Sequence record: MT446396.1
Strand: one strand, 5' to 3'
Origin: Escherichia virus TH22
DNA: 64,000 bases
Shown: in pieces, positions 1 through 64,000 of the stretch
Layout of the letters: the number at the start of each line of letters is the position of its first letter
How positions within the stretch are numbered: the first letter of the stretch is position 1
Made by a program: the position numbers and the translations under genes
The notes under the pieces: model-generated
Seen by the model: only the letters and a program-made list of their open reading frames with translations
Databases searched by the model: none
What the model was told of the DNA's origin: nothing

Positions 1-12
1 ATTGAACTCTAA

Positions 13-477
13 ATGATTGTTAACTATATTAAGGGCGATATTGTCGCCCTTTTTCTCGAAGGAAACATCATAGCTCATGGCTGTAACTGCTTCCATACAA
101 TGGGTTCAGGCGTTGCTGGCCAACTGGCAAAGGCTTACCCAAAAATTTTAGAAATGGATAAGACAACAACTGAATACGGTTCCCGAGAAAAACTCGGTGA
201 TATGTCTATTGTTTTTAAACATAAGCCAACTGGATTTGGTATGTGCTATAACCTTTATACCCAGTATGAACCGGGTCCAAATCTGGATTATGGCGCTTTA
301 GTAAATTGTATGATAGAATTAAATCTACAAGCAGAAACCCTTTTGTTTAAACCGGTAATTTATATTCCCAGGATTGGCTGTGGTATTGCAGGTGGTGATT
401 GGGATAAGGTTTCCCGGTTAATTGATATGTTTACTCCTGATATTGATTTGATAGTGGTGGATTATGAGTCAAACTAG
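13..477 (+). CDS. macro domain (ADP-ribose binding/hydrolase-like) protein
   Basis: 154-aa ORF; Gly-rich loops HGCNCFHTMGSGVAGQL and RIGCGIAGGDW resemble macro-domain ADP-ribose binding motifs. Confidence 0.65.
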   Translation: MIVNYIKGDIVALFLEGNIIAHGCNCFHTMGSGVAGQLAKAYPKILEMDKTTTEYGSREKLGDMSIVFKHKPTGFGMCYNLYTQYEPGPNLDYGALVNCMIELNLQAETLLFKPVIYIPRIGCGIAGGDWDKVSRLIDMFTPDIDLIVVDYESN

Positions 478-670
478 TATTCTTAAAAATGCTCACTGTG
501 AAAAGTGTAAATGGCCAGTTGTTTTTGCTTTATGCAACGATGAAATGATATGTGATTTTGATTATTGGTGCTATTGTTCTAATAAAGGGTGTGTGAATCA
601 TGCAGGCGCCGGTTTCTATTCCGGGTTTCAACCGTATCCAGACTTTGTAAAACAAGGTGAACCGAAATGA
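464..670 (+). CDS. hypothetical Cys-rich small protein (possible Zn-binding)
   Basis: 68 aa with multiple Cys pairs; start overlaps upstream stop (coupled). Confidence 0.35.
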   Translation: MSQTSILKNAHCEKCKWPVVFALCNDEMICDFDYWCYCSNKGCVNHAGAGFYSGFQPYPDFVKQGEPK

Positions 671-852
671 GTTTAAGTATTAGTCAGAAAAGTAGATTGT
701 TTGAGCTTATCCATGAGCTTTTGGACGAGCATACGGAAGCGAACGCTTTTTATGATGAATACGGCCCGATAGATGCCGAGCATCAGGAAGAATTTGCTAA
801 TCGGTTTGATGAGAAAGAAAACGAATTAATTGCTTATGTGAATACTCTTTAA
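667..852 (+). CDS. hypothetical acidic small protein
   Basis: 61-aa ORF overlapping neighbours; acidic composition. Confidence 0.35.
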   Translation: MSLSISQKSRLFELIHELLDEHTEANAFYDEYGPIDAEHQEEFANRFDEKENELIAYVNTL

Positions 853-861
853 GAAGGTGAT

Positions 862-1434
862 ATGGCGAGTTTAATTTATCATTACGCGGCAATGAATGCA
901 GGCAAAACAGCTTCATTGCTGACTGCAGCTTATTCCTATAAAGAGCGTGGAATGAGTGTGCTTTTGCTAAAACCTGTTATTGATAATCGGGACTCGGAAT
1001 CTGAAATTAAATCACGTATTGGTATTAGCCAGGAAGCAAACCTGGTAACGGCCGACATGAACCTGTTTGAATTCTATAAATGGGCCGAGTCTCAAAAGGA
1101 TATCCATTGTGTCCTGGTCGATGAAGCTCAATTTTTGTTACCAGAGCAAATTGACCAGTTAGCACGAGTGGTTGATAATTATAATATCCCCGTTATGTGT
1201 TACGGGCTAAGAACAGATTTTCGGGGTCAGTTATTTCCCGGTTCGGCCAGACTTCTGGCTATTTCGGATAAACTGGTTGAATTAAAGGGCGTCTGCCATT
1301 GCGGCCGGAAAGCAACCATGACCGCTCGAGTAATCGACGGTGCTGCTGTAAAGGTCGGCGAGCAAGTATTGGTCGGTGGGAATGAATCGTACGTATCTTT
1401 ATGCAGGAAACATTGGCTCGAATTGACAAGCTGA
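862..1434 (+). CDS. tk: thymidine kinase
   Basis: 190 aa; P-loop AMNAGKTASLL, Zn-ribbon CHCGRKA...C; closely matches T4 Tk. Confidence 0.95.
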   Translation: MASLIYHYAAMNAGKTASLLTAAYSYKERGMSVLLLKPVIDNRDSESEIKSRIGISQEANLVTADMNLFEFYKWAESQKDIHCVLVDEAQFLLPEQIDQLARVVDNYNIPVMCYGLRTDFRGQLFPGSARLLAISDKLVELKGVCHCGRKATMTARVIDGAAVKVGEQVLVGGNESYVSLCRKHWLELTS

Positions 1435-1441
1435 GGTCCTT

Positions 1442-1717
1442 ATGATATATAAGATTTGGACGTATATCTCTATTTTTGTTATTGCTGGAATTGCATTTAT
1501 CCCCACACAAACAGATAGCGAGAGATATGAAAGGGAAATTGAAATAGTAGCAAGCACGTACCATTCTGTTAATAAAGAATGCCCGAATAAAAATGGAATA
1601 AATTTACAAAAAGCACATTATATGCTGACTGTTACTAGCCCAGTGCAAAGAATATGGGTTGATAGACATTTTTCTGATTTATTTGCAATATATTGTTTCA
1701 AGTTTAAAAGATTATAA
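1442..1717 (+). CDS. hypothetical membrane protein
   Basis: 91 aa with N-terminal hydrophobic segment. Confidence 0.35.
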   Translation: MIYKIWTYISIFVIAGIAFIPTQTDSERYEREIEIVASTYHSVNKECPNKNGINLQKAHYMLTVTSPVQRIWVDRHFSDLFAIYCFKFKRL

Positions 1718-1720
1718 ATA
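1713..1720 (+). promoter_or_regulatory. T4-type late promoter core TATAAATA
   Basis: exact TATAAATA about 70 nt upstream of the rI-like start. Confidence 0.45.
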
Positions 1721-1791
1721 CAGTTACTAACTAGTATTCCGCTATGTTAAGGCTGCAAAGCGTAATCATGACCAACAATAAGGAGTCCTTT

Positions 1792-2088
1792 ATGGACCTT
1801 ATTCGAGGACTTTCTCTAAGTCTATTACTAATGGGCTGTTTAGGCCCAAATCTGTCCTCTGCTACAGATGGTAAATTTACCCAGTACGCAGATAGTGCGA
1901 TGCAAATCTATTCGCAATTCAAAGAACCCAGCGTCGAGCAGTCCGAACAATTTTGGGCTTTTATTAAAACCGAATGGAACAATAAGAGTCAATGTGTAAA
2001 TGAAATCACATGTCAAATTGATGGCCGGGCTGCTGCAGTCGAATACGCTAAATTAATGAAGGTAAAATTGGAAGATGAAATTCGATGA
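1792..2088 (+). CDS. rI: RI antiholin (lysis inhibition)
   Basis: 98 aa from ATG with AGGAG SD; N-terminal signal/SAR-like segment; C-terminus (SVEQSEQFWAF...C...C...KVKLEDE) resembles T4 RI; downstream of tk as in T4. Confidence 0.55.
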   Translation: MDLIRGLSLSLLLMGCLGPNLSSATDGKFTQYADSAMQIYSQFKEPSVEQSEQFWAFIKTEWNNKSQCVNEITCQIDGRAAAVEYAKLMKVKLEDEIR

Positions 2089-2458
2089 TTTCGTAACAGG
2101 TCGTGGGTCTGAGGTGGATTCATACATTGGGTGGCTATTAGTCTCTTTAGCATATTTTAAGTCCGCCCATCTTGAAACCAAAAGTTACGCCCGCCATAAA
2201 GCTTATGATTTCTACTTCACAGAAATCCAAGGTCCACTCGACCAGTTCAGTGAGCAATGGTTAGGTTACAGCGGGAAACAATACAAAGCTGCATTACCGT
2301 CCGCCTCGGACTTGCCGAAAGATACAATTTTGTTTTTAGATGAAATGATTAAAAGCTCTGAAAGAGTCTATAAAGTTGTGCCCAAGGCTATTCAATCGAC
2401 TCTGGACGATATCGTTGGCGTTTTCTTTCAAACCAAGTACCTGTTAACATTAGAGTAA
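2075..2458 (+). CDS. hypothetical protein
   Basis: 127-aa ORF, coupled to rI. Confidence 0.35.
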   Translation: MKFDDFVTGRGSEVDSYIGWLLVSLAYFKSAHLETKSYARHKAYDFYFTEIQGPLDQFSEQWLGYSGKQYKAALPSASDLPKDTILFLDEMIKSSERVYKVVPKAIQSTLDDIVGVFFQTKYLLTLE

Positions 2459-2462
2459 TTCA

Positions 2463-2492
2463 AAAGGTCTGCCTTCGGGTGGACCTTTTTTC
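2463..2492 (+). terminator. stem-loop + T-run terminator
   Basis: GGTC..TTCGG..GACC hairpin followed by TTTTTT. Confidence 0.5.
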
Positions 2493-2497
2493 ATTTA

Positions 2498-2558
2498 GGG
2501 GTTTACATCCTCATCAAAAGGGTGTACTATTATCCCATCAACTACTGAGGAGAATACA
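2498..2558 (+). promoter_or_regulatory. early promoter with conserved leader (family A: CATCAACTACTGAGGAG)
   Basis: GTTTACA -35-like, TACTAT -10-like, then conserved leader and SD before ATG 2559. Confidence 0.5.
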
Positions 2559-2762
2559 ATGAGAATTAAAAATATCAAGATTGATGCAGTTAATACTGGT
2601 GATGAGGTTGTTATCTATCTTAATGATTATGCAATCTTTATGGACAGTGCCACTGATGAAGAAGTGGTTGAACTCTTACAGAAAGCTCCATTTGAACTGT
2701 GTGAAGAAGATGCTACCCATCTTTCATCAGCAATTTTCTCATTATCATATGTGGTGGAATAA
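2559..2762 (+). CDS. hypothetical protein
   Basis: 67-aa ORF directly after family-A leader. Confidence 0.35.
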   Translation: MRIKNIKIDAVNTGDEVVIYLNDYAIFMDSATDEEVVELLQKAPFELCEEDATHLSSAIFSLSYVVE

Positions 2763-2998
2763 TGAAACTTACAAATACCATGGTTTCATTGGAATATGAA
2801 ACCAATAATCATATTCTTGAAATTAAGATATTTGATGACGGAAGCATATTTGCTGATTACCGCGGATATAGAATTCGCCTGGAAAAGGAACAGCTTAAAG
2901 ATGTTGAGCTTTTTAAAGAAACATTAAAAAGTTGTGGGTGTAAACTGAAAAATACTCAAGTCCAAGAATTAATTTCTACCATCAACAAATACTGGTGA
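2762..2998 (+). CDS. hypothetical protein
   Basis: 78-aa ORF, coupled. Confidence 0.3.
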   Translation: MKLTNTMVSLEYETNNHILEIKIFDDGSIFADYRGYRIRLEKEQLKDVELFKETLKSCGCKLKNTQVQELISTINKYW

Positions 2999-3002
2999 TA
3001 TT

Positions 3003-3185
3003 ATGTTAACTACTGAACAAATTGAAAAAATTATTAAACTCGCCTGGCATATTGAAAATGCATCTAATGACCTGGCAGTGGAATTATGTGAAGGCTATTC
3101 ATATTCTGGAATAGAACAGTGTAAGCGTGATTTGAATAGTTCTAAAGCTAATTTGGTTGAATATCTGAATGGGTTGAAAGCATAA
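3003..3185 (+). CDS. hypothetical protein
   Basis: 60-aa ORF. Confidence 0.3.
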   Translation: MLTTEQIEKIIKLAWHIENASNDLAVELCEGYSYSGIEQCKRDLNSSKANLVEYLNGLKA

Positions 3186-3442
3186 TGGCTGTTGGATTTG
3201 CAAAAGATGGCGCTGAACAGTTAGAGATGGAAGCGGTTGTACAAGCCGCTATCACCCATGCGAGAGCACAGGTTGCAGTTGAAAGGGAGTCTGCTGAATT
3301 CTGTTTTGACTGCGACGAAAAAATTCCTGAAGCGCGGAGACAAGCGATTAAGGGTGTGATATATTGTGTTGGTTGTCAATCAATGCATGATGAAATTTTT
3401 AAACGTGAGCCACGTAACTGTTGGCATAGGAGCATGAGATGA
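3185..3442 (+). CDS. DksA/TraR-type C4 zinc-finger protein
   Basis: CFDC-x17-CVGC spacing typical of DksA/TraR C4 zinc fingers. Confidence 0.55.
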   Translation: MAVGFAKDGAEQLEMEAVVQAAITHARAQVAVERESAEFCFDCDEKIPEARRQAIKGVIYCVGCQSMHDEIFKREPRNCWHRSMR

Positions 3443-3533
3443 TTTACTATCTTGAACCTTGGGCTTGGTTAATAATGGCTGTAGGGCCTGTTTTAATTGG
3501 TTTATTCTTTTCATGGTTAGCGAGGAAACTGTA

Positions 3534-3749
3534 ATGTTATACGACCCAAGTGGTAATTCTGAAAATGGTGTGATTGTTCTGGAGCCTGAGCATCCGACTG
3601 GTGAGGTGTACCGTACCGTTGAAGTGTGTGAATGTAATTTCGTTGAAGGAAATACCGGTGGGATTTCCATTGAGCAAGATGATGATGTTATTTACCTGGA
3701 TGCAAGCCAAGTAGAAGCTCTTTATAGTATTTTAAAACATAACCGTTAA
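3534..3749 (+). CDS. hypothetical acidic protein
   Basis: 71 aa from ATG with GAGGAA SD. Confidence 0.3.
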   Translation: MLYDPSGNSENGVIVLEPEHPTGEVYRTVEVCECNFVEGNTGGISIEQDDDVIYLDASQVEALYSILKHNR

Positions 3750-3761
3750 GAGGAAATTAAA

Positions 3762-4316
3762 ATGATTATTGAAAAATCTGGGTTGTTTGGTGACCTGACT
3801 GCCGATGTAATTGATAATGCAATCGTGCTTAAACAAGAAGATGATACAGTCGTTTTGACCATTCAAGATATTCAGAACCTGTACAAGTTGTCTGTTATTG
3901 ATGCAGAGCAGTATATTCGAACTCATAATCGTGTCTTTAAAATTAACGATGAAGTTGTGGCTTGGTTGTATCGAGGTGAAAATGGCTTTAATCTGGAAAC
4001 CGAATGGGCTTGTTTATCCATTAAAAACCGTTCAGAATTTTTAGAGAAAATTTTTAAACTGTTCCAAGAAGAGTGTGTACCTGAGCTCGAATGGAAAATC
4101 CATGGTTGTGATGCTATTATGCATTCAAGCGAAACCTTTGAAGGTGATGAAGAAGGTGATTATAATACTGAATTCAGTGTCCACCAACATCAAGGTCGCG
4201 ATATGTTATCTATCATCCAGACCCACGATGGTGAAGCTGAAGTAGTATTCACTAAAGACGAATTAAAAGTTCTGGTAAAATACCTGAACACTGTTATCCC
4301 AACTATGAACGCATAA
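3762..4316 (+). CDS. hypothetical strongly acidic protein
   Basis: 184 aa, rich in Asp/Glu. Confidence 0.4.
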   Translation: MIIEKSGLFGDLTADVIDNAIVLKQEDDTVVLTIQDIQNLYKLSVIDAEQYIRTHNRVFKINDEVVAWLYRGENGFNLETEWACLSIKNRSEFLEKIFKLFQEECVPELEWKIHGCDAIMHSSETFEGDEEGDYNTEFSVHQHQGRDMLSIIQTHDGEAEVVFTKDELKVLVKYLNTVIPTMNA

Positions 4317-4325
4317 GGAATTACA

Positions 4326-4778
4326 ATGATTATTAATGAAAACGCCTGGCACGTTAAATTACACGACCGTTTTTATGGCCATTATTCTCGCCCACACTCT
4401 TTGTGTGCTTACTTCTGGAAAATTGTATGGGTCTGCTTTATTTGTTCTGTGCTTGCAGGTAGTACAATCTTCGCCTTAACTGTTGCAGGTGCTGGTGTAT
4501 TGGAGCAGTTCTTTGTATTAAGTACTCCTGTTGGTTTAGGGTTAGGGTTTATTTTAGGACTAGCTACAATGGCTCTTATTTTGGCGGTAGCATTTGGTTT
4601 AATATATGGTCTAATGAATTTATGGGCCTGGTATGATTTACGTAAAGAAGAAAAAGAATGGGAACGAATTAAAGCCAAACGCGAAGGAAAGGAAATTAAA
4701 GAAAACGTTTTCATTCAATATATCAAAGCTCGTAAATCTAAGATGTGTCCGGTAATCCATTTTGAGGCGAAGAAATGA
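4326..4778 (+). CDS. hypothetical integral membrane protein
   Basis: 150 aa; 2-3 hydrophobic helices then charged KEEKEWERIKAKREGKE tail; stop overlaps next start (ATGA). Confidence 0.45.
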   Translation: MIINENAWHVKLHDRFYGHYSRPHSLCAYFWKIVWVCFICSVLAGSTIFALTVAGAGVLEQFFVLSTPVGLGLGFILGLATMALILAVAFGLIYGLMNLWAWYDLRKEEKEWERIKAKREGKEIKENVFIQYIKARKSKMCPVIHFEAKK

Positions 4779-5785
4779 GAACAGTTATGAAGGGATATTT
4801 TGGGTCCCATCTTTATGGAACAAGTACTCCGGAATCTGATGTCGATTTTAAGGAAATCTTTGTTCCACATCCACGTGATATTCTGTTAGGTACGGCAATG
4901 AATCATACAAACTTGAACACGAATAACACGGCATCCAAAAACACTAAAGACGATGTTGACCACGAGCTTTATAGCCTGAAATATTTCTTTAAACTGGCGG
5001 CTGAAGGTGAAACTGTTGCTCTGGACATGATTCACACTCCGGCTAACCTGGTAGTCAAATCCGATTTACCAGATGTATGGAAGTTTATCCAAGACAACCG
5101 TTCACGGTTCTATACGACCAACATGAAAGCATATTTGGGGTACGTCCGTAAGCAAGCTTCAAAATATGGTGTTAAAGGTTCTAGACTGGCTGCTTTACGT
5201 GGTGTACTGGCAATTGTTAACCAGATTCCTGAACAGTGGGTTGACTACCAAGAAGATGGTTCGACTAAACAACGTCGCACTAAAGTTGAAGATATTAAGC
5301 ATCGTCTCCCAGAGAATGAATTCTGTGAATGGGTATTCCATAACCATGAGAAAACCGGTCCTCAAACGTTTTATACTGTTCTCGGTCGCAAATACCAAAC
5401 TACTTTGTCATTAATCGAGCTTAAGCAATCTCTGAATAAACTTGATGCCGAATATGGTGAACGCGCTCGTAAGGCCGAAGCTAACGAAGGTATTGACTGG
5501 AAAGCTCTGAGCCACGCTTATCGTGCTGGATATCAGTTGAAGGAAATTTATATGACCGGTGACCTTCAATATCCTTTACGAACAGCCCCATTTATCCTTG
5601 AAATCAAACAAGGGCTACATGCTTTTAAAGATGTACAAGCTGAACTTGAAGCAATCGTCGATGAAGTCGAAACCAATGCCATCTGGGCGGCCAAGAACGG
5701 CATGCCCGATAAGGTAGACATGAAGTTCTGGGACAAGTTTGTTGAAGAGGTATATCTTGACAACCACAATTCCTATTATCGTTAA
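4775..5785 (+). CDS. Pol-beta superfamily nucleotidyltransferase (family unresolved)
   Basis: 336 aa; N-terminal GSHLYGTSTPESDVDF (GS...SDxD) nucleotidyltransferase signature, further Asp in VALDMIH; long helical C-terminal region. Confidence 0.6.
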   Translation: MRTVMKGYFGSHLYGTSTPESDVDFKEIFVPHPRDILLGTAMNHTNLNTNNTASKNTKDDVDHELYSLKYFFKLAAEGETVALDMIHTPANLVVKSDLPDVWKFIQDNRSRFYTTNMKAYLGYVRKQASKYGVKGSRLAALRGVLAIVNQIPEQWVDYQEDGSTKQRRTKVEDIKHRLPENEFCEWVFHNHEKTGPQTFYTVLGRKYQTTLSLIELKQSLNKLDAEYGERARKAEANEGIDWKALSHAYRAGYQLKEIYMTGDLQYPLRTAPFILEIKQGLHAFKDVQAELEAIVDEVETNAIWAAKNGMPDKVDMKFWDKFVEEVYLDNHNSYYR

Positions 5786-5980
5786 TGAAGAAATGAAGGT
5801 CTTCTTATCATATGGAAGACCCAATAAAGGTCGGCGCTGGTATCTCGAAGCAGTCTGTCGGAAAACTGGCAGACGAATCAACATTAAGTACACGTGTAAA
5901 CCAACTTCCAAACAAACCAGGCGTTTTGTTAACTGGGCTATCAATATTATAAGATTCCATAATTTTTGGAGTGCAATCTA

Positions 5981-6004
5981 AGGACCCTTCGGGGTCCTTT
6001 TTTA
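5981..6004 (+). terminator. intrinsic terminator
   Basis: GGACCCTTCGGGGTCC hairpin + T-run. Confidence 0.7.
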
Positions 6005-6084
6005 TTTTAAAAAGTAGTGTACAACAAGATGGTCATGAGGCATAATGATTCCATACTGAGTTACCAAATAAACTGGAGAATAAA
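6005..6084 (+). promoter_or_regulatory. early promoter with conserved leader (family B: CCATACTGAGTTACCAAA)
   Basis: AGTAGTGTACA, CATAAT -10, conserved leader, GGAGAATAAAATG. Confidence 0.55.
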
Positions 6085-6291
6085 ATGTTAGAATTAATCA
6101 AAGCTGCTGGTGAAAAAGGTCTGATGGTTAACACTCGTGACCCTGAACAACGTCAAGCATTTGGTGAGTTAAAAGCCAAAGGTCTGGTTAAAGCATCCCT
6201 TGGTATTGGTAATGCTTTGCGTGTGACTTTGACCCCTGCAGGTAAAGCAATGTTCTTCCCTAAACCATTACCAAAACGTCGTCGCAAGTGA
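6085..6291 (+). CDS. hypothetical basic-tailed protein
   Basis: 68-aa ORF after promoter cassette. Confidence 0.35.
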   Translation: MLELIKAAGEKGLMVNTRDPEQRQAFGELKAKGLVKASLGIGNALRVTLTPAGKAMFFPKPLPKRRRK

Positions 6292-6297
6292 GGAATT

Positions 6298-6600
6298 ATG
6301 AAAAAGTATGAAATTGACATGATTGATGCATGTCTGAAATCTGCTGACCATTTTAAATTGAAAATGCACAAGTTAAGAGGAATGGTCAAAACTCCAGAAG
6401 AGAAGAAACGTTATGCTCTGAAGGAGAAATGTAAAGCTCTTATCATGATGGATAAGCTGCAAATGGTCGCCGCAGAAGCTCACAGGACAAGAAAAGCAGA
6501 GGCTCTTGGTGTTTATATGGCTGAACAGATTCATCGCGCACAGCAAGCCGTTAAGAGCGCCTGGTTCAGTGGTGAAAATACTGAAAGAACTTTTAATTAA
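6298..6600 (+). CDS. hypothetical protein
   Basis: 100-aa ORF. Confidence 0.35.
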   Translation: MKKYEIDMIDACLKSADHFKLKMHKLRGMVKTPEEKKRYALKEKCKALIMMDKLQMVAAEAHRTRKAEALGVYMAEQIHRAQQAVKSAWFSGENTERTFN

Positions 6601-6602
6601 AT

Positions 6603-6670
6603 GTGTACACAAGTATGGGAGCGTGGCATAATGTTCCTATACTGAGTTACCAAACAAACGGGAGAATAAA
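6603..6670 (+). promoter_or_regulatory. early promoter with family-B leader
   Basis: GTGTACA, CATAAT, CTATACTGAGTTACCAAA, GGAGAATAAAATG. Confidence 0.55.
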
Positions 6671-7195
6671 ATGGAAGCCAAATCAATCTTTAATCTGATT
6701 AATTACAATAATGGTAATTTTAAATCAGAAGCACAAAGCAAGTTCTTTAATGATGTTGCTTGTGCAGGTGAGATTACAGTATCAGGTGGTCAAACTTATA
6801 AAAACGCCTGGAACTGGATTGTGACTGTTGATTCAGTTGGTATTGTTGATGTGTATAAAAACACTAACAAAAACCGCTCTTTGTTCTGGTCAAGAGAGAC
6901 TAATGCTGAGTATCAAGCGGCAAGAGCAAAGAAAAATATGCCAACTGAATCTGATATCCAAAACATCAAATCAGATATCCAATATTATGATGGTCTGATT
7001 GCTGAACAACAAGCAGTGCTTGATAAGTTCAATGAAATCAAAGCATGTAAAGAGATTCCTGAATTCATGCGGGAATCAGTTAATGAACAATACAATCTCA
7101 CTTCAGAGCGTATTGAAACCTATACCAAACAAAGAGCAGAGCGCCAGGTACTCCTTCAGAAGTTTGAAGAGCGTTTAAAGACGGTTCTCGCATAA
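6671..7195 (+). CDS. hypothetical protein with C-terminal coiled coil
   Basis: 174-aa ORF. Confidence 0.4.
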   Translation: MEAKSIFNLINYNNGNFKSEAQSKFFNDVACAGEITVSGGQTYKNAWNWIVTVDSVGIVDVYKNTNKNRSLFWSRETNAEYQAARAKKNMPTESDIQNIKSDIQYYDGLIAEQQAVLDKFNEIKACKEIPEFMRESVNEQYNLTSERIETYTKQRAERQVLLQKFEERLKTVLA

Positions 7196-7204
7196 ACGCT
7201 TTAT

Positions 7205-7258
7205 ACCAAGGATGGTATAATGGTTCTGACCTTTGATTAATCTATTGAGGAAATTATT
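7205..7258 (+). promoter_or_regulatory. early promoter (CCAAGGATGGTATAATGG type)
   Basis: TATAAT at 7216-7221 preceded by CCAAGGATGG; same motif recurs at 9222. Confidence 0.45.
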
Positions 7259-8107
7259 ATGTCACAAGCAATTAATGAAATTCGTTCTGAAGTTAAAAAA
7301 GTTGTTAAATTTAACAGTATTCCAAGCACTAAAGATGTGGTTTTAAATGTTCTATATATGATGTGGAATAAGTTCAATGTTTGTACTAATTCTGCTGAAT
7401 TCACTAAAATCTTTAATAAAACAACGGGCTTGCTTACATTAGAAGACCGAGTCATGAAATCTCTTCAACGTTCAGGTATGTTGTCTCGTGCTAATGTCAA
7501 AATTTTACTTAAAAATTATAATAAAGGTTATGACCTTTATGGTCGTGCGATTAGCACCATGACATTTGATGAAGTGGTCAAAGACCTTCATACTAACCAA
7601 CGACGTTTATTAGCTCTTGGTGCTCGTTTAGCAAGCGGTCAAGATAAACAAATGACCTTTAAAACCAATAATTCTTTAGATTATAAACTATTTAATGTTA
7701 TTAAAGGTCAAAATGAAGGCGAATACAGTATTTCTTCTTTTAGCGGATGTCAATACGAAAACTGGAAATTCCACCTCCGTTTGGCTTTGTCTGAACTCGA
7801 ACATCATGGGGTTCTTACCTTCTATGATGTTAAAACTGGAGGTGTCCAGCGCATTAAACTATGTCAAATTAAAGACCGAGTTGTAGTTGAGAGTCCTTCA
7901 GAGCAAGCTCCTAAAATGGAACCTGTTCCAGTGCGAAGCAATGAAAAATATTCAGAGCAAATTGAGCTTTTCACTAAACAGATTGAAGAACTTAACATCA
8001 CTATCCAGCAGCAAGATGATGAAATTTTCCGTCTGTCAGGACTGAACAATGCAGCGAAAGCCGAACGTCAGAAACTGATGAACGTTATTGAATTGCTTAA
8101 GGATTAA
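7259..8107 (+). CDS. hypothetical protein with C-terminal coiled coil
   Basis: 282-aa ORF. Confidence 0.45.
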   Translation: MSQAINEIRSEVKKVVKFNSIPSTKDVVLNVLYMMWNKFNVCTNSAEFTKIFNKTTGLLTLEDRVMKSLQRSGMLSRANVKILLKNYNKGYDLYGRAISTMTFDEVVKDLHTNQRRLLALGARLASGQDKQMTFKTNNSLDYKLFNVIKGQNEGEYSISSFSGCQYENWKFHLRLALSELEHHGVLTFYDVKTGGVQRIKLCQIKDRVVVESPSEQAPKMEPVPVRSNEKYSEQIELFTKQIEELNITIQQQDDEIFRLSGLNNAAKAERQKLMNVIELLKD

Positions 8108-8108
8108 T

Positions 8109-8324
8109 ATGACCATTTTGATTATCAGTATTATTTTTGGTTATCTTTTGACGGGATTTATTACTACCCTGTTGCTCCACAAGTTTGATAGTCCCTACGA
8201 AAGTGGGGACGAGTATGATGCGGTGTTCACAACATTTTGCTGGCCTATATTCTGGGTAGTCGCTGTTATAATGTGTGTGGCCTGGCCTTTTGCTAAACTC
8301 TATAAAAAATTATTTGGATTATGA
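8109..8324 (+). CDS. hypothetical small membrane protein
   Basis: about 72 aa, two hydrophobic segments; AAGGA SD. Confidence 0.35.
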   Translation: MTILIISIIFGYLLTGFITTLLLHKFDSPYESGDEYDAVFTTFCWPIFWVVAVIMCVAWPFAKLYKKLFGL

Positions 8325-8325
8325 T

Positions 8326-9207
8326 ATGAACATTAAAACACGTAAAGAATATTCTCGATTTGAACAGCGTGAAGGTCGTGCAACCCGTCTTATCGCGATG
8401 AATTCTCTGGTTAACTTTGGTAAAATCAAATCAGGTTCTGCCACCCAGGGGTATGGGCAACGTATTGTAAGAATTAACTCTCTGAATGATTACTGCCGCC
8501 GCCCTGCGTTTTTGTTTGGTGCCACAGTTCGTAAGAGCATTAAGGAAATCCTGGCTGGCGGGCTTCGTATTCGCAAGGCTCCGGTTAACATCAAGAACTA
8601 TAATTTTAACTCTGACAACTTGATTATCAATATCAAGAATGATGGTATACAGATTAAGTTCAAACCAACCACCAAGGGCGACGTTGCTCTTTGTGATACC
8701 TTTAAAGAGGTTATGGGTATCGCGCTGTTTTATATGCGCCATGCTGTTGAAGCATACACGTTTGAAGAAGATACAAATTATATCCACCAAACGGAAAAAT
8801 TCCTTAAAACTATAGTCATTGATATTAAATTAACTAAAGAATATCTTTTGTCTTATGCACCTTATCAAGAGAAAAAGGAACCAGAAATGGCAGAACATAT
8901 CCCTACTGCGACATATAACCCAGCAGTTACAGGTCAGTTTAAATCTTACGACCAGGCTAAAATTTCACCACTGGAAGTTAAAAATATGTATCAATGGAAA
9001 ATCCAGCCAAACAGCTCTCTTGAAATCTTTAACCCACCAATGAAGCCTATTGAGAGCTATCATGCTGATGCTATCCAGGAATCAGTCAACCGCTTAAACG
9101 GTCTGATTGAAGATGAGAAAAAGGGTATTCAGGATGTTCTGAATCGCATCAAGAATATGGAAACACAACGCAATAAATTGCAGGCGGCGATTTTAGCATT
9201 AAAATAA
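8326..9207 (+). CDS. hypothetical protein with C-terminal coiled coil
   Basis: 294 aa from internal ATG of track ORF 8275..9207. Confidence 0.4.
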   Translation: MNIKTRKEYSRFEQREGRATRLIAMNSLVNFGKIKSGSATQGYGQRIVRINSLNDYCRRPAFLFGATVRKSIKEILAGGLRIRKAPVNIKNYNFNSDNLIINIKNDGIQIKFKPTTKGDVALCDTFKEVMGIALFYMRHAVEAYTFEEDTNYIHQTEKFLKTIVIDIKLTKEYLLSYAPYQEKKEPEMAEHIPTATYNPAVTGQFKSYDQAKISPLEVKNMYQWKIQPNSSLEIFNPPMKPIESYHADAIQESVNRLNGLIEDEKKGIQDVLNRIKNMETQRNKLQAAILALK

Positions 9208-9208
9208 T

Positions 9209-9265
9209 GTTTACTTCCAAGGATGGAGGGAGTATAATGAATTCCTACTTTATGAGGAGAACACT
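9209..9265 (+). promoter_or_regulatory. early promoter
   Basis: GTTTAC -35, CCAAGGATGGAGGGAGTATAATG -10. Confidence 0.45.
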
Positions 9266-10255
9266 ATGACACGTAACGAATATATCCAGGCCTTTAACAC
9301 CACTATCGATGCAAAAGTAAAACCATTAATAGGTGAATCGGCTATCCTTTTAATTATCAATTACTGGTTAAATCAGATTGACTCGACGATTGTTGCATCC
9401 GGGCGCTTCAAGAAAGACATTGCGACTATTGCGAGCCGTGCCGGTAAAGATGATATCAAGAAAACTTTTAAAGGTTCCCGAGTCCTGGCATACCTGGTTA
9501 ATAAAGACCTTCTTAATAAGTTTGGCGTTGAATCCAGACATGGTAAAGGTACAATTGGATATCATTGGTTTGGTGATGTTGAAAAATACTACCTTGATAA
9601 ACAAGGCTATACTGTTTCTGAATTCGCAAATTGCTGGGCTCGTGAATTCAGAGATAACAAAATGTCTATCATCAAATCAGCGACAAAATTGATGGGTAGC
9701 GATTATCGCACTATCTCCCATTTGGCTGAGCACATGATAAATGTTAAAGAGTCTGGTGAAAACCAGGTAATTATTACAGTTAAGTATGAATTCTTTACGC
9801 CGGTAGCTACTCCAGAAAATGTCAAAAAGTATCTTGATGCCGCGAGCACGCTTACTTCACAGATGCAGTGCGCCCTTAACTATATGCGCACTGTTGAAAA
9901 AATTAAAGTAGACCCTATCACCAGTACTCATGGTTGGAAAGGTTGGAAAATTGTGGTGACATTACGCGAAGTTAAATGCGCAAAACAACCAACTGATGCA
10001 GAAATTTATAAAAAGAAAAGTGAGGAAATTATGAATGCTCCGCAAGAAACCACCCTTGAAGACCTGATTGATAATCTGAATAATGAGCCAGTGGAACAAA
10101 AAGCGCCTGAAATTGTTGCTCTGGAAATGGCGTATAATAAAGCTCTTGCTGTTAATAAAAAGGCAACTGAAGACTATACCAAAGCCAAGCGACTTTGGGA
10201 AGAATCAACTAATCGTCTGGATAAACTGGAACAGGCTCTGGAGCTACTGAAATGA
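9266..10255 (+). CDS. hypothetical protein with C-terminal coiled coil
   Basis: 329-aa ORF. Confidence 0.45.
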   Translation: MTRNEYIQAFNTTIDAKVKPLIGESAILLIINYWLNQIDSTIVASGRFKKDIATIASRAGKDDIKKTFKGSRVLAYLVNKDLLNKFGVESRHGKGTIGYHWFGDVEKYYLDKQGYTVSEFANCWAREFRDNKMSIIKSATKLMGSDYRTISHLAEHMINVKESGENQVIITVKYEFFTPVATPENVKKYLDAASTLTSQMQCALNYMRTVEKIKVDPITSTHGWKGWKIVVTLREVKCAKQPTDAEIYKKKSEEIMNAPQETTLEDLIDNLNNEPVEQKAPEIVALEMAYNKALAVNKKATEDYTKAKRLWEESTNRLDKLEQALELLK

Positions 10256-10545
10256 AACAACGTTTAGCTGAAGATATTGCAGAAACTGCATTTCCAGAAT
10301 GGACCCCCGCAGCGGGGTTTAATAAAGGTCTTATAAACTGGACTGATGATTATAGTCAGGTTCCCGATTGGGATATGGTAATGGCTATGGTTCGCCGCCG
10401 TGAACGTGCTTCTAAGAGCGTTCCTAACTGTCCAGAATGTGGAACTGAACAGGTCCAGTTAGTCCATTGGCAGACTAGTACTCTTCGTTACAAATGCAGA
10501 CATTGTAAACACAAATTTGAGCGAGACGAAAATGGCAAAGCGTAA
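10252..10545 (+). CDS. zinc-ribbon protein
   Basis: CPECG...CRHCKHKF (CxxC-x(n)-CxxC). Confidence 0.4.
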
Positions 10546-10774
10546 AGAATATCTTGAGACTGCTGATAAGGCGGTCCGTGAATTAACTCTGGCCTATTAT
10601 AAAGAACACGGTAAACTTCCGGATAGTTATTCAGTATTGAAATCTGCTTTAACTCGTTCATATAATAATATGCGTTCAGAAGTTTATGGTATTATGGTCA
10701 AACATAAAGAACAAACCGGTCAATACCCCGATTATACTGAGACCTTCAAACAAGTATTAGGAATTAAGGAATAA
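10517..10774 (+). CDS. hypothetical protein
   Basis: 85-aa ORF. Confidence 0.3.
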
Positions 10775-10775
10775 T

Positions 10776-11039
10776 ATGTTTAAAGTATATGGTTATGATT
10801 CATCTATTCATCGCTGTGTATTCTGCGATAATGCAAAACGTTTTTTGGATGTTAAAAAACAACCTTACGAGTTCATCAACGTTATGCCAGAAAAAGGTGT
10901 GTTTGATGATGAGAAGATTGCCCAACTCCTGGCTGCACTTGGTCGCGAATCTCAAATTGGTTTGACCATGCCGCAAGTATTTGCTCCTGACGGAAGTCAT
11001 ATTGGCGGCTTTGACCAACTGCGAGAATATTTTAAATGA
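10776..11039 (+). CDS. nrdC: thioredoxin/glutaredoxin (NrdC)
   Basis: 87 aa; active site CVFC; closely matches T4 NrdC. Confidence 0.85.
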   Translation: MFKVYGYDSSIHRCVFCDNAKRFLDVKKQPYEFINVMPEKGVFDDEKIAQLLAALGRESQIGLTMPQVFAPDGSHIGGFDQLREYFK

Positions 11040-11203
11040 TTGAATTATCGTTGGGTGTTTTGTATCTTATCATCGGTATTGGTTATGCTAAGACCCTAGC
11101 TAAATTAGATGATTTCGGTGCAGGTGACTTTTGCTGGTGGCTGACGTCTATGATTTGTTGGCCTTTATTTCTGGTTGGTGCTTCATTCTGGAACTTTAAA
11201 TGA
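11036..11203 (+). CDS. hypothetical small membrane protein
   Basis: 55 aa, hydrophobic; ATGA overlap with nrdC; below the ORF-track length cutoff. Confidence 0.3.
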   Translation: MIELSLGVLYLIIGIGYAKTLAKLDDFGAGDFCWWLTSMICWPLFLVGASFWNFK

Positions 11204-11376
11204 CCGAATTTGATATGGCTTATAAAACCTGCGCAAGAGAGTTTGATACTCCTGCGCCTAGTAAAGAAACCGTATTGGCAAATCTCCCGGATTGGTTAAA
11301 AGAAGAAGCCAACGAATGGGGTTGGACTGATACTTGTGTACGCGACCAGTTATTTGAATTTATGGTGGAATTATGA
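11200..11376 (+). CDS. hypothetical small protein
   Basis: 58 aa, coupled. Confidence 0.3.
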   Translation: MTEFDMAYKTCAREFDTPAPSKETVLANLPDWLKEEANEWGWTDTCVRDQLFEFMVEL

Positions 11377-11681
11377 GTGAATTAGACGGACAAACAATTT
11401 ATCTGGGCGATGGCAACGAAGACGACCTGGAATATAAACTATACGAATACATGGTCGCCCTGGCAAAGGAAGAAGGTATTGACTTTGCTGTGGCTAACCC
11501 GTATGGTGAGAACACTGTTGTAATTGGTGGCACTGCTTATGAAGTCCAATGGCAATACGTTGGGCTTGAATCTATAGAATATGAAGAAGATAAGCATGGC
11601 GATTGGCATCCGGTGGGTCCCTGGTACTGGGACGACGGCGAGCCTGATTTTGAAGTATCAAGCTATTGGAGTGACCAATGA
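11373..11681 (+). CDS. hypothetical highly acidic protein
   Basis: 102 aa, Asp/Glu/Tyr/Trp-rich. Confidence 0.35.
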   Translation: MSELDGQTIYLGDGNEDDLEYKLYEYMVALAKEEGIDFAVANPYGENTVVIGGTAYEVQWQYVGLESIEYEEDKHGDWHPVGPWYWDDGEPDFEVSSYWSDQ

Positions 11682-11998
11682 CTATTGAAAATGAATTAGA
11701 TGTTGATGCTGTTTTAAGCGAAATCATTGAAGACCATGATGCGTTTACTGAATCATACGAGTTTGAATTTTCGGACTACCTGGTTCCGGTTGAATTAGGC
11801 GAATGGACACAAACCGGCAAATACCAATATCGCCAGGCAATTTATTTCAGCAAAAAACATAATGTGCATGTGGCTGTAAACGAAACTCGTACCGGTTCTT
11901 ATCATACCGACTGGGACCATATGGTCCCGACTGTTGAACTGGTTAAGCTCCAAGAACGTGTCGTAACCCAAACTATCAGAGAATGGATTACGCTATAA
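11678..11998 (+). CDS. hypothetical acidic protein
   Basis: 106-aa ORF. Confidence 0.35.
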   Translation: MTIENELDVDAVLSEIIEDHDAFTESYEFEFSDYLVPVELGEWTQTGKYQYRQAIYFSKKHNVHVAVNETRTGSYHTDWDHMVPTVELVKLQERVVTQTIREWITL

Positions 11999-12115
11999 AA
12001 CCATGGTATACCGCTCGATGGGAAACCGTCGAGCCAGAGGAACCTGTTTACAACGATTCCGAAATAGATTATAATGAACCTTCAAACAATGATTTAATCG
12101 ATATGGAGTTTGGAT

Positions 12116-12289
12116 ATGAGTACCAAAATTGAAATTGGCCGTCATAAAGGCCGCCTGATTGAAAAATCACTTTATGAACTGTCGGATTCCCGTAAGTTAC
12201 CTGATGAAGAATCTGCTTTAATTTTTGCCGCGGCGGATTATATCCATTGGCTTGAAGCTCAACTTCGCTTTGCTGATGAGGCCTTCTGA
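12116..12289 (+). CDS. hypothetical small protein
   Basis: 57 aa; below track cutoff. Confidence 0.3.
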   Translation: MSTKIEIGRHKGRLIEKSLYELSDSRKLPDEESALIFAAADYIHWLEAQLRFADEAF

Positions 12290-12591
12290 TGAATTTATTT
12301 GAATTTGAAGGTAAAACTGTTCGTATTACTGAAGAAGATGTTGACCATTATGTTGACTGGCCTGAATTAAACGGCAATCGCGGTTTTGAGTCAGGCGAGC
12401 TCTGTGAAGGTGCTGAAGTTAAAATCTTGAAGGTGGAGATTTCTCCATGGGGCAATCCTGAAATCATTGGCGTAACTGCTATCGAATTCAATGGTAAGGT
12501 ATACGAATACACTAAAGAAATGTTTGAAGATACTAAAGCTTCATTCTGGTGTTTTTGGACTAACGATGATAATGAATTTGAGGTCGCATGA
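12289..12591 (+). CDS. hypothetical acidic protein
   Basis: 100-aa ORF. Confidence 0.35.
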   Translation: MNLFEFEGKTVRITEEDVDHYVDWPELNGNRGFESGELCEGAEVKILKVEISPWGNPEIIGVTAIEFNGKVYEYTKEMFEDTKASFWCFWTNDDNEFEVA

Positions 12592-12764
12592 AAACTGCAT
12601 TAGTCTATACCGAAAAGTTAAATGGTGTCAAGGTCTGGAAACTTCTTATTAAAGGAAGTCCTACCGACCAGTTTATGGCCACCTGTGTAGGATTGTATAC
12701 TCGTCCTACTAAAAAGATGATTCGTCAATTTAAACGGTTACACCGCGCGTTTTATAAGATTTAA
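12588..12764 (+). CDS. hypothetical small basic protein
   Basis: 58 aa; below track cutoff. Confidence 0.3.
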   Translation: MKTALVYTEKLNGVKVWKLLIKGSPTDQFMATCVGLYTRPTKKMIRQFKRLHRAFYKI

Positions 12765-12799
12765 TAAATACCCTTATCTAATAATGGTAAGGGTTTATT
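12765..12799 (+). promoter_or_regulatory. hairpin-embedded -10 element upstream of gene 49
   Basis: CCCTTATCTAATAATGGTAAGGG inverted repeat containing TAATAAT. Confidence 0.35.
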
Positions 12800-13273
12800 A
12801 TGTTGTTGACTGGCAAATTATACAAAGAAGAAAAACAAAAACTTTATGATGCACAAGCTGGTAAGTGTCCAATTTGCCACCGTGATTTGGACTCCGATGT
12901 TCAGGCCAACCATCTTGACCATGACCACGAATTGAACGGGCCAAAAGCTGGTAAGGTTCGCGGGTTACTATGCAATCTGTGCAATGGGACAGAAGGACAA
13001 ATGAAGCATAAGTTCAGCCGTTCGGGTCTGAAAAGTCGCGATGTTGACTACCTGGAATGGTTAGAGAGTTTGCTTGTCTATCTGAAATCTGATTATACCG
13101 AAAACAATATTCACCCCAATTTTGTAACAGACAAAGCCAAAGAGTTCGGTCGTCTGGGGAAAGAAGAAATGATTCGGGAAATGCTTTTGAATGGTATGAC
13201 TTATAATGAATCTGACACCAAAACACAATTAATGGCTTCATTTAAGAAGCAGCTTAGAAAGAGTTTAAAATGA
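12800..13273 (+). CDS. 49: endonuclease VII (Holliday-junction resolvase)
   Basis: 157 aa; Zn site CPICH...CNLCN, HLDHDHELNGPKAGKVRGLLC; near-collinear with T4 gp49. Confidence 0.9.
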   Translation: MLLTGKLYKEEKQKLYDAQAGKCPICHRDLDSDVQANHLDHDHELNGPKAGKVRGLLCNLCNGTEGQMKHKFSRSGLKSRDVDYLEWLESLLVYLKSDYTENNIHPNFVTDKAKEFGRLGKEEMIREMLLNGMTYNESDTKTQLMASFKKQLRKSLK

Positions 13274-15087
13274 CAATTGAAAACGAAATTGAAGGATTGA
13301 TTCATAAAACTAATAAAGACCTTTTAAACGAGAATGCTAATAAAGATTCTCGTGTTTTTCCAACTCAACGGGACCTTATGGCTGGTATTGTATCTAAACA
13401 CATTGCCAAAAATATGGTCGCGTCTTTTATTATGAAAGCACATGAAAGTGGAATTATTCATTTCCATGATATTGATTATTCCCCTGCTCTTCCATTTACT
13501 AATTGCTGTTTAGTAGATTTAAAAGGAATGCTTGAGAACGGATTTAAGCTTGGTAATGCACAGATTGAAACTCCTAAATCAATCGGTGTTGCTACTGCAA
13601 TTATGGCACAAATTACTGCACAGGTTGCTTCTCACCAATATGGCGGAACGACTTTTGCTAATGTAGACAAAGTATTTTCTCCTTATGTTAAACGTACATA
13701 CGCAAAACATATTGAAGATGCAGAAAAATGGCAAATCACTGATGCATTGAATTATGCCCAATCTAAAACAGAAAAAGACGTATACGATGCATTCCAAGCT
13801 TATGAATATGAAGTAAATACGCTCTTTAGTTCAAATGGGCAAACGCCTTTTGTGACAATTACGTTTGGCACGGGAACTGACTGGACTGAACGAATGATTC
13901 AGAAAGCAATTCTGAAAAATCGTATCAAAGGTCTTGGTCGCGATGGGATAACTCCTATTTTCCCTAAACTTGTTATGTTCGTTGAAGAAGGTGTTAATCT
14001 TTATAAAGACGACCCGAACTATGATATTAAGCAGCTTGCTCTAGAGTGTGCAAGCAAAAGAATGTATCCTGATATTATTTCAGCTAAGAACAATAAAGCT
14101 ATCACTGGTTCATCTATTCCTGTTTCTCCAATGGGTTGCCGTAGTTTCTTGGGCGTATGGAAAGATTCGACTGGTAATGAAATTCTTGATGGACGTAATA
14201 ATCTTGGTGTTGTAACACTGAATCTTCCTCGCATTGCGTTAGATTCTTATATTGGAACACAGTTCAATGAACAGAAATTTATCGAATTGTTCAATGAGCG
14301 AATGGATTTGTGTTTTGAAGCTTTGATGTGTAGAATTAGTTCTTTAAAAGGAGTTAAAGCGACTGTTGCTCCTATTCTTTACCAAGAAGGTGCATTCGGG
14401 GTTCGTCTTAAACCTGATGATGATATAATTGAGTTATTTAAAAACGGTAGAAGTTCAGTGTCTTTGGGATACATTGGTATTCACGAATTGAATATTCTTG
14501 CCGGTCGTGATATTGGGCAAGAAATTTTAACTAAAATGAATGCTCGTCTTAAGCAGTGGACTGAAAGAACCGGTTTTGCTTTTAGTTTGTATTCTACACC
14601 TGCTGAAAACCTTTGTTATCGCTTCTGTAAACTTGATACTGAAAAATATGGAAGTGTAAAAGATGTTACCGATAAAGGATGGTACACTAACAGTTTCCAC
14701 GTTTCAGTAGAAGAAAATATTACTCCGTTTGAAAAGATTTCTCGCGAAGCCCCATATCATTTCATTGCGACAGGTGGTCACATTTCTTATGTTGAACTTC
14801 CTGATATGAAAAATAACTTAAAAGGTCTTGAGGCTGTATGGGATTATGCCGCGCAACATTTAGATTATTTTGGTGTTAATATGCCAGTAGATAAATGTTT
14901 TACGTGTGGAAGTACCCATGAAATGACTCCTACTGAAAACGGATTTGTTTGTTCTATTTGTGGAGAAACTGACCCTAAAAAGATGAACACAATAAGAAGA
15001 ACTTGCGGTTATTTGGGAAATCCGAACGAACGTGGATTTAATCTCGGCAAAAATAAAGAAATCATGCATAGGGTTAAACACCAATGA
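13270..15087 (+). CDS. nrdD: anaerobic ribonucleoside-triphosphate reductase
   Basis: 605 aa; C-terminal Zn ribbon CFTCG...CSICG and glycyl-radical region RTCGYLG. Confidence 0.95.
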   Translation: MTIENEIEGLIHKTNKDLLNENANKDSRVFPTQRDLMAGIVSKHIAKNMVASFIMKAHESGIIHFHDIDYSPALPFTNCCLVDLKGMLENGFKLGNAQIETPKSIGVATAIMAQITAQVASHQYGGTTFANVDKVFSPYVKRTYAKHIEDAEKWQITDALNYAQSKTEKDVYDAFQAYEYEVNTLFSSNGQTPFVTITFGTGTDWTERMIQKAILKNRIKGLGRDGITPIFPKLVMFVEEGVNLYKDDPNYDIKQLALECASKRMYPDIISAKNNKAITGSSIPVSPMGCRSFLGVWKDSTGNEILDGRNNLGVVTLNLPRIALDSYIGTQFNEQKFIELFNERMDLCFEALMCRISSLKGVKATVAPILYQEGAFGVRLKPDDDIIELFKNGRSSVSLGYIGIHELNILAGRDIGQEILTKMNARLKQWTERTGFAFSLYSTPAENLCYRFCKLDTEKYGSVKDVTDKGWYTNSFHVSVEENITPFEKISREAPYHFIATGGHISYVELPDMKNNLKGLEAVWDYAAQHLDYFGVNMPVDKCFTCGSTHEMTPTENGFVCSICGETDPKKMNTIRRTCGYLGNPNERGFNLGKNKEIMHRVKHQ

Positions 15088-15554
15088 ATTATGATAGATT
15101 TTATCCTTGTGATTTTGTGAATGGCCCTGGATGCAGGGTCGTTCTTTTCGTTACAGGTTGTTTGCATAAATGTGAAGGGTGTTATAATAAATCAACATGG
15201 AATGCTAGAAATGGGGTTCCATTCACTGGTGAAACACTAGAACAATTAATTGAATGTTTGAATAATGATTATATAGAAGGATTAACTATAACTGGAGGAG
15301 ACCCTCTCTATCCTGATAACCGAGATGTTATTCACTCTGTGGTTCAAACTGTTAAAAATCTTTATCCAAATAAAAGCATTTGGATGTGGACAGGATATAA
15401 GTTTGAAGATATTAAACAACTAGAAATGCTTAAATATGTTGATGTTATTATTGATGGGAAGTATGAGAAAAATCTTCCGACCAAAAAACTGTGGCGAGGG
15501 TCAGATAATCAGCGACTTTGGTCAAATACCGATGGGGTGTGGAAACATGATTAA
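15084..15554 (+). CDS. nrdG: anaerobic RNR activating enzyme (radical SAM)
   Basis: 156 aa; CxxxCxxC-type cluster CLHKCEGCYN; coupled to nrdD. Confidence 0.9.
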   Translation: MNYDRFYPCDFVNGPGCRVVLFVTGCLHKCEGCYNKSTWNARNGVPFTGETLEQLIECLNNDYIEGLTITGGDPLYPDNRDVIHSVVQTVKNLYPNKSIWMWTGYKFEDIKQLEMLKYVDVIIDGKYEKNLPTKKLWRGSDNQRLWSNTDGVWKHD

Positions 15555-15668
15555 ATTTAATTATATTATGGATACTATAAATGATATGATTTTTCATTTT
15601 GGTCCAGAATTTTATTCGCAGTATAGTTTAGTGCTTATCAATGCTTGGTTAATCAATTAAGGGTAAAT

Positions 15669-15884
15669 ATGAATAAATTTCGTAATGCTGTTTCTGATAT
15701 CCTGGCCAATATTACATTTGTCCTGTTTATTGTGTGCCTTTTAATCCTGGTTATCCCATTTGGATTGCTGTTTGTGATGATTGGTGCCCTGAGTACTGAA
15801 AAGGGCCTTGAAGGGTCTGAGTTCGACAAACGAATCCAGGCTGTCCATAGTGTTATTGCTAAAATGATGAAGGTGAAAGAATGA
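15669..15884 (+). CDS. hypothetical membrane protein
   Basis: 72 aa, one long hydrophobic segment. Confidence 0.4.
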   Translation: MNKFRNAVSDILANITFVLFIVCLLILVIPFGLLFVMIGALSTEKGLEGSEFDKRIQAVHSVIAKMMKVKE

Positions 15885-16180
15885 AACGTTTCGAAGAATA
15901 TGTAGCTACTAATTGGACCGCATGGGACAAGTTCGGTGATGAATGGTACTTCCATGACTGTGACTTGGACCCGAAATTCTTTGCTGATAAAGAAGAAGAC
16001 CTTAAAGATATCTATGCTCTATCTGAGATTCATGGAATCAAACCGACGGTTTATTTCTCTTTCGATGACACAGGTTTCCTTATTCAGGTTTATGTCCCGT
16101 ATGCAACCGCCAGCGATGAAGAAGTTATTAAAACCTGGAACTACCAAGGAGTGATTTCCTGTGGGCCAAAACTCGACTAA
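15881..16180 (+). CDS. hypothetical protein
   Basis: 99-aa ORF. Confidence 0.35.
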   Translation: MKRFEEYVATNWTAWDKFGDEWYFHDCDLDPKFFADKEEDLKDIYALSEIHGIKPTVYFSFDDTGFLIQVYVPYATASDEEVIKTWNYQGVISCGPKLD

Positions 16181-16478
16181 GATTGAAATCTATGGTATCC
16201 CCGAAGAAGTCGGTCGATGCCCTGGTTGTATGCACGTCAGGAGCCTTCTGGGCTCCTTAAACCTTCCTTATACATTCTATTCAGTCCTTAACAAACAAGG
16301 CTCTGAAATCGCTTATGACAGGCCTTTAATCGTGTCTTTGGCTAAGCGTGGTGGATATCCTACTCTTAACATTCGTTACCCGGTGATTTTTGTCAATGAT
16401 GAAAAAATGACCAATATTCCTGCCTTTAAAACAAAACTGATATCCCTGGGGTACGACCAGGACTTAATTGAAGATTAA
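16161..16478 (+). CDS. thioredoxin-fold redoxin (NrdH-like by position)
   Basis: 105 aa, GTG start with AAGGAG SD; CPGC redox motif; lies between nrdG and gene 55 as nrdH does in T4. Confidence 0.45.
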   Translation: MGQNSTKIEIYGIPEEVGRCPGCMHVRSLLGSLNLPYTFYSVLNKQGSEIAYDRPLIVSLAKRGGYPTLNIRYPVIFVNDEKMTNIPAFKTKLISLGYDQDLIED

Positions 16479-16480
16479 AA

Positions 16481-16545
16481 AGGGGTGTACAAGCCCCTTT
16501 GAACGGTGTATCATTATCCCATCAACTACTGATGAGGAAAACAAA
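16481..16545 (+). promoter_or_regulatory. stem-loop + early promoter with family-A leader
   Basis: AGGGGTGTACAAGCCCCT hairpin, TATCATTAT, CCCATCAACTACTGATGAGG. Confidence 0.5.
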
Positions 16546-16722
16546 ATGGTTATTGAAGATAAAGAAATTAAAGTCAACCAGTATTATTCAATCAACGGCA
16601 AAGCTGTTTTAGTAACTGAAATATCTAGCCTGGATGTGTGGTATACCATAATTGACCTTGGTATTAAAATGATTTGTGACCGTGGAGTGTTTTGTTCGAT
16701 AGCTAAGGAAATTAAATTATGA
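16546..16722 (+). CDS. hypothetical protein
   Basis: 59 aa from ATG after family-A leader. Confidence 0.35.
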   Translation: MVIEDKEIKVNQYYSINGKAVLVTEISSLDVWYTIIDLGIKMICDRGVFCSIAKEIKL

Positions 16723-16973
16723 GCCTGAAATTACACTCAATGAAAAATATCATTACCCTTAATCTGGATGATGAGCGCCTAATTTTTCTCACCGTCACTG
16801 ATAAGAATATTGAAATTGCAAATGGTCCTAAGACTTATTGTTGCCCAGTGAAGAATTGGAAGCATGTAACCTTTTTGACCCTGTGCGACCGTCTGAAAGA
16901 CCTTAAGTTGGATTTGGATGTCAAAGATATTCAGTACATTAAAAATCTTATTGGATACAAACTGTTGAGGTAA
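16719..16973 (+). CDS. hypothetical protein
   Basis: 84-aa ORF. Confidence 0.3.
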   Translation: MSLKLHSMKNIITLNLDDERLIFLTVTDKNIEIANGPKTYCCPVKNWKHVTFLTLCDRLKDLKLDLDVKDIQYIKNLIGYKLLR

Positions 16974-16975
16974 CT

Positions 16976-17269
16976 ATGGGTAAAACTATTCGTCGTAAAG
17001 ATTTGTCTTCTAAAGATTTTAATTGCATAGCTAGACGTAAAGCGCCTGATGGTGTATCAGAAGAAACTTTAAACGAAAATATCTTCCGTTCAGACAAATG
17101 GAAGCGTATGCGTGGCGTTGATTCAGAAGTCAAGAATGAGATGAATCGTCAACTGCGTAAAGAAGTTCGTCAGTTGAAAAAAGATGTATACGTTGAGGAT
17201 GATTTGGATTATAATACTTCTCATCTTGTTGCAAAACGTAAATCAAACGAGTGCTATCGTTACAGCTGA
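16976..17269 (+). CDS. hypothetical basic protein
   Basis: 97-aa ORF. Confidence 0.3.
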   Translation: MGKTIRRKDLSSKDFNCIARRKAPDGVSEETLNENIFRSDKWKRMRGVDSEVKNEMNRQLRKEVRQLKKDVYVEDDLDYNTSHLVAKRKSNECYRYS

Positions 17270-17276
17270 GGAAAAC

Positions 17277-17408
17277 ATGAATATCAAACGAATGCTTTTT
17301 AAACAAGGATTATACGCTTTAAATTCTGCTCCAAAAGGCGATACAACTAAGTGGTCAGTAAATGACTGGATTAAATTTATTGATGAAAACGGTAACTGGA
17401 AAATTTAA
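17277..17408 (+). CDS. hypothetical small protein
   Basis: 43 aa from ATG with GAGGA SD. Confidence 0.25.
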   Translation: MNIKRMLFKQGLYALNSAPKGDTTKWSVNDWIKFIDENGNWKI

Positions 17409-17606
17409 ATGAATCCTGAATCTAAATTATCACAGCGAATTGTTGAATCTCGTCGTCAGTTCTTTGAAAATATGATAGCTCAAGGTATTGATGATGAAGT
17501 TTTTCTGAACTGGTTTTGGAATCTCTATTATTCAAAATGTGCAGGAACAATATTATTATCGGCCGCATTGATGTACGAAGGCTGGAAAGGCGCTAAAGCG
17601 CAGTAA
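17409..17606 (+). CDS. hypothetical protein
   Basis: 65-aa ORF. Confidence 0.3.
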   Translation: MNPESKLSQRIVESRRQFFENMIAQGIDDEVFLNWFWNLYYSKCAGTILLSAALMYEGWKGAKAQ

Positions 17607-17611
17607 AAACC

Positions 17612-17678
17612 AACGGGGTCATGGTATAATGACCCTAGGATAATAAAATTTTAATTTAATGAGACTGAGGAATATATC
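17612..17678 (+). promoter_or_regulatory. PeSL-type element (-10 inside a stem-loop)
   Basis: GGGGTCATGGTATAATGACCC hairpin with TATAAT in the loop. Confidence 0.5.
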
Positions 17679-18005
17679 ATGACTGCATCTATCACTAACA
17701 TCATCGCTAATTTCGCATTTGCTAAAGTTAACACTCTGATGAAATCTGGTTTTGTTACTCCTGAGATTCTGGACCAGTGGGAAGGCGATGTACAGAAACT
17801 GATTATTGCAGAAGGTCAGACAATGGGCAAAGCGCGTATTCGTGAAAGCCTTGTCCAGTATATCCTGAATGAATTTGATGTAGTAGCGTTTGGTTTACCG
17901 CTTCTGCGTGAAAACAAAGAAGTTTCTGATAAAGCTATCAAGCGTATGAAGGCCCAGCGCAAGAAGGGGTTTGTTGACCTGAAAATTGTTAAGGGTGCGA
18001 AATGA
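17679..18005 (+). CDS. hypothetical protein
   Basis: 108-aa ORF. Confidence 0.35.
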   Translation: MTASITNIIANFAFAKVNTLMKSGFVTPEILDQWEGDVQKLIIAEGQTMGKARIRESLVQYILNEFDVVAFGLPLLRENKEVSDKAIKRMKAQRKKGFVDLKIVKGAK

Positions 18006-18259
18006 TGTGTCCTGCTATTGAATTACCTGAAGGTGTTGCGGTAATAGTATCTTACAAGTATGCTAATGGAATTCGCCGAGCTCATAAAATTAGTCACGGT
18101 TACTATTTACAAAGGATTTTAAATTATTTCATTTCAATGGGATATGAATTCAGAATCTATCCTATGTGTACTAAAACCAAGTACACTAAAATCGATGCTT
18201 GGGAAGCTTGGGGGGAAGGTATGACATTAGACGAATTCCTGGACTACTTAAATGATTAA
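18002..18259 (+). CDS. hypothetical protein
   Basis: 85-aa ORF. Confidence 0.3.
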   Translation: MMCPAIELPEGVAVIVSYKYANGIRRAHKISHGYYLQRILNYFISMGYEFRIYPMCTKTKYTKIDAWEAWGEGMTLDEFLDYLND

Positions 18260-18518
18260 AATTAAACTCTCTCATTATGAGAAAAACCTGGAAATGATTG
18301 CTATGAAAGAAGAACTCCTGAATGATGTACGTCTGGCAGGTTATGCTGTTTGTGTCAATGATGTTGGTGTCCTCCAGATTGAAGGTGACCACTTTATTAT
18401 TGAATATGAATTTCATCAGTATTGGTTGTATGCTAAAGATGAAGTAGGTGGGATTGATTATGTTGACCAGTTTGATAAGCTTGACGATGTTTTAGAAGCT
18501 GCTCAGATGGTGTACTGA
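18252..18518 (+). CDS. hypothetical acidic protein
   Basis: 88-aa ORF. Confidence 0.3.
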   Translation: MIKIKLSHYEKNLEMIAMKEELLNDVRLAGYAVCVNDVGVLQIEGDHFIIEYEFHQYWLYAKDEVGGIDYVDQFDKLDDVLEAAQMVY

Positions 18519-18784
18519 TGCACATCAATCATACAATGATATCCGTCCAGGACCTGGGAACGTTTTGGGTGGATGAATTTATGAAAATAACATTCTTCCC
18601 GCACGCAGAAGGGTACGGCTCTTGGGAGTCCCATATTAGTATGCTGAATGAAGGGCAATACCGCAACGAACATGACCGCCTGATGGAATTCATTAGCGAT
18701 GCCGAGGTTATCCCTTATATTGACATTCATGAATTTAAGGCAATTATGGAGAAGGTCTTTCAGGCTTACTGTTTACTTCGCTAA
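18518..18784 (+). CDS. hypothetical protein
   Basis: 88-aa ORF. Confidence 0.3.
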   Translation: MHINHTMISVQDLGTFWVDEFMKITFFPHAEGYGSWESHISMLNEGQYRNEHDRLMEFISDAEVIPYIDIHEFKAIMEKVFQAYCLLR

Positions 18785-18794
18785 TGCTTTGTAT

Positions 18795-18832
18795 TAAGGA
18801 TGATATAATATTCATATACTAAGCGAGGCGAT
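18795..18832 (+). promoter_or_regulatory. promoter upstream of gene 55
   Basis: AAGGATGATATAATATTC; TATAAT at 18809-18814. Confidence 0.4.
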
Positions 18833-19390
18833 ATGAACGAAATTAAATTAACCAAGAATAACTATGTAAATAATAAAGAGCTTCTGAAAGCTATTTCGGA
18901 GTGGAAACAGAAGCTGAATGCGAACACCGACCCGAATAAAATTATTCGCCAGAACGACGTTATTGGTCTGGCAATTATGCTTATAGCCGAAGGTCTTAGC
19001 AAACGTTTCAACTTCTCCGGATATACCCAATCCTGGAAGCAAGAAATGATTGCAGACGGAATTGAGGCCGCAATAAAAGGTCTTCACAACTTCGACGAAA
19101 CAAAATACGATAATCCACATGCTTACATAACAATGGCTTGCTTCAATGCTTTCGTTCAGCGTATCAAAAAAGAACGTAAAGAAATGGCAAAGAAATATAG
19201 CTACTTCGTCCATAACGTGTATGATTCACGTGATGACGATATGGTGGCTCTGGCTGATGAAACATTTATCCAGGACATCTATGACAAAATGACACAGTAC
19301 GAATCCTCTTTAGTTAAAGCGCCAGGGTCTGATAAGAGCGCCAAAGATAAAGAAGGTGATTTGGATTTTTTATATGGAACATCAATTTGA
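18833..19390 (+). CDS. 55: late-transcription sigma factor gp55
   Basis: 185 aa; near-collinear with T4 gp55 (NYVNNKELL...[36 protein letters not shown]). Confidence 0.9.
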
Positions 19391-19607
19391 TATTACCGAT
19401 TTTTTAGATAAAATCGAGGAAGACTTTACTGCGCTCCCATATTTCATTAAACTTTATCTGCGAGACATAAAAGGTCTTCCAATTGATATCGACCCTTTAA
19501 ACGTCCGGAATCTGGAATTTACTTCACCGGATAATAACGTTGATTACCGTTATCATGTAGATAATGCTAATCTATATTTTACAATTGAGTTAACTCCCAA
19601 GGATTAA
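19374..19607 (+). CDS. hypothetical protein
   Basis: 77 aa; occupies the T4 alpha-gt interval. Confidence 0.3.
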
Positions 19608-19608
19608 T

Positions 19609-19920
19609 ATGCAAGCTCCAGATATTTCTCAACTGACCGATAAGCAGATTGAAGAAGCACAGGAACGTCTCGAAGAAGCGAACGCACTCGAAGCACAGAG
19701 TCAAGCGGCAAAGATTCTGAAAAAGAATGCTCGTGAAATTGCACGACTGAATAAGCATGCTCAAGGGGCAGTGCTGGAAAACAATTTTGAAGCATACAAA
19801 TATGCTTTAGTTAAACTGCGTGGAATTTACCGCCAACCAGTTACGGAAGACCTGATTAAGTTGATGTGGGAAACTACTCGCAAACAAATTTGGGAAATCG
19901 TAAATGGCATTAGTAAATAA
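19609..19920 (+). CDS. hypothetical protein
   Basis: 103-aa helical ORF. Confidence 0.35.
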   Translation: MQAPDISQLTDKQIEEAQERLEEANALEAQSQAAKILKKNAREIARLNKHAQGAVLENNFEAYKYALVKLRGIYRQPVTEDLIKLMWETTRKQIWEIVNGISK

Positions 19921-20104
19921 ACCTTTTAAACGGCTTCTTGTTGGAGCCGCTTTCAGACTTCGCTCATATGGTAATATCTGTATCAAGCAGACTGAAACCG
20001 AATATAAAATGGTTGGGCAGTATTCCGATGAAATTTTTCGGATTGAGCCTGTAGCCAAGGTTTGGGTGGATTCACATCAACTTAAGAAGTGGTGGCAACG
20101 ATGA
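19904..20104 (+). CDS. hypothetical protein
   Basis: 66-aa ORF. Confidence 0.3.
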   Translation: MALVNKPFKRLLVGAAFRLRSYGNICIKQTETEYKMVGQYSDEIFRIEPVAKVWVDSHQLKKWWQR

Positions 20105-20259
20105 TAACATGGACTGCCGGTTAATGAATGACGAATACGAAAAAGTTTAAGAGGTGTATTATGACTATTGATGATGTAAATATTCTTACTTCCGACGAAT
20201 TAAAACGATTGGGTAATATATTTCAAGACGAACATCCTGATTTTTAAGAGGTCATATGA

Positions 20260-20433
20260 ATGACGAATTCGACGGATTTTGATAAGATTAAATCTGATAA
20301 AAATGAGATGATACTTCAATTTGAAGCCGCTCGTATTAAAGCAGAAAATGAAGGTACTATTACCCATAAGAAAATCAAGTTCAAGTCTAATCGCGAACCT
20401 CTGTATGGTGTATTAATTGGAAAGGAAGCCTAG
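20260..20433 (+). CDS. hypothetical small protein
   Basis: 57 aa; below track cutoff. Confidence 0.3.
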   Translation: MTNSTDFDKIKSDKNEMILQFEAARIKAENEGTITHKKIKFKSNREPLYGVLIGKEA

Positions 20434-20446
20434 TGCTTCCTTTTTG
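20423..20446 (+). terminator. intrinsic terminator
   Basis: GGAAGCCTAGTGCTTCC hairpin + TTTTT. Confidence 0.6.
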
Positions 20447-20629
20447 CTTTATATTCGGGATGATAAAATGAACCAACTGAGGAGATTATATGGAATTATT
20501 TTTAGGATATGTTGTGTTATTCATGGCATTCTACACATTCACACGAGCTTGTTGGATAGGATTCTTTTCTACTCCTGACGGGTTCATTTCAATAATTTTA
20601 TTTTGCACTGCGATAACGGCGCTTGGCTT

Positions 20630-21649
20630 ATGAAAATTTTAAATTTAGGTGATTGGCACTTGGGTGTCAAAGCTGACGACCCATGGGCTCAAAACATTCA
20701 ACGTGATGGTATTTTACAGGCGATTGCATATTCCAAAGCAAATGGAATTAAAGTCTGGATTCAATATGGTGATATTTTTGACGTCCGTAAGGCTGTAACG
20801 CATAAGACAATGGAATTCAGCCGCGAGATTATGGAACTCCTTCGTGAAGCAGGAATTACTATGCACACGATAGTCGGGAACCATGACATGAATCTGAAGA
20901 ATAAGATTCATCCTAATGCTATCACCGAACTCCTGAATAAGTATGACCATGTTAAAATCTACGACAAGCCAACGACTGTTGATTTTGACGGTTGTCAGAT
21001 TGATATGATTCCATGGATGTGTGACGAGAACGCGACTGACATTCATCAACACATCAAAACTTCTGGTGCCGAATATTGCATCGGTCACTGGGAATTAACC
21101 GGGTTTTATTTCTATAAAGGATTGAAATCCCACGGGCTTGAGCCTGATTTCCTTAAGAAGTACAAGCAAGTTTGGTCTGGGCACTTCCATACCATTTCGG
21201 AAGCTGCGAACGTTAAGTACATAGGAACGCCATGGACATTAACAGCAGGTGATGAGAATGACCCGCGCGGATTCTGGGAATTTGATACAGAAACCGAAGA
21301 GATGAAATTTATTCCGAATGAAACCACTTGGCATCGGAAGATTTTCTATCCAAACGAAACTATTAACTACGACGACTTCAAAGACTTATCAGTCCGTGTT
21401 ATTGTAGAAAAAGTCGATAAAGACCTGACCAAGTTCGAATCTGAATTAGAAAAGCGTGTACATGAATTGCGTGTTGTCAATAAGGTTGATAACAGTGTTG
21501 ATACGACTGACTCCGAAGAAGAGTTAGACATAAAACGCTTAACTGATATGATGGCAGAATATATTGATGCATTACCTGACACCAATGAGAAAGAATCAAA
21601 AGCTCTTAAAGCATTGGCCAACAAATTATATCTTGAGGTGCAACCGTGA
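20630..21649 (+). CDS. 47: recombination endonuclease subunit gp47 (Mre11-like)
   Basis: 339 aa from ATG; phosphoesterase motifs LGDWHLG, GDIFD, GNHD; collinear with T4 gp47. Confidence 0.9.
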   Translation: MKILNLGDWHLGVKADDPWAQNIQRDGILQAIAYSKANGIKVWIQYGDIFDVRKAVTHKTMEFSREIMELLREAGITMHTIVGNHDMNLKNKIHPNAITELLNKYDHVKIYDKPTTVDFDGCQIDMIPWMCDENATDIHQHIKTSGAEYCIGHWELTGFYFYKGLKSHGLEPDFLKKYKQVWSGHFHTISEAANVKYIGTPWTLTAGDENDPRGFWEFDTETEEMKFIPNETTWHRKIFYPNETINYDDFKDLSVRVIVEKVDKDLTKFESELEKRVHELRVVNKVDNSVDTTDSEEELDIKRLTDMMAEYIDALPDTNEKESKALKALANKLYLEVQP

Positions 21650-21909
21650 GACTTTATGATTTTAATGAAGCGGGGCTTGAACATATCCGCGAATGTGATG
21701 TGGTTGACGACGATAATCAACCGAATACTATTAAGTATTGGTTTGAAGCTATCACTGACCGGGAAACCGGTCAACTTATCAAAGTCTATGTAGTCACCGA
21801 TTGGGCCGTAGAATTTAGTTTTAATGTAATGGAAGATGATACTCCAGAGACATTAATTCATATGGCTGAATCATGCATCAAGGATGCTTATTACGATGAA
21901 GACTTTTGA
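21646..21909 (+). CDS. hypothetical acidic protein
   Basis: 87-aa ORF. Confidence 0.3.
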   Translation: MRLYDFNEAGLEHIRECDVVDDDNQPNTIKYWFEAITDRETGQLIKVYVVTDWAVEFSFNVMEDDTPETLIHMAESCIKDAYYDEDF

Positions 21910-22102
21910 ATTTAATCTTGATGATGAATTTGTAGCAAATATTGATTATACCGAAGAAGATTCTAGATATGTCGGAATAATTTATATCACATCAAAAACG
22001 GCGCAGGGAGTGGTTTGCATGGCTGAATTTGATGAATGCTTTTTAGATTATGATGATATGATAGAATGGTCTAAAAGATACATTAAAAGGAATCTTTTGT
22101 GA
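21884..22102 (+). CDS. hypothetical acidic protein
   Basis: 72-aa ORF. Confidence 0.3.
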   Translation: MLITMKTFEFNLDDEFVANIDYTEEDSRYVGIIYITSKTAQGVVCMAEFDECFLDYDDMIEWSKRYIKRNLL

Positions 22103-23781
22103 AGACTTTTAAGCTTAAGAAAGTTATCTATAAAAATATTATGTCGGTTGGTGCTCAACCGATTACTGTTGAACTGGATAAAGTCCAGAAAACTCTTGTA
22201 ACTGGCAAGAATGGCGCAGGTAAATCTACGTTCCTTGAAGCGGTTACCTTTGCTATGTTCGGTAAGCCTTTCCGTGATGTAAAGAAAGGTCAGCTGATTA
22301 ACTCGAGCAACAAAAAAGATATGCTCGTTGAATTGTGGATGGAATATGATGGAAAAGAATACTATATCAAACGCGGGCAAAAACCCAATGTTTTTGAAAT
22401 CTCTTGTGGCGGTAAACGTCTTGATGAATCTGCCAGCAGTAAAGACTTCCAAGCGGAATTTGAACAGCTTATCGGAATGTCCTACGCAAGCTTCAAACAA
22501 ATTGTCGTACTCGGCACAGCTGGATATACCCCTTTTATGGGCCTATCCACTCCTGCAAGAAGAAAACTCGTCGAAGACCTGTTAGAGGTTTCTGTACTGG
22601 CCGATATGGATAAGCTGAACAAATCTCTTATCCGCGAAGTCAATAGTCAAATCCAGGTAATGGATGTGCAGCATGATGGTATCGTTCAACAGATTAAAAT
22701 CTATCAGGACAACGAAGACCGTCAAAGAAAATTGTCAGGTGATAATCTGTTGCGGCTGCAAACGATGTATGATGAACTTGCTACAGAAGCACGTGGAATC
22801 AAGGCAACTATCGAAGAAGCAACAACAAGACTGACCGAGATAATTTTGGGAGAAGACCCCGAGCACGAACTCACAAAGTTAAAGCAGGAATCATTCCTGA
22901 TTAAATCGAAGATTGACGATTACCGAAAGGTTGTTGGTCTGTACGAGAAGGGCGGTTGTTGTCAGACTTGTGCCAGTCAGTTGCATCCAGGAGACCCTAT
23001 TGTCGCCAGGATTGAGTCAAAGATTGAAGAATGTAATGCATCAGCTGATAAGCATAAAGCTCGCCAGAATGCTGTTCAAGAGCAATTTGATGCGTATACC
23101 AAGGCAAGACAAAACCAGCGTACAATAGCTCAAGACATTCAAACTAAGAAACAAACCTTAGTCCAGACTGTCGAAAAAGCTAAAAAGGTTAAAGCATTAA
23201 TCGAGCAAGCTAAGTCAGAATTTATTGACCATGCAGCAGACATTAAAATGCTTCAAGACCAGCTTGATAAAATAGTCAAACAGAAATCCGACCTTGTGAT
23301 GGAAAAATATCAACGTGGTATCCTAACGGATATGCTGAAAGATTCTGGTATTAAGGGCGCGATTATTAAGAAATATATTCCTATCTTTAATAAGCAGATA
23401 AACGCTTATCTTAAAGTTATGGAAGCTGATTATAGCTTTACGTTAGATGAAGAGTTCAACGAAACGATTAAATCTCGTGGTCGTGAAGACTTTAGTTATG
23501 CATCATTTAGCCAGGGTGAAAAAGCTCGTATAGATATTGCATTGCTGTTTACATGGCGCGATATTGCTGCGAAAGTATCTGGTGTTAATATTAACACATT
23601 GATTCTGGATGAAGTTTTTGACTCGGCCACTGACGTAGAGGGTGTTAAAGCAATTGCTACCATCCTGAACAAATTGGAAGACACCAACATCTTTATCATC
23701 AGCCACCGAGACCATGACCCGGAAGCATACGGGCAACATCTCCAGATGAAAAAAGTTGGTCGATTCACTGTTATGGAATAA
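22099..23781 (+). CDS. 46: recombination endonuclease subunit gp46 (Rad50/SbcC-like ATPase)
   Basis: 560 aa, GTG start; Walker A GKNGAGKST, central coiled coil with CxxC hook (CCQTC), signature/Walker B region LILDEVFD. Confidence 0.9.
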   Translation: MKTFKLKKVIYKNIMSVGAQPITVELDKVQKTLVTGKNGAGKSTFLEAVTFAMFGKPFRDVKKGQLINSSNKKDMLVELWMEYDGKEYYIKRGQKPNVFEISCGGKRLDESASSKDFQAEFEQLIGMSYASFKQIVVLGTAGYTPFMGLSTPARRKLVEDLLEVSVLADMDKLNKSLIREVNSQIQVMDVQHDGIVQQIKIYQDNEDRQRKLSGDNLLRLQTMYDELATEARGIKATIEEATTRLTEIILGEDPEHELTKLKQESFLIKSKIDDYRKVVGLYEKGGCCQTCASQLHPGDPIVARIESKIEECNASADKHKARQNAVQEQFDAYTKARQNQRTIAQDIQTKKQTLVQTVEKAKKVKALIEQAKSEFIDHAADIKMLQDQLDKIVKQKSDLVMEKYQRGILTDMLKDSGIKGAIIKKYIPIFNKQINAYLKVMEADYSFTLDEEFNETIKSRGREDFSYASFSQGEKARIDIALLFTWRDIAAKVSGVNINTLILDEVFDSATDVEGVKAIATILNKLEDTNIFIISHRDHDPEAYGQHLQMKKVGRFTVME

Positions 23782-23815
23782 TGCTTTAAACAAGGATGTT
23801 ATAATAGAGGCTATT

Positions 23816-24007
23816 ATGGCTGACTTCTTAACCGGGCAGCATTTACTGGCTGTCCCTGAAATTAAACGGTATGTGTTAGTTAATACCTTTTCGAAAGATG
23901 AACACCTTGTCACTGAACGTGACTTGCAAAACGCTTTCGGTGAAGAATATGTTAAAATAATCGCGAACAGACACAATGCCTGGTTCGCATATGAATACTT
24001 TGATTAA
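23816..24007 (+). CDS. hypothetical protein
   Basis: 63 aa from ATG after CAAGGATGTTATAAT promoter-like element. Confidence 0.3.
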   Translation: MADFLTGQHLLAVPEIKRYVLVNTFSKDEHLVTERDLQNAFGEEYVKIIANRHNAWFAYEYFD

Positions 24008-24031
24008 TTGATAATGAATAGAGAGAATATT

Positions 24032-24439
24032 ATGAACAACGTAACTGCTAAAGATATCCAAGTTAAAACCATCCGCACCGACGCTAACCCACATAACCAA
24101 AACCGTGTGCGCAAATCCTGGGTTCTGGCCTGTGATGAAGCATCTGCTACCCGTCTGCAGTCTCTGCCGCAAGAAATTAAATTCATGCTGTACGGTGTGA
24201 TTGATACTGATGTATCTGATAAGTGGATTGAACTGATGCGTAATCACTACAACGATTCACTGGCTGCTGGTGCTAAACTGGTTATCGACCGTGACGGTTC
24301 CGAACGTCTTGAAGATGATTATTGTGTTAATTCTGACGACCATCTGGTGCAAGCTGGTTCTATTATTGCTGCGCAACTTCCAGAGTATATTGAATCTCTT
24401 CCGGAAGCTATCCGCAAACAAATGGCAGTTGTTGCTTAA
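24032..24439 (+). CDS. RpbA-like protein (by position only)
   Basis: 135 aa between genes 46 and 45 where T4 rpbA lies; no motif support. Confidence 0.3.
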   Translation: MNNVTAKDIQVKTIRTDANPHNQNRVRKSWVLACDEASATRLQSLPQEIKFMLYGVIDTDVSDKWIELMRNHYNDSLAAGAKLVIDRDGSERLEDDYCVNSDDHLVQAGSIIAAQLPEYIESLPEAIRKQMAVVA

Positions 24440-24469
24440 TTAATTTTGATTTGAATAAAAGGTAATTAA

Positions 24470-25165
24470 ATGAAATTCTCTAAAGACACTATCACAGTTC
24501 TGAAAAACTTCACTTCCATTTACTCTGGCATTATGCTTAAGCCAGGTAATACCATCCTGACTCGTTCCGTAACTGGAGCGTCATACGGCGAAGCCGAAAT
24601 CAATGATACAATTGACTTTGAAGCTGCAATTTATGACTTGAACGGCTTCTTAAGTATTCTTAGCCTGGTAACTGACCAAGCTGAAGTATCTCTGGCTGAA
24701 GACGCATCAAACATCATTATCAAAGACCAACGTTCAACGATTCACTGGCCTGCAGCAGACCCGAGCACTATCGTGTTCCCTGCTAAGAAGATTCCTTTCC
24801 CGGTAGCTAAGGTTATCTTCGACCTGAAAGGTAGTGACCTGCAGCAGCTTCTGCGTGTGGCTGGTGGTTTGTCTCTGGATACTTTTGCAATCACCAACAA
24901 AGACGGTAAGATTGTTATCCATGGTTATAATCAGCTCGAAGATAAAGAGTTAGCGCGTCCATTGTATTCCCTGGTGTGCGGCGACTACGAAGGTGATGCA
25001 GCGTTTAAATTTATCATTAACAAACTGAACATGAAAATGATTCCGGCCGATTACCGTGTTATGCTTTGGGCGAAAGATGATAAATTTGCTACGAAGTTTG
25101 AAGGCACACAAGCAAGCTATGTGATTGCAATGGAACAAGGCTCTAGCCACGAATTCCAAGATTAA
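24470..25165 (+). CDS. 45: sliding clamp gp45
   Basis: 231 aa; collinear with T4 gp45 (LKNFTSIYSGIMLKPG..., FKFIIN). Confidence 0.95.
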   Translation: MKFSKDTITVLKNFTSIYSGIMLKPGNTILTRSVTGASYGEAEINDTIDFEAAIYDLNGFLSILSLVTDQAEVSLAEDASNIIIKDQRSTIHWPAADPSTIVFPAKKIPFPVAKVIFDLKGSDLQQLLRVAGGLSLDTFAITNKDGKIVIHGYNQLEDKELARPLYSLVCGDYEGDAAFKFIINKLNMKMIPADYRVMLWAKDDKFATKFEGTQASYVIAMEQGSSHEFQD

Positions 25166-25221
25166 TAAATGGGGCTTCGGCCCCATGGAGTACAAAGTAG
25201 AAACTAATATGAGGAAAATAT

Positions 25222-26181
25222 ATGTTAACGGTTAATGACAAAGAATTCATGTGGGAACAAAAATACCGCCCAGGTACATTATCAGAGTGTATTCTTCCGG
25301 CTCATGATAAAGAAACATTAGAGGCGATTGTTAAAAAAGGTTTGATTCCCAACTTGATTCTGGTCAGTAGTTCCCCTGGTACTGGTAAGACAACAGTTGC
25401 GAAAGCTATGTGTGCGGATACAAATTCCGATATGCTGTTTGTTAACGGCTCCGATTGCCGAATTGACTTTGTGCGTAATGAATTGACTCGCTTTGCATCA
25501 TCTAAATCAATCGAAGGTCGCCGCAAGGTAATCGTTATCGATGAGTTCGACCGCGCGGGTCTGGCTGAATCACAACGACACCTTCGTAGCTTTATGGAAG
25601 CTTATTCGAGCAACTGTTCAATCATTATGACCGCGAACAATATCGATGGCATCATCACTCCGCTGCAGTCTCGTTGTCGCGTAATTAAGTTTGGTGAAGC
25701 AACTCCAGCTGACCAGACCACTATGATGAAAGAGATGATTCATCGTGCAGTCGCGATATGTAAAAACGAAGGCGTTGAAATCGAAGACCTGAAAGTTGTT
25801 GCTGCTCTGGTTAAGCATAATTTCCCGGACCTGCGTAAGACAATTAATGAGCTTGACCGTTACTCCGCAAAGGGTGTTATCGATTCTGGTATTCTAAGCA
25901 TCGTGACAAACAATCGCACACCAATTGATGATGTGATTGATGCCCTTAAAGACCGTAACTTTAAAGTTCTCCGTGGCCTGGCTCCTAAGCATGCAAATGA
26001 TTATTCAAGCTTCATTGCAAAGCTGGCTGATGAAATGTATGGCAAACTGACTGGTGCAAGCATCATCCGTATGTATGAGATTGTGGGTGAGAATAATCAG
26101 TACCATGGCATTGCAGCCAATACCGAAGTTCACTTGACTTATCTGTTTGCTCAACTGGCTGGGGAAATGAAATGGCTGTAA
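25222..26181 (+). CDS. 44: clamp loader large subunit gp44
   Basis: 319 aa; AAA+ Walker A SPGTGKTT, Walker B VIVIDEFD. Confidence 0.9.
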   Translation: MLTVNDKEFMWEQKYRPGTLSECILPAHDKETLEAIVKKGLIPNLILVSSSPGTGKTTVAKAMCADTNSDMLFVNGSDCRIDFVRNELTRFASSKSIEGRRKVIVIDEFDRAGLAESQRHLRSFMEAYSSNCSIIMTANNIDGIITPLQSRCRVIKFGEATPADQTTMMKEMIHRAVAICKNEGVEIEDLKVVAALVKHNFPDLRKTINELDRYSAKGVIDSGILSIVTNNRTPIDDVIDALKDRNFKVLRGLAPKHANDYSSFIAKLADEMYGKLTGASIIRMYEIVGENNQYHGIAANTEVHLTYLFAQLAGEMKWL

Positions 26182-26750
26182 GTCTCTTTGATGATGACGT
26201 TCAATTAAACGAACATGAGGTTGCGTGGAAATCACGCGACTTTAACAAAATTCAGGAATTGTCCGATTCATACAAAGAGAAAGCAGAAAATGAATTGTTC
26301 GCGATTCTTAATGACATAACCGTTAGTAAAAAACCACGAAACCTGATTCAATCGGAAAACTACAATAAATTCTGGTTAGAAAACGCATTGAGCCAACATG
26401 TCGATTGCATCATGCAGGTGAACGTGATGAACTTAATCGGTTCCGGGTTAACAGACCAACAGCATTATAATTATTTGCTGCATGCGGTTCCACAAGGCAA
26501 GCGTTATGGCAAATGGGCTAAGGCTGAGCCGGATGTAGTCAGCGTCCAGCTTGTGTTAAAGCTTTTAATGAAATATTATACAATTAATGCAGATGATGCT
26601 TTGATGTATATGGAAACATTGAAAGTCAAAGGTAGTCTTAAAGATGTTTTGAAAAAGACAAAAGGTCTGGTGACGGATGAATTCTTAAAGACCGTTACCA
26701 GTAATGTGAAAGAACAAAAAGAAATTAAAAAACAAATATTGGAATGGTAA
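26172..26750 (+). CDS. 62: clamp loader small subunit gp62
   Basis: 192 aa; overlaps 44 stop; synteny 44-62-regA. Confidence 0.8.
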   Translation: MAVSLFDDDVQLNEHEVAWKSRDFNKIQELSDSYKEKAENELFAILNDITVSKKPRNLIQSENYNKFWLENALSQHVDCIMQVNVMNLIGSGLTDQQHYNYLLHAVPQGKRYGKWAKAEPDVVSVQLVLKLLMKYYTINADDALMYMETLKVKGSLKDVLKKTKGLVTDEFLKTVTSNVKEQKEIKKQILEW

Positions 26751-26751
26751 A

Positions 26752-27120
26752 ATGATTGAAATTACATTAAAGCAACCTGAAGACTTCCTGAAAGTTAAAG
26801 AAACTCTGACCCGTATGGGCATCGCAAATAATAAAGACCGTGTACTTTACCAGAGCTGTCACATCCTCCAAAAGCAAGGCCGTTACTATATTGTTCACTT
26901 CAAAGAAATGCTGCGCATGGATGGCCGCCAGGTGGATATTGATGGTGAAGACTATCAGCGCCGTGATTCCATCGCTCAACTGCTCGAAGACTGGGGCTTA
27001 ATCACTATCAAAGAAGAAGAGCATAATGAATTGTTTGCAGTAACAAACAACTTCCGTGTTATCTCCTTTAAACAAAAAGACGACTGGAAGCTCGTAGCCA
27101 AATACACAATTGGCAATTAA
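26752..27120 (+). CDS. regA: translational repressor RegA
   Basis: 122 aa; near-collinear with T4 RegA (MIEITLK...NNFRVISFKQK...KYTIGN). Confidence 0.9.
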   Translation: MIEITLKQPEDFLKVKETLTRMGIANNKDRVLYQSCHILQKQGRYYIVHFKEMLRMDGRQVDIDGEDYQRRDSIAQLLEDWGLITIKEEEHNELFAVTNNFRVISFKQKDDWKLVAKYTIGN

Positions 27121-27129
27121 TTTAAAGCA

Positions 27130-27151
27130 AAGGGACTTCGGTCCCTTTTGT
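27130..27151 (+). terminator. intrinsic terminator
   Basis: AGGGACTTCGGTCCCT hairpin + TTTT. Confidence 0.6.
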
Positions 27152-27209
27152 AGTATAATAACATCAAGTCATAAACAAAAGTCAATCACTCGACTATAAA
27201 GGAAACCAA

Positions 27210-29924
27210 ATGCAAGAATTTTATTTAACTATCGAACAAATCGGTGACAACCTACTCGAACGATACATTGACAAGAATGGTCATGAACGTGTTCGTGAAA
27301 TCCCCTATGCCCCGTGCCTGTTTATGCATGCCCGCGAAGACCAAGCTGCAAAATATACAGACATCTATAATAAAGGTTGCGTGAAAAAAGAATTCGATTC
27401 CATGCGTGATGCATCCCAGTGGATGAAGCGAATGAATGACATGGGTCTCGAAGCTATGGGTATGGATGACTTTAAACTCGCATACTTGTCCGACCGTTAC
27501 CCGCACGAAATCAAATACGATTCAAGTAAAATCCGTGTGGCTAACTTCGATATCGAGGTGACATCTCCTGATGGGTTCCCTGAGCCGTCTGAAGCACGTC
27601 ACCCTATTGATGCCCTGACGCACTATGATTCGATAGACGATAAATTCTATGTCTTTGACCTTTTGGGCTCACCATACGCCACTGTGGAGCAATGGTCTAT
27701 CGATATTGCTGCTAAGCTGCAAGAAGATGGCGGTGATGAAGTCCCTGAAGAAATCCTGGAAAAAATTGTTTATATGGCTTTCGATTCAGAAGAAGAAATG
27801 CTCCAACAGTATTTGGTATTCTGGAACGAGAAAACTCCGGTTATGTTAACTGGTTGGAACATCGAGAAGTTTGATATTCCATATATCTACAACCGCCTTA
27901 AAAATGTATTTGGTGAAGCTACGGCAAAACGTTTGAGTCCACATCGTCGTACAAAAGTTAAGGTCATTAACAACGGTTTCGGTGAAGAACAAGAAATCGT
28001 TCAGATTCTGGGTATCTCTGTTCTGGATTATCTGGACCTGTATAAAAAGTTCAGCTTCACAAACCAACCGTCTTATTCGTTGGATTATGTTGCGGAATCT
28101 GAGCTGGGTGTTGGTAAACTCCCGTATGATGGCCCGATTTCTAAACTGCGCGAATCAAATCACCAACGGTATATTTCTTATAACATCATCGATGTTTATC
28201 GTGTTGTACAGATTGACCGTAAGCGTCAGTTTATTAACCTTAGCCAGTCAATGGGTTATTATGCAAAAATGCAGATTCAGTCTGTATTCAGCCCAATCAA
28301 AACTTGGGATGCGATTATCTTTAACAGCCTGAAGACTCAAAATAAAGTCATTCCGGAAACCAAATCACATGTTCGTCAATCGTTCCCAGGTGCATTTGTT
28401 AAGGAACCGATTCCGAACGCATACAAATACGTTATGAGCTGTGACTTAACATCTCTGTATCCGAGCATCATCCGACAGATTAACATTAGTCCAGAAACGA
28501 TTGCCGGGTCATTTACACCAGCGCCAATGTACGAATACATCGCAGGAACTGCTGACCGTCCATCTGATACATTTAGTTGTGCTCCAAACGGTATGATGTA
28601 TTTTAAAGATGTTGCGGGTATTATTCCAACAGAAGTCACCAAGGTGTTTAATCAGCGTAAAGAGCACAAAGGTTATATGCTTGCGGCTCAACGTAATGGT
28701 GAACTGATTAAGGAAGCCCTGCGTAATCCAGGAACTGGTACAACCGAGCCTGAAGTTGATTATCGTTATGACTTTGATGATAATATGAAAACAACCTTGC
28801 ATGGTCTGAATCAAACAGTTCTGAATGGTATGTTGTACAAAGCGCAGATGGAAGAAGTTGCAGGCATGACCGCACAGATTAACCGTAAACTGCTTATCAA
28901 CAGTTGTTATGGCGCTCTGGGTAATATCTGGTTCCGTTACTTTGACCTGCGAAATGCAACCGCGATTACATCTTTCGGACAACTTACATTGCAGTGGATT
29001 GAGCGTAAAGTTAACGAATATTTTGATAGTGTTTGTGGTACAAGTGGTGAAACATATGTATTCTATGGCGATACTGACTCCATTTATATCCAGTGCGATA
29101 ACCTGATTAAAAAGGTTGGTGGCGAATCTAAATTCCGCGATACAAACCACCTGGTTGACTTCATGGACAAGTTTGCGAAAGACCGTCTGGAACCAGCAAT
29201 CGATAAAGCTTTCCGTGAGCTGGCTGAATACATGAACAACAAACAGCACCTTATGTTTATGGACCGTGAAGCGATTGCATGTCCTCCGTTGGGTTCTAAA
29301 GGTGTTGGTGGATTCTGGACGGCGAAGAAGCGTTATGCTCTGAACGTGTACGATATGGAAGGCACCCGATATGCTGTTCCGAAACTGAAAATCATGGGTC
29401 TGGAAACTCAAAAGTCGAGTACGCCAAAAGCATGTCAGAAAGCCCTGAAAGAATGTATCCGTCGCATGCTGCAAGAAGGTGAAGAATCTCTGCAGACATA
29501 CTTCAAGGAATTCAATAAGGAATTTAATGAGCTTAACTACATGACAATCGCAGGTGTATCATCGGTTAACAACATCCAGAAATATAATGAGGGTGGTTTC
29601 CCTGGATTTAAGTGTCCGGCTCATATCAAAGGCGTGCTCGCTTACATGCGTGCAACCAAAGGGTTGAAGACTGTTCCACAAATCATGGAAGGGGAAAAGG
29701 TGTATGTGCTTCCTCTTAAAGTTGGTAACCCGTTTGGCGAAACTGTGATTGCATGGCCATCAGGGATTGAACTCCCGATTGAAATTCGTGACCAGGTTCT
29801 GCAGTGGATGGACTACAACACACTGTTCCAGAAGACTTTTGTCAAACCGTTAACGGGGTTCTCTGAAGCAGCAAAGGTTGATTACGAAAAGAAAGCAACT
29901 CTTTTTGATATGTTTGACTTTTAA
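27210..29924 (+). CDS. 43: DNA polymerase gp43 (family B, 3'-5' exonuclease)
   Basis: 904 aa; exo motif FDIEV; polymerase motifs YPSII, YGDTDS. Confidence 0.95.
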   Translation: MQEFYLTIEQIGDNLLERYIDKNGHERVREIPYAPCLFMHAREDQAAKYTDIYNKGCVKKEFDSMRDASQWMKRMNDMGLEAMGMDDFKLAYLSDRYPHEIKYDSSKIRVANFDIEVTSPDGFPEPSEARHPIDALTHYDSIDDKFYVFDLLGSPYATVEQWSIDIAAKLQEDGGDEVPEEILEKIVYMAFDSEEEMLQQYLVFWNEKTPVMLTGWNIEKFDIPYIYNRLKNVFGEATAKRLSPHRRTKVKVINNGFGEEQEIVQILGISVLDYLDLYKKFSFTNQPSYSLDYVAESELGVGKLPYDGPISKLRESNHQRYISYNIIDVYRVVQIDRKRQFINLSQSMGYYAKMQIQSVFSPIKTWDAIIFNSLKTQNKVIPETKSHVRQSFPGAFVKEPIPNAYKYVMSCDLTSLYPSIIRQINISPETIAGSFTPAPMYEYIAGTADRPSDTFSCAPNGMMYFKDVAGIIPTEVTKVFNQRKEHKGYMLAAQRNGELIKEALRNPGTGTTEPEVDYRYDFDDNMKTTLHGLNQTVLNGMLYKAQMEEVAGMTAQINRKLLINSCYGALGNIWFRYFDLRNATAITSFGQLTLQWIERKVNEYFDSVCGTSGETYVFYGDTDSIYIQCDNLIKKVGGESKFRDTNHLVDFMDKFAKDRLEPAIDKAFRELAEYMNNKQHLMFMDREAIACPPLGSKGVGGFWTAKKRYALNVYDMEGTRYAVPKLKIMGLETQKSSTPKACQKALKECIRRMLQEGEESLQTYFKEFNKEFNELNYMTIAGVSSVNNIQKYNEGGFPGFKCPAHIKGVLAYMRATKGLKTVPQIMEGEKVYVLPLKVGNPFGETVIAWPSGIELPIEIRDQVLQWMDYNTLFQKTFVKPLTGFSEAAKVDYEKKATLFDMFDF

Positions 29925-29925
29925 G

Positions 29926-29996
29926 TGTTTACAACGGCAAAGGATTGCCGTATGATTACTCCATCAACTACTGATGATTAAATTAAGGATATTAAA
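29926..29996 (+). promoter_or_regulatory. early promoter with family-A leader
   Basis: GTTTACA, TATGATTACT, CCATCAACTACTGATGA. Confidence 0.5.
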
Positions 29997-30239
29997 ATGG
30001 AAACATTAATTGCAGGTACTGTTGTTCTTGGTGCTGGTTCTTTCTTCCTGGCTGCACTGGCATATTTTCTGCCGTGGATTATCGCGCTACTGCGAGGAAC
30101 CAAAAGTAATTGCGGAATCTTCTTTGTTAACCTCCTGTTAGGTTGGACAATGGTCGGGTGGTTTATTGCATTTATCTGGGCACTCGTTGCTGAACGTAAA
30201 TCAAACGCACAAGTAATTATCATCAAGGAAACCAAATGA
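29997..30239 (+). CDS. imm: superinfection immunity membrane protein (Imm-like)
   Basis: 80-aa two-helix membrane protein immediately downstream of gene 43, as T4 imm. Confidence 0.45.
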   Translation: METLIAGTVVLGAGSFFLAALAYFLPWIIALLRGTKSNCGIFFVNLLLGWTMVGWFIAFIWALVAERKSNAQVIIIKETK

Positions 30240-30379
30240 AGATGATTACAATTATTGTACTGATTGCATTTTTTGGTATGTCAATCTATTGGGCAATAAT
30301 GACTCCACATATGATTCCAACTTTAATTTTGGGTTGGGTATTTTTGGGGCTCCAAGCCCGCTATGAATGTTTTAATTGA
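30236..30379 (+). CDS. hypothetical small membrane protein
   Basis: 47 aa hydrophobic; ATGA overlap with imm; below track cutoff. Confidence 0.3.
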   Translation: MKMITIIVLIAFFGMSIYWAIMTPHMIPTLILGWVFLGLQARYECFN

Positions 30380-30389
30380 GGAAAATACA

Positions 30390-30893
30390 ATGAAAAAGTT
30401 AGCTATCGCAGCTGTTATACTGTTATCTGGTTGTGCTTACCAGGGTGATGTAGTTAATGCCAGTGAGATTGGTAAAGCGCGAATTGCTGCAGACCGTCAG
30501 GTGCATAATGGTTCCTTTGATTTCAAAGGTGGTACTGGACTTATCTACAAACGCGACAACAATCAATGTGGAAATAACTGCGCGAAATATGCTCAACAAG
30601 AAATTGAGTACAAACGCGAGCAAGCTGCGAAGCATGATGAAGTAATCGCTAAATTAGAAGCAGAAACTAAGCGACAAAATGACTTGGATACTGTTAACCA
30701 GATTTCACAGGTCTGTATGTCATACATCAATATGCAGATAAACATCATGCGCGCGGAAGCTTATCAGGCAGCAGAGGCTGGTTCTCCAAAAGCTAATGAG
30801 TATCGCGATATGTATCAGCGTTCTGCTCAAAACCGTCTGAGCTATATTAATAAATGTGTAGCTAAAGAGAAAGCACGCCAAGGTATTAACTAA
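30390..30893 (+). CDS. putative lipoprotein
   Basis: signal peptide with lipobox LLSGC; coiled-coil-like C-terminus; occupies the interval where T4 has 42/beta-gt. Confidence 0.5.
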   Translation: MKKLAIAAVILLSGCAYQGDVVNASEIGKARIAADRQVHNGSFDFKGGTGLIYKRDNNQCGNNCAKYAQQEIEYKREQAAKHDEVIAKLEAETKRQNDLDTVNQISQVCMSYINMQINIMRAEAYQAAEAGSPKANEYRDMYQRSAQNRLSYINKCVAKEKARQGIN

Positions 30894-30978
30894 CATTAAT
30901 TGCTCTAAAAATACAGTGATATAATTATCCTATCTTAAACCTGTGAGAAAAATATAATGGTGCCTATGGAAAAAATGA

Positions 30979-32157
30979 ATGTCTATTGCAGATTTGAAAT
31001 CCCGTTTGATTAAAGCTTCTACATCCAAAATGACTGCGACTCTTACTAAGTCCAAGTTTTTTAATGATAAAGATGTAGTTCGTACAAAAATCCCGATGCT
31101 GAACATTGCAATCAGCGGTGCACTAGATGGTGGTATGCAGTCAGGTTTGACTATTTTTGCTGGTCCGTCAAAACACTTTAAATCCAATATGGGTTTAACG
31201 ATGGTCTCTGCATATATGAACAAATACCCCGATGCAATCTGTTTGTTCTATGATTCAGAATTTGGTATCACAGAAGCATATCTTCGTGCAATGAAAGTTG
31301 ACCCGGAACGTGTTATTCACACACCAATCCAGTCGGTTGAACAATTGAAAGTTGATATGGTTAACCAGCTTGAAGCAATTGAGCGTGGTGAAAAAGTCAT
31401 TATCTTTATTGACTCAATCGGTAACATGGCGTCTAAAAAAGAAACAGAAGATGCGATGAACGAAAAAGTCGTTGGCGATATGACTCGCGCTAAATCCCTG
31501 AAATCTCTATTCCGTATTGTTACCCCATATTTTAGTATCAAGGATATCCCTTGTGTCGCGGTTAACCATACAATTGAGACGATTGAGATGTACAGCAAAA
31601 CCGTTATGACCGGTGGTACAGGTGTTATGTATTCTGCAGACACCGTATTCATTATCGGTAAACGTCAGATTAAAGAAACTGGTAAAGAACTTGAAGGTTT
31701 CCAATTTGTTCTGAACGCCGAAAAATCTCGTATGGTCAAAGAGAAAAGTAAATTCTTCATTGATGTAAAATTCGATGGGGGTATTGACCCGTATTCTGGC
31801 CTGCTTGATATGGCAATGGAAATTGGATTTGTGGTGAAACCGAAAGTTGGTTGGTATAACCGTGAATATCTTGATGTTGAGACCGGTGAAATGGTCCGCG
31901 AAGAAAAATCATGGCGTGCAAAAGATACTAACTGTACCGAATTCTGGGGTCCATTGTTCAAGCACGAACCTTTCCGTGATGCAATCAAACGACATTACCA
32001 GCTGGGTGCAATCGATAGCAATGCTGTTGTTGACGCCGAAGTTGATGCGCTTATTGCCTCCAAGGTTGAAAAATACTCTGCCCCTGAAGGTAAGGCAAAA
32101 CCATCTGCGGCAGATATCGAAAACGATTTAGATATGATGGAAGACCTTGATGAATGA
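30979..32157 (+). CDS. uvsX: recombinase UvsX (RecA-like)
   Basis: 392 aa; Walker A GPSKHFKS; collinear with T4 UvsX. Confidence 0.95.
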   Translation: MSIADLKSRLIKASTSKMTATLTKSKFFNDKDVVRTKIPMLNIAISGALDGGMQSGLTIFAGPSKHFKSNMGLTMVSAYMNKYPDAICLFYDSEFGITEAYLRAMKVDPERVIHTPIQSVEQLKVDMVNQLEAIERGEKVIIFIDSIGNMASKKETEDAMNEKVVGDMTRAKSLKSLFRIVTPYFSIKDIPCVAVNHTIETIEMYSKTVMTGGTGVMYSADTVFIIGKRQIKETGKELEGFQFVLNAEKSRMVKEKSKFFIDVKFDGGIDPYSGLLDMAMEIGFVVKPKVGWYNREYLDVETGEMVREEKSWRAKDTNCTEFWGPLFKHEPFRDAIKRHYQLGAIDSNAVVDAEVDALIASKVEKYSAPEGKAKPSAADIENDLDMMEDLDE

Positions 32158-32491
32158 TATCGATTTATCTGATTTAGATAATTTCGAGAAAGATGCGGAG
32201 GGAGCTAAGGCTCCTTCTGTGCCTTACTACGAAAAAAGTTTGGAGATTATCCGGCAATCCATGGGAACCGTACGACAGGAAATTCTGTTATCACTCCCTG
32301 ATGGGTCCAATCACATTGTGTACGTAACCGGAATTAAAATTGAACCATCTGGAAAAGTTTCAGTTGATTTCGGCACCCCTTCTGAAGACCGCAAAGCGGA
32401 GCTTGCAGTGCATGTAGAAAAGTGTGTTACAATGCAAATACAAGATGAAATTGATAAGATTAAAATGAAAAAGAGGTGGTGGAAGTGGTAG
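32147..32491 (+). CDS. 40: gp40-like head vertex assembly protein (by synteny)
   Basis: 114-aa ORF between uvsX and 41. Confidence 0.5.
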   Translation: MMNDIDLSDLDNFEKDAEGAKAPSVPYYEKSLEIIRQSMGTVRQEILLSLPDGSNHIVYVTGIKIEPSGKVSVDFGTPSEDRKAELAVHVEKCVTMQIQDEIDKIKMKKRWWKW

Positions 32492-33915
32492 AAACTATTT
32501 TATCCCAGCTACTCTTTAACAAGGAATATTTTGTTAAAGTCTGGCCATATCTGAATAGCACATATTTTGAAAAGGGTCCCGCGAAGACCCTTTTTAATAC
32601 GATTAACGAACACGTAAAAGAATATCAAGCTGTACCAACTAAGACTGCACTTGATATTGCACTTGACAACTCTGACCTTTCTGAAGTCGAATATGAAGGC
32701 ACAAAGAAACTTTTAGGAGTCCTGGCCGATACTCCAGAAGACCAGGAATGGTTGGTTAGAGAAACCGAAAAGTATGTACAGAAGTCTGCGATGTTCAATG
32801 CCACATCCAGGATTATCGAAATCCAGAGTAATGCCGAACTTCCTAAAGATAAACGTGATAAACGAATCCCGGATATCGGTGCTATCCCTGACATCATGCG
32901 TGATGCATTGTCCATCTGTTTTGATTCTGCCCTTGGTCATGACTGGTTAAACGATTACGAGGCTCGATTCCAGACTTATCTGAACAAATCGAAGAAAGTT
33001 CCGTTCCGCATTAACATCCTGAATAAAATTACGAAAGGCGGGGTTGAGTACGGTACAGAGAACGTTTTACTAGCCGGGACGAATGTCGGTAAATCTCTGG
33101 GGCTTTGTTCGTTAGCGGCTGACTATCTTCAGACTGGTCATAACGTTCTTTATATAAGCATGGAAATGGCCGAAGAAGTATGTGCCAAACGTATTGATGC
33201 CAACTTGCTGGATGTATCTCTGGATGATATTGATGAAGGTCATATATCATGGGCGGAATATAAAGCTAAGATGGAAAAATGGCGTGCTTCCGGGACTCTC
33301 GGGACTCTGAAGATAAAACAATATCCAACTGGTGGTGCTCATGCGGATACCTTCCGTGCATTACTGAACGAGTACAAACTGAAGCAAGGGTTTGTACCGG
33401 ATGTGATTATTGTTGACTACCTGGCAATCTGTGCAAGCTCAAGACTGAAAACGTTTACCGAAAACAGTTACGGCCTGATTAAGATGGTTGCAGAAGAACT
33501 TCGTGGTCTGGCAGTTGAGAAAAATGTGGTCTTGTGGACTGCAGCGCAGACAACCAGGGGCGCGAACGTTGCAGCCGAGATTGATATGGCTGACATTGCA
33601 GAATCCTTTGGTATTGCTCACACGGCTGACTTTATGCTGGGTGTTGTTGAGACCGAAGAATTCGCTCAAATGGGGCTGCAGTTAATCAAACAGCTTAAGT
33701 CTCGTTATGGTGATAAGAACTACTATAATAAATTCAAGATGGGTGTTAAGAAAGGTAATCAGCGCTGGTATGAGGTTGATGATGATTCGGCTCCTAAACA
33801 AGGCCCTACGGTTAAAGAAGCCACCGGTGAGATGAATCGCCAGGCCGAAATGAATCGACAAACCAGGGTCAACAGGAGCGACCTGGATGACCTTGCTGCT
33901 CAAATGAAATTTTAA
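32485..33915 (+). CDS. 41: replicative DNA helicase gp41 (DnaB-like)
   Basis: 476 aa from GTG with AAGAGG SD; Walker A GTNVGKS; collinear with T4 gp41. Confidence 0.9.
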   Translation: MVETILSQLLFNKEYFVKVWPYLNSTYFEKGPAKTLFNTINEHVKEYQAVPTKTALDIALDNSDLSEVEYEGTKKLLGVLADTPEDQEWLVRETEKYVQKSAMFNATSRIIEIQSNAELPKDKRDKRIPDIGAIPDIMRDALSICFDSALGHDWLNDYEARFQTYLNKSKKVPFRINILNKITKGGVEYGTENVLLAGTNVGKSLGLCSLAADYLQTGHNVLYISMEMAEEVCAKRIDANLLDVSLDDIDEGHISWAEYKAKMEKWRASGTLGTLKIKQYPTGGAHADTFRALLNEYKLKQGFVPDVIIVDYLAICASSRLKTFTENSYGLIKMVAEELRGLAVEKNVVLWTAAQTTRGANVAAEIDMADIAESFGIAHTADFMLGVVETEEFAQMGLQLIKQLKSRYGDKNYYNKFKMGVKKGNQRWYEVDDDSAPKQGPTVKEATGEMNRQAEMNRQTRVNRSDLDDLAAQMKF

Positions 33916-33925
33916 AATATTTTAA

Positions 33926-33949
33926 AAGGGGCTTACGGCCCCTTTTTCT
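33926..33949 (+). terminator. intrinsic terminator
   Basis: GGGGCTTACGGCCCC hairpin + TTTTT. Confidence 0.65.
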
Positions 33950-33986
33950 TATGTTATAATGACCCTATCAACTACTGGAGAATAAA
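33950..33986 (+). promoter_or_regulatory. early promoter with family-A leader
   Basis: TATAAT 33955-33960 then CTATCAACTACTGGAG. Confidence 0.5.
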
Positions 33987-34304
33987 ATGAAAACTATTGA
34001 TTGCAAGGCGGAATACAAAGTTTATTATCATGGCTCAAGCTCTAATGCTGGAATCCAAAATATGCTTTGCCCTCCTGATGCAACTGGTGTTCTGTCAGAA
34101 GTTGGGCGTAAGAAAAATTTAGGGCGTGTGTTTTTTACTGAAGATATTGGTTTGGCGCGTATCTATGCAGGAAGAGCAGCTCGCTCATATGGAGGAGAAC
34201 CCCGTCTTTATCGTGTGATTGCACCTGTTGACGTGGTTTGTTTAAATGATACTAAAGGCGCAACCGTTTATCACGCCGCCTGGGCCTTCTGTGAGGAAAT
34301 CTAA
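33987..34304 (+). CDS. hypothetical protein with PARP-like HGS / G-x-[VI]-[FY]-F-[AT]-[DE] motifs
   Basis: 105 aa; YYHGSSSNAGI ... GRVFFTEDIGLARIY resembles the NAD-binding signature of H-Y-E class ADP-ribosyltransferases; too short for a full catalytic domain. Confidence 0.4.
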   Translation: MKTIDCKAEYKVYYHGSSSNAGIQNMLCPPDATGVLSEVGRKKNLGRVFFTEDIGLARIYAGRAARSYGGEPRLYRVIAPVDVVCLNDTKGATVYHAAWAFCEEI

Positions 34305-34508
34305 ATGTATAAATTAGAGAACGTAGTGTTTATTGGTTGGTTTGAAAATGGTAATATGTTTACCAAAGAAACCGCGCTGGATGTTAGTGACCAAAATATG
34401 ATTGAATGGGTTACAGTGCAGTATGCAGAAGTGAATAATGCGCTGGTTAAAGCCTTTGTTAATGACAATAAAGTTTTTGAATATGATGCCCGCATTGAGG
34501 AAATTTAA
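34305..34508 (+). CDS. hypothetical small protein (Dmd-like by size/position only)
   Basis: 67 aa in the 41-61 interval where T4 carries dmd. Confidence 0.25.
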   Translation: MYKLENVVFIGWFENGNMFTKETALDVSDQNMIEWVTVQYAEVNNALVKAFVNDNKVFEYDARIEEI

Positions 34509-34748
34509 ATGAATATCACATTAATGAAACCTACCCCTAGTTCTTTTTGGAATAAATCTTTTGGTAAGCATAATATGTTTATCCAACGCACCGTAAGCAG
34601 CTGGGAACTAGTTCTTTCGGAAGACCATGGCGGTTATGAACAAGAATACGTAGAGTTCTTCGAATTTCCTGTGAAACCTACCAAGCGTCAGATTCGTCAG
34701 ACAAAACGCAAATTCCGTAAAATTTATCTGGAAGATGCATTAAAATAG
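34509..34748 (+). CDS. hypothetical protein with basic C-terminal tail (PTKRQIR)
   Basis: 79 aa; tail motif shared with ORF 35901..36122. Confidence 0.3.
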   Translation: MNITLMKPTPSSFWNKSFGKHNMFIQRTVSSWELVLSEDHGGYEQEYVEFFEFPVKPTKRQIRQTKRKFRKIYLEDALK

Positions 34749-34805
34749 TGTACAACAAAGGGATAATGCTGTATATTATCCATATCAACTACTGAGGAGA
34801 TTGAA
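34748..34805 (+). promoter_or_regulatory. early promoter with family-A leader
   Basis: GTGTACA, TATATTAT, CCATATCAACTACTGAGGAG. Confidence 0.5.
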
Positions 34806-35099
34806 ATGAAAAAGTTATTAATCGCGGCAATTCTTACCGTAGCATCATGTGGTACAGCTCCAGTTACTGCTGGACTTGATAAAAACCTTTGTGAGTGGTC
34901 TATGACTGCGGACCAAACTGATGTTGAAACTCAAATTCGCGCTGACATCATGAATATTACTAAACGTGACCGCCCTGATATGGTTAAAGAAGTATCTGAC
35001 CAATTGACTTCTGGTGACGTTATGCAGTATAACTATGTTCTGTATTGCGATGCTTCATTTGACAATAGCAAAATTGTTCAATGGGTTACAGGTGAATAA
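34806..35099 (+). CDS. sp: Spackle-like periplasmic superinfection-exclusion protein
   Basis: 97 aa, signal peptide (LTVASCG); size and position (61.3 slot between 41 and 61) match T4 Sp. Confidence 0.5.
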   Translation: MKKLLIAAILTVASCGTAPVTAGLDKNLCEWSMTADQTDVETQIRADIMNITKRDRPDMVKEVSDQLTSGDVMQYNYVLYCDASFDNSKIVQWVTGE

Positions 35100-35100
35100 A

Positions 35101-35538
35101 ATGATTAACAGAAATTTGGTTATCAAAAAACTTCGTTGTAAAAATCCAAATGCGCAGGCATACAGGGTGTTTTGGAGCGACGAAATTCAATATCTGGGTT
35201 ATTTTCTTGTTGATAGTGATGATAGAATTACGTTTGCTCATAAACTTCTTAACAAAGAATTAAACCATTGGAAAGAACTTATTGCAGTCAAGTCTAAATT
35301 ATTTTCGCGCAATACAATGCACCAATTGGTTTATTTTTTCGCTGATGGTATTCCTGACAAGGTTGAGTTTGAAGGGTTTGAATTTAAAGACATCAACCCT
35401 GACAATGAATTGAATGACAGTATTGTTAATATGGGTATCCCTGGCAAGTACATCAAAAACAGTCTTTTGAAAATTCTGGAAAATCCTGTTTATTCAGTTG
35501 ACGACCAGATTTTTAATGCCTTCATGAAGCGAGATTAG
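35101..35538 (+). CDS. hypothetical protein
   Basis: 145 aa; C-terminus DDQIFNAFMKRD repeated in next ORF. Confidence 0.35.
   Translation: MINRNLVIKKLRCKNPNAQAYRVFWSDEIQYLGYFLVDSDDRITFAHKLLNKELNHWKELIAVKSKLFSRNTMHQLVYFFADGIPDKVEFEGFEFKDINPDNELNDSIVNMGIPGKYIKNSLLKILENPVYSVDDQIFNAFMKRD
35499..35536 (+). repeat. 36-38 bp direct repeat, copy 1
   Basis: GACGACCAGATTTTTAATGCCTTCATGAAGCGAGATTAG; near-identical to 35860..35897. Confidence 0.8.
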
Positions 35539-35539
35539 T

Positions 35540-35899
35540 ATGAGTTATTATAATTTTCTGAATTTTGAACTGGTGAGCAATAATAATGGTAATGCTCACT
35601 ATGAATTTCGTGAGCCCCGTTATAATCAGGCGATTGGTTATATCATCGTTAAAGATGGTGTTATCATAAAGGCTCGTTCGTTTATGACAATGAATGGGCC
35701 TTGTGAAGATAATCGTGGTTATCCATTTGATAAAAAGAACGTACGCGATTGTGCAGTATGGATAACCGGAAACCCTGAAATTGGGGTCATGATATCTACT
35801 GAAGCAAATGACATTCTGGAAGGGGCTTGGGTTAAAGCTCAAGAACCGCCTACTGATATTGATGACCAGATTTTTAATGCCTTCATGAAGCGAGGTTAA
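35540..35899 (+). CDS. hypothetical protein (bracketed by direct repeats)
   Basis: 119-aa ORF ending DDQIFNAFMKRG. Confidence 0.35.
   Translation: MSYYNFLNFELVSNNNGNAHYEFREPRYNQAIGYIIVKDGVIIKARSFMTMNGPCEDNRGYPFDKKNVRDCAVWITGNPEIGVMISTEANDILEGAWVKAQEPPTDIDDQIFNAFMKRG
35860..35897 (+). repeat. 36-38 bp direct repeat, copy 2
   Basis: GATGACCAGATTTTTAATGCCTTCATGAAGCGAGGTTAA. Confidence 0.8.
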
Positions 35900-35900
35900 T

Positions 35901-36122
35901 ATGTTTGTTTTGACCCAATTCTCTAAAGCAATATATAGTTACTCTTGTCAGTGGGAAGTCTTTATTGATACTCCGTCTCCCAAGTATGGAGTTTTTGGAC
36001 GAGTAACTACTCAAGCTTATGTTGCACGACCGACCAAACGTCAGATTCGTAAACTTAAAAAGGCACATCGTCAATTGATTAAAAGAAGGGAACAATATGA
36101 GTGCAATGTGTACGGGCTCTAA
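35901..36122 (+). CDS. hypothetical protein with basic C-terminal tail (PTKRQIR)
   Basis: 73-aa ORF. Confidence 0.3.
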   Translation: MFVLTQFSKAIYSYSCQWEVFIDTPSPKYGVFGRVTTQAYVARPTKRQIRKLKKAHRQLIKRREQYECNVYGL

Positions 36123-36288
36123 GATTTCGGTCTTCCAGATTTTTGAAGAATATGAAATCGTGTCGCAAGACCAAGAAGCAATCCATGTTATCGCTGATGA
36201 TGGTGTTACCTGGATTATTCCGTTGTATCATGAAGACACTTATGAAGTGACTGATGCAAATGGTGATAAAGCTATCTTCGTTGTATAA
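36097..36288 (+). CDS. hypothetical acidic protein
   Basis: 63-aa ORF. Confidence 0.3.
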   Translation: MSAMCTGSKISVFQIFEEYEIVSQDQEAIHVIADDGVTWIIPLYHEDTYEVTDANGDKAIFVV

Positions 36289-36291
36289 ATA
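36284..36291 (+). promoter_or_regulatory. T4-type late promoter core TATAAATA
   Basis: exact TATAAATA 17 nt upstream of a small ORF. Confidence 0.4.
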
Positions 36292-36307
36292 GCGGAAAGG
36301 GGGTGTT

Positions 36308-36475
36308 ATGAAAACATTCAAAGATTTTATCAACGAAGATATGGCTGCCGGTGATGCAGGTGGAAACCCAACTAATATCGCAACAGGTACCACTTCCGGG
36401 GCAGTTGTCAATAAAGGCCCTGAACAAATCCCATCAAAAAAGCGTAAGAATAAAGACGATAAACCTACAGTATAA
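36308..36475 (+). CDS. hypothetical small Gly/Lys-rich protein
   Basis: 55 aa with GGGGTG-containing SD; followed by hairpin; below track cutoff. Confidence 0.3.
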   Translation: MKTFKDFINEDMAAGDAGGNPTNIATGTTSGAVVNKGPEQIPSKKRKNKDDKPTV

Positions 36476-36507
36476 TGGTCCTTCGGGGCCATTGAAATGA
36501 GGAAACT

Positions 36508-37536
36508 ATGTCATATATTGATAGAGAATTTGCAGTCAGAGCTTTATCGTATCAACCACGTTATAGAGAAGTCACCGGGAGCACATTTAAGGCAAACTGT
36601 CGTTGCAAGGTTTGTGGTGACTCCCAGAAAGATTCGCACAAGGCTCGATTCTGGGCGTATACCAATCCGTCTGATGGTGCGGTTTACGTGAAATGTTTTA
36701 ACTGTGACTACTCCACGCATATAAGCAAATACATAAAAGAGTTTGAGCCGGATTTGCACCGGGAATATATGGTTGAGAAGTACAAGGAAAACGCCTTCGG
36801 TCGACAACGTAATGAAGTTGCAGAAGCTCCGAAAGAACAAGAAAAAACTCCGGTTATTGAAGAGCTTGCTTTTTGCGAAAGAATCGATACTTTACCAGAA
36901 GCGCATCCGATAGTTAAGTATGTGAAAAGTCGGTGTATTCCGAGCAATGTTTGGAACCGGTTATGGTTTACAAACAAATGGCCTGCATTAGTTAACTCCG
37001 TTAATCCTGGGACGTATAAGAATGAAACGAATGAACCACGCTTGGTTATTCCTATCTTCAACGGCAAAAAAGAAATCGAATCTTTCCAAGGACGAGCTCT
37101 TCGCAAAGATGCACCACAAAAATATATCACAATCAAAGCTCACCCAGAAGCTTCCAAAGTCTATGGCGTAGACAAGATTGATGAGCGCAAGCGCGTGTGG
37201 GTAATGGAAGGTCCGATTGATAGTTTGTTTATCCCTAACAGCATTGCGATAACCGGTGGAACATTAGCATTGGAAGCCGTTCCTTATGCTGAAACCCGAG
37301 TATGGGTAATGGACAACGAGCCAAGACATCCGGATACGATTAAACGTATGAAGAAGCTCGTTGAAGCGGGTGAAGCCGTTATGTTCTGGGACAATGCACC
37401 ATGGCATACGAAAGACATAAATGAGATGGTTAAATCGGAGGGCGCAACCCCTGAACAAATCGAATCATATATGGCCGATAACATTGCTCAAGGGTTGATG
37501 GCGAGAATGCGACTTTCGAAGTACGCAAAAGTTTAG
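36508..37536 (+). CDS. 61: DNA primase gp61
   Basis: 342 aa; N-terminal Zn ribbon CRCKVCG...CFNCD, TOPRIM-like EGPIDSLF / VMDNEP. Confidence 0.9.
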   Translation: MSYIDREFAVRALSYQPRYREVTGSTFKANCRCKVCGDSQKDSHKARFWAYTNPSDGAVYVKCFNCDYSTHISKYIKEFEPDLHREYMVEKYKENAFGRQRNEVAEAPKEQEKTPVIEELAFCERIDTLPEAHPIVKYVKSRCIPSNVWNRLWFTNKWPALVNSVNPGTYKNETNEPRLVIPIFNGKKEIESFQGRALRKDAPQKYITIKAHPEASKVYGVDKIDERKRVWVMEGPIDSLFIPNSIAITGGTLALEAVPYAETRVWVMDNEPRHPDTIKRMKKLVEAGEAVMFWDNAPWHTKDINEMVKSEGATPEQIESYMADNIAQGLMARMRLSKYAKV

Positions 37537-37654
37537 GAAGGGATTCCGGTAAGTTCCACAGAAAAACATCAAGAGCTAAAAAGCCCATGATGTTTCTTGT
37601 CTTTCTTACTGGTTAATTTCCAAATCCGATGGAATAATATTCACATTATTCCAT

Positions 37655-37852
37655 CTATATAAGGCCGATTAATGCCAGTAAAATATCTACAACTGATTCG
37701 AGTGCAATGACTGGTAATATAACACCATGTGTCAATGCAACAGGGGCAACAACGAAGTTCCAGAGTAGAACTAAACAGAGTATCGAAAGGACCAGAATCG
37801 TTCGCTTACGACTGCCTTTGATGGCTTGAATTAGACTAGATAGTTTGAGCAT
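37655..37852 (-). CDS. hypothetical small membrane protein (opposite strand)
   Basis: 65 aa from ATG with GGAGGA SD (track ORF 37655..37882 -); two hydrophobic helices; CATAAATA late-promoter-like element upstream on the - strand. Confidence 0.4.
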   Translation of the reverse strand: MLKLSSLIQAIKGSRKRTILVLSILCLVLLWNFVVAPVALTHGVILPVIALESVVDILLALIGLI

Positions 37853-37879
37853 ATATCCTCCTTCCGTGTATTTATGCTT

Positions 37880-37937
37880 CAAACCAATATGATATAATTA
37901 ACATACAAAATAACATGAATTGATAAGGAAAAATATA
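37880..37937 (+). promoter_or_regulatory. promoter upstream of gene 56
   Basis: TATAAT at 37893-37898. Confidence 0.4.
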
Positions 37938-38456
37938 ATGGCTCATTTTAATGAATGTTCACAACTGATTGCCGGTGTTGATAAAGCTGAAGAAGCTTAT
38001 GACAATGCAATTACAAAAGGTACTGACCCGCTGCAGATTATGCTTGATATGCAGAAATCATTGCAAGTTCGTCTGGCTACTGAAAAACCAGAATATAACT
38101 CACATCCAGATGAATTGGCTACTGCAGGTGATGTTGTTGCATGGCTTCGTAACCAGAAAGATTATGTCGACGACGAATTCCGTGAACTTCTGACTTCTCT
38201 CGGTGGTATGTCTAATGGCGAGAAAGCTGCATCTAGTGTATGGAAACCATGGAAAGTCCAACATGCTGAATTCCGTAATCGTCGTATTGATGAGTTGTCT
38301 CCCGAAGACCAGCTCGAAATTAAATTTGAGATGATTGATATCCTGCACTTTGTTCTGAACATGTTCCATGGCCTTGGACTGACTGCAGAAGAAATCTTTA
38401 AATTGTATTACCTGAAAAACGCTGAGAACTTTGCTCGTCAGGACCGGGGTTATTAA
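37938..38456 (+). CDS. 56: dCTPase/dUTPase-type NTP pyrophosphatase gp56 (MazG-like)
   Basis: 172 aa from MAHFNEC; collinear with T4 gp56 (EFRELLTSLG, MIDILHFVLN, FARQDRGY). Confidence 0.8.
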   Translation: MAHFNECSQLIAGVDKAEEAYDNAITKGTDPLQIMLDMQKSLQVRLATEKPEYNSHPDELATAGDVVAWLRNQKDYVDDEFRELLTSLGGMSNGEKAASSVWKPWKVQHAEFRNRRIDELSPEDQLEIKFEMIDILHFVLNMFHGLGLTAEEIFKLYYLKNAENFARQDRGY

Positions 38457-38458
38457 GT

Positions 38459-38466
38459 TATAAATA
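38459..38466 (+). promoter_or_regulatory. late promoter TATAAATA for soc
   Basis: exact TATAAATA about 30 nt upstream of the soc start. Confidence 0.55.
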
Positions 38467-38497
38467 CACCCGTAATTAAACAACAAAGGAGTTAATT

Positions 38498-38731
38498 ATG
38501 GGTGGTTTCGTTAATATCAAAACCTTTACGCATCCAGCTGGTGAAGGTAAAGAAGTTAAAGGTGTTGAAGTATCTGTTCCGTTTGAAATCTATTCAAATG
38601 AGCATCGTATTGCAAATGCACACTATCAGACTTTTCCTTCCGAAAAGGCCGCTTATGTCACCGTAGCGTCTAGTGCAGCTGATTGGCGAACTAAGAACGC
38701 GGCGATGTTTACGCCTACCCCAGTAGTTTAA
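38498..38731 (+). CDS. soc: small outer capsid protein Soc
   Basis: 77 aa; GFVNIKTF...AHYQTFPSEKAAY matches T4 Soc. Confidence 0.75.
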   Translation: MGGFVNIKTFTHPAGEGKEVKGVEVSVPFEIYSNEHRIANAHYQTFPSEKAAYVTVASSAADWRTKNAAMFTPTPVV

Positions 38732-38735
38732 TTAT

Positions 38736-38759
38736 AGGGACTCTTCGGAGTCCCTTTTT
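38736..38759 (+). terminator. intrinsic terminator
   Basis: GGGACTCTTCGGAGTCCC hairpin + TTTTT. Confidence 0.7.
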
Positions 38760-38807
38760 GCTTTTAATAGAAGCGGTATAATTATTTCAATTACAGAGGA
38801 GAATACT

Positions 38808-39005
38808 ATGTTAAACCGTTGGATTAAACCAAACAAAGCTTTAGATGAAATTATTGCGCATGATGTCCATTTTAAGTATGGTCTGGGTGTGTTTGATGAA
38901 GTTATCGTACATTCATTCATGATGCATGACGATGACTCTTTAGAATTCAATATTGAAATCAGTTATGATGATGGTCAAGTTGAATTTAAACGAGGTTTCC
39001 TATGA
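38808..39005 (+). CDS. hypothetical protein
   Basis: 65-aa ORF. Confidence 0.3.
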   Translation: MLNRWIKPNKALDEIIAHDVHFKYGLGVFDEVIVHSFMMHDDDSLEFNIEISYDDGQVEFKRGFL

Positions 39006-39343
39006 TTAGTTGGCTCAAGAATTTATTCAAGACTAAACCAAACGAGGGCGTGGTTCCAGTTAGCCCGCCAGATGTTAAGCTAAGAGAATATGCTTACATG
39101 GGTGATGGTATGATGGAAGAAGTGGTCAAATCGAAATCAAAAGACCTATATTCTACAATGTCAGAAGAAGACTTACAAAAACGTTTAACTCGACTGCAAG
39201 AACAAAGAGCCCAAGCGCAAAGCAGTATCGATACTACTTCGATTGTGGTCACCGCTGCCGCAGTTAGTTCGTGGACCGGTGATTCGTCTTATTCCTCCTA
39301 TGATTCGGGAAGCTGTGATTCGTCTTCCAGCTCGTGTGATTAA
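39002..39343 (+). CDS. hypothetical protein with Ser/Cys-rich low-complexity C-terminus
   Basis: 113 aa ending SSYSSYDSGSCDSSSSSCD. Confidence 0.3.
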   Translation: MISWLKNLFKTKPNEGVVPVSPPDVKLREYAYMGDGMMEEVVKSKSKDLYSTMSEEDLQKRLTRLQEQRAQAQSSIDTTSIVVTAAAVSSWTGDSSYSSYDSGSCDSSSSSCD

Positions 39344-39538
39344 ATGAGAATTACAAGTTGGCTTAAAGATTGGTTGGTTACTCCAGGGATTGATGATTCC
39401 TGGGTGGCCAGAGCCGAGGAAGAAATGCAGCGCGAAGCCGAAGAATGGGCCGTTAACGGGCTTAAAGCCATGCAGGAAAAGAAGACCGAACGAGCAGCGC
39501 TTAAACTGATGCGTGATATCTACGGAGATAAATCATGA
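39344..39538 (+). CDS. hypothetical protein
   Basis: 64-aa ORF. Confidence 0.3.
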
Positions 39539-39684
39539 CACAAGAAGATGCTGAACGCCGAGCAAAAGAAGCACTGGATTTGCTTTTGAAAATTGGCAGT
39601 AAAATGATGGAAGAAAACGAAAAGTACATCAAGGAAAATAAAGTTCCTGATGGTCCATTAGTCGGTAAGAGGAAAACATTATGA
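39535..39684 (+). CDS. hypothetical small protein
   Basis: 49 aa; below track cutoff. Confidence 0.25.
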
Positions 39685-40163
39685 AAGTATATGAATTAGA
39701 ATTCTATGTCCGTGATTCGGCAGGTCAAACACGACCTTACGATGCTACCGCATGCCTTATCATGGTTTACAATGGCATGGATTCGGTCACTGCATTGGAA
39801 ACAAAATTAATGAACTTGACGATGCCAGAAAACGTTATGCTGAAGGTATTTCATAGAAAAAACGTTGATGTTGCCGAAGGGTGTCCGTTTACTGTTTCTG
39901 AAGCTCTGCACATCAAAGGCTATCGTCACCCAGACCTTTATGGCGAAGATACCATTTTCTATAAAGATAGAGATAAAATGGCCACTGAACGTCTTCAAGG
40001 TCGCACATATCTGATTTCCACTACCGACGACCTTGCTGAAGTCGAACGTCAGATTTGGAAACACTTTGATATTGGTCTGCGCTTTACTTTAACAGAAGAA
40101 GCTCTGCACGATACTAAAGTCCGAGCTCGTATGTATGGTTACGGCCCTATCGGTGGTTACTAA
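39681..40163 (+). CDS. hypothetical protein
   Basis: 160-aa ORF upstream of the mod genes (T4 mrh region). Confidence 0.35.
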
Positions 40164-40340
40164 TGGATTTATTTGAACTTTTTGAAGAGCCTAAAGCTCC
40201 TACGGAAGCCCGTGTGGACCTAGTTGACGAACTTGATGCGATTATACAGAAGCACGGTTTTAGCCTCCCAATGGAAGTTCTACGCGACCTGGCCTCATAT
40301 TACGATGACCCACCTCCATGGGCACCATGGGTGAAACAAT
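40164..40340 (+). CDS. hypothetical acidic protein
   Basis: 58 aa; below track cutoff. Confidence 0.25.
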
Positions 40341-40587
40341 GAACTGGTTAACAAATATTCCCACATCGGCGCTGGATATCGACCGTAAACATGCTCATAA
40401 GGAAATCGAGCAACAAAAAATTAATCGTTTACAAAGGCTTAAGACTGAATCCGAGACAATTAAAGTCGAAACCCCGATAAAATCGAAAAGTTCTTACTCA
40501 TCATATCAATCTCCATCATACCAATCTCCGATTGGTATGGCCGTAGACATTGCAGTCTTTGGCGTTCCACTTGGAGTGTTTAAGTAG
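40339..40587 (+). CDS. hypothetical protein with Ser/Tyr-rich segment
   Basis: 82 aa; SSYSSYQSPSYQSP then hydrophobic tail. Confidence 0.3.
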   Translation: MNWLTNIPTSALDIDRKHAHKEIEQQKINRLQRLKTESETIKVETPIKSKSSYSSYQSPSYQSPIGMAVDIAVFGVPLGVFK

Positions 40588-40643
40588 TTTACTTACTCCC
40601 CTCCTAATGACATAATGGTCTTTCTTACAACAGAGAGACCATT
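40586..40643 (+). promoter_or_regulatory. promoter + hairpin abutting the modB-like start
   Basis: GTTTAC, CATAAT; inverted repeat AATGGTCT...AGACCATT ends at the ATG. Confidence 0.4.
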
Positions 40644-41204
40644 ATGAACATCATCAAATCTGATACCGAACCCAACCAGTTAAAATTTAGTGAAATGGAG
40701 ATAGCTTCATTATTTGAATGCCGTACATCAAAGGTTGATAAGACCTTGCATTCAAATGTCAACTCAATCATCAAGTCAAGGTTGTCTATACCCGATACAG
40801 TCTTGTGGCGCGGGGTAACCCAGCAAGAGATTGATTTGTTAGATGAAGCAAAAGAATCAATGCAACCTTTTGAATTTGGACGGATAACCTCCTTTACAGA
40901 AGACTATGGTATTGCCAGGGATTTTGCTGCAATGGAATATGTGACTAGGACTATCGTCAGATTGAATCAGACCAAAGCTTTTTGTTACCATGATGCGATG
41001 CGCAAAATCGCACTTGATGTTCCACTTGAATTCTTCAATACAGCTTCTGGTTCCGCACGGGCAGCTACATTAAGGCGTGAAGAATACATGGACATGATTG
41101 ATTCCGAGCTTGAATGGTTTGTTCCAGTTGACCAGAAATTCGTGGTAGTTGATGCTGGATTTATTGATGATTATTATGTTCTTGACTGTGTACAAGAGCA
41201 ATAA
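40644..41204 (+). CDS. modB: ADP-ribosyltransferase, ModB-like (R-S-E class)
   Basis: 186 aa; R in LWRG, S-x-T in SFT, E-x-E in ELEWFVP; upstream paralog as modB is in T4. Confidence 0.65.
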   Translation: MNIIKSDTEPNQLKFSEMEIASLFECRTSKVDKTLHSNVNSIIKSRLSIPDTVLWRGVTQQEIDLLDEAKESMQPFEFGRITSFTEDYGIARDFAAMEYVTRTIVRLNQTKAFCYHDAMRKIALDVPLEFFNTASGSARAATLRREEYMDMIDSELEWFVPVDQKFVVVDAGFIDDYYVLDCVQEQ

Positions 41205-41248
41205 GACACGTTAAGATGTTCCTATCAACTACTGATGAGGATAATAAA
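41182..41248 (+). promoter_or_regulatory. early promoter with family-A leader
   Basis: TTGACTGTGTACA ... CCTATCAACTACTGATGAGG. Confidence 0.45.
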
Positions 41249-41863
41249 ATGCTGTACACTGATGACGTTTTGAATGGAATTATTGACACTGCCGCTTCTA
41301 GTGAGTCTTTTCGTAACCAATGCCAAGCGGAGATTGATGCTCTTTATACAGATAATGAGCAATCAGTACTCTGGCAGTGTATGGAAAATAAACCTGACCT
41401 GATTCAAGAAGACTTGTCCAGGATTATCCGCAACAATCTGAATACTGCACCACCCCCGGCGTTGTTCCGTGGTATATCAAAGAAAACTATGGAATACCTG
41501 GAAGATTTAAGATATGTTGGTGCAACGATTGAATTCAATCGTGTAATGAGTTTTTCCAGGGACTGGCAGGTTGCAAGAAATTTCGCATCATACAGTTTCT
41601 ATGGAACAAGGAATATTTTCTGCATAAACAATGCACCATATGCGTATAACTATCAGGAAGCAATCTTCAAAATGATTTGTGGTGCTCCTCCTGAAGAGTT
41701 CAATGGTGCATATCCAGAAGCAACCAGGAAGTCAAACTTGCACCTGGTTAATGATGAAGATGAGTTTATGTTTCCCGCTGGGACTACGCTCCGCGTAGAC
41801 TTGATTGAAACACACCCATTGAATAACCTGTATACTGTTTGGCATTTGACTGTTTTGAACTAA
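41249..41863 (+). CDS. modA: ADP-ribosyltransferase, ModA-like (R-S-E class)
   Basis: 204 aa; LFRG, SFS, EDEFMFP; paralog of the upstream gene. Confidence 0.65.
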   Translation: MLYTDDVLNGIIDTAASSESFRNQCQAEIDALYTDNEQSVLWQCMENKPDLIQEDLSRIIRNNLNTAPPPALFRGISKKTMEYLEDLRYVGATIEFNRVMSFSRDWQVARNFASYSFYGTRNIFCINNAPYAYNYQEAIFKMICGAPPEEFNGAYPEATRKSNLHLVNDEDEFMFPAGTTLRVDLIETHPLNNLYTVWHLTVLN

Positions 41864-41922
41864 CCAAAGACCTTAGAACCATTATACACAGTAAAAATAA
41901 AAGCGTTAAAGGCGAAAAAGTG

Positions 41923-41998
41923 GTGTACATGAAAGATGAACGGTGTATAATAATTTCATACTGAGTTACCAAATCGTCCGTAAGATGAGAAAAATATC
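41923..41998 (+). promoter_or_regulatory. early promoter with family-B leader
   Basis: GTGTACA, TATAAT, TTCATACTGAGTTACCAAA. Confidence 0.5.
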
Positions 41999-42745
41999 AT
42001 GACTTTATCAAAAACCAAAACGCTGAAAGTTAAACGTCGCCTGGAACACACTCAAGCTTCTGCTAAACGTCGTGGCAAGGACTTTAACCTGGATTTCAAT
42101 TACCTGGTTAACATTCTTGACCAAAAAGTTTGTGCTTATTCTGGTGAAACATTTAATAACTCTATTGAAGGTGAGAAGTTATCATTAGAGCGTTTTAACA
42201 ATGACATTGGTTATATCAAAGGTAATGTTATTCCTGTTAAAAAGAAATACAACACCATGCGTTCTGATTGGTCCCTGGATGAGCTTAAACAACGTCGTGA
42301 TGATGTTGCTGTAAAAATTGCTCGTCCATCTGTCAAGAAGATTGAAAAGTTAAATCTGACTGCAGAGAAATGGGAACAGATTAAAAAGTCATATACCCAT
42401 ATCAAGAACATCCAACACAAACGTGAGAATCGCGTTAAGCATTATGCTCAAATGAGTAAATCAGAGCAGTCCAAAGAAAACCAATTAAAAATGGTTGCTC
42501 TGAAGGCTCGCATTGATGGTTCCCGTATTGCGGAAGGTCATGAGCTTACTAAATTGAACGTCTTGCTCAAAGGTAATGACTGGAAAGTTACCAAGAAATT
42601 AACTAATGCTGAAACGCTTTTTGATTGCTATGATAAAATCATTCAAGGTCTTGAGCGTTTTGAGAAGATTGGTTTTATTGGTAAATTAAAACTGAAACGT
42701 GGTCTGCCTTTGAACGCGTCAATTTTTAAACTGATTAGAGGTTAA
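41999..42745 (+). CDS. srd: Srd-like protein (by synteny) with degenerate HNH-like N-terminal module
   Basis: 248 aa between mod genes and dda; CAYSG...LSLERFNNDIGYIKGNV resembles an HNH motif lacking catalytic His; Lys-rich C-terminal half. Confidence 0.35.
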   Translation: MTLSKTKTLKVKRRLEHTQASAKRRGKDFNLDFNYLVNILDQKVCAYSGETFNNSIEGEKLSLERFNNDIGYIKGNVIPVKKKYNTMRSDWSLDELKQRRDDVAVKIARPSVKKIEKLNLTAEKWEQIKKSYTHIKNIQHKRENRVKHYAQMSKSEQSKENQLKMVALKARIDGSRIAEGHELTKLNVLLKGNDWKVTKKLTNAETLFDCYDKIIQGLERFEKIGFIGKLKLKRGLPLNASIFKLIRG

Positions 42746-42746
42746 T

Positions 42747-43046
42747 GTGATGTACTACGCATATGTGCTGGTCCACAAAGATAAAGATGGTTTTGAACAC
42801 CCATTGGAGTATGATGGAAAGGTTACCTTATACACCACAAAAGTGGGCGCAGAATATGAACTTGCCAACTATTCATATACTACAAGCCGCTATTTACGCA
42901 TGGGACGTATTGAAACAGTATGCACACCTAGAAAATGGTGGTTTGATAAGTGGGAAACAAAAACTGTTTTTCCTACTGAAGAACACGCACGAGAATTGAA
43001 ATTAATTTTAGATACTTTATATGTTAAGCGAGTAAAATTGGCATGA
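42747..43046 (+). CDS. hypothetical protein
   Basis: 99-aa ORF coupled to dda. Confidence 0.35.
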   Translation: MMYYAYVLVHKDKDGFEHPLEYDGKVTLYTTKVGAEYELANYSYTTSRYLRMGRIETVCTPRKWWFDKWETKTVFPTEEHARELKLILDTLYVKRVKLA

Positions 43047-44371
43047 TTAAATTTGAAGACTTGAACACAGGACAAAAAGAAGCTTTTGATTATATTACTG
43101 AAGCTATTCAGCGACGTTCAGGGGAATGTATCACTCTGAATGGTCCAGCTGGCACAGGTAAGACCACTCTGACAAAATTTGTCATTGACCACTTAGTGCG
43201 TAATGGAGTTATGGGAATTGTGCTTGCTGCACCAACTCACCAGGCGAAAAAAGTTTTATCTAAATTGTCTGGTCAAACAGCGAATACAATCCATAGTATC
43301 TTGAAGATTAACCCAACGACATATGAAGACCAAAACGTTTTTGAACAGCGCGAAATGCCTGACATGTCAAAATGCAATGTTCTGGTTTGTGATGAAGCAA
43401 GTATGTATGACGGGTCTCTGTTTAAGATTATTCTTAACTCTGTTCCTGAATGGTGCACTATTCTTGGAATTGGTGATATGCACCAGCTGCAGCCAGTTGA
43501 CCCGGGAAGCACACAGCAAAAGATAAGCCCGTTCTTTACGCATCCTAAGTTCAAACAGATTCATCTGACTGAGGTCATGCGAAGCAATGCTCCTATCATT
43601 GAAGTGGCGACAGAAATTCGCAATGGCGGCTGGTTCCGTGACTGTATGTATGAAGGTCATGGCGTGCAAGGTTTCACCTCACAAACCGCTTTAAAGGATT
43701 TCATGGTAAACTATTTCAGTATTGTAAAAGATGCTGATATGTTGATGGAAAACAGGATGTATGCATACACGAATAAATCAGTTGAAAAACTGAACAATAT
43801 TATTCGTCGCAAGCTCTATGAAACGGATAAAGCATTTTTACCGTATGAAGTCCTGGTTATGCAAGAGCCGCACATGAAAGAGCTGGAATTTGAAGGTAAG
43901 AAATTCAGCGAAACCATTTTTAATAATGGTCAGTTGGTTCGCATCAAGGATTGCAAATACACTTCCACTATTCTCCGCTGTAAAGGCGAATCGCACCAGT
44001 TAGTGATTAATTACTGGGACCTGGAAGTTGAGTCAATTGATGAAGATGAAGAATATCAGGTTGACCGCATCAAAGTTTTACCAGAAGACCAGCAACCAAA
44101 ATTCCAGGCATATCTGGCGAAAGTTGCTGACACATACAAACAGATGAAAGCCGCTGGTAAACGTCCAGAGTGGAAAGACTTCTGGAAAGCGCGCAGGACC
44201 TTCTTGAAAGTCCGTGCTCTTCCGGTCAGTACAATCCACAAGGCCCAAGGCGTTTCAGTGGACAAAGCATTCATCTATACTCCATGCATCCATATGGCCG
44301 AAGCTTCATTAGCGAGCCAGTTGGCTTATGTTGGAATCACACGAGCGAGGTACGACGCATATTATGTATAA
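43043..44371 (+). CDS. dda: DNA helicase Dda (SF1)
   Basis: 442 aa; Walker A GPAGTGKTT, DEASM; collinear with T4 Dda. Confidence 0.9.
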   Translation: MIKFEDLNTGQKEAFDYITEAIQRRSGECITLNGPAGTGKTTLTKFVIDHLVRNGVMGIVLAAPTHQAKKVLSKLSGQTANTIHSILKINPTTYEDQNVFEQREMPDMSKCNVLVCDEASMYDGSLFKIILNSVPEWCTILGIGDMHQLQPVDPGSTQQKISPFFTHPKFKQIHLTEVMRSNAPIIEVATEIRNGGWFRDCMYEGHGVQGFTSQTALKDFMVNYFSIVKDADMLMENRMYAYTNKSVEKLNNIIRRKLYETDKAFLPYEVLVMQEPHMKELEFEGKKFSETIFNNGQLVRIKDCKYTSTILRCKGESHQLVINYWDLEVESIDEDEEYQVDRIKVLPEDQQPKFQAYLAKVADTYKQMKAAGKRPEWKDFWKARRTFLKVRALPVSTIHKAQGVSVDKAFIYTPCIHMAEASLASQLAYVGITRARYDAYYV

Positions 44372-44609
44372 AGTACATAAAGAAGATTTAGATAATCTTA
44401 TCTATGGTATTCAGGACGCGGTTGAATTTTTCGAAGATAATCCGACTATCGTCGTGCAGGGTAATTACGTTTTGCTGGAACTGAATCTTATTCGGAAACG
44501 TATGGCCGCGATTGAATATTTTAACAATGAAGAGCCAGGGATTTTTATCTCCGACTATGTTGCTGGTGAAATTCAGAAATTAAAAGAGATGTGCGATGGT
44601 TGCTGGTGA
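44364..44609 (+). CDS. hypothetical protein (3' end extended by tandem duplication)
   Basis: 81 aa from ATG overlapping dda stop; C-terminus runs through the 40-bp duplication. Confidence 0.35.
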   Translation: MYKVHKEDLDNLIYGIQDAVEFFEDNPTIVVQGNYVLLELNLIRKRMAAIEYFNNEEPGIFISDYVAGEIQKLKEMCDGCW

Positions 44610-44640
44610 AATTCAAAAATTAAAAGAGATGTGCGATGAT
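44561..44640 (+). repeat. tandem direct duplication, 2 x 40 bp (38/40 identical)
   Basis: TGCTGGTGAAATTCAGAAATTAAAAGAGATGTGCGATGGT followed by TGCTGGTGAAATTCAAAAATTAAAAGAGATGTGCGATGAT; copy 2 carries the dexA SD and ATG. Confidence 0.9.
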
Positions 44641-45319
44641 TGATGCTATTATTGACTTTGAAACTCTGGGAAACGGCTCGAAGGGAGCCGTTATTGACCT
44701 GGCTCTGATTACATTCGAATCTGACCCTGCTATTGTGGAATCATTCGAAACCCTGGTTAATCGCGGCAAACGTATCAAGTTTAGCCTTGAATACCAAAAA
44801 GGTAAGCGTCTGTTCGATACAACAACCATGGGTTGGTGGAAAAAGCAATCAGCAGAAGCCCGTGTTAACTTGGCTCCTTCTGCGCAAGATGTTGATACTC
44901 TGACCGGTATCCAACAGGCAATTGATTATCTGAATGGTAATGGAATTAACAAATACGAAAGCCTTATGTGGTGTCGTGGAATGTCTTTTGACTTCCCGTT
45001 GTTTGTTGACCTTATCCGTGACCTACAGCGCAATGAGGGTATTCCCGAGCGTGAATTGAATACCTATGGCCTGGAGCCGGTTGTATTCTGGAACCAGCGA
45101 GATATCAGGACAGCAATCGAAGCCCTATCACTCGTCCGTAAGATGTGTGAAACTCCATTACCAAAGGGGACTTTAGATGGATTTGTGGCGCATGATTCGG
45201 TGCATGACTGCGCGAAAGATATTTTGATGCTTAAGTACGCCCAGCGCTATGCTCTTGGTTTAGATGAAGTTCCTTCCGAAGAAGATGCAGACCCGTTATC
45301 TTTACCGAAAAAACGATAA
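44636..45319 (+). CDS. dexA: exonuclease A (DnaQ/DEDD-like)
   Basis: 227 aa; exo I motif IIDFETLG, C-terminal HDSVHDC; downstream of dda as in T4. Confidence 0.8.
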   Translation: MIDAIIDFETLGNGSKGAVIDLALITFESDPAIVESFETLVNRGKRIKFSLEYQKGKRLFDTTTMGWWKKQSAEARVNLAPSAQDVDTLTGIQQAIDYLNGNGINKYESLMWCRGMSFDFPLFVDLIRDLQRNEGIPERELNTYGLEPVVFWNQRDIRTAIEALSLVRKMCETPLPKGTLDGFVAHDSVHDCAKDILMLKYAQRYALGLDEVPSEEDADPLSLPKKR

Positions 45320-45325
45320 AAAGTA

Positions 45326-45386
45326 GTGTACAAGGCCAATGGAAAGAGACATAATCATCTCATCAACTACTGATGAGGATAACAAA
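45326..45386 (+). promoter_or_regulatory. early promoter with family-A leader
   Basis: GTGTACA, CATAAT, CTCATCAACTACTGATGAGG. Confidence 0.5.
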
Positions 45387-45644
45387 ATGATTACTTCTTT
45401 TGAAATTGGCCAACAATATGAAATGTCTGCTCTTCAAGCTGCTGAAGCAGGTCTGACTGAAGCGTTTGAATGTGCATTTACAAATATTCGTGGTAAAATC
45501 TTTACTGTCAATAAAATTGCGGTATATGATAAAGAAACAGACATGAACAAAGGCATCTACCTGAACGTGTCAAACGCCAAAGGTCGTCGTGAAATTATGG
45601 TTGTACAACCTAATCAACTGGCGATGTTCAATAAGGTTGCATAA
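45387..45644 (+). CDS. hypothetical protein
   Basis: 85 aa from ATG after family-A leader. Confidence 0.35.
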   Translation: MITSFEIGQQYEMSALQAAEAGLTEAFECAFTNIRGKIFTVNKIAVYDKETDMNKGIYLNVSNAKGRREIMVVQPNQLAMFNKVA

Positions 45645-46396
45645 TGAAACCAGAATTTATTGACTTTGATGTTGTAAGTATGTATGTTCGCCCAATTAAA
45701 CCATTAAAACTTGAGAAACAAAATATGACTATTGAAATTAACAAAACTTATCATCTGGTTAAACCTATTACTCAAAACGCAGCTATGATTTCTGGGTATA
45801 ATACTCTGGCTGATGCTTTAGGTGAAGGTGAATTTATTGTTGAAACTTTTGTAAAAAGTAACTGGTTTTATAACGCATATATTCTGCATGCACGTCGCCT
45901 TGATACTAATGAAGTAGAAAAAATTATTGTTTATGAAGCTGAGATTGAGCTCTTCAAGGAAGTTGAAGAAACTCCTATCAAAGTTGGCAAAATCTATCAA
46001 CTTGTTGGATATGGTGATTTTGATAATACTAATGCATTGAATGCCGGTTGGCGCGTACTGAAAGGTATTTTTGGATTTGCTCCATTTACCGTTAAAACAG
46101 TTAAGTACCACAATCACCAAAGCATCTTTGAATTTACTGCGGTCAATGAATCAGGTGACAATCTTGAAGCTATCCTTTATCCGCGTGAATCTGTACTGCT
46201 GGAAGAAGTTAGCGAACTGGGTGACCCTATTGACTTGTTATGTAAACCAGTTCAAATCAAACGCCCATTTAACAGTTCCATTTGTGGTTGGGTAACAGAC
46301 CAGTGGATTGAAGATGGCGTTGAACTCCTGAACGTTGTTCATGCTGGTGAATTTACTGTTGTTCCACGTTCCATGGTTGTTGAAATTTTTAATTAA
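45644..46396 (+). CDS. hypothetical protein
   Basis: 250 aa; C-terminal about 40 aa paralogous to that of 46475..46966. Confidence 0.4.
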   Translation: MKPEFIDFDVVSMYVRPIKPLKLEKQNMTIEINKTYHLVKPITQNAAMISGYNTLADALGEGEFIVETFVKSNWFYNAYILHARRLDTNEVEKIIVYEAEIELFKEVEETPIKVGKIYQLVGYGDFDNTNALNAGWRVLKGIFGFAPFTVKTVKYHNHQSIFEFTAVNESGDNLEAILYPRESVLLEEVSELGDPIDLLCKPVQIKRPFNSSICGWVTDQWIEDGVELLNVVHAGEFTVVPRSMVVEIFN

Positions 46397-46402
46397 ATTT
46401 AA

Positions 46403-46474
46403 GTGTACAAACTCTTGGGGTCAGAGTATAATGACCCCACTGGAGAATAAACTTATTAACCAAGAGAGAAAATT
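46403..46474 (+). promoter_or_regulatory. PeSL-type cassette (family C)
   Basis: GTGTACAAACTCTTGGGGTCAGAGTATAATGACCCCACTGGAG; 43 nt identical to 57280..57322. Confidence 0.6.
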
Positions 46475-46966
46475 ATGAAAGTTGAAGCTGGTGATATTGT
46501 ACGTGTTTCTAAAGAATCTCGTTCTAAAGCTGCTGGTCGTTTTGTTGAGGTTGTGGGTCTTCGCACTAATTTAGTAGGTGGAATTAAAGAAGTTAAAGTG
46601 CGTATTATTCCTAAAAATGGTCAGACTGAAACTCAATTGGCTTATGTGCATCCTAAATTCCTGGAATCAACCGAATTTACTGGGTACATCGCTCCTGTGA
46701 CCGAAGAAGTTGAAACCATTGACCAGTCTCATGTTGGGGTTGATTTTAAATGGAAATTGGGCAAAGGTGTCTTTTTTGTTTCACCTAAACCGTTTGAATA
46801 TGTTGACGAACCTTTTGGTACTTATGAAACCACTAGCATGTCTGGTTACATCACAGACCAGTGGGTTGAAGAAGGCGTTAAGCTCTATAACATTGTGTTC
46901 CTTGGAACCTTTAAGGTGGTTCCTGAAAGCTTTATCGTTGAGTATGCTGATATTCATCGTGCCTAA
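46475..46966 (+). CDS. hypothetical protein
   Basis: 163 aa; shares C-terminal module with upstream ORF. Confidence 0.4.
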   Translation: MKVEAGDIVRVSKESRSKAAGRFVEVVGLRTNLVGGIKEVKVRIIPKNGQTETQLAYVHPKFLESTEFTGYIAPVTEEVETIDQSHVGVDFKWKLGKGVFFVSPKPFEYVDEPFGTYETTSMSGYITDQWVEEGVKLYNIVFLGTFKVVPESFIVEYADIHRA

Positions 46967-47014
46967 ATTATAAAAATGATAGGGTAATTTTGCCCTATCA
47001 ATGAGGAGAATATT

Positions 47015-47239
47015 ATGTTTAATGAAGATTGTGTGACCACTTCCCTGACCGCTGAAGAGTTTTGGGACACTGCTGAAAGTGATAAAGTGATTGTGAAGAA
47101 AAACATCAATGAATTTCTTTGCACCACTGATATCATTTATGTGTATGCAGACAAAGACGCAGAATTACCTAGCTATGCGCTGTTCCGCGAAGAATCAGAA
47201 GATGGTACAGATTTTTGGAAGGAGATTTATAATGTCTAA
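47015..47239 (+). CDS. hypothetical acidic protein
   Basis: 74-aa ORF. Confidence 0.3.
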   Translation: MFNEDCVTTSLTAEEFWDTAESDKVIVKKNINEFLCTTDIIYVYADKDAELPSYALFREESEDGTDFWKEIYNV

Positions 47240-47603
47240 ATTTGAAACTGATAAGTGGTATTATTTTAAAGATAATGTTGCTGAAAGCAGATTCCGTTTG
47301 TTATGCACAGATAATGATAATATAGCCAATGCTATAATCAATGGCGAGGGATTTAGACCAGTCAGAATTGAAGATGGTGATGTGTATAAAATGGAATTAT
47401 CAACTGGTGAATTTGTGAGTCTATTCATAAAGGAAGACGAATTCCGTTTCTTTGAAGAAGAAAAAGATGACGATACTGAAGATGAATGCGAAGACGCAGC
47501 TACATCTGAACCAAGCGAATTCCCTTTGACTAAAATCACCATTTCTAATAACTCTGAAGCCTGGACCGTTTACCAGATGTTGAAAGCACACTTTAAGGAA
47601 TAA
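47232..47603 (+). CDS. hypothetical protein with poly-acidic segment
   Basis: 123 aa from ATG with GGAG SD; EEEKDDDTEDECEDAATSE stretch. Confidence 0.35.
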   Translation: MSKFETDKWYYFKDNVAESRFRLLCTDNDNIANAIINGEGFRPVRIEDGDVYKMELSTGEFVSLFIKEDEFRFFEEEKDDDTEDECEDAATSEPSEFPLTKITISNNSEAWTVYQMLKAHFKE

Positions 47604-47604
47604 C

Positions 47605-47781
47605 ATGCCACTTTATGATTACAAATGCCAATCTGATGACTGCGCGAAAGAATACGAAAAAATCAAGAAAATCTCTGAAAGAGATAATGATGTTTGTCCT
47701 GATTGTCATCGGCTGGCTGTTCGGTTAGTCTCGGCTCCCAAACATGTTAATGGCGGTTTTTACGACCTGCTGACTAAGTGA
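47605..47781 (+). CDS. FmdB-like zinc-ribbon protein
   Basis: 58 aa: MPLYDYKCQSDDC...VCPDCH; below track cutoff. Confidence 0.45.
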   Translation: MPLYDYKCQSDDCAKEYEKIKKISERDNDVCPDCHRLAVRLVSAPKHVNGGFYDLLTK

Positions 47782-47787
47782 GAAATT

Positions 47788-48048
47788 ATGAAATACATTA
47801 ATCGTTCTATTGCTGCGCTGGTTCTGGCAGTTTCATTAGCTGGTTGTACTGATGCAGATAACGCCATTCGTGTATTAGATGCAAACGGCTATGAGCAAAT
47901 CCAAATCACCGGATATAATTGGTTCTCTTGTGGTAAAGATGATTTCCAACACACAGGCTTTACGGCCGTGGGTCCAACTGGTAAGAAAGTTGAAGGAACT
48001 GTTTGTTCTGGTTTGTTGTTCAAGAATTCAACCATCCGATTTGAATGA
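47788..48048 (+). CDS. putative lipoprotein
   Basis: signal peptide with lipobox SLAGC. Confidence 0.45.
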   Translation: MKYINRSIAALVLAVSLAGCTDADNAIRVLDANGYEQIQITGYNWFSCGKDDFQHTGFTAVGPTGKKVEGTVCSGLLFKNSTIRFE

Positions 48049-48055
48049 GGATATT

Positions 48056-48460
48056 ATGTTTAAAATTGGAAAGAGTTATTGCATTAAAGATTTAGATGGC
48101 TTCCTTAAACATGTCGGTATGCCCGGTTGCATTTTGAACCAGCAAGGAACCTCTATTATTGATTTGATTACTACCAAAGAGTTTTCAGTCACCAAGATGG
48201 AAGCAAATGTTGTGACGGAATTTAGTACTATCGATGGAACTGGATTTTCTTTCCATAGTCGTAATGGAACCGGTCTTATTTTTGGTGATGAATTTAAATA
48301 TTTTGAAGAAGCTCCGGTAAAGGAATGTGATTCTGAAATAACCGAACAGGAATCAAAAGAGGATATCGTTGTTACCGGTGGCGATGTTATTATTACGGTT
48401 AAAACTGAAGCCGGTCGCCTACAAGCTATTAAAATGTTAGAGCAGCTTCGATTCAAATAA
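48056..48460 (+). CDS. hypothetical protein
   Basis: 134 aa from internal ATG of track ORF 47879..48460. Confidence 0.35.
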   Translation: MFKIGKSYCIKDLDGFLKHVGMPGCILNQQGTSIIDLITTKEFSVTKMEANVVTEFSTIDGTGFSFHSRNGTGLIFGDEFKYFEEAPVKECDSEITEQESKEDIVVTGGDVIITVKTEAGRLQAIKMLEQLRFK

Positions 48461-48480
48461 AAGGCCTTCGGGCCTTTTTG
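48461..48480 (+). terminator. intrinsic terminator
   Basis: AGGCCTTCGGGCCT hairpin + TTTT. Confidence 0.7.
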
Positions 48481-48525
48481 CTTTAAAATATGTGACTTAT
48501 AATACCTCCATACACAAGAGGAAAG

Positions 48526-50358
48526 ATGATGATTAATAATGAAATTAAAGTACTCTCGGACGTCGAGCATATCAAAAAACGTTCCGGGATGTATATTGGT
48601 TCCAGTTCAAATGAAGCGCATGAGCGATTCTTGTTTGGTGAATATAAGTCCGTAAGCTATGTTCCTGGTATTGTAAAACTGATTGATGAAATTATTGATA
48701 ACTCTGTTGATGAAGCAATTCGCACCAGTTTTAAATTTGCCAATAAAATTGATGTTCAAATTAAAGACAATCAGATTTCGGTTTCTGATAATGGCCGTGG
48801 TATTCCACAAGCAATGGTTACAGACCAAAACGGTGAACAAATCCCTGGCCCTGTTGCAGCATGGACTATTCCAAAAGCAGGTGGCAACTTCGGTGATGAT
48901 GCTGAACGTAAAACTGGCGGGATGAATGGCGTCGGGTCTTCTCTGACCAATATTTTCTCTGTATTGTTCACCGGGATTACCGCTGATGGTGCAAATGAAA
49001 TCACCGTTAACTGCTCCAATGGTATGGAAAACAAAGGTTGGTCTACCAAGAAATCTAAGGGTAAAGGTACAACTGTTATTTTTGTTCCGGACTTCAGTCA
49101 CTTTGAAGAAAATAGTCTGTCCCAGATTTATCTGGATATTACATTGGACCGTCTGCAGACTCTTGCGGTTGTTTATCCGGATATTCAGTTTACCTTTAAT
49201 GGTAAAAAGGTTGATGGCAATTTCAAGAAGTTCGCCAAGCAATTCGGAACCGAAGTTGTTATCCAGGAAACTGATACAGTATCGATGGCCTTTACGACTA
49301 GCCCGGATGGTTTCCGCCAGTTGACTTATGTCAACAACATTCATACAAAGAATGGTGGGCACCACGTTGAATGTGTTATGGATGATATCTGTGAACATCT
49401 TCAGCCAGCCATTAAACGCAAATATAAAGGCATTGAGGTGACAAAGGCACGAGTTAAAGAATGCCTCACCATGCTTATGTTCATCCGCGATATGAGCAAC
49501 ATGCGATTTGATTCCCAGACTAAGGAGCGATTGACTTCTCCGGCTGGTGAAATTCGAAATCACATTAAGATTGATGCCAAGAAAATCGCACAAGCTATTC
49601 TGAAAAATGAACCGCTGATTATGCCGATTGTTGAAGCTGCATTAGCCCGTAAATTGGCTGCAGAGAAAGCAGCAGAGACCAAGGCGAATAAGAAAGCTTC
49701 AAAGGCCAAGGTGCAAAAGCATATCAAGGCTAACGAATGGGGCAATGATAAGCTGGAAACGACTCTGTTCCTGACCGAAGGTGATTCTGCAACCGGTCCA
49801 TTTATCAAGGTCCGCGACCGTGAATTACAAGGTGCTTATCCGTTACGTGGTAAGTTCAAAAACACATGGGGTCTGAAAGCTGTTGACGTTATGAAGAACG
49901 CCGAAGCCTTTGATGTTTGTGCGATTACTGGTTTAACGATTGGACAACCGGCCGAGAATATGAATTACCGAAACATTGCTATCATGACAGATGCGGATGT
50001 GGATGGTGTTGGTAGTATCTATCCATCGTTATTGGCGTTTTTCAGTAACTGGCCGGAGCTGTTCCATGAAGGGCGAATTCGCTTTGTGAAAACTCCTGTT
50101 ATTATTGCGCAGCTCAAAGATAAACAAGAATGGTTTTATTCTCTTCCTGATTATGAAGAAGCTAAGGATAAACTTCCGAAGCATACTATCAGATATATAA
50201 AGGGACTTGGTTCTCTGGAAGATGCCGAGTACAAACGCGTATTGCTCGAACCGGTATTCGAAGTTGTTCAATTGCCCGACAACTGGAAAGAACTGTTCGA
50301 AATGCTCTTCGGTAAAGATTCCCAGCAGCGTAAAGATTGGATGAATGCAACACTATAA
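48526..50358 (+). CDS. 39: DNA topoisomerase II large subunit (GyrB-like), fused 39+60 type
   Basis: 610 aa; GHKL ATPase and TOPRIM; single uninterrupted ORF covering the part T4 encodes separately as gene 60. Confidence 0.9.
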   Translation: MMINNEIKVLSDVEHIKKRSGMYIGSSSNEAHERFLFGEYKSVSYVPGIVKLIDEIIDNSVDEAIRTSFKFANKIDVQIKDNQISVSDNGRGIPQAMVTDQNGEQIPGPVAAWTIPKAGGNFGDDAERKTGGMNGVGSSLTNIFSVLFTGITADGANEITVNCSNGMENKGWSTKKSKGKGTTVIFVPDFSHFEENSLSQIYLDITLDRLQTLAVVYPDIQFTFNGKKVDGNFKKFAKQFGTEVVIQETDTVSMAFTTSPDGFRQLTYVNNIHTKNGGHHVECVMDDICEHLQPAIKRKYKGIEVTKARVKECLTMLMFIRDMSNMRFDSQTKERLTSPAGEIRNHIKIDAKKIAQAILKNEPLIMPIVEAALARKLAAEKAAETKANKKASKAKVQKHIKANEWGNDKLETTLFLTEGDSATGPFIKVRDRELQGAYPLRGKFKNTWGLKAVDVMKNAEAFDVCAITGLTIGQPAENMNYRNIAIMTDADVDGVGSIYPSLLAFFSNWPELFHEGRIRFVKTPVIIAQLKDKQEWFYSLPDYEEAKDKLPKHTIRYIKGLGSLEDAEYKRVLLEPVFEVVQLPDNWKELFEMLFGKDSQQRKDWMNATL

Positions 50359-50361
50359 ATA
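50354..50361 (+). promoter_or_regulatory. T4-type late promoter core TATAAATA
   Basis: exact TATAAATA followed by perfect 16-bp palindrome GGGAGAATATTCTCCC (50367-50382) and SD. Confidence 0.4.
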
Positions 50362-50400
50362 GATGTGGGAGAATATTCTCCCGTCTTATAGGAGAAGTCC

Positions 50401-50553
50401 ATGAAAAAGTGGTGGGTTACGTTGTCAAATGGCGAATACGGTTATCTGTGGGCCGAGACTAAACCTCTGTTTGCATCCTTTGTCACCATTATGTGCGAGA
50501 CCTGGGATGGTGAATACTATACCGCATATGGGCAAGTCTATAAAGTTGAGTAG
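50401..50553 (+). CDS. hypothetical small Trp/Tyr-rich protein
   Basis: 50 aa; AGGAGAAG SD; followed by terminator; below track cutoff. Confidence 0.3.
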   Translation: MKKWWVTLSNGEYGYLWAETKPLFASFVTIMCETWDGEYYTAYGQVYKVE

Positions 50554-50557
50554 CCAA

Positions 50558-50580
50558 AAGGACCTTCGGGTCCTTTTTTA
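50558..50580 (+). terminator. intrinsic terminator
   Basis: AGGACCTTCGGGTCCT hairpin + TTTTT. Confidence 0.7.
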
Positions 50581-50629
50581 TTATGTACAAGCCACAAAAA
50601 TTGTGTTAAGATATCCTTGAGGTGAACAT

Positions 50630-50914
50630 ATGATTATGTCTGACGGAAGTTTAGTTAATCTGCAGAATGTTGCACGTTGTATTATGGAAGCTGGTCTGAG
50701 GAAGGTACAGGAACTCCCAGATAGCGACAGGAAGCGAAGTTACTTGTTGGCTGTAAGAACAGCAGCCATGAGCATTAAGGCTGGTCAGAAGGTCCCTGAG
50801 GAGCGAATTGAAGCACTCCTTGCATTGATATACCATGGCCAAGAACATAAAGCTACCATGCGTAGTATGAGAAAAATATTGCAGGAGATTGGAAATGACA
50901 AACTTCAAAGTTAA
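50630..50914 (+). CDS. hypothetical protein
   Basis: 94-aa ORF. Confidence 0.35.
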   Translation: MIMSDGSLVNLQNVARCIMEAGLRKVQELPDSDRKRSYLLAVRTAAMSIKAGQKVPEERIEALLALIYHGQEHKATMRSMRKILQEIGNDKLQS

Positions 50915-51098
50915 TATGGAACTGTTTGATAAAGCTGTCCATAAAGAATACCGTGTTATCCAACGATTTTTTGATATAAGAGAAGCTGAAGAGTTTAAAG
51001 AACGCTTCAAAGAAATCCGTATTAAAATAGCTTCAGACACCGCAACAAAGGATGAACTTCTTGAAGTTGCAGAATTAATCAAACGTAACATAAAGTGA
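50895..51098 (+). CDS. hypothetical protein
   Basis: 67 aa from ATG with GGAG SD. Confidence 0.3.
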   Translation: MTNFKVNMELFDKAVHKEYRVIQRFFDIREAEEFKERFKEIRIKIASDTATKDELLEVAELIKRNIK

Positions 51099-51105
51099 GA
51101 AAAAC

Positions 51106-53340
51106 ATGATTTTAGAAACTGAAAAGGAAACAATCCTTGGTAATGGTGCCAAGGCATCAGCATTCACAATCCAGGCATCTCCAAAGGTGTTTAAGATTCT
51201 GACCAGTGACCTTTATACAAATAAGGTGCGCGCGGTTGTTCGTGAGCTGATTACCAATATGATTGATGCTCATATGCTCAATGGTTGTCAGGATAAATTC
51301 ATTGTTCAAGCTCCTGGTGAACTGGACCCACGCTTTGTGTGTCGTGACTTTGGTCCAGGTATGAGTGATTTCCAGATTCGTGGTGATGAAAACACTCCAG
51401 GTCTGTATAACAGTTTCTTTGCATCATCCAAGGCCGAATCTAATGATTTTATTGGTGGCTTTGGTTTGGGCTCTAAATCTCCGTTCAGTTATACAGAGAC
51501 GTTTAGCCTGATTTCGTATCATGATGGTCAAGTTAATGGTTATGTCGCTTATATGGACGGCGATGGTCCACAGATTAAGCCAACCTTTAGCGAACCAATG
51601 AAACCTGGCGACCGCACAGGGATTGAAGTTGTTGTCCCGGTTGATAGTAATGATTTTGGTAAGTTCCGCCACGAGATTGCATATATCATGCGCCCATTTG
51701 CTGGACTGGCTGAAGTACAAGGCGTAGGCGAAATTAATTATTTCCCGGAATTTGATGATTATTATGCTCCAGAGCGTATTAATTATAGCAGTCCAGAACG
51801 TTATGGGCTTTATGCAATTTACGGTGGAATTGTTTATCCAATTGCTGACGGTTATACAAAGAAAACCTGGATGACTGCCAAAAATGATGTTGTCTTTATT
51901 AAGTTCCCGATGGGTTCGTTGGATATTGCACCTTCTCGCGAAGCATTATCACTGGACAAACGTACTGTAGCAAATATCGTTGAACGTATTGAATCGCTTG
52001 ATAAGAAGGTCATGGAAGATGATTGTAAGAAATGGCAGGAAACAGAATGTATCCGCCATACGTATCGCGAATTGCAGAGTCTGAGTTATGAAGCTCGTAA
52101 TTTTCTGAAAGCTCGTAATGCTGAAACGAAATTTACGAAATCGCAATTGACCTTTAACCAGATGTACGAAATGTTCGAGCTGGATAAAGACCTTATTAAT
52201 GCCGGGGTTGTCTATGATATCTATAGCACTACCCGTCTGAAACGTCTGCGCAACTCAAGCTCGAACACGAATACTGCAAGTCTGACGAGCATGTTTGGTA
52301 TTCAGAATAATACCTTGAACATTGTTATTGACGATGCTAAAGGGCGAATTGCGATGATTCGTGGTATCAGTTCAATGCTATATGACACCAGCGCGAAAGC
52401 CAAAAAGCTCAAAGCATCTGGTAAAGTCCCGACTGTACAAGGTAGTAGTCTATTGTTCGTTGACCCAACCAGCGAAATTCAAACATGTCTGATGGTTCAA
52501 CTTCAAGAACGATTTAAAGGCGATACAGTTAATATCTATCGTACGTCTGAACTGACCGCCCTTGTAAAAGACTGGATTCCGGTTGCTGACCCGAAAGCGC
52601 GCGTTAAGTCAAAGACTCCATCATTGATTCGTTGGACTAAAACTAATGGCAAATGGCAGTCTGTTGAAGAATTTACATGTGCAGCTGATGCAGAGGAAAT
52701 CGATGGTTATGCTGTATTCATTAACCGCAGTAGCATTTCCCCGTTGAATCAAGAATATGGCACCACGACCTTCGGGACCCAGACATTGTGTAAACTGGCA
52801 AACCTGTTGGAAATCAATGAATTCTGTGTTATTCGTCCACAGCTTCAGAAAAAGATTACCAAGCTGGCGCAGTGTGATTGTCTGATTGAAGCTGCAGTCA
52901 ATCGTTATGTGGAATTGATTGATGCGGTTGATGCGGACCAGTACATTGCCGCTTCAAGCCGTTCACGTTATTATATTCCTATCCTGTCTGAATATGCAGA
53001 ACTGAATTTTATGTTCAAGTATTTTTATGCAAAAGATGTTCAGAAAGATGTGAATACTGACTATGCCGAACTAATGCAGTTCAATAAGTTCTTTGCTTAT
53101 AACGCATATAACAGTGGAACAGTTGATAAGACCATGCAGGAAACTCTGGTCCTTTGTAATAAGATTTATGACGACCTGACCAAAAACGCTTCGGTAACAA
53201 GCGATAAAATGGTTTTTGAATTTGAAAAGAATCACCCGATTGTTTCACACTTTTTATATAACCGTAACGCCATGTCAACTGAACAAGTACAGAACGTTGC
53301 TCAAATCATGAAGGCCGTGGAAGCGGCCAATAAGGAATAA
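51106..53340 (+). CDS. rIIA: rIIA (membrane-associated lysis-inhibition/exclusion protein, GHKL-like N-domain)
   Basis: 744 aa; N-terminal 300 aa near-collinear with T4 rIIA (TEKETILGNG..., RAVVRELITNMIDAH, GGFGLGSKSPF). Confidence 0.95.
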   Translation: MILETEKETILGNGAKASAFTIQASPKVFKILTSDLYTNKVRAVVRELITNMIDAHMLNGCQDKFIVQAPGELDPRFVCRDFGPGMSDFQIRGDENTPGLYNSFFASSKAESNDFIGGFGLGSKSPFSYTETFSLISYHDGQVNGYVAYMDGDGPQIKPTFSEPMKPGDRTGIEVVVPVDSNDFGKFRHEIAYIMRPFAGLAEVQGVGEINYFPEFDDYYAPERINYSSPERYGLYAIYGGIVYPIADGYTKKTWMTAKNDVVFIKFPMGSLDIAPSREALSLDKRTVANIVERIESLDKKVMEDDCKKWQETECIRHTYRELQSLSYEARNFLKARNAETKFTKSQLTFNQMYEMFELDKDLINAGVVYDIYSTTRLKRLRNSSSNTNTASLTSMFGIQNNTLNIVIDDAKGRIAMIRGISSMLYDTSAKAKKLKASGKVPTVQGSSLLFVDPTSEIQTCLMVQLQERFKGDTVNIYRTSELTALVKDWIPVADPKARVKSKTPSLIRWTKTNGKWQSVEEFTCAADAEEIDGYAVFINRSSISPLNQEYGTTTFGTQTLCKLANLLEINEFCVIRPQLQKKITKLAQCDCLIEAAVNRYVELIDAVDADQYIAASSRSRYYIPILSEYAELNFMFKYFYAKDVQKDVNTDYAELMQFNKFFAYNAYNSGTVDKTMQETLVLCNKIYDDLTKNASVTSDKMVFEFEKNHPIVSHFLYNRNAMSTEQVQNVAQIMKAVEAANKE

Positions 53341-53341
53341 T

Positions 53342-54313
53342 ATGTTTAATATCAAATGTATGTCTAAAGCCGAACAAGCTGATGTGGTCCAGATGTATTC
53401 AACGGGCAATTATACCCAGCCTGAATTGGCAGAATATTTTGCTGTGTCCGTTGACACCATTCGCCGCGTTTTGAAAAATGATAAAGAATCAAAATTAGCT
53501 AAAACCATTTCTGCATCACTGAAAGCAGCTGTTGGTGTGGCGATTAATGCTCCGGTGACAGTAACGGTTGAAGTCCCGGTTACTGATACAATCGGCGGAA
53601 GCCGACCGGAAATCGTATGGAATGCATCAAGCAAATTCGTTTCCATCACTGAAGGCCGTACAGTCTGGAACGCAACAAAAGACCATAAACACTTTGATGA
53701 TATTATTCAGGCACTCAAAGAATCTCGTTTTGACGATGCTATCGAGTTTATCTCAATCAAAGCTGCAGTACAAAAATATGTGAAAGGCGATGTGCGTATT
53801 GAAGGCGGTAGTCTGTTCTATCAGGGAATTGAACTGCGCTCTGGTCTGGTTACTCGTATCATCGATTCAATGCAAAATGGCGAAGACTTTGAATTCTATC
53901 TGCCGTTCCTTGAGAATCTCCTTGAGAACCCGAGTGAGAAAGCTGTGCAGCGTTTGTTTGACTTCCTGGTTGCAAACGATATCGAAATCACCGAAGACGG
54001 TCATTTCATCGCATGGAAAATGGTTCGTGCAACTTACAAAGATTGTCACTCAAACACATTCGACAACAGCCCTGGTCAATATGTTAAAATGCCGCGCTCT
54101 CGTGTGAATGACAACGACGAACAAACCTGTTCAACTGGACTGCACGTTTGTTCTAAAGGTTATATCGGAAGTGGTTTTGGTCATGGTGATGGACGCATCG
54201 TATCCTGTAAAGTTCACCCGCGTGATGTTGTAAGTATCCCGGTTGATTATAACGATTCCAAAATGCGGGTCTGTGGTTACTTAGTCCTTGATGATGTAAC
54301 TGAACAATTCTAA
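53342..54313 (+). CDS. rIIB: rIIB
   Basis: 323 aa; collinear with T4 rIIB (MFNIKCMSK..., SPGQYVKMPRSRVNDNDEQTCSTGLHVCSKGYIG). Confidence 0.95.
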   Translation: MFNIKCMSKAEQADVVQMYSTGNYTQPELAEYFAVSVDTIRRVLKNDKESKLAKTISASLKAAVGVAINAPVTVTVEVPVTDTIGGSRPEIVWNASSKFVSITEGRTVWNATKDHKHFDDIIQALKESRFDDAIEFISIKAAVQKYVKGDVRIEGGSLFYQGIELRSGLVTRIIDSMQNGEDFEFYLPFLENLLENPSEKAVQRLFDFLVANDIEITEDGHFIAWKMVRATYKDCHSNTFDNSPGQYVKMPRSRVNDNDEQTCSTGLHVCSKGYIGSGFGHGDGRIVSCKVHPRDVVSIPVDYNDSKMRVCGYLVLDDVTEQF

Positions 54314-54346
54314 ATTAATCGGGGCTTCGGCCCCTAATGAGGCTTT

Positions 54347-54544
54347 ATGTTAGGTTTCCAAGCACGTGCAGTTGAAGAACATGACCAGCTGGTTTTGAAA
54401 ATTAATGCTCTTGAAGAATTTATTAAGGGCGGTGTTTTTGAAACTCTCGATGCTCGTCAACAAGGTCTTTTGATTGCCCAGTTAGATGCGATGGGTGCTT
54501 ATGCTCATGTACTGGCAACTCGTATCTCTTATTTTGGTGAATAA
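54347..54544 (+). CDS. hypothetical protein
   Basis: 65-aa ORF. Confidence 0.3.
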   Translation: MLGFQARAVEEHDQLVLKINALEEFIKGGVFETLDARQQGLLIAQLDAMGAYAHVLATRISYFGE

Positions 54545-54547
54545 ATT

Positions 54548-54868
54548 ATGATTAACTATATGAACGTTGGCGATGAATCTATTAACGAAATTCGATTGCA
54601 TGGTAATCATGTTGCGGATATTGTTTATTGTGTTGATTGTCATTATGCTTCCACAAAGTCAACTGGCCGGTTATATGCGAGAGACATCATTCTTGCAACG
54701 AAAGAAGAACTTCGTAGTCTGGACCATTCTACTCTAGCCGAAAGTGCCAGAATTTATTATGGCGTCGTTCATGTAGACAAAGTTTATATTGGCAGTGATT
54801 ATCAAGAGCAAGCTGAGCAAAATTCTTTGGATGTTGTCGAAAAATCCGATATGTATTTTAAAGGATGA
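54548..54868 (+). CDS. hypothetical protein
   Basis: 106-aa ORF. Confidence 0.3.
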   Translation: MINYMNVGDESINEIRLHGNHVADIVYCVDCHYASTKSTGRLYARDIILATKEELRSLDHSTLAESARIYYGVVHVDKVYIGSDYQEQAEQNSLDVVEKSDMYFKG

Positions 54869-54872
54869 GCTG

Positions 54873-55466
54873 ATGATTCAGAAGAGTAAAACATGGGAGC
54901 ATCTGAAAAAGATGCCCTCCTTTCTTTATACAAAGGAAGACTTAACCCCCGAATCCCTGCAAAAGATTGTAGACACTGCCAGGTATTCATTGCGTAAAGA
55001 CCCAGGTCAGGACCGTGAGCAAGTCATGCAAAGATGTATGGTGGCTACAATGGCTGAACAAGCTATTGCTAAATGGACTTCAGGTTTTTTATGTGGTGGC
55101 GATGAAGATTACGATAATCCTTATTCCTTTGCATTTGATGTAGTTTCGAAGGAAGGGGTGAGAATCGAAGTCAAGACCCACCAGTCTGGTTCCAAATGGA
55201 TATCCGTGCATACTGGTCACCAGGGTGATTATCCGCATGGTTACGGGATTAATCTTGGTCCTTTTATGCAGCACAAGCTTGCCGACCTTATGATTATGCT
55301 CGATGTAAAAGAGACTCTCAAAGGTTGTAGATTTAAACCAAAATTCCTTGCTGGACCTGGTGCTTTCGTTCCTGAGTCTGGTCTTGTGCAGAAGTCACAA
55401 GGGGATGGTTGGTACCTCCGTTCTTGTTCAGAAGAAAAATTTCCCTATCACCGGTTTACAAGCTGA
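54873..55466 (+). CDS. hypothetical protein with PD-(D/E)xK-like motif (candidate nuclease)
   Basis: 197 aa; FDVVSKEGVRIEVK fits the D-x(n)-E-x-K pattern; in the interval where T4 has denB. Confidence 0.35.
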   Translation: MIQKSKTWEHLKKMPSFLYTKEDLTPESLQKIVDTARYSLRKDPGQDREQVMQRCMVATMAEQAIAKWTSGFLCGGDEDYDNPYSFAFDVVSKEGVRIEVKTHQSGSKWISVHTGHQGDYPHGYGINLGPFMQHKLADLMIMLDVKETLKGCRFKPKFLAGPGAFVPESGLVQKSQGDGWYLRSCSEEKFPYHRFTS

Positions 55467-55513
55467 ACCAACTATGTAATAATGTCCTCATACCAACAAA
55501 TGAGGGCATTATC

Positions 55514-55789
55514 ATGGAACACGTTACTACTCACAACATCAAACAAATTCTTATTCAAGCACTCAAAAACAATAACATCAATTTTCCAACCCATGAAATT
55601 TTTGATGTGGTATTCAACGAAGTTCAGGGTCAAGTTGCATATTATGACGTTATCGTTTATCTTTCAGAATTTGAAGTCTATCACCTGACTGAAATTGCTT
55701 TCTATCTCTATCGTGGGACTGCAGATTTCACTGGGGTTGTGAATGCAGTTGGTGCATATAAAGAAGTTAAAGAACAAATGCAAAATTAA
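55514..55789 (+). CDS. hypothetical protein
   Basis: 91-aa ORF. Confidence 0.3.
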   Translation: MEHVTTHNIKQILIQALKNNNINFPTHEIFDVVFNEVQGQVAYYDVIVYLSEFEVYHLTEIAFYLYRGTADFTGVVNAVGAYKEVKEQMQN

Positions 55790-55799
55790 TTAAAAAGTA

Positions 55800-55864
55800 G
55801 TGTACATCAGTATGGAGTCTATTGTATAATGATTCCATACTGAGTTACCAAACTGGAGAATAAA
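55800..55864 (+). promoter_or_regulatory. early promoter with family-B leader
   Basis: AGTAGTGTACA, TATAAT, TTCCATACTGAGTTACCAAA. Confidence 0.55.
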
Positions 55865-56020
55865 ATGAAACCTGCTCAATATGCAATGACTTTATACCTT
55901 GAAGTTAATGGCGATATTACTGAATTTTTTAAATTAATGCAACAACGCGGAAAAAGTTTTGCAGTTACTGAGCGTCAATTTTACGCTTGCCGTAAAAATA
56001 CATACAATCGTTATGCGTGA
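55865..56020 (+). CDS. hypothetical small protein
   Basis: 51 aa; below track cutoff. Confidence 0.25.
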   Translation: MKPAQYAMTLYLEVNGDITEFFKLMQQRGKSFAVTERQFYACRKNTYNRYA

Positions 56021-56030
56021 GGAAAACAGA

Positions 56031-56291
56031 ATGGATATTAAATTATACTACGCCAAACACAAAGTTACAGGTAAAGTTGTTGCCGCCATGTACGATGCAT
56101 CAGGTGAAGATGTTATTACGGAATTATCCCTTTCTAATTGTAGATTTCTTCGTCCTTTGCTAGCATCAAAAAAAGATTTACAAAAACTTATCGACGGTAA
56201 ATTAGATAATGTCGATGGTATAGATATTCATTATGAACTCCGCCATGCACTGAATGATGGGTTTATGGAAATAAAAGAGATAGTATTATGA
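56031..56291 (+). CDS. hypothetical protein
   Basis: 86-aa ORF. Confidence 0.3.
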   Translation: MDIKLYYAKHKVTGKVVAAMYDASGEDVITELSLSNCRFLRPLLASKKDLQKLIDGKLDNVDGIDIHYELRHALNDGFMEIKEIVL

Positions 56292-56381
56292 GTAGCAAAA
56301 CCTGGTGTCTTATCTGGATGTTGTGTATCCCAGTAATTTGCGTTTGTTTTAGTTTATTATTATTGAAACTTGCATAAAAGA

Positions 56382-56436
56382 GTGTACATCTCCAGTGGTT
56401 GTAGTATAATGAACCTATCAACTACTGGAGATGATT
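56382..56436 (+). promoter_or_regulatory. early promoter with family-A leader
   Basis: GTGTACA, TATAAT, CCTATCAACTACTGGAG. Confidence 0.5.
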
Positions 56437-56547
56437 ATGAAAAACTTACTTAAAGCAATTTGGAACATGTTTGTGTTGTTAATGGTATTGAGCATTTTCC
56501 CAATCGTTTTTATGATTGACCATGTACGTGTATTCTTTAACTTCTGA
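56437..56547 (+). CDS. hypothetical small hydrophobic peptide
   Basis: 36 aa, one transmembrane-like helix; GGAG SD. Confidence 0.25.
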   Translation: MKNLLKAIWNMFVLLMVLSIFPIVFMIDHVRVFFNF

Positions 56548-56557
56548 GGAAAATATT

Positions 56558-56704
56558 ATGGGTAATCGAATTTATAAAGTAAAGCTGCACGGTAAAGTGA
56601 TTGCAACCCTTAGCTTTAATGCTTATATCAGTGCTGATTGTGCTCGTGATATCCTCATTGAGGAAGGTTATAGCAAATACATCCAAATTGAAGAAATTCT
56701 TTAA
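56558..56704 (+). CDS. hypothetical small protein
   Basis: 48 aa; TTCTGAGGAAAATATTATG leader, the same leader repeated before 56722. Confidence 0.25.
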   Translation: MGNRIYKVKLHGKVIATLSFNAYISADCARDILIEEGYSKYIQIEEIL

Positions 56705-56721
56705 CTTCTGAGGAAAACATT

Positions 56722-56925
56722 ATGAAACTTTTTAAAGATGTTGCAGTTGGTGAGAGCTTTGTATTACATAATGGTCAACAACTGATTCGTATTTCTCCTT
56801 TACAAGTTGGCGGCGAATTACAGCCTGTAAATGCTACAGACCTTTATGATTCAACTAAGCGTTTTTGCGTAGGCCCTAGTGTACAGTGCCTTACCGTTGA
56901 TGAACTGATGGCTATTTCTGAATAA
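56722..56925 (+). CDS. hypothetical protein
   Basis: 67-aa ORF with the same leader. Confidence 0.3.
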   Translation: MKLFKDVAVGESFVLHNGQQLIRISPLQVGGELQPVNATDLYDSTKRFCVGPSVQCLTVDELMAISE

Positions 56926-56935
56926 GGAAAATATT

Positions 56936-57280
56936 ATGTCTAAAGTATTTTTTGGTAATCGCAACATTATGTTCTTTAAACAGATTAGCGTATCAGAAGC
57001 ATTTGATTTAAGTTATTCAGGTGGTACAAAAGCTGTTAACCTTAAAAATTTGATGTCTGCAGAATTTGCATTCTATCAGGACCCTGAAACTGGTTTCTAC
57101 AAATTTATTAAGTTCCGCATGACTATGGACCGAGATTATCGCGATGTTTATTATACAAGTTATGAGAGTGTTATCAATGCAATTCGCGAAGCTTATGGAT
57201 TGGATTCGTTGTCTCTTGACCGCTTGTATAATGCTACTTTTTATACGAGCGGATTTATTTTAGAACAACTTCAAAAATAG
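56936..57280 (+). CDS. hypothetical protein
   Basis: 114-aa ORF. Confidence 0.3.
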   Translation: MSKVFFGNRNIMFFKQISVSEAFDLSYSGGTKAVNLKNLMSAEFAFYQDPETGFYKFIKFRMTMDRDYRDVYYTSYESVINAIREAYGLDSLSLDRLYNATFYTSGFILEQLQK

Positions 57281-57353
57281 TGTACAAACTCTTGGGGTCA
57301 GAGTATAATGACCCCACTGGAGCACAAAACTTTAACTTACTGAGGAAATTAAT
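57281..57353 (+). promoter_or_regulatory. PeSL-type cassette (family C)
   Basis: 43-nt core identical to 46403..46445. Confidence 0.6.
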
Positions 57354-57803
57354 ATGACTACTTACATGACCCGTCGTGACGTACTGAATGCTGGCGCTAC
57401 CACTGTTGCTTACATCCATAATGGTAATTATGTCGCAGGGCGTCCAACTAAAGAAGCTATCACCCAACCAGGTTTTTATTTCGTGGTTAAAGGTGAAGGC
57501 GAATCACGTATTGTTGCTGCACGTTTTTACGTTGGTAACCAACGTTCACAACAAGGGTTTGACACTGTATTAAGTCACATCCGCAAACAGCGTTCTCAAC
57601 TGTCTCGCACAATGGCGAACAATGGTGTTATCTATGAAGTCCTGTTTGTTCCAGTTTCTAAAATGAAACCTCTGACAACTGGTTATGGTAAAGGTCAAAT
57701 TGCGATGGCGTTCACACGCTCGCATAGTTCTGATTGCCAGACCCTTTCAGAAATGAATCGCATGCTTGCTGATAACTTTAAATTCATTCTGCAGAGTTAT
57801 TAA
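57354..57803 (+). CDS. ndd: nucleoid disruption protein Ndd
   Basis: 149 aa; position upstream of stp/52 and recalled similarity to T4 Ndd ([31 protein letters not shown]). Confidence 0.55.
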
Positions 57804-57804
57804 T

Positions 57805-57978
57805 ATGAGACATTTCTTTGCAATGGGTTACTTATTTGTTTTAGCACTATTTGTTATTACAGGAGCCTTTATAGCCTTTGGCGCTCCATTTAATGATAAA
57901 GTTGCTGTTACTATGTGCTTTAGTGGTGGGTATATCTGTTTTGAACGCTTATGCAAAATGTGTGGTATATATGAGTAA
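57805..57978 (+). CDS. hypothetical small membrane protein
   Basis: 57 aa hydrophobic; below track cutoff. Confidence 0.3.
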
Positions 57979-58051
57979 TTTCCATAATGAACATGTGATG
58001 CAATGGCATCGTCATAATCTGAAATTAACTGGCGTCTTCGGGCGCCCTTGA
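57971..58051 (+). CDS. stp: Stp peptide (activator of host anticodon nuclease PrrC via EcoprrI)
   Basis: 26-aa [29 protein letters not shown]; length, position (ndd-stp-52) and sequence match T4 Stp as recalled. Confidence 0.6.
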
Positions 58052-58058
58052 GGAAAAT

Positions 58059-58220
58059 ATGATTATCCTAGTTTTTATTGAACTTATTATAGCTATTGTT
58101 TGTTCGGTTTGCTTCTTTTTAGGCGTGTGGACCCCTGGTCCGCTATTCTTAAGTTTTCTGTTTATTGGCTGGATTCTTTCTACTTTTGTCGGTTTACTTA
58201 AGATGATTAAAAATGATTAA
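58059..58220 (+). CDS. hypothetical small membrane protein (ac-like by position)
   Basis: 53 aa hydrophobic, between stp and gene 52; below track cutoff. Confidence 0.3.
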   Translation: MIILVFIELIIAIVCSVCFFLGVWTPGPLFLSFLFIGWILSTFVGLLKMIKND

Positions 58221-58361
58221 GAAAATCCTGGGCTACTCGTTAGCCCTTGCTGCCTTATTGGTAGCGCTGTATTATGGAGTTGTATTTGCATTAGTGCAGA
58301 TTGTGCTTTTTATTTCTGATGCTATAATGGCAGTACATTCGTTAATCTGGTAAGGTGATAT

Positions 58362-59741
58362 ATGTCTGACGTTTTAAGTATGATGTCCAAACAGTTCAGT
58401 GATTCCATGGGGACCCTTAACCCACGCAGTCTAAAAGACATTATTGATGTGGAAGCATTGTCATATGCTATCTACACTGTGGAAGGTCGTGCCATCCCAA
58501 ACATGATTGATGGTTTTAAACCAGTTCACAGATTTGTTATGGCGAGAGCATTAGACCTGGCACGCGGTGATAAGAATAAATTTCATAAGGTTGCATCCAT
58601 CGCAGGTGGCGTAGCTGATTATGGTTATCACCATGGTGAAGCATCAGCGGAAGAAGCAACTTCTGGTCTGGTTGCAACATATAAAAATGAATATCCTATG
58701 TTTGATGGGCAAGGTAACTTTGGTTCCAGAATGGTGCCAGAAGCATCATCAGCTCGTTATGTATTCGCAAGGGTTTCAAAGAACTTTTATAACTTGTTTA
58801 AGGATACAGAATATGCTCCGGTCCATCCTGATGAAGAACATAAGCCTCCTGCTTTTTATCTTCCTGTTATTCCTACTGTATTACTTAACGCCACTTCTGG
58901 GATTGCTGTTGGCTTCGCTACTGATATTCTGCCTCATTCGTTCCAGGACGTCAAGGAAGCTGTTAAAGCTATCGTGGAAGGTCGGGAACCGGTTGCTCCG
59001 AAAGTAAAATATCCAGAATTCCGCGGTAAAGTGGTTGAGCTGGAAGAGCCTGGCAAGTATGAGCTTCATGGCACATACAAAATGACTTCCAGGACCCAAA
59101 TGGAAATTACTGAAATTCCGGTCCAATGGAACCTGGAAAAGTATACAAGTAAAATACTTGACCCGTTGGAAGAGAAAGGTTTTATCACCTGGAAAGATAA
59201 CTGCGGTGAGCATGGTTTTGGGTTTAAGATTAAATTCCGCAAAGAATACAAGTTGGATGGTACTGAACAAGAAAATCATGAGAAAATCATGAAAGACTTT
59301 GGTCTGATTGAGAAGCTCTCCCAGAACTTAACGGTGCTTAATCACAAAGGCAAACTGGCCGAATACACCAACACGCTTGACCTGATTCGCGATTTCGTTG
59401 ATGTTCGTAAGACTTATGTTCAAGTGCGAATTGACAGTAAGATTAAAGAAACTGAAGCAGCGTTTAAACTGGCCCGGGCAAAAGTATTCTTTATTAAAGA
59501 AGTGATTGACGGTAAGGTTGTTATCCAGGGGAAACCTCGTAAGAAGTTGATTGAGGAACTCCAGGCGAGTGAAATATATGGCGATTATGCAGAGAAGTTA
59601 GTGGCGATGAACATCTACCATATGACCTCTGATGAAGCCAAGAAGCTTGCAGACGAAGCAAAGGCTAAGAAAGCTGAGCATGAGTACTGGAAGACAACTG
59701 ATGTTAAAACTGAATACCTTAATGATTTGGAGGCTCTATGA
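58362..59741 (+). CDS. 52: DNA topoisomerase II medium subunit gp52 (GyrA-like)
   Basis: 459 aa; collinear with T4 gp52 (AIPNMIDGFKPV.RF, active-site region SSARYVFARVS). Confidence 0.9.
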   Translation: MSDVLSMMSKQFSDSMGTLNPRSLKDIIDVEALSYAIYTVEGRAIPNMIDGFKPVHRFVMARALDLARGDKNKFHKVASIAGGVADYGYHHGEASAEEATSGLVATYKNEYPMFDGQGNFGSRMVPEASSARYVFARVSKNFYNLFKDTEYAPVHPDEEHKPPAFYLPVIPTVLLNATSGIAVGFATDILPHSFQDVKEAVKAIVEGREPVAPKVKYPEFRGKVVELEEPGKYELHGTYKMTSRTQMEITEIPVQWNLEKYTSKILDPLEEKGFITWKDNCGEHGFGFKIKFRKEYKLDGTEQENHEKIMKDFGLIEKLSQNLTVLNHKGKLAEYTNTLDLIRDFVDVRKTYVQVRIDSKIKETEAAFKLARAKVFFIKEVIDGKVVIQGKPRKKLIEELQASEIYGDYAEKLVAMNIYHMTSDEAKKLADEAKAKKAEHEYWKTTDVKTEYLNDLEAL

Positions 59742-59834
59742 GTTTTGGAGTGGAGTTTGCATTGCTTTGTATTTTTGCGGCAATCGCAGGTGTGATTGTT
59801 GGTATGTTTATTGGTAATAAGATAGATAAAGACT

Positions 59835-59858
59835 AGGACCCTTCGGGGTCCTTTTTTA
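59835..59858 (+). terminator. intrinsic terminator
   Basis: GGACCCTTCGGGGTCC + TTTTTT; same hairpin as at 5982. Confidence 0.7.
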
Positions 59859-59949
59859 TTTTAAAAAGTAGTGTACAATCCCCTTGACCCGCTGCATAAT
59901 AATTCCATACTGAGTTACACAATGAATCACAAAAACTTTGGAGAATAAA
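59859..59949 (+). promoter_or_regulatory. early promoter with family-B leader
   Basis: AGTAGTGTACA, CATAAT, TTCCATACTGAGTTAC. Confidence 0.5.
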
Positions 59950-60165
59950 ATGTTTACTGCACAACAGAATGAAGGTCAAGAATACATTAACATCAAATTC
60001 AAATCTAACAAAGAAGCTTGCTATTACTACTTTGACATGTTCAAACTGGCGAATTCTAAAGAAGAACGTAAACAAGCGATTGATGTGATTGTTTCTACTT
60101 CCCATATGAAACGTACTGTGGTACAATCATATGCATCAAATTACATGAAATCTATTAAGGGATAA
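59950..60165 (+). CDS. hypothetical protein
   Basis: 71-aa ORF. Confidence 0.3.
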   Translation: MFTAQQNEGQEYINIKFKSNKEACYYYFDMFKLANSKEERKQAIDVIVSTSHMKRTVVQSYASNYMKSIKG

Positions 60166-60167
60166 TT

Positions 60168-60776
60168 GTGAACAAGTTAAATTATATCGTTAAATGCTCC
60201 CAGAACGCGCTGCATGAGACTGATGTCAATGCTCTGGTGTTTGTATACAAAAACAACTTTGTGAGTCCAGAGGTTGTTTTAGACCAGCAGAACACATCAA
60301 TTGATAGTGTGCAGACCTTGTTGAATAACAACTATGTTGAAGCTTCTGGTGATGGTTTGATGATTACAGAAAAGGGTGTTGGCCTTATTCTGGATGCAGC
60401 TGAACTTTGGGCGAATGAAAATAATCCTGACCTTCTGGAAGTGAAGAAGACAAGAACAAAACGCGGTGTGACTGATGAAATGGAAGCGACTGCAGAATAT
60501 ATCAAAGAGCAATTGTTGTCTATTGATATTGACTTTAAGAGCATTTCAGAAGACCGCAGCAATCTGATTGTGAAGTTCAAGCGTATCAAGACATTAAAAC
60601 AGATTGATGTACGTCGTGATGGTCAGATTCGCGTACATGCGTATAATACTGAACAAAAGATAGTAAAACAGTTTACAGACGTGGGATTTAGCGTTAAAGT
60701 GGGTGGATTGAATACCTACATTGACAACGTTATGTCAACTGAAAACATTCAACATGTTATTAACATCTTAAAGTGA
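60168..60776 (+). CDS. motA: MotA-like middle-transcription activator (by synteny)
   Basis: 202 aa, GTG start with AGGGA SD; between gene 52 and asiA as T4 motA. Confidence 0.45.
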   Translation: MNKLNYIVKCSQNALHETDVNALVFVYKNNFVSPEVVLDQQNTSIDSVQTLLNNNYVEASGDGLMITEKGVGLILDAAELWANENNPDLLEVKKTRTKRGVTDEMEATAEYIKEQLLSIDIDFKSISEDRSNLIVKFKRIKTLKQIDVRRDGQIRVHAYNTEQKIVKQFTDVGFSVKVGGLNTYIDNVMSTENIQHVINILK

Positions 60777-60783
60777 GGAAATT

Positions 60784-61116
60784 ATGAATAAGCTGAATAT
60801 TGTTAATGAATTGCGCGCTTGTGTAGAACCTACTCAAGAGGGTTGGGATGTTTGGTATCATGGCGCTTACCTTGGAACTATTATCAAGGTCAAAGCTGGT
60901 CAGTATCTTATCCATCGTCAGGATGATGCAGTAGCTCCGTTTGGTGCACGCAAGAACTTCATGGCAGCGATTGGTGCCTTTGTTCCAGCAGCATATGAAG
61001 TATATAAAGCTGACTACAAAGAATACCAGGAATCACAACCAGTTATTCGCTCAATTGGTGTTAATAAAGCTCAACAGAAAAGTCTGTGGCAACGTGTTAA
61101 AGGTTGGTTCAAATGA
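60784..61116 (+). CDS. hypothetical protein
   Basis: 110-aa ORF. Confidence 0.3.
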
Positions 61117-61601
61117 ATCCATTAAAAGGTAAAGAATTATCCTTTAAAGACCGTATAGCTTTATTAGATAAAGCTCTTTCTCGCGAGACTCCAGAAAGCC
61201 TCGCTGCTAAATTACGGGCATATGGTGATTACACCGAATATAATGAAGAAGATGTCCTGGAAGAAGTCCCGGAAATCTGTTGGCAGATTGCTCATTGGAA
61301 CAACAATGAAAAATATCAGCGCCGGATTGTGTGCGCAGCCAACCGCTTCAGGTTAAAAGATGGTGGGACTCTGGTTATTCCTGGTGCCAGACATTATTCA
61401 AAAGATATGGCAGAAGTTCTTGACCAGGTAAGTGATAAACTTGTGTCAGACCATGTTTGTGGTGATAATCAAGGATTCATTGACCAATACAGCAATTACT
61501 GGACCCGCGAAGAAGCAATGATTATTGCGACTTATGCAAATCAGGTGCGCATTGAACGTGGCGGTAGTGAGAAAGAACTTTATTCAGAGGACCTTTACTA
61601 A
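61104..61601 (+). CDS. hypothetical protein
   Basis: 165-aa ORF. Confidence 0.3.
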
Positions 61602-61879
61602 TGAACCTTAAACAACTCCAAATTGATGCGATTGAAAACCATATTAATCATATCAAACGGCTGAATACCATGATGGAAGACAACTGGGGAACTTATGTTA
61701 ACCAGCCAGGTTGGGATGCCCTAGACCATGAATATATAAAGGATATTAGTGATAACACATATAGAGTTAGAGAAGGCCTGAAACCATTCCTGCGTGATAT
61801 GTATATTGCGACCAATAAAGAAATTATTAGTTCTCTTGAATACCAATTAAGGAAATTGTATGAACAACCTGGTAGCTAA
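61601..61879 (+). CDS. hypothetical protein
   Basis: 92-aa ORF. Confidence 0.3.
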   Translation: MNLKQLQIDAIENHINHIKRLNTMMEDNWGTYVNQPGWDALDHEYIKDISDNTYRVREGLKPFLRDMYIATNKEIISSLEYQLRKLYEQPGS

Positions 61880-62191
61880 ACACGATTTCAATAAGGCGTC
61901 TGTCCATAAGGACAAGAAGAAAACAGAAATGCAGTCCAAACGTAAGCAGAAGCACAAGGGGAATCACTATGAGTCATAACTTAGAGAATGCCATCACTGG
62001 TCAGCGTACACGCGAGCAGGCTTGCTTTGAGGAATTCCTTGGAGCTGATTTTAAGTTCCAGGAACCAGTTGAACAGATGTATCAGGAATATGTTGTACAG
62101 ATGGAAAATCATGTGTACAACCCAGAGGAATAATAGTACAATATCCTTACTGAATAATTGAATGTCTTATTGAATACTTGAGTAAATTAAA

Positions 62192-62467
62192 ATGACTAAA
62201 TTTGAAATCGTTTCTGAAATTGTTACTGTAACTTCAATTTTGATTAAAACCGACCGGGAAGATATTACGATGAAGCGTGATGTGTTTATCGCGTTTTTGA
62301 ATGAGTTGGGATTGAGGAATGAGAATGGTAATGAGTTAAACAATGTATCGTTTAACAAGTTGTTTAAAAGTTTATCTGAAGATGAAATTGAACAAATCAT
62401 TGAACAATTTAACGAAGGATTCGAAGATATACACCGTTATCTTATGATGTATACCTCCGGATTCTAA
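62192..62467 (+). CDS. asiA: anti-sigma70 factor AsiA
   Basis: 91 aa; EIVTVTSILIK..REDI...FIAFLNE.G...FNEGFE..HRYL.MYT matches T4 AsiA; convergent with t. Confidence 0.75.
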   Translation: MTKFEIVSEIVTVTSILIKTDREDITMKRDVFIAFLNELGLRNENGNELNNVSFNKLFKSLSEDEIEQIIEQFNEGFEDIHRYLMMYTSGF

Positions 62468-63117
62468 CGTGTACGCCCAAGCGTACGACCTGCTTGTCCA
62501 CACATAGCAGAAAGCCTATCAAAACCAAGGATAGGTTTTTGCTTATACCAGTACAGCGAGACTGTACCTGCATAAACGTTTTCCAAATTAAAGAATGGGC
62601 AGCTGAACATATATGAGAAGCTGCTTTTTTTCTTTGTTGGTAAGAATACAGATTCCGTACTGGATTCAAAATAATTACCATTAACCCCCGCCAAATATTC
62701 TGCTGAAGTTTTATCTATTGGAAACCCACCCAAATTTTTTTCGTCGACTGTATCAGGCAATATCCCCTCATATCCCACCATATCCACAAAGTAGTTAAGG
62801 TTAGTTGGTCTAAAAGAATATATTGCTGTAAAGTCTGCTCCACTTGACGAGTGGACTATCTGGATTTGCTCGATAGCTGCAATTTTAAATCTGTTATCCT
62901 GGTCTTGCCTTATCATTTCTGTGTACGAGGCATATGAAGCATCCCTGTACGCATCTAAAATTGCATCACCTTTATACCAGATTACCACCATTAAAAATAA
63001 TAGAACAATAACTAGTACCCGGGAAAAAACAACTTTCCCGGTCGCATTATCTTTAAAAATTCTATCAAGAAGTCCAAAAAGTAGATCGGGTATTGATATT
63101 CCTACTTTTGGTTCCAT
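62464..63117 (-). CDS. t: holin T
   Basis: 217 aa; single N-terminal TM; near-collinear with T4 T (DLLFGLLDRIFKDNATGKV..., YSFRP.NLNYFVD, YMFSCP.FNL.N.YAGT). Confidence 0.9.
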   Translation of the reverse strand: MEPKVGISIPDLLFGLLDRIFKDNATGKVVFSRVLVIVLLFLMVVIWYKGDAILDAYRDASYASYTEMIRQDQDNRFKIAAIEQIQIVHSSSGADFTAIYSFRPTNLNYFVDMVGYEGILPDTVDEKNLGGFPIDKTSAEYLAGVNGNYFESSTESVFLPTKKKSSFSYMFSCPFFNLENVYAGTVSLYWYKQKPILGFDRLSAMCGQAGRTLGRTR

Positions 63118-63139
63118 ACTTTCTCCTTAACTTTAAAGA

Positions 63140-63147
63140 TATTTATA
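63140..63147 (-). promoter_or_regulatory. late promoter TATAAATA for t
   Basis: - strand TATAAATA 20 nt upstream of SD AAGGAGAAAGT-ATG. Confidence 0.55.
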
Positions 63148-63152
63148 AGTTC

Positions 63153-63937
63153 TTAACTAAGCCAAGGACCATAAATCGTACCTGTCGCGCCCCATGCAGG
63201 AGCAGAAACGGCAACAGCAGCTCCAGAACCGCCACCGGCGCCGACTTTTAGAACTTTACCGCCATCGTGCCATGCGTTCTGGCCTGCACCACCGGCATCG
63301 CCGCCACGACCCGAGTGGGCATTACCATAATCGTATCCACTGCCAGGGCTTTCATAAGAAGCACCACCGCCGGAGTATGCACCACCACCACCTGGACCAA
63401 ATGGGCGTCCGCCTCCACCGCCGATATCTTGCCAGTTTGCACCCGAGTGAGGCCGATAAGCAATGGCACCGCCACCACCACCGCCGCCACAGATAACCCC
63501 ATAGTTCCAAATACGTAGTCTATGACCTATATGGTTGACTATACAATCACCACCCCATTGACCGTTACCGTCTCCACCTGAGTGGGTCCAACCACCGTGT
63601 CCACCACGTCCCCACATATGAACCCCGCCATGAATAGTCAAATTGACATATTCATTAGGTGTATCGCCGTTCATAAAGAACAATGGAACGTTACGGTCGT
63701 AAGATACTATATCGCCTACAATATTGAACACAATAGGCGCGCTACCAGCTTCAAAGCAGCGGTCTCATTAAAGTTATGGTTTGCCGTTATAGTGTGAATT
63801 ACTTCAACAGACCGACCTATCATATTGCCCATCCAAAACGGAGCACCCATTCTCAATCGCTGGGCGGCGCCGCCCATCCAATTTTGTCCAGTATTAACTA
63901 CTGCAGACCACCCTACCCACGGTCCTTCAACTGCCAT
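63153..63937 (-). pseudogene. 38: receptor-recognising adhesin gp38 (T2-type, Gly-rich motifs), split across two frames
   Basis: N-terminal part (63716..63937, ATG with GGAGG SD) and Gly-rich C-terminal part (63153..about 63764) are in different frames; the C-part frame shows TAA TGA directly upstream of [18 protein letters not shown]. Confidence 0.6.
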
Positions 63938-63949
63938 ATAAACCTCCAA

Positions 63950-63966
63950 GGGGCCGAAGCCCCTCT
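63950..63966 (-). terminator. GC hairpin between genes 37 and 38
   Basis: GGGGCCGAAGCCCC palindrome directly upstream of the gene 38 SD. Confidence 0.4.
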
Positions 63967-64000
63967 TATTATTTTAACAATGATTTAATTAATGCTTTAA

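Follow-up and report, generated by a model that had tools for sequence, protein, structure and literature searches.

Five cassette copies in the window

The window, meaning the whole 64,000-nt stretch of Escherichia virus TH22 (MT446396.1) that was analyzed, comes from a phage of the genus Gaprivervirus (VR7/TH55 group), and not from an RB49-like phage, the group whose cassettes a first-pass annotation of this DNA had brought in for comparison. Five loci in it carry a promoter, a short leader, a Shine-Dalgarno (SD) sequence and a start codon in the same order (Table 1). Allowing at most three mismatches, the leader sequence TCCATACTGAGTTACCAAA has exactly five matches in the window, all on the plus strand, at 6050 and 55834 (no mismatch), 41955 (one), and 6636 and 59904 (two each); shuffled sequence gave an expectation of 0.01, and none of 100 shuffles reached five matches. 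Each match lies behind a promoter and ahead of an ATG, as the first-pass annotation had claimed for what it called a family-B leader at five promoters. The upstream motif, AGTAGTGTACA, is exact in three of the five copies, the others reading AAATGTGTACA (6636) and AGTGGTGTACA (41955). The invariant core of all five is the 12-mer ATACTGAGTTAC.

The ORFs behind the five leaders encode 68, 174, 248, 51 and 71 amino acids, in the order of Table 1. Copy 1 precedes an RB69-ORF102c-like gene (phrog_6001, VR7 annotation), copy 2 precedes nrdC.8 (VR7 annotation, phrog_2274), copy 3 precedes srd (phrog_1400, E = 1e-98), and copy 5 precedes an ORF that is followed by motA, according to the gene order in the VR7 and UPEC07 annotations. 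These four genes (nrdC.8, srd, the RB69-ORF102c-like gene and the head of the motA operon) are syntenic across the genus. The 51-aa ORF behind the copy used here as the reference is missing in VR7, VR20 and VR25, and VR26 has a 68-aa ORF instead. A Pfam search with the five downstream proteins returned no matches. The proposal that all of the downstream ORFs are shuffled accessory genes thus fits one of the five, the 51-aa ORF.

Table 1. Positions of the cassette copies and of their parts in the 64,000-nt window
Feature	Position	Strand	Parts	Basis or remark
Copy 1	5980..6087	+	terminator 5980-5999 plus T-run; -35 6018-6023; -10 6041-6046; core 6053-6064; RegB/SD 6075-6085; ATG 6085	
Copy 2	6604..6673	+	-35 6604-6609; hairpin arms 6612-6622 and 6633-6643; -10 6627-6632; core 6639-6650; RegB/SD 6661-6671; ATG 6671	
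Copy 3	41924..42001	+	-35 41924-41929; -10 41946-41951; core 41958-41969; ATG 41999	
Copy 4 (reference), A-tract/UP-like element	55792..55800	+	AAAAAGTAG	sequence; information profile (21 copies)
Copy 4, sigma70-type early promoter	55801..55830	+	-35 TGTACA 55801-55806; -10 TATAAT 55825-55830	hexamer matching
Copy 4, inverted repeat around -10	55807..55843	+	arms TCAGTATGGAGTC 55807-55819 and GATTCCATACTGA 55831-55843	shuffle, folding and covariation tests
Copy 4, 12-mer core	55837..55848	+	ATACTGAGTTAC	7 nt past the -10 hexamer; predicted +1 to +12 (spacing only)
Copy 4, SD and RegB/S1 site	55855..55867	+	GGAGAATAAAA, 55855-55865	overlaps ATG 55865-55867; exact consensus match
Copy 4, 51-aa ORFan	55865..56020	+		no Pfam/PHROG match
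Copy 5	59835..59952	+	terminator 59835-59852; -35 59872-59877; -10 59895-59900; core 59907-59918; RegB/SD 59940-59950; ATG 59950	

Outside the window, about 30 Gaprivervirus genomes carry 10 to 14 copies each, against one in other Tevenvirinae genera; single copies occur in the Tequatrovirus phages ESH35/ECp13, in Dhakavirus IME341 and in Providencia/Morganella phages. The IMG/VR scan matched only VR20, VR25, VR26 and MP1, and the metagenome scan returned 58 loci, about 44 of them chance 17-mer matches and 14 real cassettes, located on Gaprivervirus-like contigs. Every cassette points in the direction of early transcription and lies exactly where a gene begins, and the genes behind them belong to 15 unrelated families.

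Promoters and stem-loops

The expected [C/T]ATAAT hexamer was found before each of the five leaders, with TGTACA 16 to 18 nt ahead of it (TGTACA-N16-18-[C/T]ATAAT) and the leader beginning 3 to 4 nt after it. The -35 hexamer is preceded by AAAAAGTAG or TTAATTAAA, an A-run that is conserved in the information-content profile built over 21 non-orthologous cassette copies. In the reference copy, the A-tract begins 3 nt past the stop codon (55787-55789) of the upstream ORF, and the promoter has an 18-nt spacer and 10 of 12 consensus matches; its orthologs in VR20, VR25 and VR26 have a 17-nt spacer. Copy 5 contains a second, overlapping promoter (TTGACC 59884-59889/CATACT 59906-59911), whose TTGACC is invariant in four genomes while its flanks are variable. 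Such an overlapping TTGACC-N16-CATACT promoter accounts for the conservation of CATACT at two to three site classes only.

Stem-loops accompany these promoters in more than one form. The terminator GGACCCTTCGGGGTCC is exact at 5982-5997 and 59836-59851, with TTTTTTATTTT next in each, and was classed as terminator-like by the scanner. An identical terminator ahead of two cassettes had already been reported at 5981 and 59835, positions that are one base off or count a flanking A, and its identity is confirmed here. Other cassettes have GGGACUC-UUCG-GAGUCCC or GGACC-UUCG-GGUCC as variants. Tuerk et al. are said to have described, in 1988, C(UUCG)G tetraloop hairpin terminators in T4 intercistronic regions. 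The hairpins at 5982 and 59836 are of the same kind (GGACCC-UUCG-GGGUCC plus a U-run); they differ in that terminator, A-tract and -35 form one 43-nt block (5982-6024 and 59836-59878), identical at two loci that lie 54 kb apart.

The second form, a hairpin that brackets the -10 box, had been overlooked in the first-pass annotation. At 55.8 kb its helix has 13 pairs, including one G-T, and none of 2000 spacer shuffles produced a helix as long; the folding energy is -21.3 kcal/mol (z = -4.33) in the reference copy and -19.2 kcal/mol (z = -3.79) in copy 2. Against spacer shuffles, the helix is significant in 7 of 19 site classes. Furthermore, in a swap test, spacers paired best with their own discriminator (4.83 positions, versus 2.68 when swapped), and 0 of 265 derangements matched the observed value, so that the -10-bracketing stem-loop is supported by covariation. 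The hairpin was rejected as a canonical intrinsic terminator since no U-run stands behind it. Copy 3 offers only a weak 6-bp stem (p = 0.07), and the TH55 copy at 124372 has a G5...C5 stem around the -35.

An invariant leader core and an exact match to the RegB consensus

The strongest conservation in the cassette lies in neither promoter hexamer. Mismatch per site among paralogs was 0.026 in the 12-mer, 0.086 in the -10 hexamer and 0.63 in the spacer, and among orthologs it was 0.009 in the core, 0.159 in the spacer and 0.058 in the adjacent coding sequence, so that ortholog substitution in the core is six-fold below that of the neighboring gene. The 12-mer is conserved above the -10 hexamer across both paralogs and orthologs; the conserved leader had been recognized before, but the degree to which its core exceeds the promoter hexamers had escaped attention. 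The same 12 letters are identical in five genera although the neighboring promoter spacers differ completely.

Searches for a partner or a precedent of the 12-mer were negative within their scope. An antisense partner was looked for on both strands of the window and of TH55 and was absent, the 12-mer has no dyad symmetry, and a covariance-model scan of positions 55000-61000 with Rfam 15 gave three sub-threshold chance matches, none of them on the leader. Neither the 12-mer nor its reverse complement turned up in any paper in a full-text literature search, and the VR7 and MP1 papers do not describe the motif. The LexA box, the MotA box, the NAD-capping promoter consensus and a T7 epsilon-like complementarity to 16S rRNA were rejected on inspection, with a few bases matched at most.

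At its other end, the leader closes on GGAG or GAG, located 6 to 8 nt ahead of the ATG in all copies. The RegB/S1 consensus is the 11-nt GGAGRAYARAA, with GGAGAAUAAAA as its optimum, a single-stranded context and cleavage between the G and the A of GGAG (PMC1702504), and this optimum is exact in copies 1, 2, 4 and 5, a feature of the SD block that the first-pass annotation had missed. The window has five exact GGAGAAUAAAA sites against 0.06 expected, four of the five inside the cassettes, and in the TH55 genome, 7 of the 10 exact RegB sites lie in cassettes and all 10 lie on the early-gene strand. The leaders are predicted to be unstructured (minimum free energy of -1.4 to -4.6 kcal/mol; z from -0.3 to +1.5), and GGAG appears unpaired in the predicted centroids of copies 1, 4 and 5. 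A small AGUU/AACU hairpin inside the leader was dismissed as too weak, the leaders being less structured than shuffles. The gene regB is annotated beside vs in VR7, and in TH55 tblastn located it (99% identity) about 1.1 kb before the first base of the window, hence outside it.

The optimal site is absent from copy 3, where the core is followed by the ancestral srd leader with the SD CGTCCGTAAGATGAGAAAAATATC and no RegB-type SD. The T4 srd promoter is orthologous to copy 3 and has the SD region in common with it. The cassette is thus modular, not one mobile unit, and the srd copy is a promoter/+1 module grafted on an ancestral leader.

Rearrangements at the cassettes

Positions and flanking genes are not identical in all relatives, and behind the 55.8 kb cassette, relatives show three different gene arrangements. 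Small ORFs are swapped at this site (at 55867), and the right side of the swaps uses SD-ATG microhomology, not a second cassette. A 424-bp module of terminator, cassette and ORF is present in VR7, VR20, VR25 and VR26 and is missing from the window at about 33.92 kb. TH55 has a cluster of tandem cassettes at 124.3-125.5 kb. In a tandem-cassette indel, the crossover lies inside the 12-mer, within ATACTGAGTTA; the chimeric cassette VR26_L020_1424 joins the upstream half of one site to the downstream half of another, and insertions of 217 to 790 bp are found between the terminator and the -35 of the 6.0 kb copy. The chimeric junctions of two short metagenome contigs (L052 and L072) were not counted as primary evidence, since assembly can create false joins over a repeat of 30 to 45 nt. 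The junctions of L072, a 1-kb contig, are arranged like those of a circle or a duplication, but this contig may be chimeric through assembly.

Three of the five window sites, those preceding nrdC.8, srd and the motA operon, have flanks free of rearrangement in TH55, VR7 and MN01. At the five window cassettes, about 3 breakpoint events were counted versus about 1.4 expected under a gene-boundary null, a weak enrichment, and the idea that these cassettes are clear breakpoint hot spots failed against this null. Many window indels fall at boundaries that lack any cassette. Consequently, the earlier claim of mobile, shuffling cassettes holds in part: the module indel, the crossover in the 12-mer and the ORF swap bear it out, but its reach is restricted by the stable sites. 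Cassette-linked shuffling is real but limited.

Discussion

What the five sites carry is, in our judgment, probably a composite cassette for immediate-early regulation that falls into the PeSL class of T4-type phages, from a sequence family that is expanded in Gaprivervirus. PeSL (promoter-early stem-loop) elements have been described in RB49/phi1 (Arbiol et al. 2010, PMC2839356) and in T4/PST and KVP40/nt-1 (Comeau et al. 2014, PMC4122927), with a stem-loop of variable position, mostly between -35 and -10 or over the -10 (PMC2839356, PMC4122927). They are characterized further by a preference for hyperplastic regions ahead of ORFans, by promoter and terminator activity in reporters and by mini-circles that form during infection. 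The likeness to them suggested earlier is sound, as A-tract, sigma70-type promoter, stem-loop, SD and ATG are all present. Both families place an A-T-rich tract, sigma70-like -35 and -10 boxes, a variable stem-loop, an SD and an ATG within about 100 bp, have many copies per genome in the direction of early transcription, and adjoin indels or replacements between close relatives, including the denB-ndd hyperplastic region of T4/PST. In contrast, the Gaprivervirus -35 is TGTACA instead of TTGACA (RB49) or TTTACW (T4), that is, another sequence in another genus, and its stem is not of the GN-loop-CN type, barring one copy outside the window. The Gaprivervirus family is also defined by its invariant 12-nt transcript start, which is absent from the descriptions in the PeSL papers, and most window copies precede conserved genes, not ORFans (only the reference copy stands before a variable ORFan). 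The promoter and terminator activities of these cassettes are predicted from the sequence and from experiments with T4 and RB49.

The promoters also resemble those of T4 early genes, which are of the UP/-35/TGn/-10 design (PMC2988021). They share a UP-like A-tract, a GTTTAC-like -35, 17-nt spacing, a TATAAT-like -10 and a location before prereplicative genes, and for srd and motB, the promoters occupy positions orthologous to those in T4. The difference lies in the initial transcribed sequence, for which the pairwise mismatch is 0.70 in the homologous 50 kb of T4, as opposed to 0.026 in the Gaprivervirus cassettes. The RegB sites, in turn, agree with those of T4 early mRNAs (Durand et al. 2006, PMC1702504) in the exact optimal 11-mer, in their intergenic context, predicted to be single-stranded, and in doubling as Shine-Dalgarno sequences of early genes, the motA-operon leader among them, and regB is present in Gaprivervirus. 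They differ in being carried mostly by one repeated cassette (7 of 10 perfect sites in TH55), and they are targets predicted from the nucleotide sequence.

In the proposed working of the cassette, the A-tract, the TGTACA -35 and the [C/T]ATAAT -10 would be recognized by the host sigma70 RNA polymerase, as judged from their letters and from what is known of T4. Spacing suggests that the transcript would start at the A of ATACTGAGTTAC, followed by an A-rich leader of 28 to 43 nt that is predicted to be unstructured. Its end, GGAGAAUAAAA-UG, would be both a strong SD and an optimal target of the endoribonuclease RegB with ribosomal protein S1, so that a burst of translation and then mRNA inactivation by cleavage within GGAG would be expected. 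By analogy with the RB49/phi1 PeSL reporters, the stem-loop, either as a C(UUCG)G terminator with its U-run or as a hairpin between the promoter spacer and the discriminator-+1 region, may insulate the unit from upstream transcription or mark the 3' end of the upstream RNA. The identical blocks of 25 to 45 nt (terminator to -35, -10 to +12, and SD-ATG) would act as homology patches for phage recombination, to which the chimeric cassettes, gene indels and ORF swaps of the comparative data can be ascribed as products. The PeSL-class model offers no reason for the stronger conservation of the 12-mer relative to the -10 hexamer.

Part of these data could be accommodated if the repeats were a regulon signature only, maintained by selection for one optimal early promoter and leader design before co-regulated immediate-early genes and with no role in shuffling, next to ordinary hyperplastic plasticity at gene boundaries. 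This is possible, although we doubt it. In its favor, three of the five sites are stable in synteny, breakpoints exceed the gene-boundary expectation only weakly, the conserved srd, nrdC.8 and motA operon are among the downstream genes, the 55.8 kb ORF swaps rely at the right on SD-ATG microhomology and not on a second cassette, and the spacer varies freely while the functional blocks stay fixed. Against it stand the crossover inside the 12-mer, the whole terminator-cassette-ORF module that some genomes have and others lack, and the chimeric cassettes made of halves of different sites. Moreover, the passage from one copy in other genera to 10 to 14 in Gaprivervirus requires copying of the unit. 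Gene conversion between copies, keeping the leaders alike in place of selection and without function, is an improbable source of this uniformity. T4-type phages do recombine at very short homologies (PMC2839356), and some pairs share long identical blocks, such as the 43-nt one; however, the identity blocks flank a near-random 17-nt spacer (0.63), which conversion tracts would not skip repeatedly, the 12-mer is invariant between genera unable to convert each other continuously, and the ortholog substitution of the core (0.009) is far below that of the adjacent coding sequence (0.058). We give hardly any credit to an autonomous or non-autonomous mobile element (MITE/IS-like or a homing cassette) inserted by a dedicated enzyme. 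A multicopy unit that comes and goes along with a small ORF would suit such an element, as would the many homing endonucleases of the genome (VR7 annotation), yet the module junctions lack both terminal inverted repeats and target-site duplications, the cassettes have no consistent link to a nuclease or transposase gene, the downstream genes fall into 15 unrelated families, and every copy is co-oriented with early transcription and placed exactly at a gene start.

The conservation of the 12-mer invites another reading, in which it is a dedicated recognition element, either a DNA operator at +1 to +12 for a phage factor that shuts off these early promoters or a 5'-terminal RNA tag that a phage or host protein reads for stability, translation or processing, and in both cases defines an immediate-early sub-regulon. 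We consider this unlikely, albeit worth stating. Its conservation above that of the -10 hexamer in paralogs and orthologs, its identity in five genera with fully different spacers and the exact coincidence of its first base with the predicted +1 are in its favor; furthermore, T4 early promoters (homologous 50 kb) have no common start sequence, and therefore the 12-mer is not a general promoter requirement. The mechanism of T4 early-promoter shut-off is stated as unknown (PMC2988021). Nevertheless, the 12-mer has no dyad symmetry, no partner on either strand and no Rfam match. Part of the constraint also has other explanations, since some sites use CATACT as the -10 box of an overlapping promoter and others have the 12-mer as the 3' hairpin arm. 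In addition, a similar motif, CTACTGAGGA, is found in T4 leaders, where its GAGG is nothing but the SD. As a tentative extension, also unlikely, ATACTGAGTTAC may be the early-shut-off operator or RNA tag of about 10 immediate-early mRNAs, spread by the Gaprivervirus lineage from one ancestral promoter, that of the DUF5417 gene (32-frd region), to a dozen genes as a new sub-regulon.

Cassettes of this type were already known in phages, whereas the invariant transcript start and the RegB-exact SD go beyond what the first-pass annotation had seen. Under the preferred PeSL-class reading, these results extend PeSL-type cassettes to a fourth T4-like lineage with about 30 sequenced genomes, a natural data set for cassette-mediated shuffling that is far larger than the original phage pairs. 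The cassette falls into separable modules (terminator/-35, -10/+1 and RegB-SD), the last of which brings a perfect RegB site to each gene behind it; therefore, promoter strength, translation and programmed mRNA inactivation would be inherited as one package. Mutagenesis could be aimed cheaply and precisely at the cross-genus 12-nt transcript start, which might have a bearing on early shut-off in T4-type phages.

RESULTS AND DISCUSSION

Anatomy and conservation of the family-B cassette

A search of the window with the 19-mer TCCATACTGAGTTACCAAA, allowing at most 2 mismatches, returned five matches, all on the + strand (6050, 6636, 41955, 55834, and 59904), where shuffles gave a chance expectation of 0.01. 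Upstream of every copy lies TGTACA, followed after 16 to 18 nt by a [C/T]ATAAT hexamer, with TCCATACTGAGTTACCAAA just 3' of the hexamer and an ATG beyond it (see table); a separate consensus scanner placed promoters at 6018, 6604, 55801, and 59872. The sequence GGACCCTTCGGGGTCC plus a T-run occurs exactly at 5982 and 59836 and is terminator-like by score. The first-pass annotation had described five leader copies between promoters and ATGs, with a terminator upstream of two of them, and both descriptions were confirmed. We name the copies (6053, 6639, 41958, 55837, and 59907) by the start of the strictly invariant leader core, the 12-mer ATACTGAGTTAC.

Parts of the reference family-B cassette and first genes behind the five copies
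Feature	Position in window	Strand	Remark
A-tract	55792-55800	+	reference copy
-35 TGTACA	55801-55806	+	reference copy
Spacer, 18 nt	between -35 and -10	+	reference copy
-10 TATAAT	55825-55830	+	reference copy
Discriminator GATTCC	55831-55836	+	reference copy
12-mer ATACTGAGTTAC	55837-55848	+	reference copy
Short A-rich linker	between 12-mer and GGAGAATAAAA	+	reference copy
GGAGAATAAAA	55855-55865	+	reference copy
ATG	55865	+	reference copy
68-aa RB69-ORF102c-like protein	start 6085		phrog_6001
nrdC.8	start 6671		phrog_2274, VR7 annotation
Srd	start 41999		phrog_1400, E = 1e-98
51-aa ORFan	start 55865		no Pfam or PHROG match
71-aa ORF directly before motA	start 59950		gene order in VR7 and UPEC07

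The 12-mer is the most conserved segment of the cassette. Over 17 non-orthologous Gaprivervirus copies, mismatch per site in paralogs and orthologs, respectively, was 0.026 and 0.009 for the 12-mer, 0.086 and 0.028 for the -10 hexamer, 0.235 and 0.082 for the discriminator, 0.63 and 0.159 for the spacer, and 0.70 and 0.058 for the adjacent coding sequence. It begins 7 nt after the -10, at the predicted +1, and is identical in Morganella phage MP1 despite unrelated spacers. In contrast, T4 early promoters of the homologous 50 kb have no common start sequence (pairwise mismatch, 0.70); several T4 leaders do carry a related CTACTGAGGA, whose GAGG is the Shine-Dalgarno (SD) sequence. The 12-mer could be a recognition element, or it could be simply an optimised start region that doubles as a hairpin arm and secondary -10.

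The srd copy (41958) has no SD of the RegB type; from CGTCCGTAAGATG through the start codon, its leader is an ortholog of the T4 srd leader, and its family-B likeness is limited to the promoter and start region, where T4 has ATAAGTAGTTAAC. Between copies 6053 and 59907, the 43 nt from terminator to -35 are identical, as is the -10/+1 block, but the spacers are unrelated. At 59884-59911, TTGACC in the spacer and, after a further 16 nt, CATACT (the first leader bases) form a predicted overlapping second promoter. This TTGACC is invariant in four genomes, with varying flanking spacer bases, and is also found at the TH55 125421 site.

Stem-loops are placed differently among the copies. A C(UUCG)G terminator precedes 6053 and 59907, and copies 6639 and 55837, without an upstream terminator, have an inverted repeat between spacer and discriminator/+1 that encloses the -10 box (predicted folds of -19.2 kcal/mol, z -3.8, and -21.3 kcal/mol, z -4.3, respectively). 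Spacer complementarity was significant relative to spacer shuffles in 7 of 19 site classes, and in most other classes the stem-loop is either a terminator placed upstream or a G5...C5 stem around the -35. Discriminators vary among classes (GATTCC, GTTCCC, GTTCCT, TATCCC, and GATTTC), and spacers pair with their own at 4.83 positions versus 2.68 with those of others; 0 of 265 derangements came up to 4.83 in this swap test with few independent classes and one spurious metagenome entry (L073). The motB promoter has the same -10-enclosing architecture, with GGGGTC...GACCCC in the window versus GGGACC...GGTCCC in T4, a double compensatory change. The promoters before motB (46404-46445) and ndd (57281-57322), 11 kb apart, share this GGGGTC/GACCCC stem around the -10 and an identical 36-nt stretch, TGTACAAACTCTTGGGGTCAGAGTATAATGACCCC.

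RegB sites in the leaders

An efficient site for the endoribonuclease RegB, which acts with ribosomal protein S1, is an 11-nt single-stranded sequence with T4 optimum GGAGAAUAAAA and general form GGAGRAYARAA (Durand et al., PMC1702504). The window holds five exact GGAGAAUAAAA 11-mers against 0.06 expected; four are the SD of family-B cassettes, and the fifth (33977) ends a different leader family. The 10 in TH55 all share the early-gene strand, and 7 belong to family-B cassettes. The regB gene adjoins vs in the VR7 annotation and in TH55 lies ~1.1 kb upstream of the point matching the window start. Folding of the leaders from +1 predicts no structure.

Region 33920-33990 contains, in order, a terminator (GGGGCTTACGGCCCC plus T-run), a TATAAT -10 that lacks a TGTACA -35, the other leader family, ATCAACTACTG, and the 11-mer at 33977; the VR25 counterpart of this hairpin is GGGG-TGTACA-CCCC, with the -35 in the loop. 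This second family, (C/T)ATCAACTACTG(A/G), stands behind other early promoters (45327-45370, 56383-56412, and 33955-33990). At the 56383 promoter, the spacer (TCTCCAGT) and the SD region (ACTGGAGA) are complementary, and the ATCAACTACTGA leader recurs in T4 at ~27.08 kb.

Gene shuffling at the cassettes

Fifteen protein families stand behind the cassette across the five genomes compared. One is a paralogous family with a C-terminal VVQSYASNF/Y motif that includes the 71-aa ORF (59950-60165), which corresponds by homology to the C-terminal half of 141- to 147-aa proteins; each of these relatives has a family-B cassette upstream (TH55, MT446421.1, 124903 and 125421; MP1 locus L019, 4846).

At the 55.8-kb site, the cassette is constant and the downstream gene content changes: the first ORF has 51 aa in the window and TH55 and is an unrelated 68-aa one in VR26, the MDIKLY gene comes directly next in VR7, VR20, and VR25, and fDHCT2 has a divergent tandem paralog (MKFKFYYIKHK...) of this MDIKLYYAKHK gene. 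The junctions fall at SD-ATG microhomology, GGAGAA(T)AAAATG / GAGGAAAA(T/C)A(A/G)AATG. In VR20 and VR25, two tandem cassettes flank an additional 98-aa gene; in TH55 and VR26 there is a single chimeric cassette with a crossover inside ATACTGAGTTA. A 424-bp module (terminator, cassette, and 100-aa ORF) is present at window ~33915-33923 in VR7, VR20, VR25, and VR26 and absent from the window and TH55. The 6.0-kb copy has insertions of 217 to 790 bp between terminator and -35, and the VR26 promoter there is chimeric.

The flanks of 6639, 41958, and 59907 showed no change among TH55, VR7, and MN01. About 3 of the ~33 distinct gaps in the window touch the five cassettes versus ~1.4 expected, a rough estimate of our own that places gaps randomly on ~120 assumed gene boundaries. 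Together, the junctions, the stable sites, and this gap count indicate, at the level of genome comparison, that shuffling at the cassettes is demonstrated but not dominant. As for dedicated mobility, no terminal repeats, target duplications, or linked enzyme were seen.

In metagenome contig L072 (OEQM01003037.1, 1,076 bp), the upstream flank of the nrdC.11-side cassette runs into the downstream half, plus gene, of another cassette, located 18.6 kb upstream in TH55. Such a junction has the topology expected of circle excision or of a duplication, but misassembly across the repeat may have produced it.

Source phage and distribution

The window spans the prereplicative region by homology to VR7 (vs-tk-nrdC-49-55-47/46-45/44/62-43-uvsX-41-61-56-soc-modA/B-srd-dda-motB-39-rIIA/B-denB-ndd-52-motA-asiA-t). 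Between 54 and 58 kb it matches Escherichia phages UPEC07 and TH55 (genus Gaprivervirus, Tevenvirinae) at 100% identity, but the first 12 kb show only 93.6% identity to them and are closer to UPEC01 (96.3%) and VR25 (95.2%), a pattern that marks the source genome as a recombinant mosaic among Gapriverviruses. The window (13270-15554) and TH55 carry the nrdD (605 aa; PF13597, E = 3e-170) and nrdG (156 aa) genes, and VR7 and MN01 have 124 bp instead, a 2.4-kb presence/absence polymorphism of anaerobic ribonucleotide reductase genes. VR7 and MN01 also carry an HNH endonuclease gene as a ~500-bp insertion directly after rIIB (VR7 locus L028, 953-1444), absent from window 54305-54347.

By blastn with the cassette, ~30 Gaprivervirus genomes have 10 to 14 cassette places each, MP1 has 5, and Tequatrovirus ESH35/ECp13, Dhakavirus IME341, two Providencia phages, and Morganella Rgz1 have one copy each. 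IMG/VR yielded no carriers beyond VR20, VR25, VR26, and MP1, and a metagenome scan gave 14 true copies amid many chance matches. In other genera, the lone copy lies in the 32-frd region, 5' of a DUF5417-family gene; TH55 also has a cassette at this gene, and MP1 has two there. The family appears to have expanded within one lineage from a single ancestral promoter/leader. Escherichia phage fDHCT2 (OR427838.1, 2440-2900) has a single family-B cassette at the denB site (96% identity), and its denB-ndd segment is possibly an import from a Gaprivervirus.

In the published promoter-early stem-loop (PeSL) cassettes, the position of the stem-loop varies; most often it is between the hexamers or overlaps the -10. 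This variability matches the family-B pattern. The first-pass proposal of PeSL cassettes with shuffled accessory genes was partly supported: it held for the anatomy and for some sites, and not for the three with unchanged flanks. By identity to UPEC07 and TH55, the phage is a Gaprivervirus and not an RB49-like (Krischvirus) one. Genes behind copies with a RegB site would be expressed in a burst, and RegB would then inactivate their mRNAs. Judged from its sequence, family B is an early promoter/leader cassette family of the PeSL class that includes an optimal RegB site, and such a family is new for Gaprivervirus.

Follow-up and report, generated by a model that had tools for sequence, protein, structure and literature searches.

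A T4-type stp gene in a VR7-like Gaprivervirus coliphage whose closest relatives carry the standard T4 tRNA repair genes

Results and Discussion

Analysis of the window (the whole stretch of DNA that was analysed, 64,000 nucleotides) revealed a 26-codon open reading frame (ORF) that was identified as an orthologue of the T4 gene stp. The window was assigned to a VR7-like coliphage of the genus Gaprivervirus (Straboviridae, Tevenvirinae). Our preferred reading, to which we give a probability of roughly 85%, is that this phage possesses the standard T4 repair kit and that its Stp would play the usual role of the family. The main support came from the close match of the peptide to T4 Stp and to the Stp profiles, from the position of the gene between ndd and gene 52, and from the presence of pseT, rnlA and the Rnl2 gene in the closest relatives of the phage. 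Against it stand three substitutions in the conserved N-terminal region of the peptide, the lack of a Shine-Dalgarno sequence ahead of stp, and the absence of the three repair genes from the window itself. The ORF belongs to a well-known family and is already annotated, so that its identity is nothing new.

Identity and position of the stp gene

The stp gene was located in a block of six genes on the same strand, as follows.

57354-57803, plus strand: ndd (nucleoid disruption protein), 149 aa; PF06591 (Phage_T4_Ndd), 230.6 bits; 61% identity to T4 Ndd
57805-57978, plus strand: small membrane ORF of 57 aa; full-length match to PHROG 5941 (57/57), E 2.5e-23
57971-58051, plus strand: stp, 26 codons from ATG to TGA; the stop codon TGA (58049-58051) is counted in the end coordinate
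58059-58220, plus strand: small membrane ORF of 53 aa, at the position of T4 ac; PHROG 9347, E 3.9e-26
58213-58353, plus strand: homologue of gene 52.1, membrane protein of 46 aa; Pfam DUF7396, 72.4 bits; PHROG 3595
58362-59741, plus strand: gene 52, topoisomerase II medium subunit; 69% identity to T4 gp52 over 441 aa

Alignment with T4 Stp (NC_000866 165505-165585, NP_049878), which also has 26 aa, revealed identity at 20/26 positions. The substitutions relative to T4 Stp were F12W, Y13H, N15H, T19L, K20T, and Q26P, and residues 1-11, 14, 16-18, and 21-25 were the same in both peptides. Within the N-terminal 18 residues, 15 matched T4 Stp; residues 4-11 and 14 were unchanged, and residues 12, 13, and 15 were conservatively altered. 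The peptide scored 55.3 bits (E 4.4e-15) against the Pfam family PF08133 (Nuclease_act, “Anticodon nuclease activator family”), for which the curated cutoff is 25 bits, and its residues 1-25 aligned with profile positions 1-25 of 26. The match to PHROG 6763 covered 26/26 positions with an E value of 2e-19, and both profiles started exactly at the ATG at 57971. At the level of the sequence, this family match of a 26-codon ORF is far above what chance would be expected to give. Exactly the same peptide was found in the RefSeq genomes of JS98 (YP_001595386) and VR25 (YP_009210023), where both copies are labelled “activator of host PrrC lysyl-tRNA endonuclease”, and the T4 stp gene in NC_000866 carries the same annotation.

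The placement of the gene was also that of T4, with ndd upstream, 52.1 and 52 downstream, and all of these genes on one strand. The earlier note had claimed that the 26-aa ORF closely matched T4 Stp and that it lay between ndd and gene 52; both claims held, with the addition that extra small ORFs were present on either side of stp. The likeness to T4 extended to the length of the peptide, the overlapping start of the gene, and the UUCG hairpin in codons 21-26. The difference was that the window has the 57-aa ORF between ndd and stp and that the next ORF is not homologous to T4 ac. In JS98, the 57-aa ORF is also present upstream of the same peptide, whereas VR25 encodes the same peptide without the 57-aa ORF.

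The Stp-PrrC circuit

The circuit formed by Stp, EcoprrI, PrrC, and the repair enzymes Pnk and Rnl1 has belonged to the textbook knowledge of T4 since the 1980s-90s. Published studies have shown that Stp is necessary and sufficient for activating the latent tRNA-Lys anticodon nuclease and that it relieves restriction by type IC enzymes (EcoprrI and EcoR124I), but not by type IA enzymes (PMC3014915, PMC1484252, PMC12707154). The Hsd proteins keep PrrC latent until the binding of Stp frees it, and the cut tRNA-Lys is healed and sealed by T4 Pnk and Rnl1 (PMC3014915, PMC1484252, PMC12707154). The description of Stp in the earlier note, as the peptide that unleashes PrrC while T4 is rescued by its polynucleotide kinase and ligase, agreed with this published model (PMC3014915). 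T4 Stp is the only Stp that has been tested for type IC inhibition and PrrC activation (PMC3014915).

By homology, the 26-aa peptide would be made early in infection from the packed block ndd-orf57-stp-small ORF-52.1-52. It would be selected as an inhibitor of restriction enzymes of type IC, for example EcoprrI and EcoR124I. Rare E. coli strains with prrC inside the type IC locus would sense this inhibition, and the sensing would release the PrrC anticodon nuclease, by which tRNA-Lys would be cut 5' of the wobble base. The ends would then be healed by PseT, as 5'-kinase and 3'-phosphatase, and sealed by RNA ligase 1. In this scheme stp would be expressed, and the variant form of the peptide carried by this phage (the “WH” allele described below) would act on EcoprrI and PrrC.

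tRNA repair genes in the closest relatives

Within the 64-kb window, no homologues of PseT, RnlA, or Rnl2 were found. The nearest sequenced relative was UPEC07 (MW250787), with a span of about 60 kb at 98.9-99.9% identity: 99.9% over 47671-64000 and 98.9% over 4050-47761 of the window, with 86-93% in the first 4 kb. No record of the phage collection matched the window exactly, an exact-protein search with the ORF at 3762-4316 gave no hit, and no exact copy of the 81-nt stp sequence was present in IMG/VR. The coordinates of UPEC07 place pseT, rnlA, and rnlB 21-51 kb past the window end. The three genes in UPEC07 were as follows.

37890-39026: rnlA; RNA_lig_T4_1, 83.7 bits, and T4_Rnl1_C, 139.3 bits; 50.4% identity to T4
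41443-42348: pseT; AAA_33, 74.7 bits, and HAD_PNKP, 190.7 bits; 76.5% identity to T4
66907-67914: Rnl2 gene (rnlB); RNA_ligase and T4_Rnl2_C; 68.7% identity to T4

All three proteins were full length and had the T4 domain architecture. The catalytic residues of the T4 enzymes, which we take to be those from the mutagenesis studies of the Shuman laboratory, served as the list for comparison. The conserved residues included K15, S16, D35, R38, R126, D165, and D167, among others, in PseT and K99, E159, E227, K240, and K242 in RnlA; every catalytic residue that was checked in PseT, RnlA, and Rnl2 was conserved. As in T4, the neighbourhood of these genes in UPEC07 was denA-rnlA-alc ... pseT, and rnlB adjoined gene 24. 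RnlA, with 50% identity to T4, was much more diverged than the other two repair enzymes (76% for PseT and 69% for Rnl2).

The repair genes were not peculiar to UPEC07. RnlA at at least 90% identity and 100% coverage was present in 33 related records, PseT was equally widespread in related genomes, and the RefSeq genome of VR7 showed the order denA-rnlA-alc-pseT.3-pseT.2-…-pseT, which is the T4 gene order. Since the closest relatives have pseT, rnlA, and the Rnl2 gene arranged as in T4, the phage is expected to possess a standard T4 repair kit and not a novel one; for this exact phage, we infer the presence of pseT and rnlA from the sequences of those relatives. Whether the phage has a repair system corresponding to that of T4 had been regarded as open in the earlier note, together with the remark that standard T4-type pseT and rnl genes fully accounting for repair would speak against its proposal. 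PseT, RnlA, and Rnl2 in UPEC07, RnlA in 33 genomes, and the T4 order in VR7 supply the answer as far as public sequences reach: such standard genes were found in all close relatives, and this phage would carry them by inference. The PseT alleles among Gapriverviruses were mosaic, and their identity to PseT of UPEC07 ranged from 81% to 100%. A phage-encoded tRNA-Lys as the counter-measure was also considered and was rejected; UPEC07 encodes only tRNA-Met and tRNA-Arg, with no decoy tRNA-Lys, and the window contains no tRNA.

The nucleotidyltransferase at 4775

An alternative source of repair capacity was the nucleotidyltransferase at 4775, for which the earlier note had suggested a possible involvement in a repair system.

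4775-5785, plus strand: NrdC.11 orthologue, Pol-beta-type nucleotidyltransferase of the RlaP family, 336 aa; PF10127, 41.9 bits

In this alternative, NrdC.11 would take part in tRNA repair beside Pnk and Rnl1, for example by refilling the nucleotide excised at the wobble position by a nuclease of the RloC type. The window protein is 82% identical to T4 NrdC.11 (275/336 residues, no gaps). It scored 41.9 bits and T4 NrdC.11 scored 46.6 bits against PF10127 (RlaP, “RNA repair pathway DNA polymerase beta family”), both above the cutoff of 23 bits, and the Pol-beta motif GS...DxD was found at G10-S11 and D22-x-D24. Passing the gathering score and carrying this motif, it resembles the RlaP enzymes PfRlaP and PaRlaP. 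The idea gains from a December 2025 preprint, in which bacterial RlaP enzymes from Pseudomonas extend the 3'-OH of damaged RNA by 1-2 nucleotides and are proposed to help in the repair of tRNAs from which RloC-type nucleases have removed a nucleotide; T4 NrdC.11 is placed in the RlaP family there, in cluster 5 (PMC12776372).

Several observations weigh against such a role. The profile match was confined to residues 8-134, the N-terminal nucleotidyltransferase half of the protein, and the sequence matched no solved structure. The family owes its name RlaP to linkage with RNA ligase genes or RNA repair operons, but neither was found beside the gene in the window, and the same is true of T4; its neighbours were a membrane ORF of 150 aa, small hypothetical genes, and genes of the mobD/nrdC.10 type. 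In UPEC07, tens of kilobases separate the nucleotidyltransferase gene (127012-128022) from rnlA, pseT, and rnlB. The known biochemistry comes from the Pseudomonas enzymes; NrdC.11 differs in having no link to an RNA ligase operon. NrdC.11 is also common to T4, so that it is not a phage-specific answer. The involvement of NrdC.11 in tRNA repair is therefore considered unlikely, although it survived better than the other alternatives. What stood of the earlier suggestion was the RlaP match and its agreement with a current hypothesis (PMC12776372), whereas the protein proved to be the T4 NrdC.11 orthologue, with no ligase neighbour, and is no replacement for pseT and rnl. A repair role of NrdC.11 is a general T4 question and not special to this phage, and the protein is neither a substitute nor an explanation for the Pnk/Rnl1 pathway in this phage.

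Stp copies outside the T4-like phages

Peptides of the Stp family were also found in two groups of siphophages, and the core SN[FY]HNEHVM was common to the T4-like, Kagunavirus, and Webervirus copies. PHROG 28068, a 37-position profile with no function assigned, matched this core as well. The two copies were as follows.

43056-43130 of Raoultella phage RP180 (Kagunavirus, MK737937): Stp copy of 25 aa, unannotated, 24/25 identical to T4 Stp
20723-20881 of Klebsiella phage KW1.2 (Webervirus, OP978316): Stp copy, with the longer form MSKKTQCSVSNYHNEHVMRWHWQKLKERYLARQGK if the GTG start is right

The Webervirus peptide would have 35 aa if the in-frame GTG is its start, and its C-terminus differs. 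Both RP180 and KW1.2 encode a stand-alone HAD_PNKP phosphatase-domain protein of 161-162 aa and an adjoining P-loop protein, which together form a split end-healing module. This module adjoins a 376-aa protein, for which a weak match to a metallophosphoesterase profile was obtained in RP180 only. No T4-type RNA ligase was found in the RP180 and KW1.2 genomes by tblastn. Stp-like peptides together with a polynucleotide kinase have been described in the T1-like phages TLS and Stevie (PMC4319613, 2015). The siphophage peptides were therefore rejected as a new observation, being already published for TLS and Stevie (PMC4319613).

Two Stp alleles

The distribution of the peptide was surveyed by tblastn against 50,697 phage genomes and by a degenerate-pattern scan of IMG/VR. 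The tblastn search recovered the identical peptide from 39 phage records and peptides with 80-90% identity, the range to which the T4 type belongs (80% over 25 residues), from 441 others; the IMG/VR scan added 18 more loci. The collected sequences fell into two discrete alleles, the T4 type (…QFYRNNLKTKGVFGRQ) and the “WH” type of the window, and no intermediates were present among them. The WH allele is characterized by W12, H13, H15, L19, T20, and P26 and was carried by the Gapriverviruses VR20, VR25, and VR26, by the Dhakavirus JS98, and by an IMG/VR contig of about 170 kb (L020). The Stp of the window is a minority allele.

Nucleotide comparison showed that selection acts on the peptide. 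Within the WH allele, all changes were synonymous, numbering 3-5 overall and 3-4 when the window was compared with VR25 and JS98. The T4 and Kagunavirus genes were separated by 9.5 synonymous and 2.5 non-synonymous changes, and no non-synonymous change fell in codons 1-18. Because the differences are dominated by synonymous changes, the translated peptide is under purifying selection.

These data bear on a second alternative, in which the W12/H13/H15 allele of this phage, the other Gapriverviruses, and the JS98-type phages would be adaptive. The WH form would be a shifted Stp that acts on other type I enzymes or inhibits type IC enzymes unsensed by PrrC; it would evade the PrrC sensor or be adapted to another HsdR/PrrC variant, and the arms race in its T4 form would be inapplicable. 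The N-terminal 18 residues of Stp showed “almost absolute conservation” in nine T-even phages, loss-of-function mutations fell mostly at residues 4-14, and deletion of the last 8 codons had only a moderate effect (PMC3014915). On this residue map (PMC3014915), the WH changes at 12, 13, and 15 are inside the conserved 18 residues, and those at 12 and 13 are inside the 4-14 stretch. Three substitutions in a functionally critical and nearly invariant region, the lack of intermediates among the collected sequences, and the synonymous-only change within the WH allele (3-5 against 0), which suggests that the variant residues themselves are maintained, all favor a functional distinction, and W-H also stands at the corresponding positions of the distant Webervirus Stp. 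The substitutions are conservative, however, replacing aromatic by aromatic and polar by polar residues, and residues 1-11, 14, and 16-18 are unchanged from T4. Moreover, the phages with the WH allele retain PseT and RnlA with catalytic residues intact. An adaptive WH allele is thus distinctly improbable, less so only than an error in the assigned gene product, and the usual Stp role is the preferred reading. If the allele were adaptive, the two forms of Stp would be a record of an ongoing arms race at the interface between peptide and sensor. The allele differences are the only residual novelty and are unlikely to matter; as a biological lead, a second, internally conserved Stp allele with three changes in the functional N-terminal region is a modest one.

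Organization of the ndd-52 block

The genes ndd, orf57, stp, the 53-aa ORF, 52.1, and 52 were tightly packed, with successive gaps of 1, -8, 7, -8, and 8 nt. The final 8 nt of the 57-aa ORF (ATGAGTAA) contained the start codon of stp, an arrangement resembling that of T4, where the stp ATG and the ndd stop codon overlap. No Shine-Dalgarno sequence was found ahead of the stp ATG. Translation of stp is probably coupled to that of the upstream ORF, whose stop codon overlaps the stp ATG. A dedicated stp promoter was rejected: from ndd to gene 52, there was no match to Mot-box, early-type, or late-type promoters, and the sigma-70-like matches in this stretch were at chance level.

The 57-aa ORF was present in JS98 and IME341 and absent from VR20, VR25, VR26, and T4, and all four combinations of its presence or absence with the two stp alleles occurred. 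It has a C-terminal 10-residue motif, and RefSeq leaves it unannotated in JS98. The 53-aa ORF showed no detectable homology to T4 Ac by BLASTP (E 0.33). Several related GenBank records call an ORF of this block “acridine resistance”, and we suspect that the label belongs to this non-homologous 53-aa ORF and was given by position alone. PHROG 9347, which the 53-aa ORF matches, is listed without an assigned function.

The hairpin and the 52-aa annotation in UPEC07

The 3' end of stp can be folded into a stable hairpin.

58031-58046, plus strand: predicted hairpin GGCGUC-UUCG-GGCGCC with a 6-bp stem and a UUCG tetraloop, in stp codons 21-26 (GVFGRP)

The hairpin is placed just 5' of GAGG, the ribosome-binding site of the 53-aa ORF that follows, and it may stabilize the mRNA or modulate the translation of the downstream ORF. 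The predicted folding energy was -10.2 kcal/mol for the window and -11.5 kcal/mol for T4 (T4 z-score -3.2). An A-to-G change in the window relative to T4 preserves the stem pair as U.G, and wobble or neutral changes leave the stem intact in T4, VR25, and JS98, whereas it is absent from the siphophage copies. The idea that the C-terminal GVFGR is kept solely as the code for the hairpin was rejected. The Kagunavirus copies retain GVFG with other codons and without a hairpin, which argues that the peptide itself is selected and that RNA structure is not the sole constraint.

That the real product is not the 26-codon ORF, and is instead a 52-aa ORF starting at the ATG at 57893 or only an RNA hairpin or regulatory element, is very improbable: a 159-nt CDS sharing the stp stop codon is annotated in the GenBank record of UPEC07 and the UUCG hairpin in codons 21-26 is stable, but the 26 codons by which the 52-aa version is longer overlap the conserved 57-aa ORF, with its full-length match to PHROG 5941, in a different reading frame, these codons are missing where stp directly follows ndd (VR25 and T4), the PHROG and Pfam profiles begin at the ATG at 57971, and the peptide including GVFG outlasts the hairpin in the Kagunavirus copies, where the codons differ. 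Because the extra codons overlap the 57-aa ORF and are absent where stp follows ndd, the 52-aa call in UPEC07 almost certainly has a wrong start.

Annotation and genome mosaicism

The value of the result is mainly curatorial and is in the correct annotation of the block. Several GenBank records, including that of UPEC07, omit the 81-nt stp gene or stretch it into a spurious 52-aa ORF, and several also omit the 57-aa ORF and label what is probably a non-homologous ORF “acridine resistance”. The stp gene in this phage implies nothing new, the peptide being known and the relatives having standard repair genes; with Stp labelled in RefSeq and the standard repair genes present in sister phages, there is little significance beyond annotation. 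A separate labelling matter was noticed in UPEC07, where the product of 104152-104607 (positions 4152-4607 of the extracted locus L003), labelled “RNA ligase/cyclic nucleotide phosphodiesterase”, matched the Acb1 anti-CBASS phosphodiesterase (PF23474, 200.6 bits) and is not an RNA ligase.

For positions 1-9000 of the window, the best megablast match was the Gaprivervirus UPEC01, at 96.9%. Together with the drop to 86-93% identity to UPEC07 in the first 4 kb, compared with 98.9-99.9% in the rest, this match indicates mosaic exchange in the vs-tk-mobD region. The window start, in the vs/tk region, also encodes a macro-domain protein of 154 aa (13-477; Pfam Macro, 33.5 bits).

What the first reader, a model, noticed from the sequence alone, without database searches (positions are those of the whole stretch)
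63153..63937. Adhesin gene 38 (T2-type) is split by a frame change
The N-terminal gp37-binding region (MAVEGPWVGWSAV...HNFNE) and the Gly-rich receptor-binding region ([18 protein letters not shown]...GGGGGGG...) are in different frames, overlapping near 63716-63770; the C-part frame shows TAA TGA immediately upstream. Either the adhesin is inactivated, or this is a sequencing indel, or the phage uses frameshifting or phase-variable expression of its receptor-binding protein.
Basis: seen in the sequence. Interest (0 to 1): 0.55.

Follow-up and report, generated by a model that had tools for sequence, protein, structure and literature searches.

The report
Adhesin gene broken by 13-bp deletion
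The tail-fibre adhesin gene (gene 38) of this T2-like coliphage is split only because 13 bases present in all its close relatives are missing, which is an ordinary knock-out lesion or a sequence error and not a regulatory device.

Summary
On the minus strand, gene 38 starts at 63937. It reads 57 native codons plus 16 out-of-frame codons and stops at 63716-63718. The rest of the protein (residues 63-265) lies in the -1 frame, 63764-63156, with its stop at 63153-63155.

The cause is one clean 13-bp deletion (GGTCAATGGTTCC, junction at 63765-63767). It is seen against phages UPEC07 and TH55, which are otherwise 100% identical over this 901-nt stretch and encode an intact 265-aa gp38. It is the only indel against TH55 from about window 8100 to 64000 (about 56 kb). 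The junction occurs in no public collection searched.

The deletion removes G58-F61 and one base of the R62 codon. That is the start of a conserved helix inside the beta-helix domain, not a domain linker.

I found no slippery heptamer, no homopolymer or repeat tract, no stimulatory RNA structure and no Shine-Dalgarno sequence before any restart codon. Apart from rare lesions at other sites, every relative examined reads through this position in one frame. Programmed frameshifting and phase variation are therefore not supported.

T2-type gene 38 is experimentally essential. So this is either an error in the record (favoured) or a genuinely defective genome. Reads are needed to decide. Interest is low.

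The parts
63153..63937 (-). Gene 38 (T2-type long-tail-fibre adhesin) as a whole. It is 785 nt here against 798 nt in intact relatives, so it is not a multiple of three and is split into two frames.
63716..63937 (-). N-terminal ORF of 73 codons plus a TAG stop (63718-63716). Residues 1-57 are native (63937-63767) and hold the whole Gp38_N attachment domain, including W7, W20 and W35. They are followed by 16 out-of-frame residues, [16 protein letters not shown].
   Evidence: (PF21721, E = 5.7e-20). The domain description comes from PMC6851490.
63765..63767 (-). Deletion junction. Thirteen bases (gene strand GGTCAATGGTTCC, or equally GTCAATGGTTCCG) are missing between ...CATAACTTTAAT and GAGACCGC.... 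Placement is ambiguous by 1 nt, which means 1 nt of microhomology. The junction itself creates the TGA that closes the C-frame upstream.
   Evidence: Alignment A1 and pairwise comparisons.
63765..63770 (-). TAA TGA in the C-frame, immediately upstream of DRCFEAG.
63153..63764 (-). C-frame remainder of gene 38. Its 203 codons equal residues 63-265 of the intact protein: most of the beta-helix and the polyglycine receptor-binding sandwich. It ends at stop TAA 63155-63153 and has no start codon of its own at its 5' end.
   Evidence: PF05268; 100% identity to UPEC07 gp38 residues 63-265.
63729..63731 (-). First possible restart codon in the C-frame, a GTG that would give a 192-aa product. It lies 11 nt upstream of the N-frame stop. 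The upstream sequence AAGCTGGTAGCGCGCCTATT has no Shine-Dalgarno match. The product would lack the attachment domain and the first 30 positions of the GP38 profile.
63943..63947 (-). Shine-Dalgarno sequence GGAGG of gene 38, 5 nt upstream of the ATG.
   Evidence: Read directly from the sequence. Identical in UPEC07, TH55 and QL01.
63949..63964 (.). GC-rich hairpin (gene strand AGGGGC-UUCG-GCCCCU) between the gene 37 stop and the gene 38 ribosome-binding site.
   Evidence: Conserved in relatives.
63969..64000 (-). Last 32 nt of gene 37 (distal long-tail-fibre subunit), including its stop. The rest of gene 37 lies beyond the window.
   Evidence: Mapped from the UPEC07 annotation through alignment A1.
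62464..63117 (-). Holin gene t, directly downstream of gene 38. It is intact at 217 aa. A T4 late-promoter-like TATAAATA sits at 63147-63140.
   Evidence: PF11031. The promoter motif was read.

Best explanation
This is the ordinary T2-type adhesin gene 38 of a Gaprivervirus-like T-even coliphage. It carries one private, non-programmed 13-bp deletion.

As the sequence is written, ribosomes starting at ATG 63937 make a 73-residue product. It holds the complete gp37-attachment helical domain, two beta-strands and 16 junk residues, and it terminates at 63716. The receptor-binding part (residues 63-265) is in the -1 frame with no ribosome-binding site. It is therefore not made, or is made only in traces and without the domain that fixes it to the fibre. 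The gene as written is a null allele.

T2-type gene 38 is essential for plaque formation. I therefore think the lesion most likely does not represent an infectious phage. It is more probably an error of sequencing, assembly or consensus building, or a consensus taken from a non-clonal stock. In that case the real phage encodes the intact 265-aa protein found in UPEC07 and TH55.

Shown here: the deletion, its uniqueness, the absence of recoding signals, and its position inside a folded element. Inferred: that the lesion is an error rather than a real allele.
For: -: over 901 nt the window is 100% identical to UPEC07 and TH55 apart from one 13-bp gap.
- against TH55, the 35.7 kb from 28296 to 64000 shows 6 SNPs and this single indel. 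No other indel occurs from about window 8100 to 64000.
- UPEC07 and TH55 agree with each other at all five SNP sites in the 16.3 kb compared. Three of those SNPs are synonymous.
- the junction 25-mer is absent from the viral, genome and metagenome contig collections, and the two fragment proteins are not on record in the assemblies collection. A megablast of window 63100-64000 found no match to this region in the E. coli genomes or plasmids.
- the three closest lineages (TH55, UPEC07, Logan SRR16019343) all have the intact 265-aa gene.
- the top 60 phage records read through residues 58-62 in one frame. Nearly all of 114 homologue clusters are 256-268 aa with both Pfam domains.
- no slippery heptamer, no homopolymer, no Shine-Dalgarno sequence before any restart codon, and an RNA fold z-score of -0.66.
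- the deleted GQWF(R) is the start of a conserved, high-confidence helix (residues 61-70 of the MX01 gp38 model) inside the beta-helix domain. The model matches 9V85 and 6F45.
- PMC12892980: a T2-type gene 38 deletion phage forms plaques only when gp38 is supplied from a plasmid.
- deposited genomes of plaque-forming isolates (Bp7, vB_EcoM_RZ) also carry gp38 ORFs with frameshift-like C-terminal tails. Broken gp38 frames in records of viable phages therefore have precedent.
Against: A 13-bp loss outside any homopolymer or repeat is not a typical sequencing or assembly error. The rest of the window looks error-free, with no other indel over about 56 kb, which argues that the assembly is read-supported. 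The source record and its reads are not available in any collection I could search. The choice between error and real allele therefore rests on the essentiality argument and not on data. If the window comes from a metagenome, an engineered stock or an experimentally evolved stock, the essentiality argument weakens.
Confidence: 0.55

Rival explanations
1. The deletion is real, and the sequenced genomes are truly gp38-defective. They cannot infect on their own. They were recovered because they were complemented by co-infecting wild type or by gp38 supplied in trans, because the phage was deliberately engineered or selected as a gene 38 knock-out, or because the sample was an uncultured or mixed population.
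For: The assembly is otherwise clean, and the indel is not of the type made by homopolymer or repeat errors. Gene 38 knock-out T-even phages kept on complementing hosts exist as laboratory tools (PMC12892980). An independent split gp38 occurs in a 168-kb metagenome scaffold, caused by a different lesion, a 2-nt insertion after about codon 43.
Against: A null allele of an essential gene should not reach consensus frequency in an ordinary lysate. Nothing in the window indicates engineering: there are no scars, and the five private SNPs look like natural drift. No other public sequence carries the junction.
Confidence: 0.3
2. The deletion is real and the phage is viable without a full-length adhesin. 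It would adsorb through the bare or altered gp37 tip or the short tail fibres. Alternatively it would use a two-piece adhesin: the N-fragment caps gp37 and a re-initiated C-fragment associates non-covalently.
For: The N-fragment keeps the complete attachment domain (PMC6851490). A GTG lies 11 nt before the N-frame stop, so termination-reinitiation is geometrically possible. In relatives gp37 carries its own C-terminal Peptidase_S74 chaperone domain, so fibre assembly as such may not need gp38 (inference).
Against: The break is not at a domain boundary. It removes the start of a conserved helix and leaves two beta-strands of the beta-helix on the wrong fragment. The restart product would lack 30 profile positions of the GP38 domain and any means of attachment. 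Deleting gene 38 in a T2-type fibre abolishes plaque formation. Gene 37 of this genome lies outside the window, so compensating changes could not be examined.
Confidence: 0.06
3. Full-length adhesin is made by programmed recoding within the 49-nt frame overlap, either a -1 ribosomal frameshift or a short ribosome hop. Alternatively the locus is a phase-variable switch.
For: A -1 shift anywhere in 63764-63716 would join the two frames. By inspection, an N-frame GCT (gene nt 181-183) has a matching C-frame GCT 8 nt downstream (nt 189-191), so a hop is formally possible.
Against: There is no X_XXY_YYZ heptamer in the whole gene, no homopolymer of 4 nt or more within nt 120-260, and no simple repeat. 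No RNA structure exceeds shuffled controls. No stop codon or hairpin follows the putative take-off codon. The arrangement is unique to this window, while near-identical relatives have one frame. Any recoded product would still lack GQWF of a conserved helix. A 13-bp loss cannot switch back.
Confidence: 0.02

Closest known systems
T2-type receptor-recognising protein gp38 (Pfam PF21721 Gp38_N + PF05268 GP38; structures: S16 gp37-gp38 tip 6F45, PP01 gp38 RBD 9V85). Nearest sequences: gp38 of Escherichia phages UPEC07 (QUL77480.1) and TH55.
   Same: The sequence is 100% identical to UPEC07 and TH55 gp38 over residues 1-57 and 63-265. It has the same two Pfam domains, the same position between gene 37 and holin t, and the same ribosome-binding site and upstream hairpin.
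   Different: Thirteen bases are missing (G58-F61 plus one base of the R62 codon). The gene is therefore in two frames and cannot give the 265-aa protein.
Laboratory gene 38 knock-outs of T2-type fibres, e.g. DT2(delta-g38) in PMC12892980
   Same: The adhesin is lost while gene 37 and gene t stay in place. The expected phenotype is no plaques without gp38 supplied in trans.
   Different: That construct is a designed, complete deletion joining gene 37 to gene t. Here a 13-bp internal loss leaves an attachment-domain fragment that could still be expressed.
Programmed -1 frameshift sites of phages and bacteria (lambda G/GT tail chaperone, E. coli dnaX); from general knowledge
   Same: Two overlapping frames are related by -1.
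   Different: There is no slippery heptamer, no stimulatory structure and no conservation of the two-frame layout in relatives.
T4 gene 60 translational bypass; from general knowledge
   Same: It occurs in a T-even phage, and matching GCT codons in the two frames are present by inspection.
   Different: There is no stop codon after the take-off codon and no take-off hairpin. The gap is a deletion relative to relatives, not an inserted coding gap.
Other broken gp38 genes in public data: metagenome scaffold ERZ28579267 scaffold_93 (L010); Bp7 and vB_EcoM_RZ gp38 records
   Same: The gp38 reading frame is interrupted in an otherwise normal T-even genome.
   Different: The lesions and sites differ: a 2-nt insertion after about codon 43 plus a loss of about 60 nt in the Gly region, and C-terminal frame changes. 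This argues for sporadic lesions or errors and against a conserved switch site.

Membership tests
T2-type gp38 adhesin | N-terminal gp37-attachment domain (Pfam Gp38_N, conserved Trp residues) | tested here: met
   PF21721, E = 5.7e-20, on window 63719-63937. W7, W20 and W35 are present.
T2-type gp38 adhesin | GP38 domain with glycine-rich motifs and hypervariable segments (Pfam PF05268) | tested here: met
   PF05268, E = 2.9e-48, on the 192-aa C-frame ORF; matches to 9V85 and 6F45.
T2-type gp38 adhesin | Location between distal fibre gene 37 and holin gene t | tested here: met
   holin at 62464-63117 and the gene 37 3' end at 63969-64000.
T2-type gp38 adhesin | One continuous ORF of about 250-270 aa joining both domains, as a functional gene requires | tested here: not met
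   the two domains are in different frames. A 13-bp gap is seen against relatives.
T2-type gp38 adhesin | Three-domain fold: helical bundle, five-ring beta-helix, polyglycine sandwich | tested here: inconclusive
   The model is of a homologue (MX01 gp38, P0002; pLDDT 85). It matches 9V85 (TM 0.86) and 6F45 (TM 0.76-0.81). The window's own product cannot adopt the fold as one chain.
Programmed -1 ribosomal frameshift site | Slippery heptamer X_XXY_YYZ in the zero frame within the overlap | tested here: not met
   none anywhere in the gene.
Programmed -1 ribosomal frameshift site | Downstream stimulatory RNA structure | tested here: not met
   minimum free energy -32.6 kcal/mol against a shuffle mean of -30.1, z = -0.66.
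Programmed -1 ribosomal frameshift site | Two-frame organisation conserved in relatives | tested here: not met
   relatives have a single frame.
Phase-variable (contingency) locus | Homopolymer or short tandem repeat at the switch point | tested here: not met
   no run of 4 nt or more in gene nt 120-260. The missing 13 nt are unique sequence with 1 nt of microhomology.
Phase-variable (contingency) locus | Both ON and OFF states seen in one population | not testable with these tools
   This needs the reads of the source sample.
Translational bypass (T4 gene 60 type) | Matched take-off and landing codons with a stop codon and hairpin at take-off | tested here: not met
   Matching GCT codons exist (sequence). 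The codon after take-off is TTG, not a stop, and there is no significant structure.

The most novel reading that the evidence does not exclude
A clonal, plaque-forming T2-type phage that has truly lost its covalently intact gp38 adhesin. It would infect through a bare or adapted gp37 tip, through the short tail fibres, or through a non-covalent two-piece adhesin made by termination-reinitiation at GTG 63731.
Probability: 0.05. Interest if true: 0.65.

Novelty: already known. Interest (0 to 1): 0.12.

Why it matters
As it stands, this matters mainly for annotation and quality control. The gene should be labelled as gene 38 (adhesin) with a frameshift from a 13-bp deletion. It should not be annotated as two genes or as a recoding site. 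Host-range predictions based on gp38 should use the repaired 265-aa sequence, which is identical to UPEC07 and TH55.

The finding would become interesting only if reads and plaque assays showed the deletion to be clonal in an infectious stock. That would mean a T2-type long tail fibre can work without its canonical adhesin.

Tried and rejected
1. Finding the source record or a second carrier of the deletion.
- The junction 25-mer is absent from viral contigs, genome contigs and metagenome contigs.
- A window-specific 40-mer is absent from viral contigs.
- Exact look-ups of both fragment proteins found nothing.
- There is no match in E. coli genomes or plasmids.
- The best phage records, TH55 and UPEC07, are intact.
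The source and its gene 37 could therefore not be examined.

2. Recoding. The heptamer, homopolymer and restart-codon scan and the RNA fold were both negative. A formal GCT-to-GCT hop was rejected because it has no stop codon or hairpin.

3. Deletion mechanism. Only 1 nt of microhomology flanks the loss. The nearby AATGGT direct repeat would delete 7 nt, not 13, so slipped-strand deletion between repeats is rejected (by inspection).

4. Recurrence of N-terminally truncated gp38. Two of the short gene calls, P0017 and P0077 (phage FL18), turned out to be start-site miscalls with an in-frame upstream ATG. They are not lesions.

5. A protein search with the 73-aa N fragment returned a single candidate. 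It led to the unrelated split allele in L010.

6. Literature. Searches for a reported 13-bp or truncated gp38 allele, or for Gaprivervirus gp38 work, gave nothing relevant.

7. A second gp38 copy in the window: none found.

Full report
**Observation**

The region 63153-63937 on the minus strand holds gene 38 of a T-even phage, split between two frames.
- The first frame starts at ATG 63937, preceded by GGAGG at 63947-63943.
- It reads MAVEGPWVGWSAVVNTGQNWMGGAAQRLRMGAPFWMGNMIGRSVEVIHTITANHNFN, then 16 unrelated residues, and stops at TAG 63718-63716.
- The second frame is -1 relative to the first. It is closed by TAA TGA at 63770-63765.
- It then runs open from 63764 ([18 protein letters not shown]...) through the glycine-rich region to TAA 63155-63153.
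- The two frames overlap for 49 nt.

Pfam places Gp38_N (PF21721) on the first piece and GP38 (PF05268) on the second.

**Cause of the split**

A megablast of 63100-64000 against 50,697 phage records found Escherichia phages UPEC07 (MW250787, Uganda) and TH55 (MT446421, USA) as best hits. In the four-way alignment, the window is identical to both at every one of its 901 positions. The only difference is one gap. The relatives have GGTCAATGGTTCC between ...CATAACTTTAAT and GAGACCGCTG..., and the window does not.

The gap can be placed in two ways that differ by one base, so it has 1 nt of microhomology. Restoring the 13 bases gives the 798-nt, 265-aa ORF annotated in UPEC07. tblastn of that protein maps residues 1-57 and 63-265 onto the window at 100% identity. 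Residues 58-62 (GQWFR) are missing. The TGA that closes the downstream frame is created by the junction itself.

**How isolated the lesion is**

- Against TH55, window 28296-64000 (35.7 kb) shows six substitutions and this single indel.
- All other indels against TH55 lie before about window 8100. They occur as paired, compensating events inside a diverged mosaic block.
- Over the 16.3 kb also covered by UPEC07, UPEC07 and TH55 agree with each other at all five substitution sites, and the window alone differs.
- Three of those changes are synonymous. The others are rIIA S313T and MotA G120D.
- A Logan assembly (SRR16019343) carries the same holin and an intact 265-aa gp38.
- The junction sequence is absent from IMG/VR, the GTDB genome set and the JGI metagenome contigs.
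- The two fragment proteins are not on record among the 153 billion indexed gene positions.
- There is no match in E. coli complete genomes or PLSDB plasmids.

The window therefore comes from a natural close relative of a widely distributed lineage. The deletion is private to it.

**Position in the protein**

S16 gp38 consists of an N-terminal three-helix bundle whose apical tryptophans plug into gp37. A short linker, a five-ring beta-helix with a capping helix, and a polyglycine sandwich that binds the receptor follow it (PMC6851490).

I modelled a homologue, MX01 gp38 (P0002), with a 47-sequence alignment. P0002 is 87.6% identical to the UPEC07 protein by tblastn.
- The model has mean pLDDT 85.
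- It matches the PP01 RBD 9V85 (TM 0.86) and S16 gp38 6F45 (TM 0.76-0.81).
- It has strands at residues 48-52 and 55-58 and a confident helix at 61-70 (QWFRDRCFEA).
- In window numbering the deletion removes G58-F61 and one base of the R62 codon. That is the start of this helix, after the first two strands of the beta-helix domain.

The motif NGQWFRDRCFEAG is identical in most coliphage gp38 sequences. The break is therefore inside a folded, conserved element and not at a linker where a split protein might plausibly reassemble.

**Tests of programmed expression**

- A -1 shift within 63764-63716 would join the frames. However, the gene contains no X_XXY_YYZ heptamer at all, and no homopolymer of 4 nt or more lies within gene nt 120-260.
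- The 161 nt around the site fold no better than shuffles (z = -0.66).
- Possible restart codons in the downstream frame are GTG 63731, TTG 63683 and ATG 63674. None has a Shine-Dalgarno sequence.
- A product starting at any of them would have no attachment domain.
- By inspection there is a GCT in the first frame and a GCT 8 nt downstream in the second. There is no stop codon or hairpin at the take-off position, so a gene-60-type hop has no support.
- Phase variation needs a reversible tract. A 13-bp loss of unique sequence is not reversible.
- The two-frame layout is not conserved. The 60 best tblastn records read through residues 58-62 in one piece. Nearly all of the 114 homologue clusters (at 90% identity) are 256-268 aa with both domains.

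**Other broken gp38 genes**

- A search with the N fragment found a 46-aa Gp38_N-only protein on a 168-kb metagenome scaffold. Its gp38 is split by a different lesion: a 2-nt insertion after about codon 43, together with a loss of about 60 nt in the glycine region.
- The gp38 records of isolates Bp7 and vB_EcoM_RZ end in tails that look frameshifted.
- Two apparently N-truncated calls (phage FL18 and a JGI scaffold) are only start-site miscalls.

Broken gp38 frames thus occur sporadically, at different sites, and sometimes in records of phages that clearly grow. That pattern fits errors or random lesions and does not fit a mechanism.

**Interpretation**

As written, the gene is a null allele. 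It would express a 73-residue attachment-domain fragment and essentially no receptor-binding domain.

T2-type gene 38 is essential. A T4 derivative carrying T2 genes 37 and 38 with gene 38 deleted forms plaques only on cells that supply gp38 from a plasmid (PMC12892980). A null allele should therefore not dominate an infectious clonal stock.

My estimates:
- About 0.55: the lesion is an error of the record, or a consensus drawn from a non-clonal stock.
- About 0.30: it is a real defective genome (complemented, engineered, or from a mixed or uncultured sample). The cleanliness of the rest of the assembly and the atypical nature of the indel speak for a real deletion, which is why I keep this so high.
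- About 0.06: a viable phage that manages without an intact gp38.
- About 0.02: recoding or phase variation.

Only reads, or resequencing with plaque assays, can settle the first two.

**Verdict**

The gene is a known kind (T2-type adhesin) with an ordinary frameshifting deletion. Interest is low.

Noticed in passing
L010:5001-5719 (ENA ERZ28579267, CHIN23-1 metagenome scaffold_93, 168 kb): An independent split gp38 in a PP01-like Tequatrovirus metagenome scaffold, called as a 46-aa Gp38_N fragment and a 165-aa GP38 fragment. A 2-nt insertion (TCT CT GTT) after about codon 43 causes the split. The locus is also about 58 nt shorter in the glycine-rich region than its closest isolates. The same 46-aa product is on 5 contigs.
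   Followed up: partly
Proteins P0054 (Escherichia phage Bp7 gp38) and P0056 (vB_EcoM_RZ gp38): Both deposited gp38 proteins lose similarity to the family after about residue 215-220. They end in non-glycine tails that look like frameshifted C-termini, in records of plaque-forming isolates.
   Followed up: no
L011:1443-2214 (phage FL18, PP400780.1) and L012:948-1741 (JGI Ga0495776_001669): The gp38 genes are annotated or called about 20-30 codons short at the N-terminus. In both, the canonical ATG (MAVEGPW...) is present upstream and in frame. These are start-site miscalls, not truncations.
   Followed up: yes
window 63949-63964: A conserved GC-rich hairpin with a UUCG tetraloop on the gene strand lies between the gene 37 stop and the gene 38 Shine-Dalgarno sequence. 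On the + strand it scores as terminator-like with a T-rich tail, so it may also stop antisense read-through from the early-gene side.
   Followed up: partly
window 63140-63147 (minus strand TATAAATA): A T4 late-promoter consensus sits between the gene 38 stop and the holin gene t start (63117). Expression of t should therefore not depend on translation or transcription through the broken gene 38.
   Followed up: no
window 1-8100 versus 8100-64000: The genome is a mosaic relative to TH55 and UPEC07. Identity is 86-93% with many paired indels in the first ~4 kb. It is 98.4% over 4050-32296, where all indels lie before ~8.1 kb. It is 99.95% over 28296-64000. This suggests a recombination boundary near the left part of the window.
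   Followed up: partly
window 47671-64000 versus UPEC07 (Uganda), TH55 (USA) and Logan SRR16019343: UPEC07 and TH55 carry the same base at all five window SNP sites in this 16.3 kb. The Logan contig matches TH55 at both SNP sites in the 4.2 kb it covers. The isolates come from different continents, so this early-gene and adhesin block appears to circulate nearly unchanged worldwide.
   Followed up: no
window 59835-59954: This 120-nt stretch downstream of the topoisomerase medium-subunit gene has a second, 83%-identical copy elsewhere in the TH55 genome (L005 26203-26322). It looks like a short dispersed repeat.
   Followed up: no
L007:1807-5136 (TH55 gene 37): The 1109-aa gp37 of the closest relatives carries a C-terminal Peptidase_S74 (intramolecular chaperone) domain. 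Fibre folding in this lineage may therefore not need gp38. This bears on what a gp38-null particle would look like.
   Followed up: no
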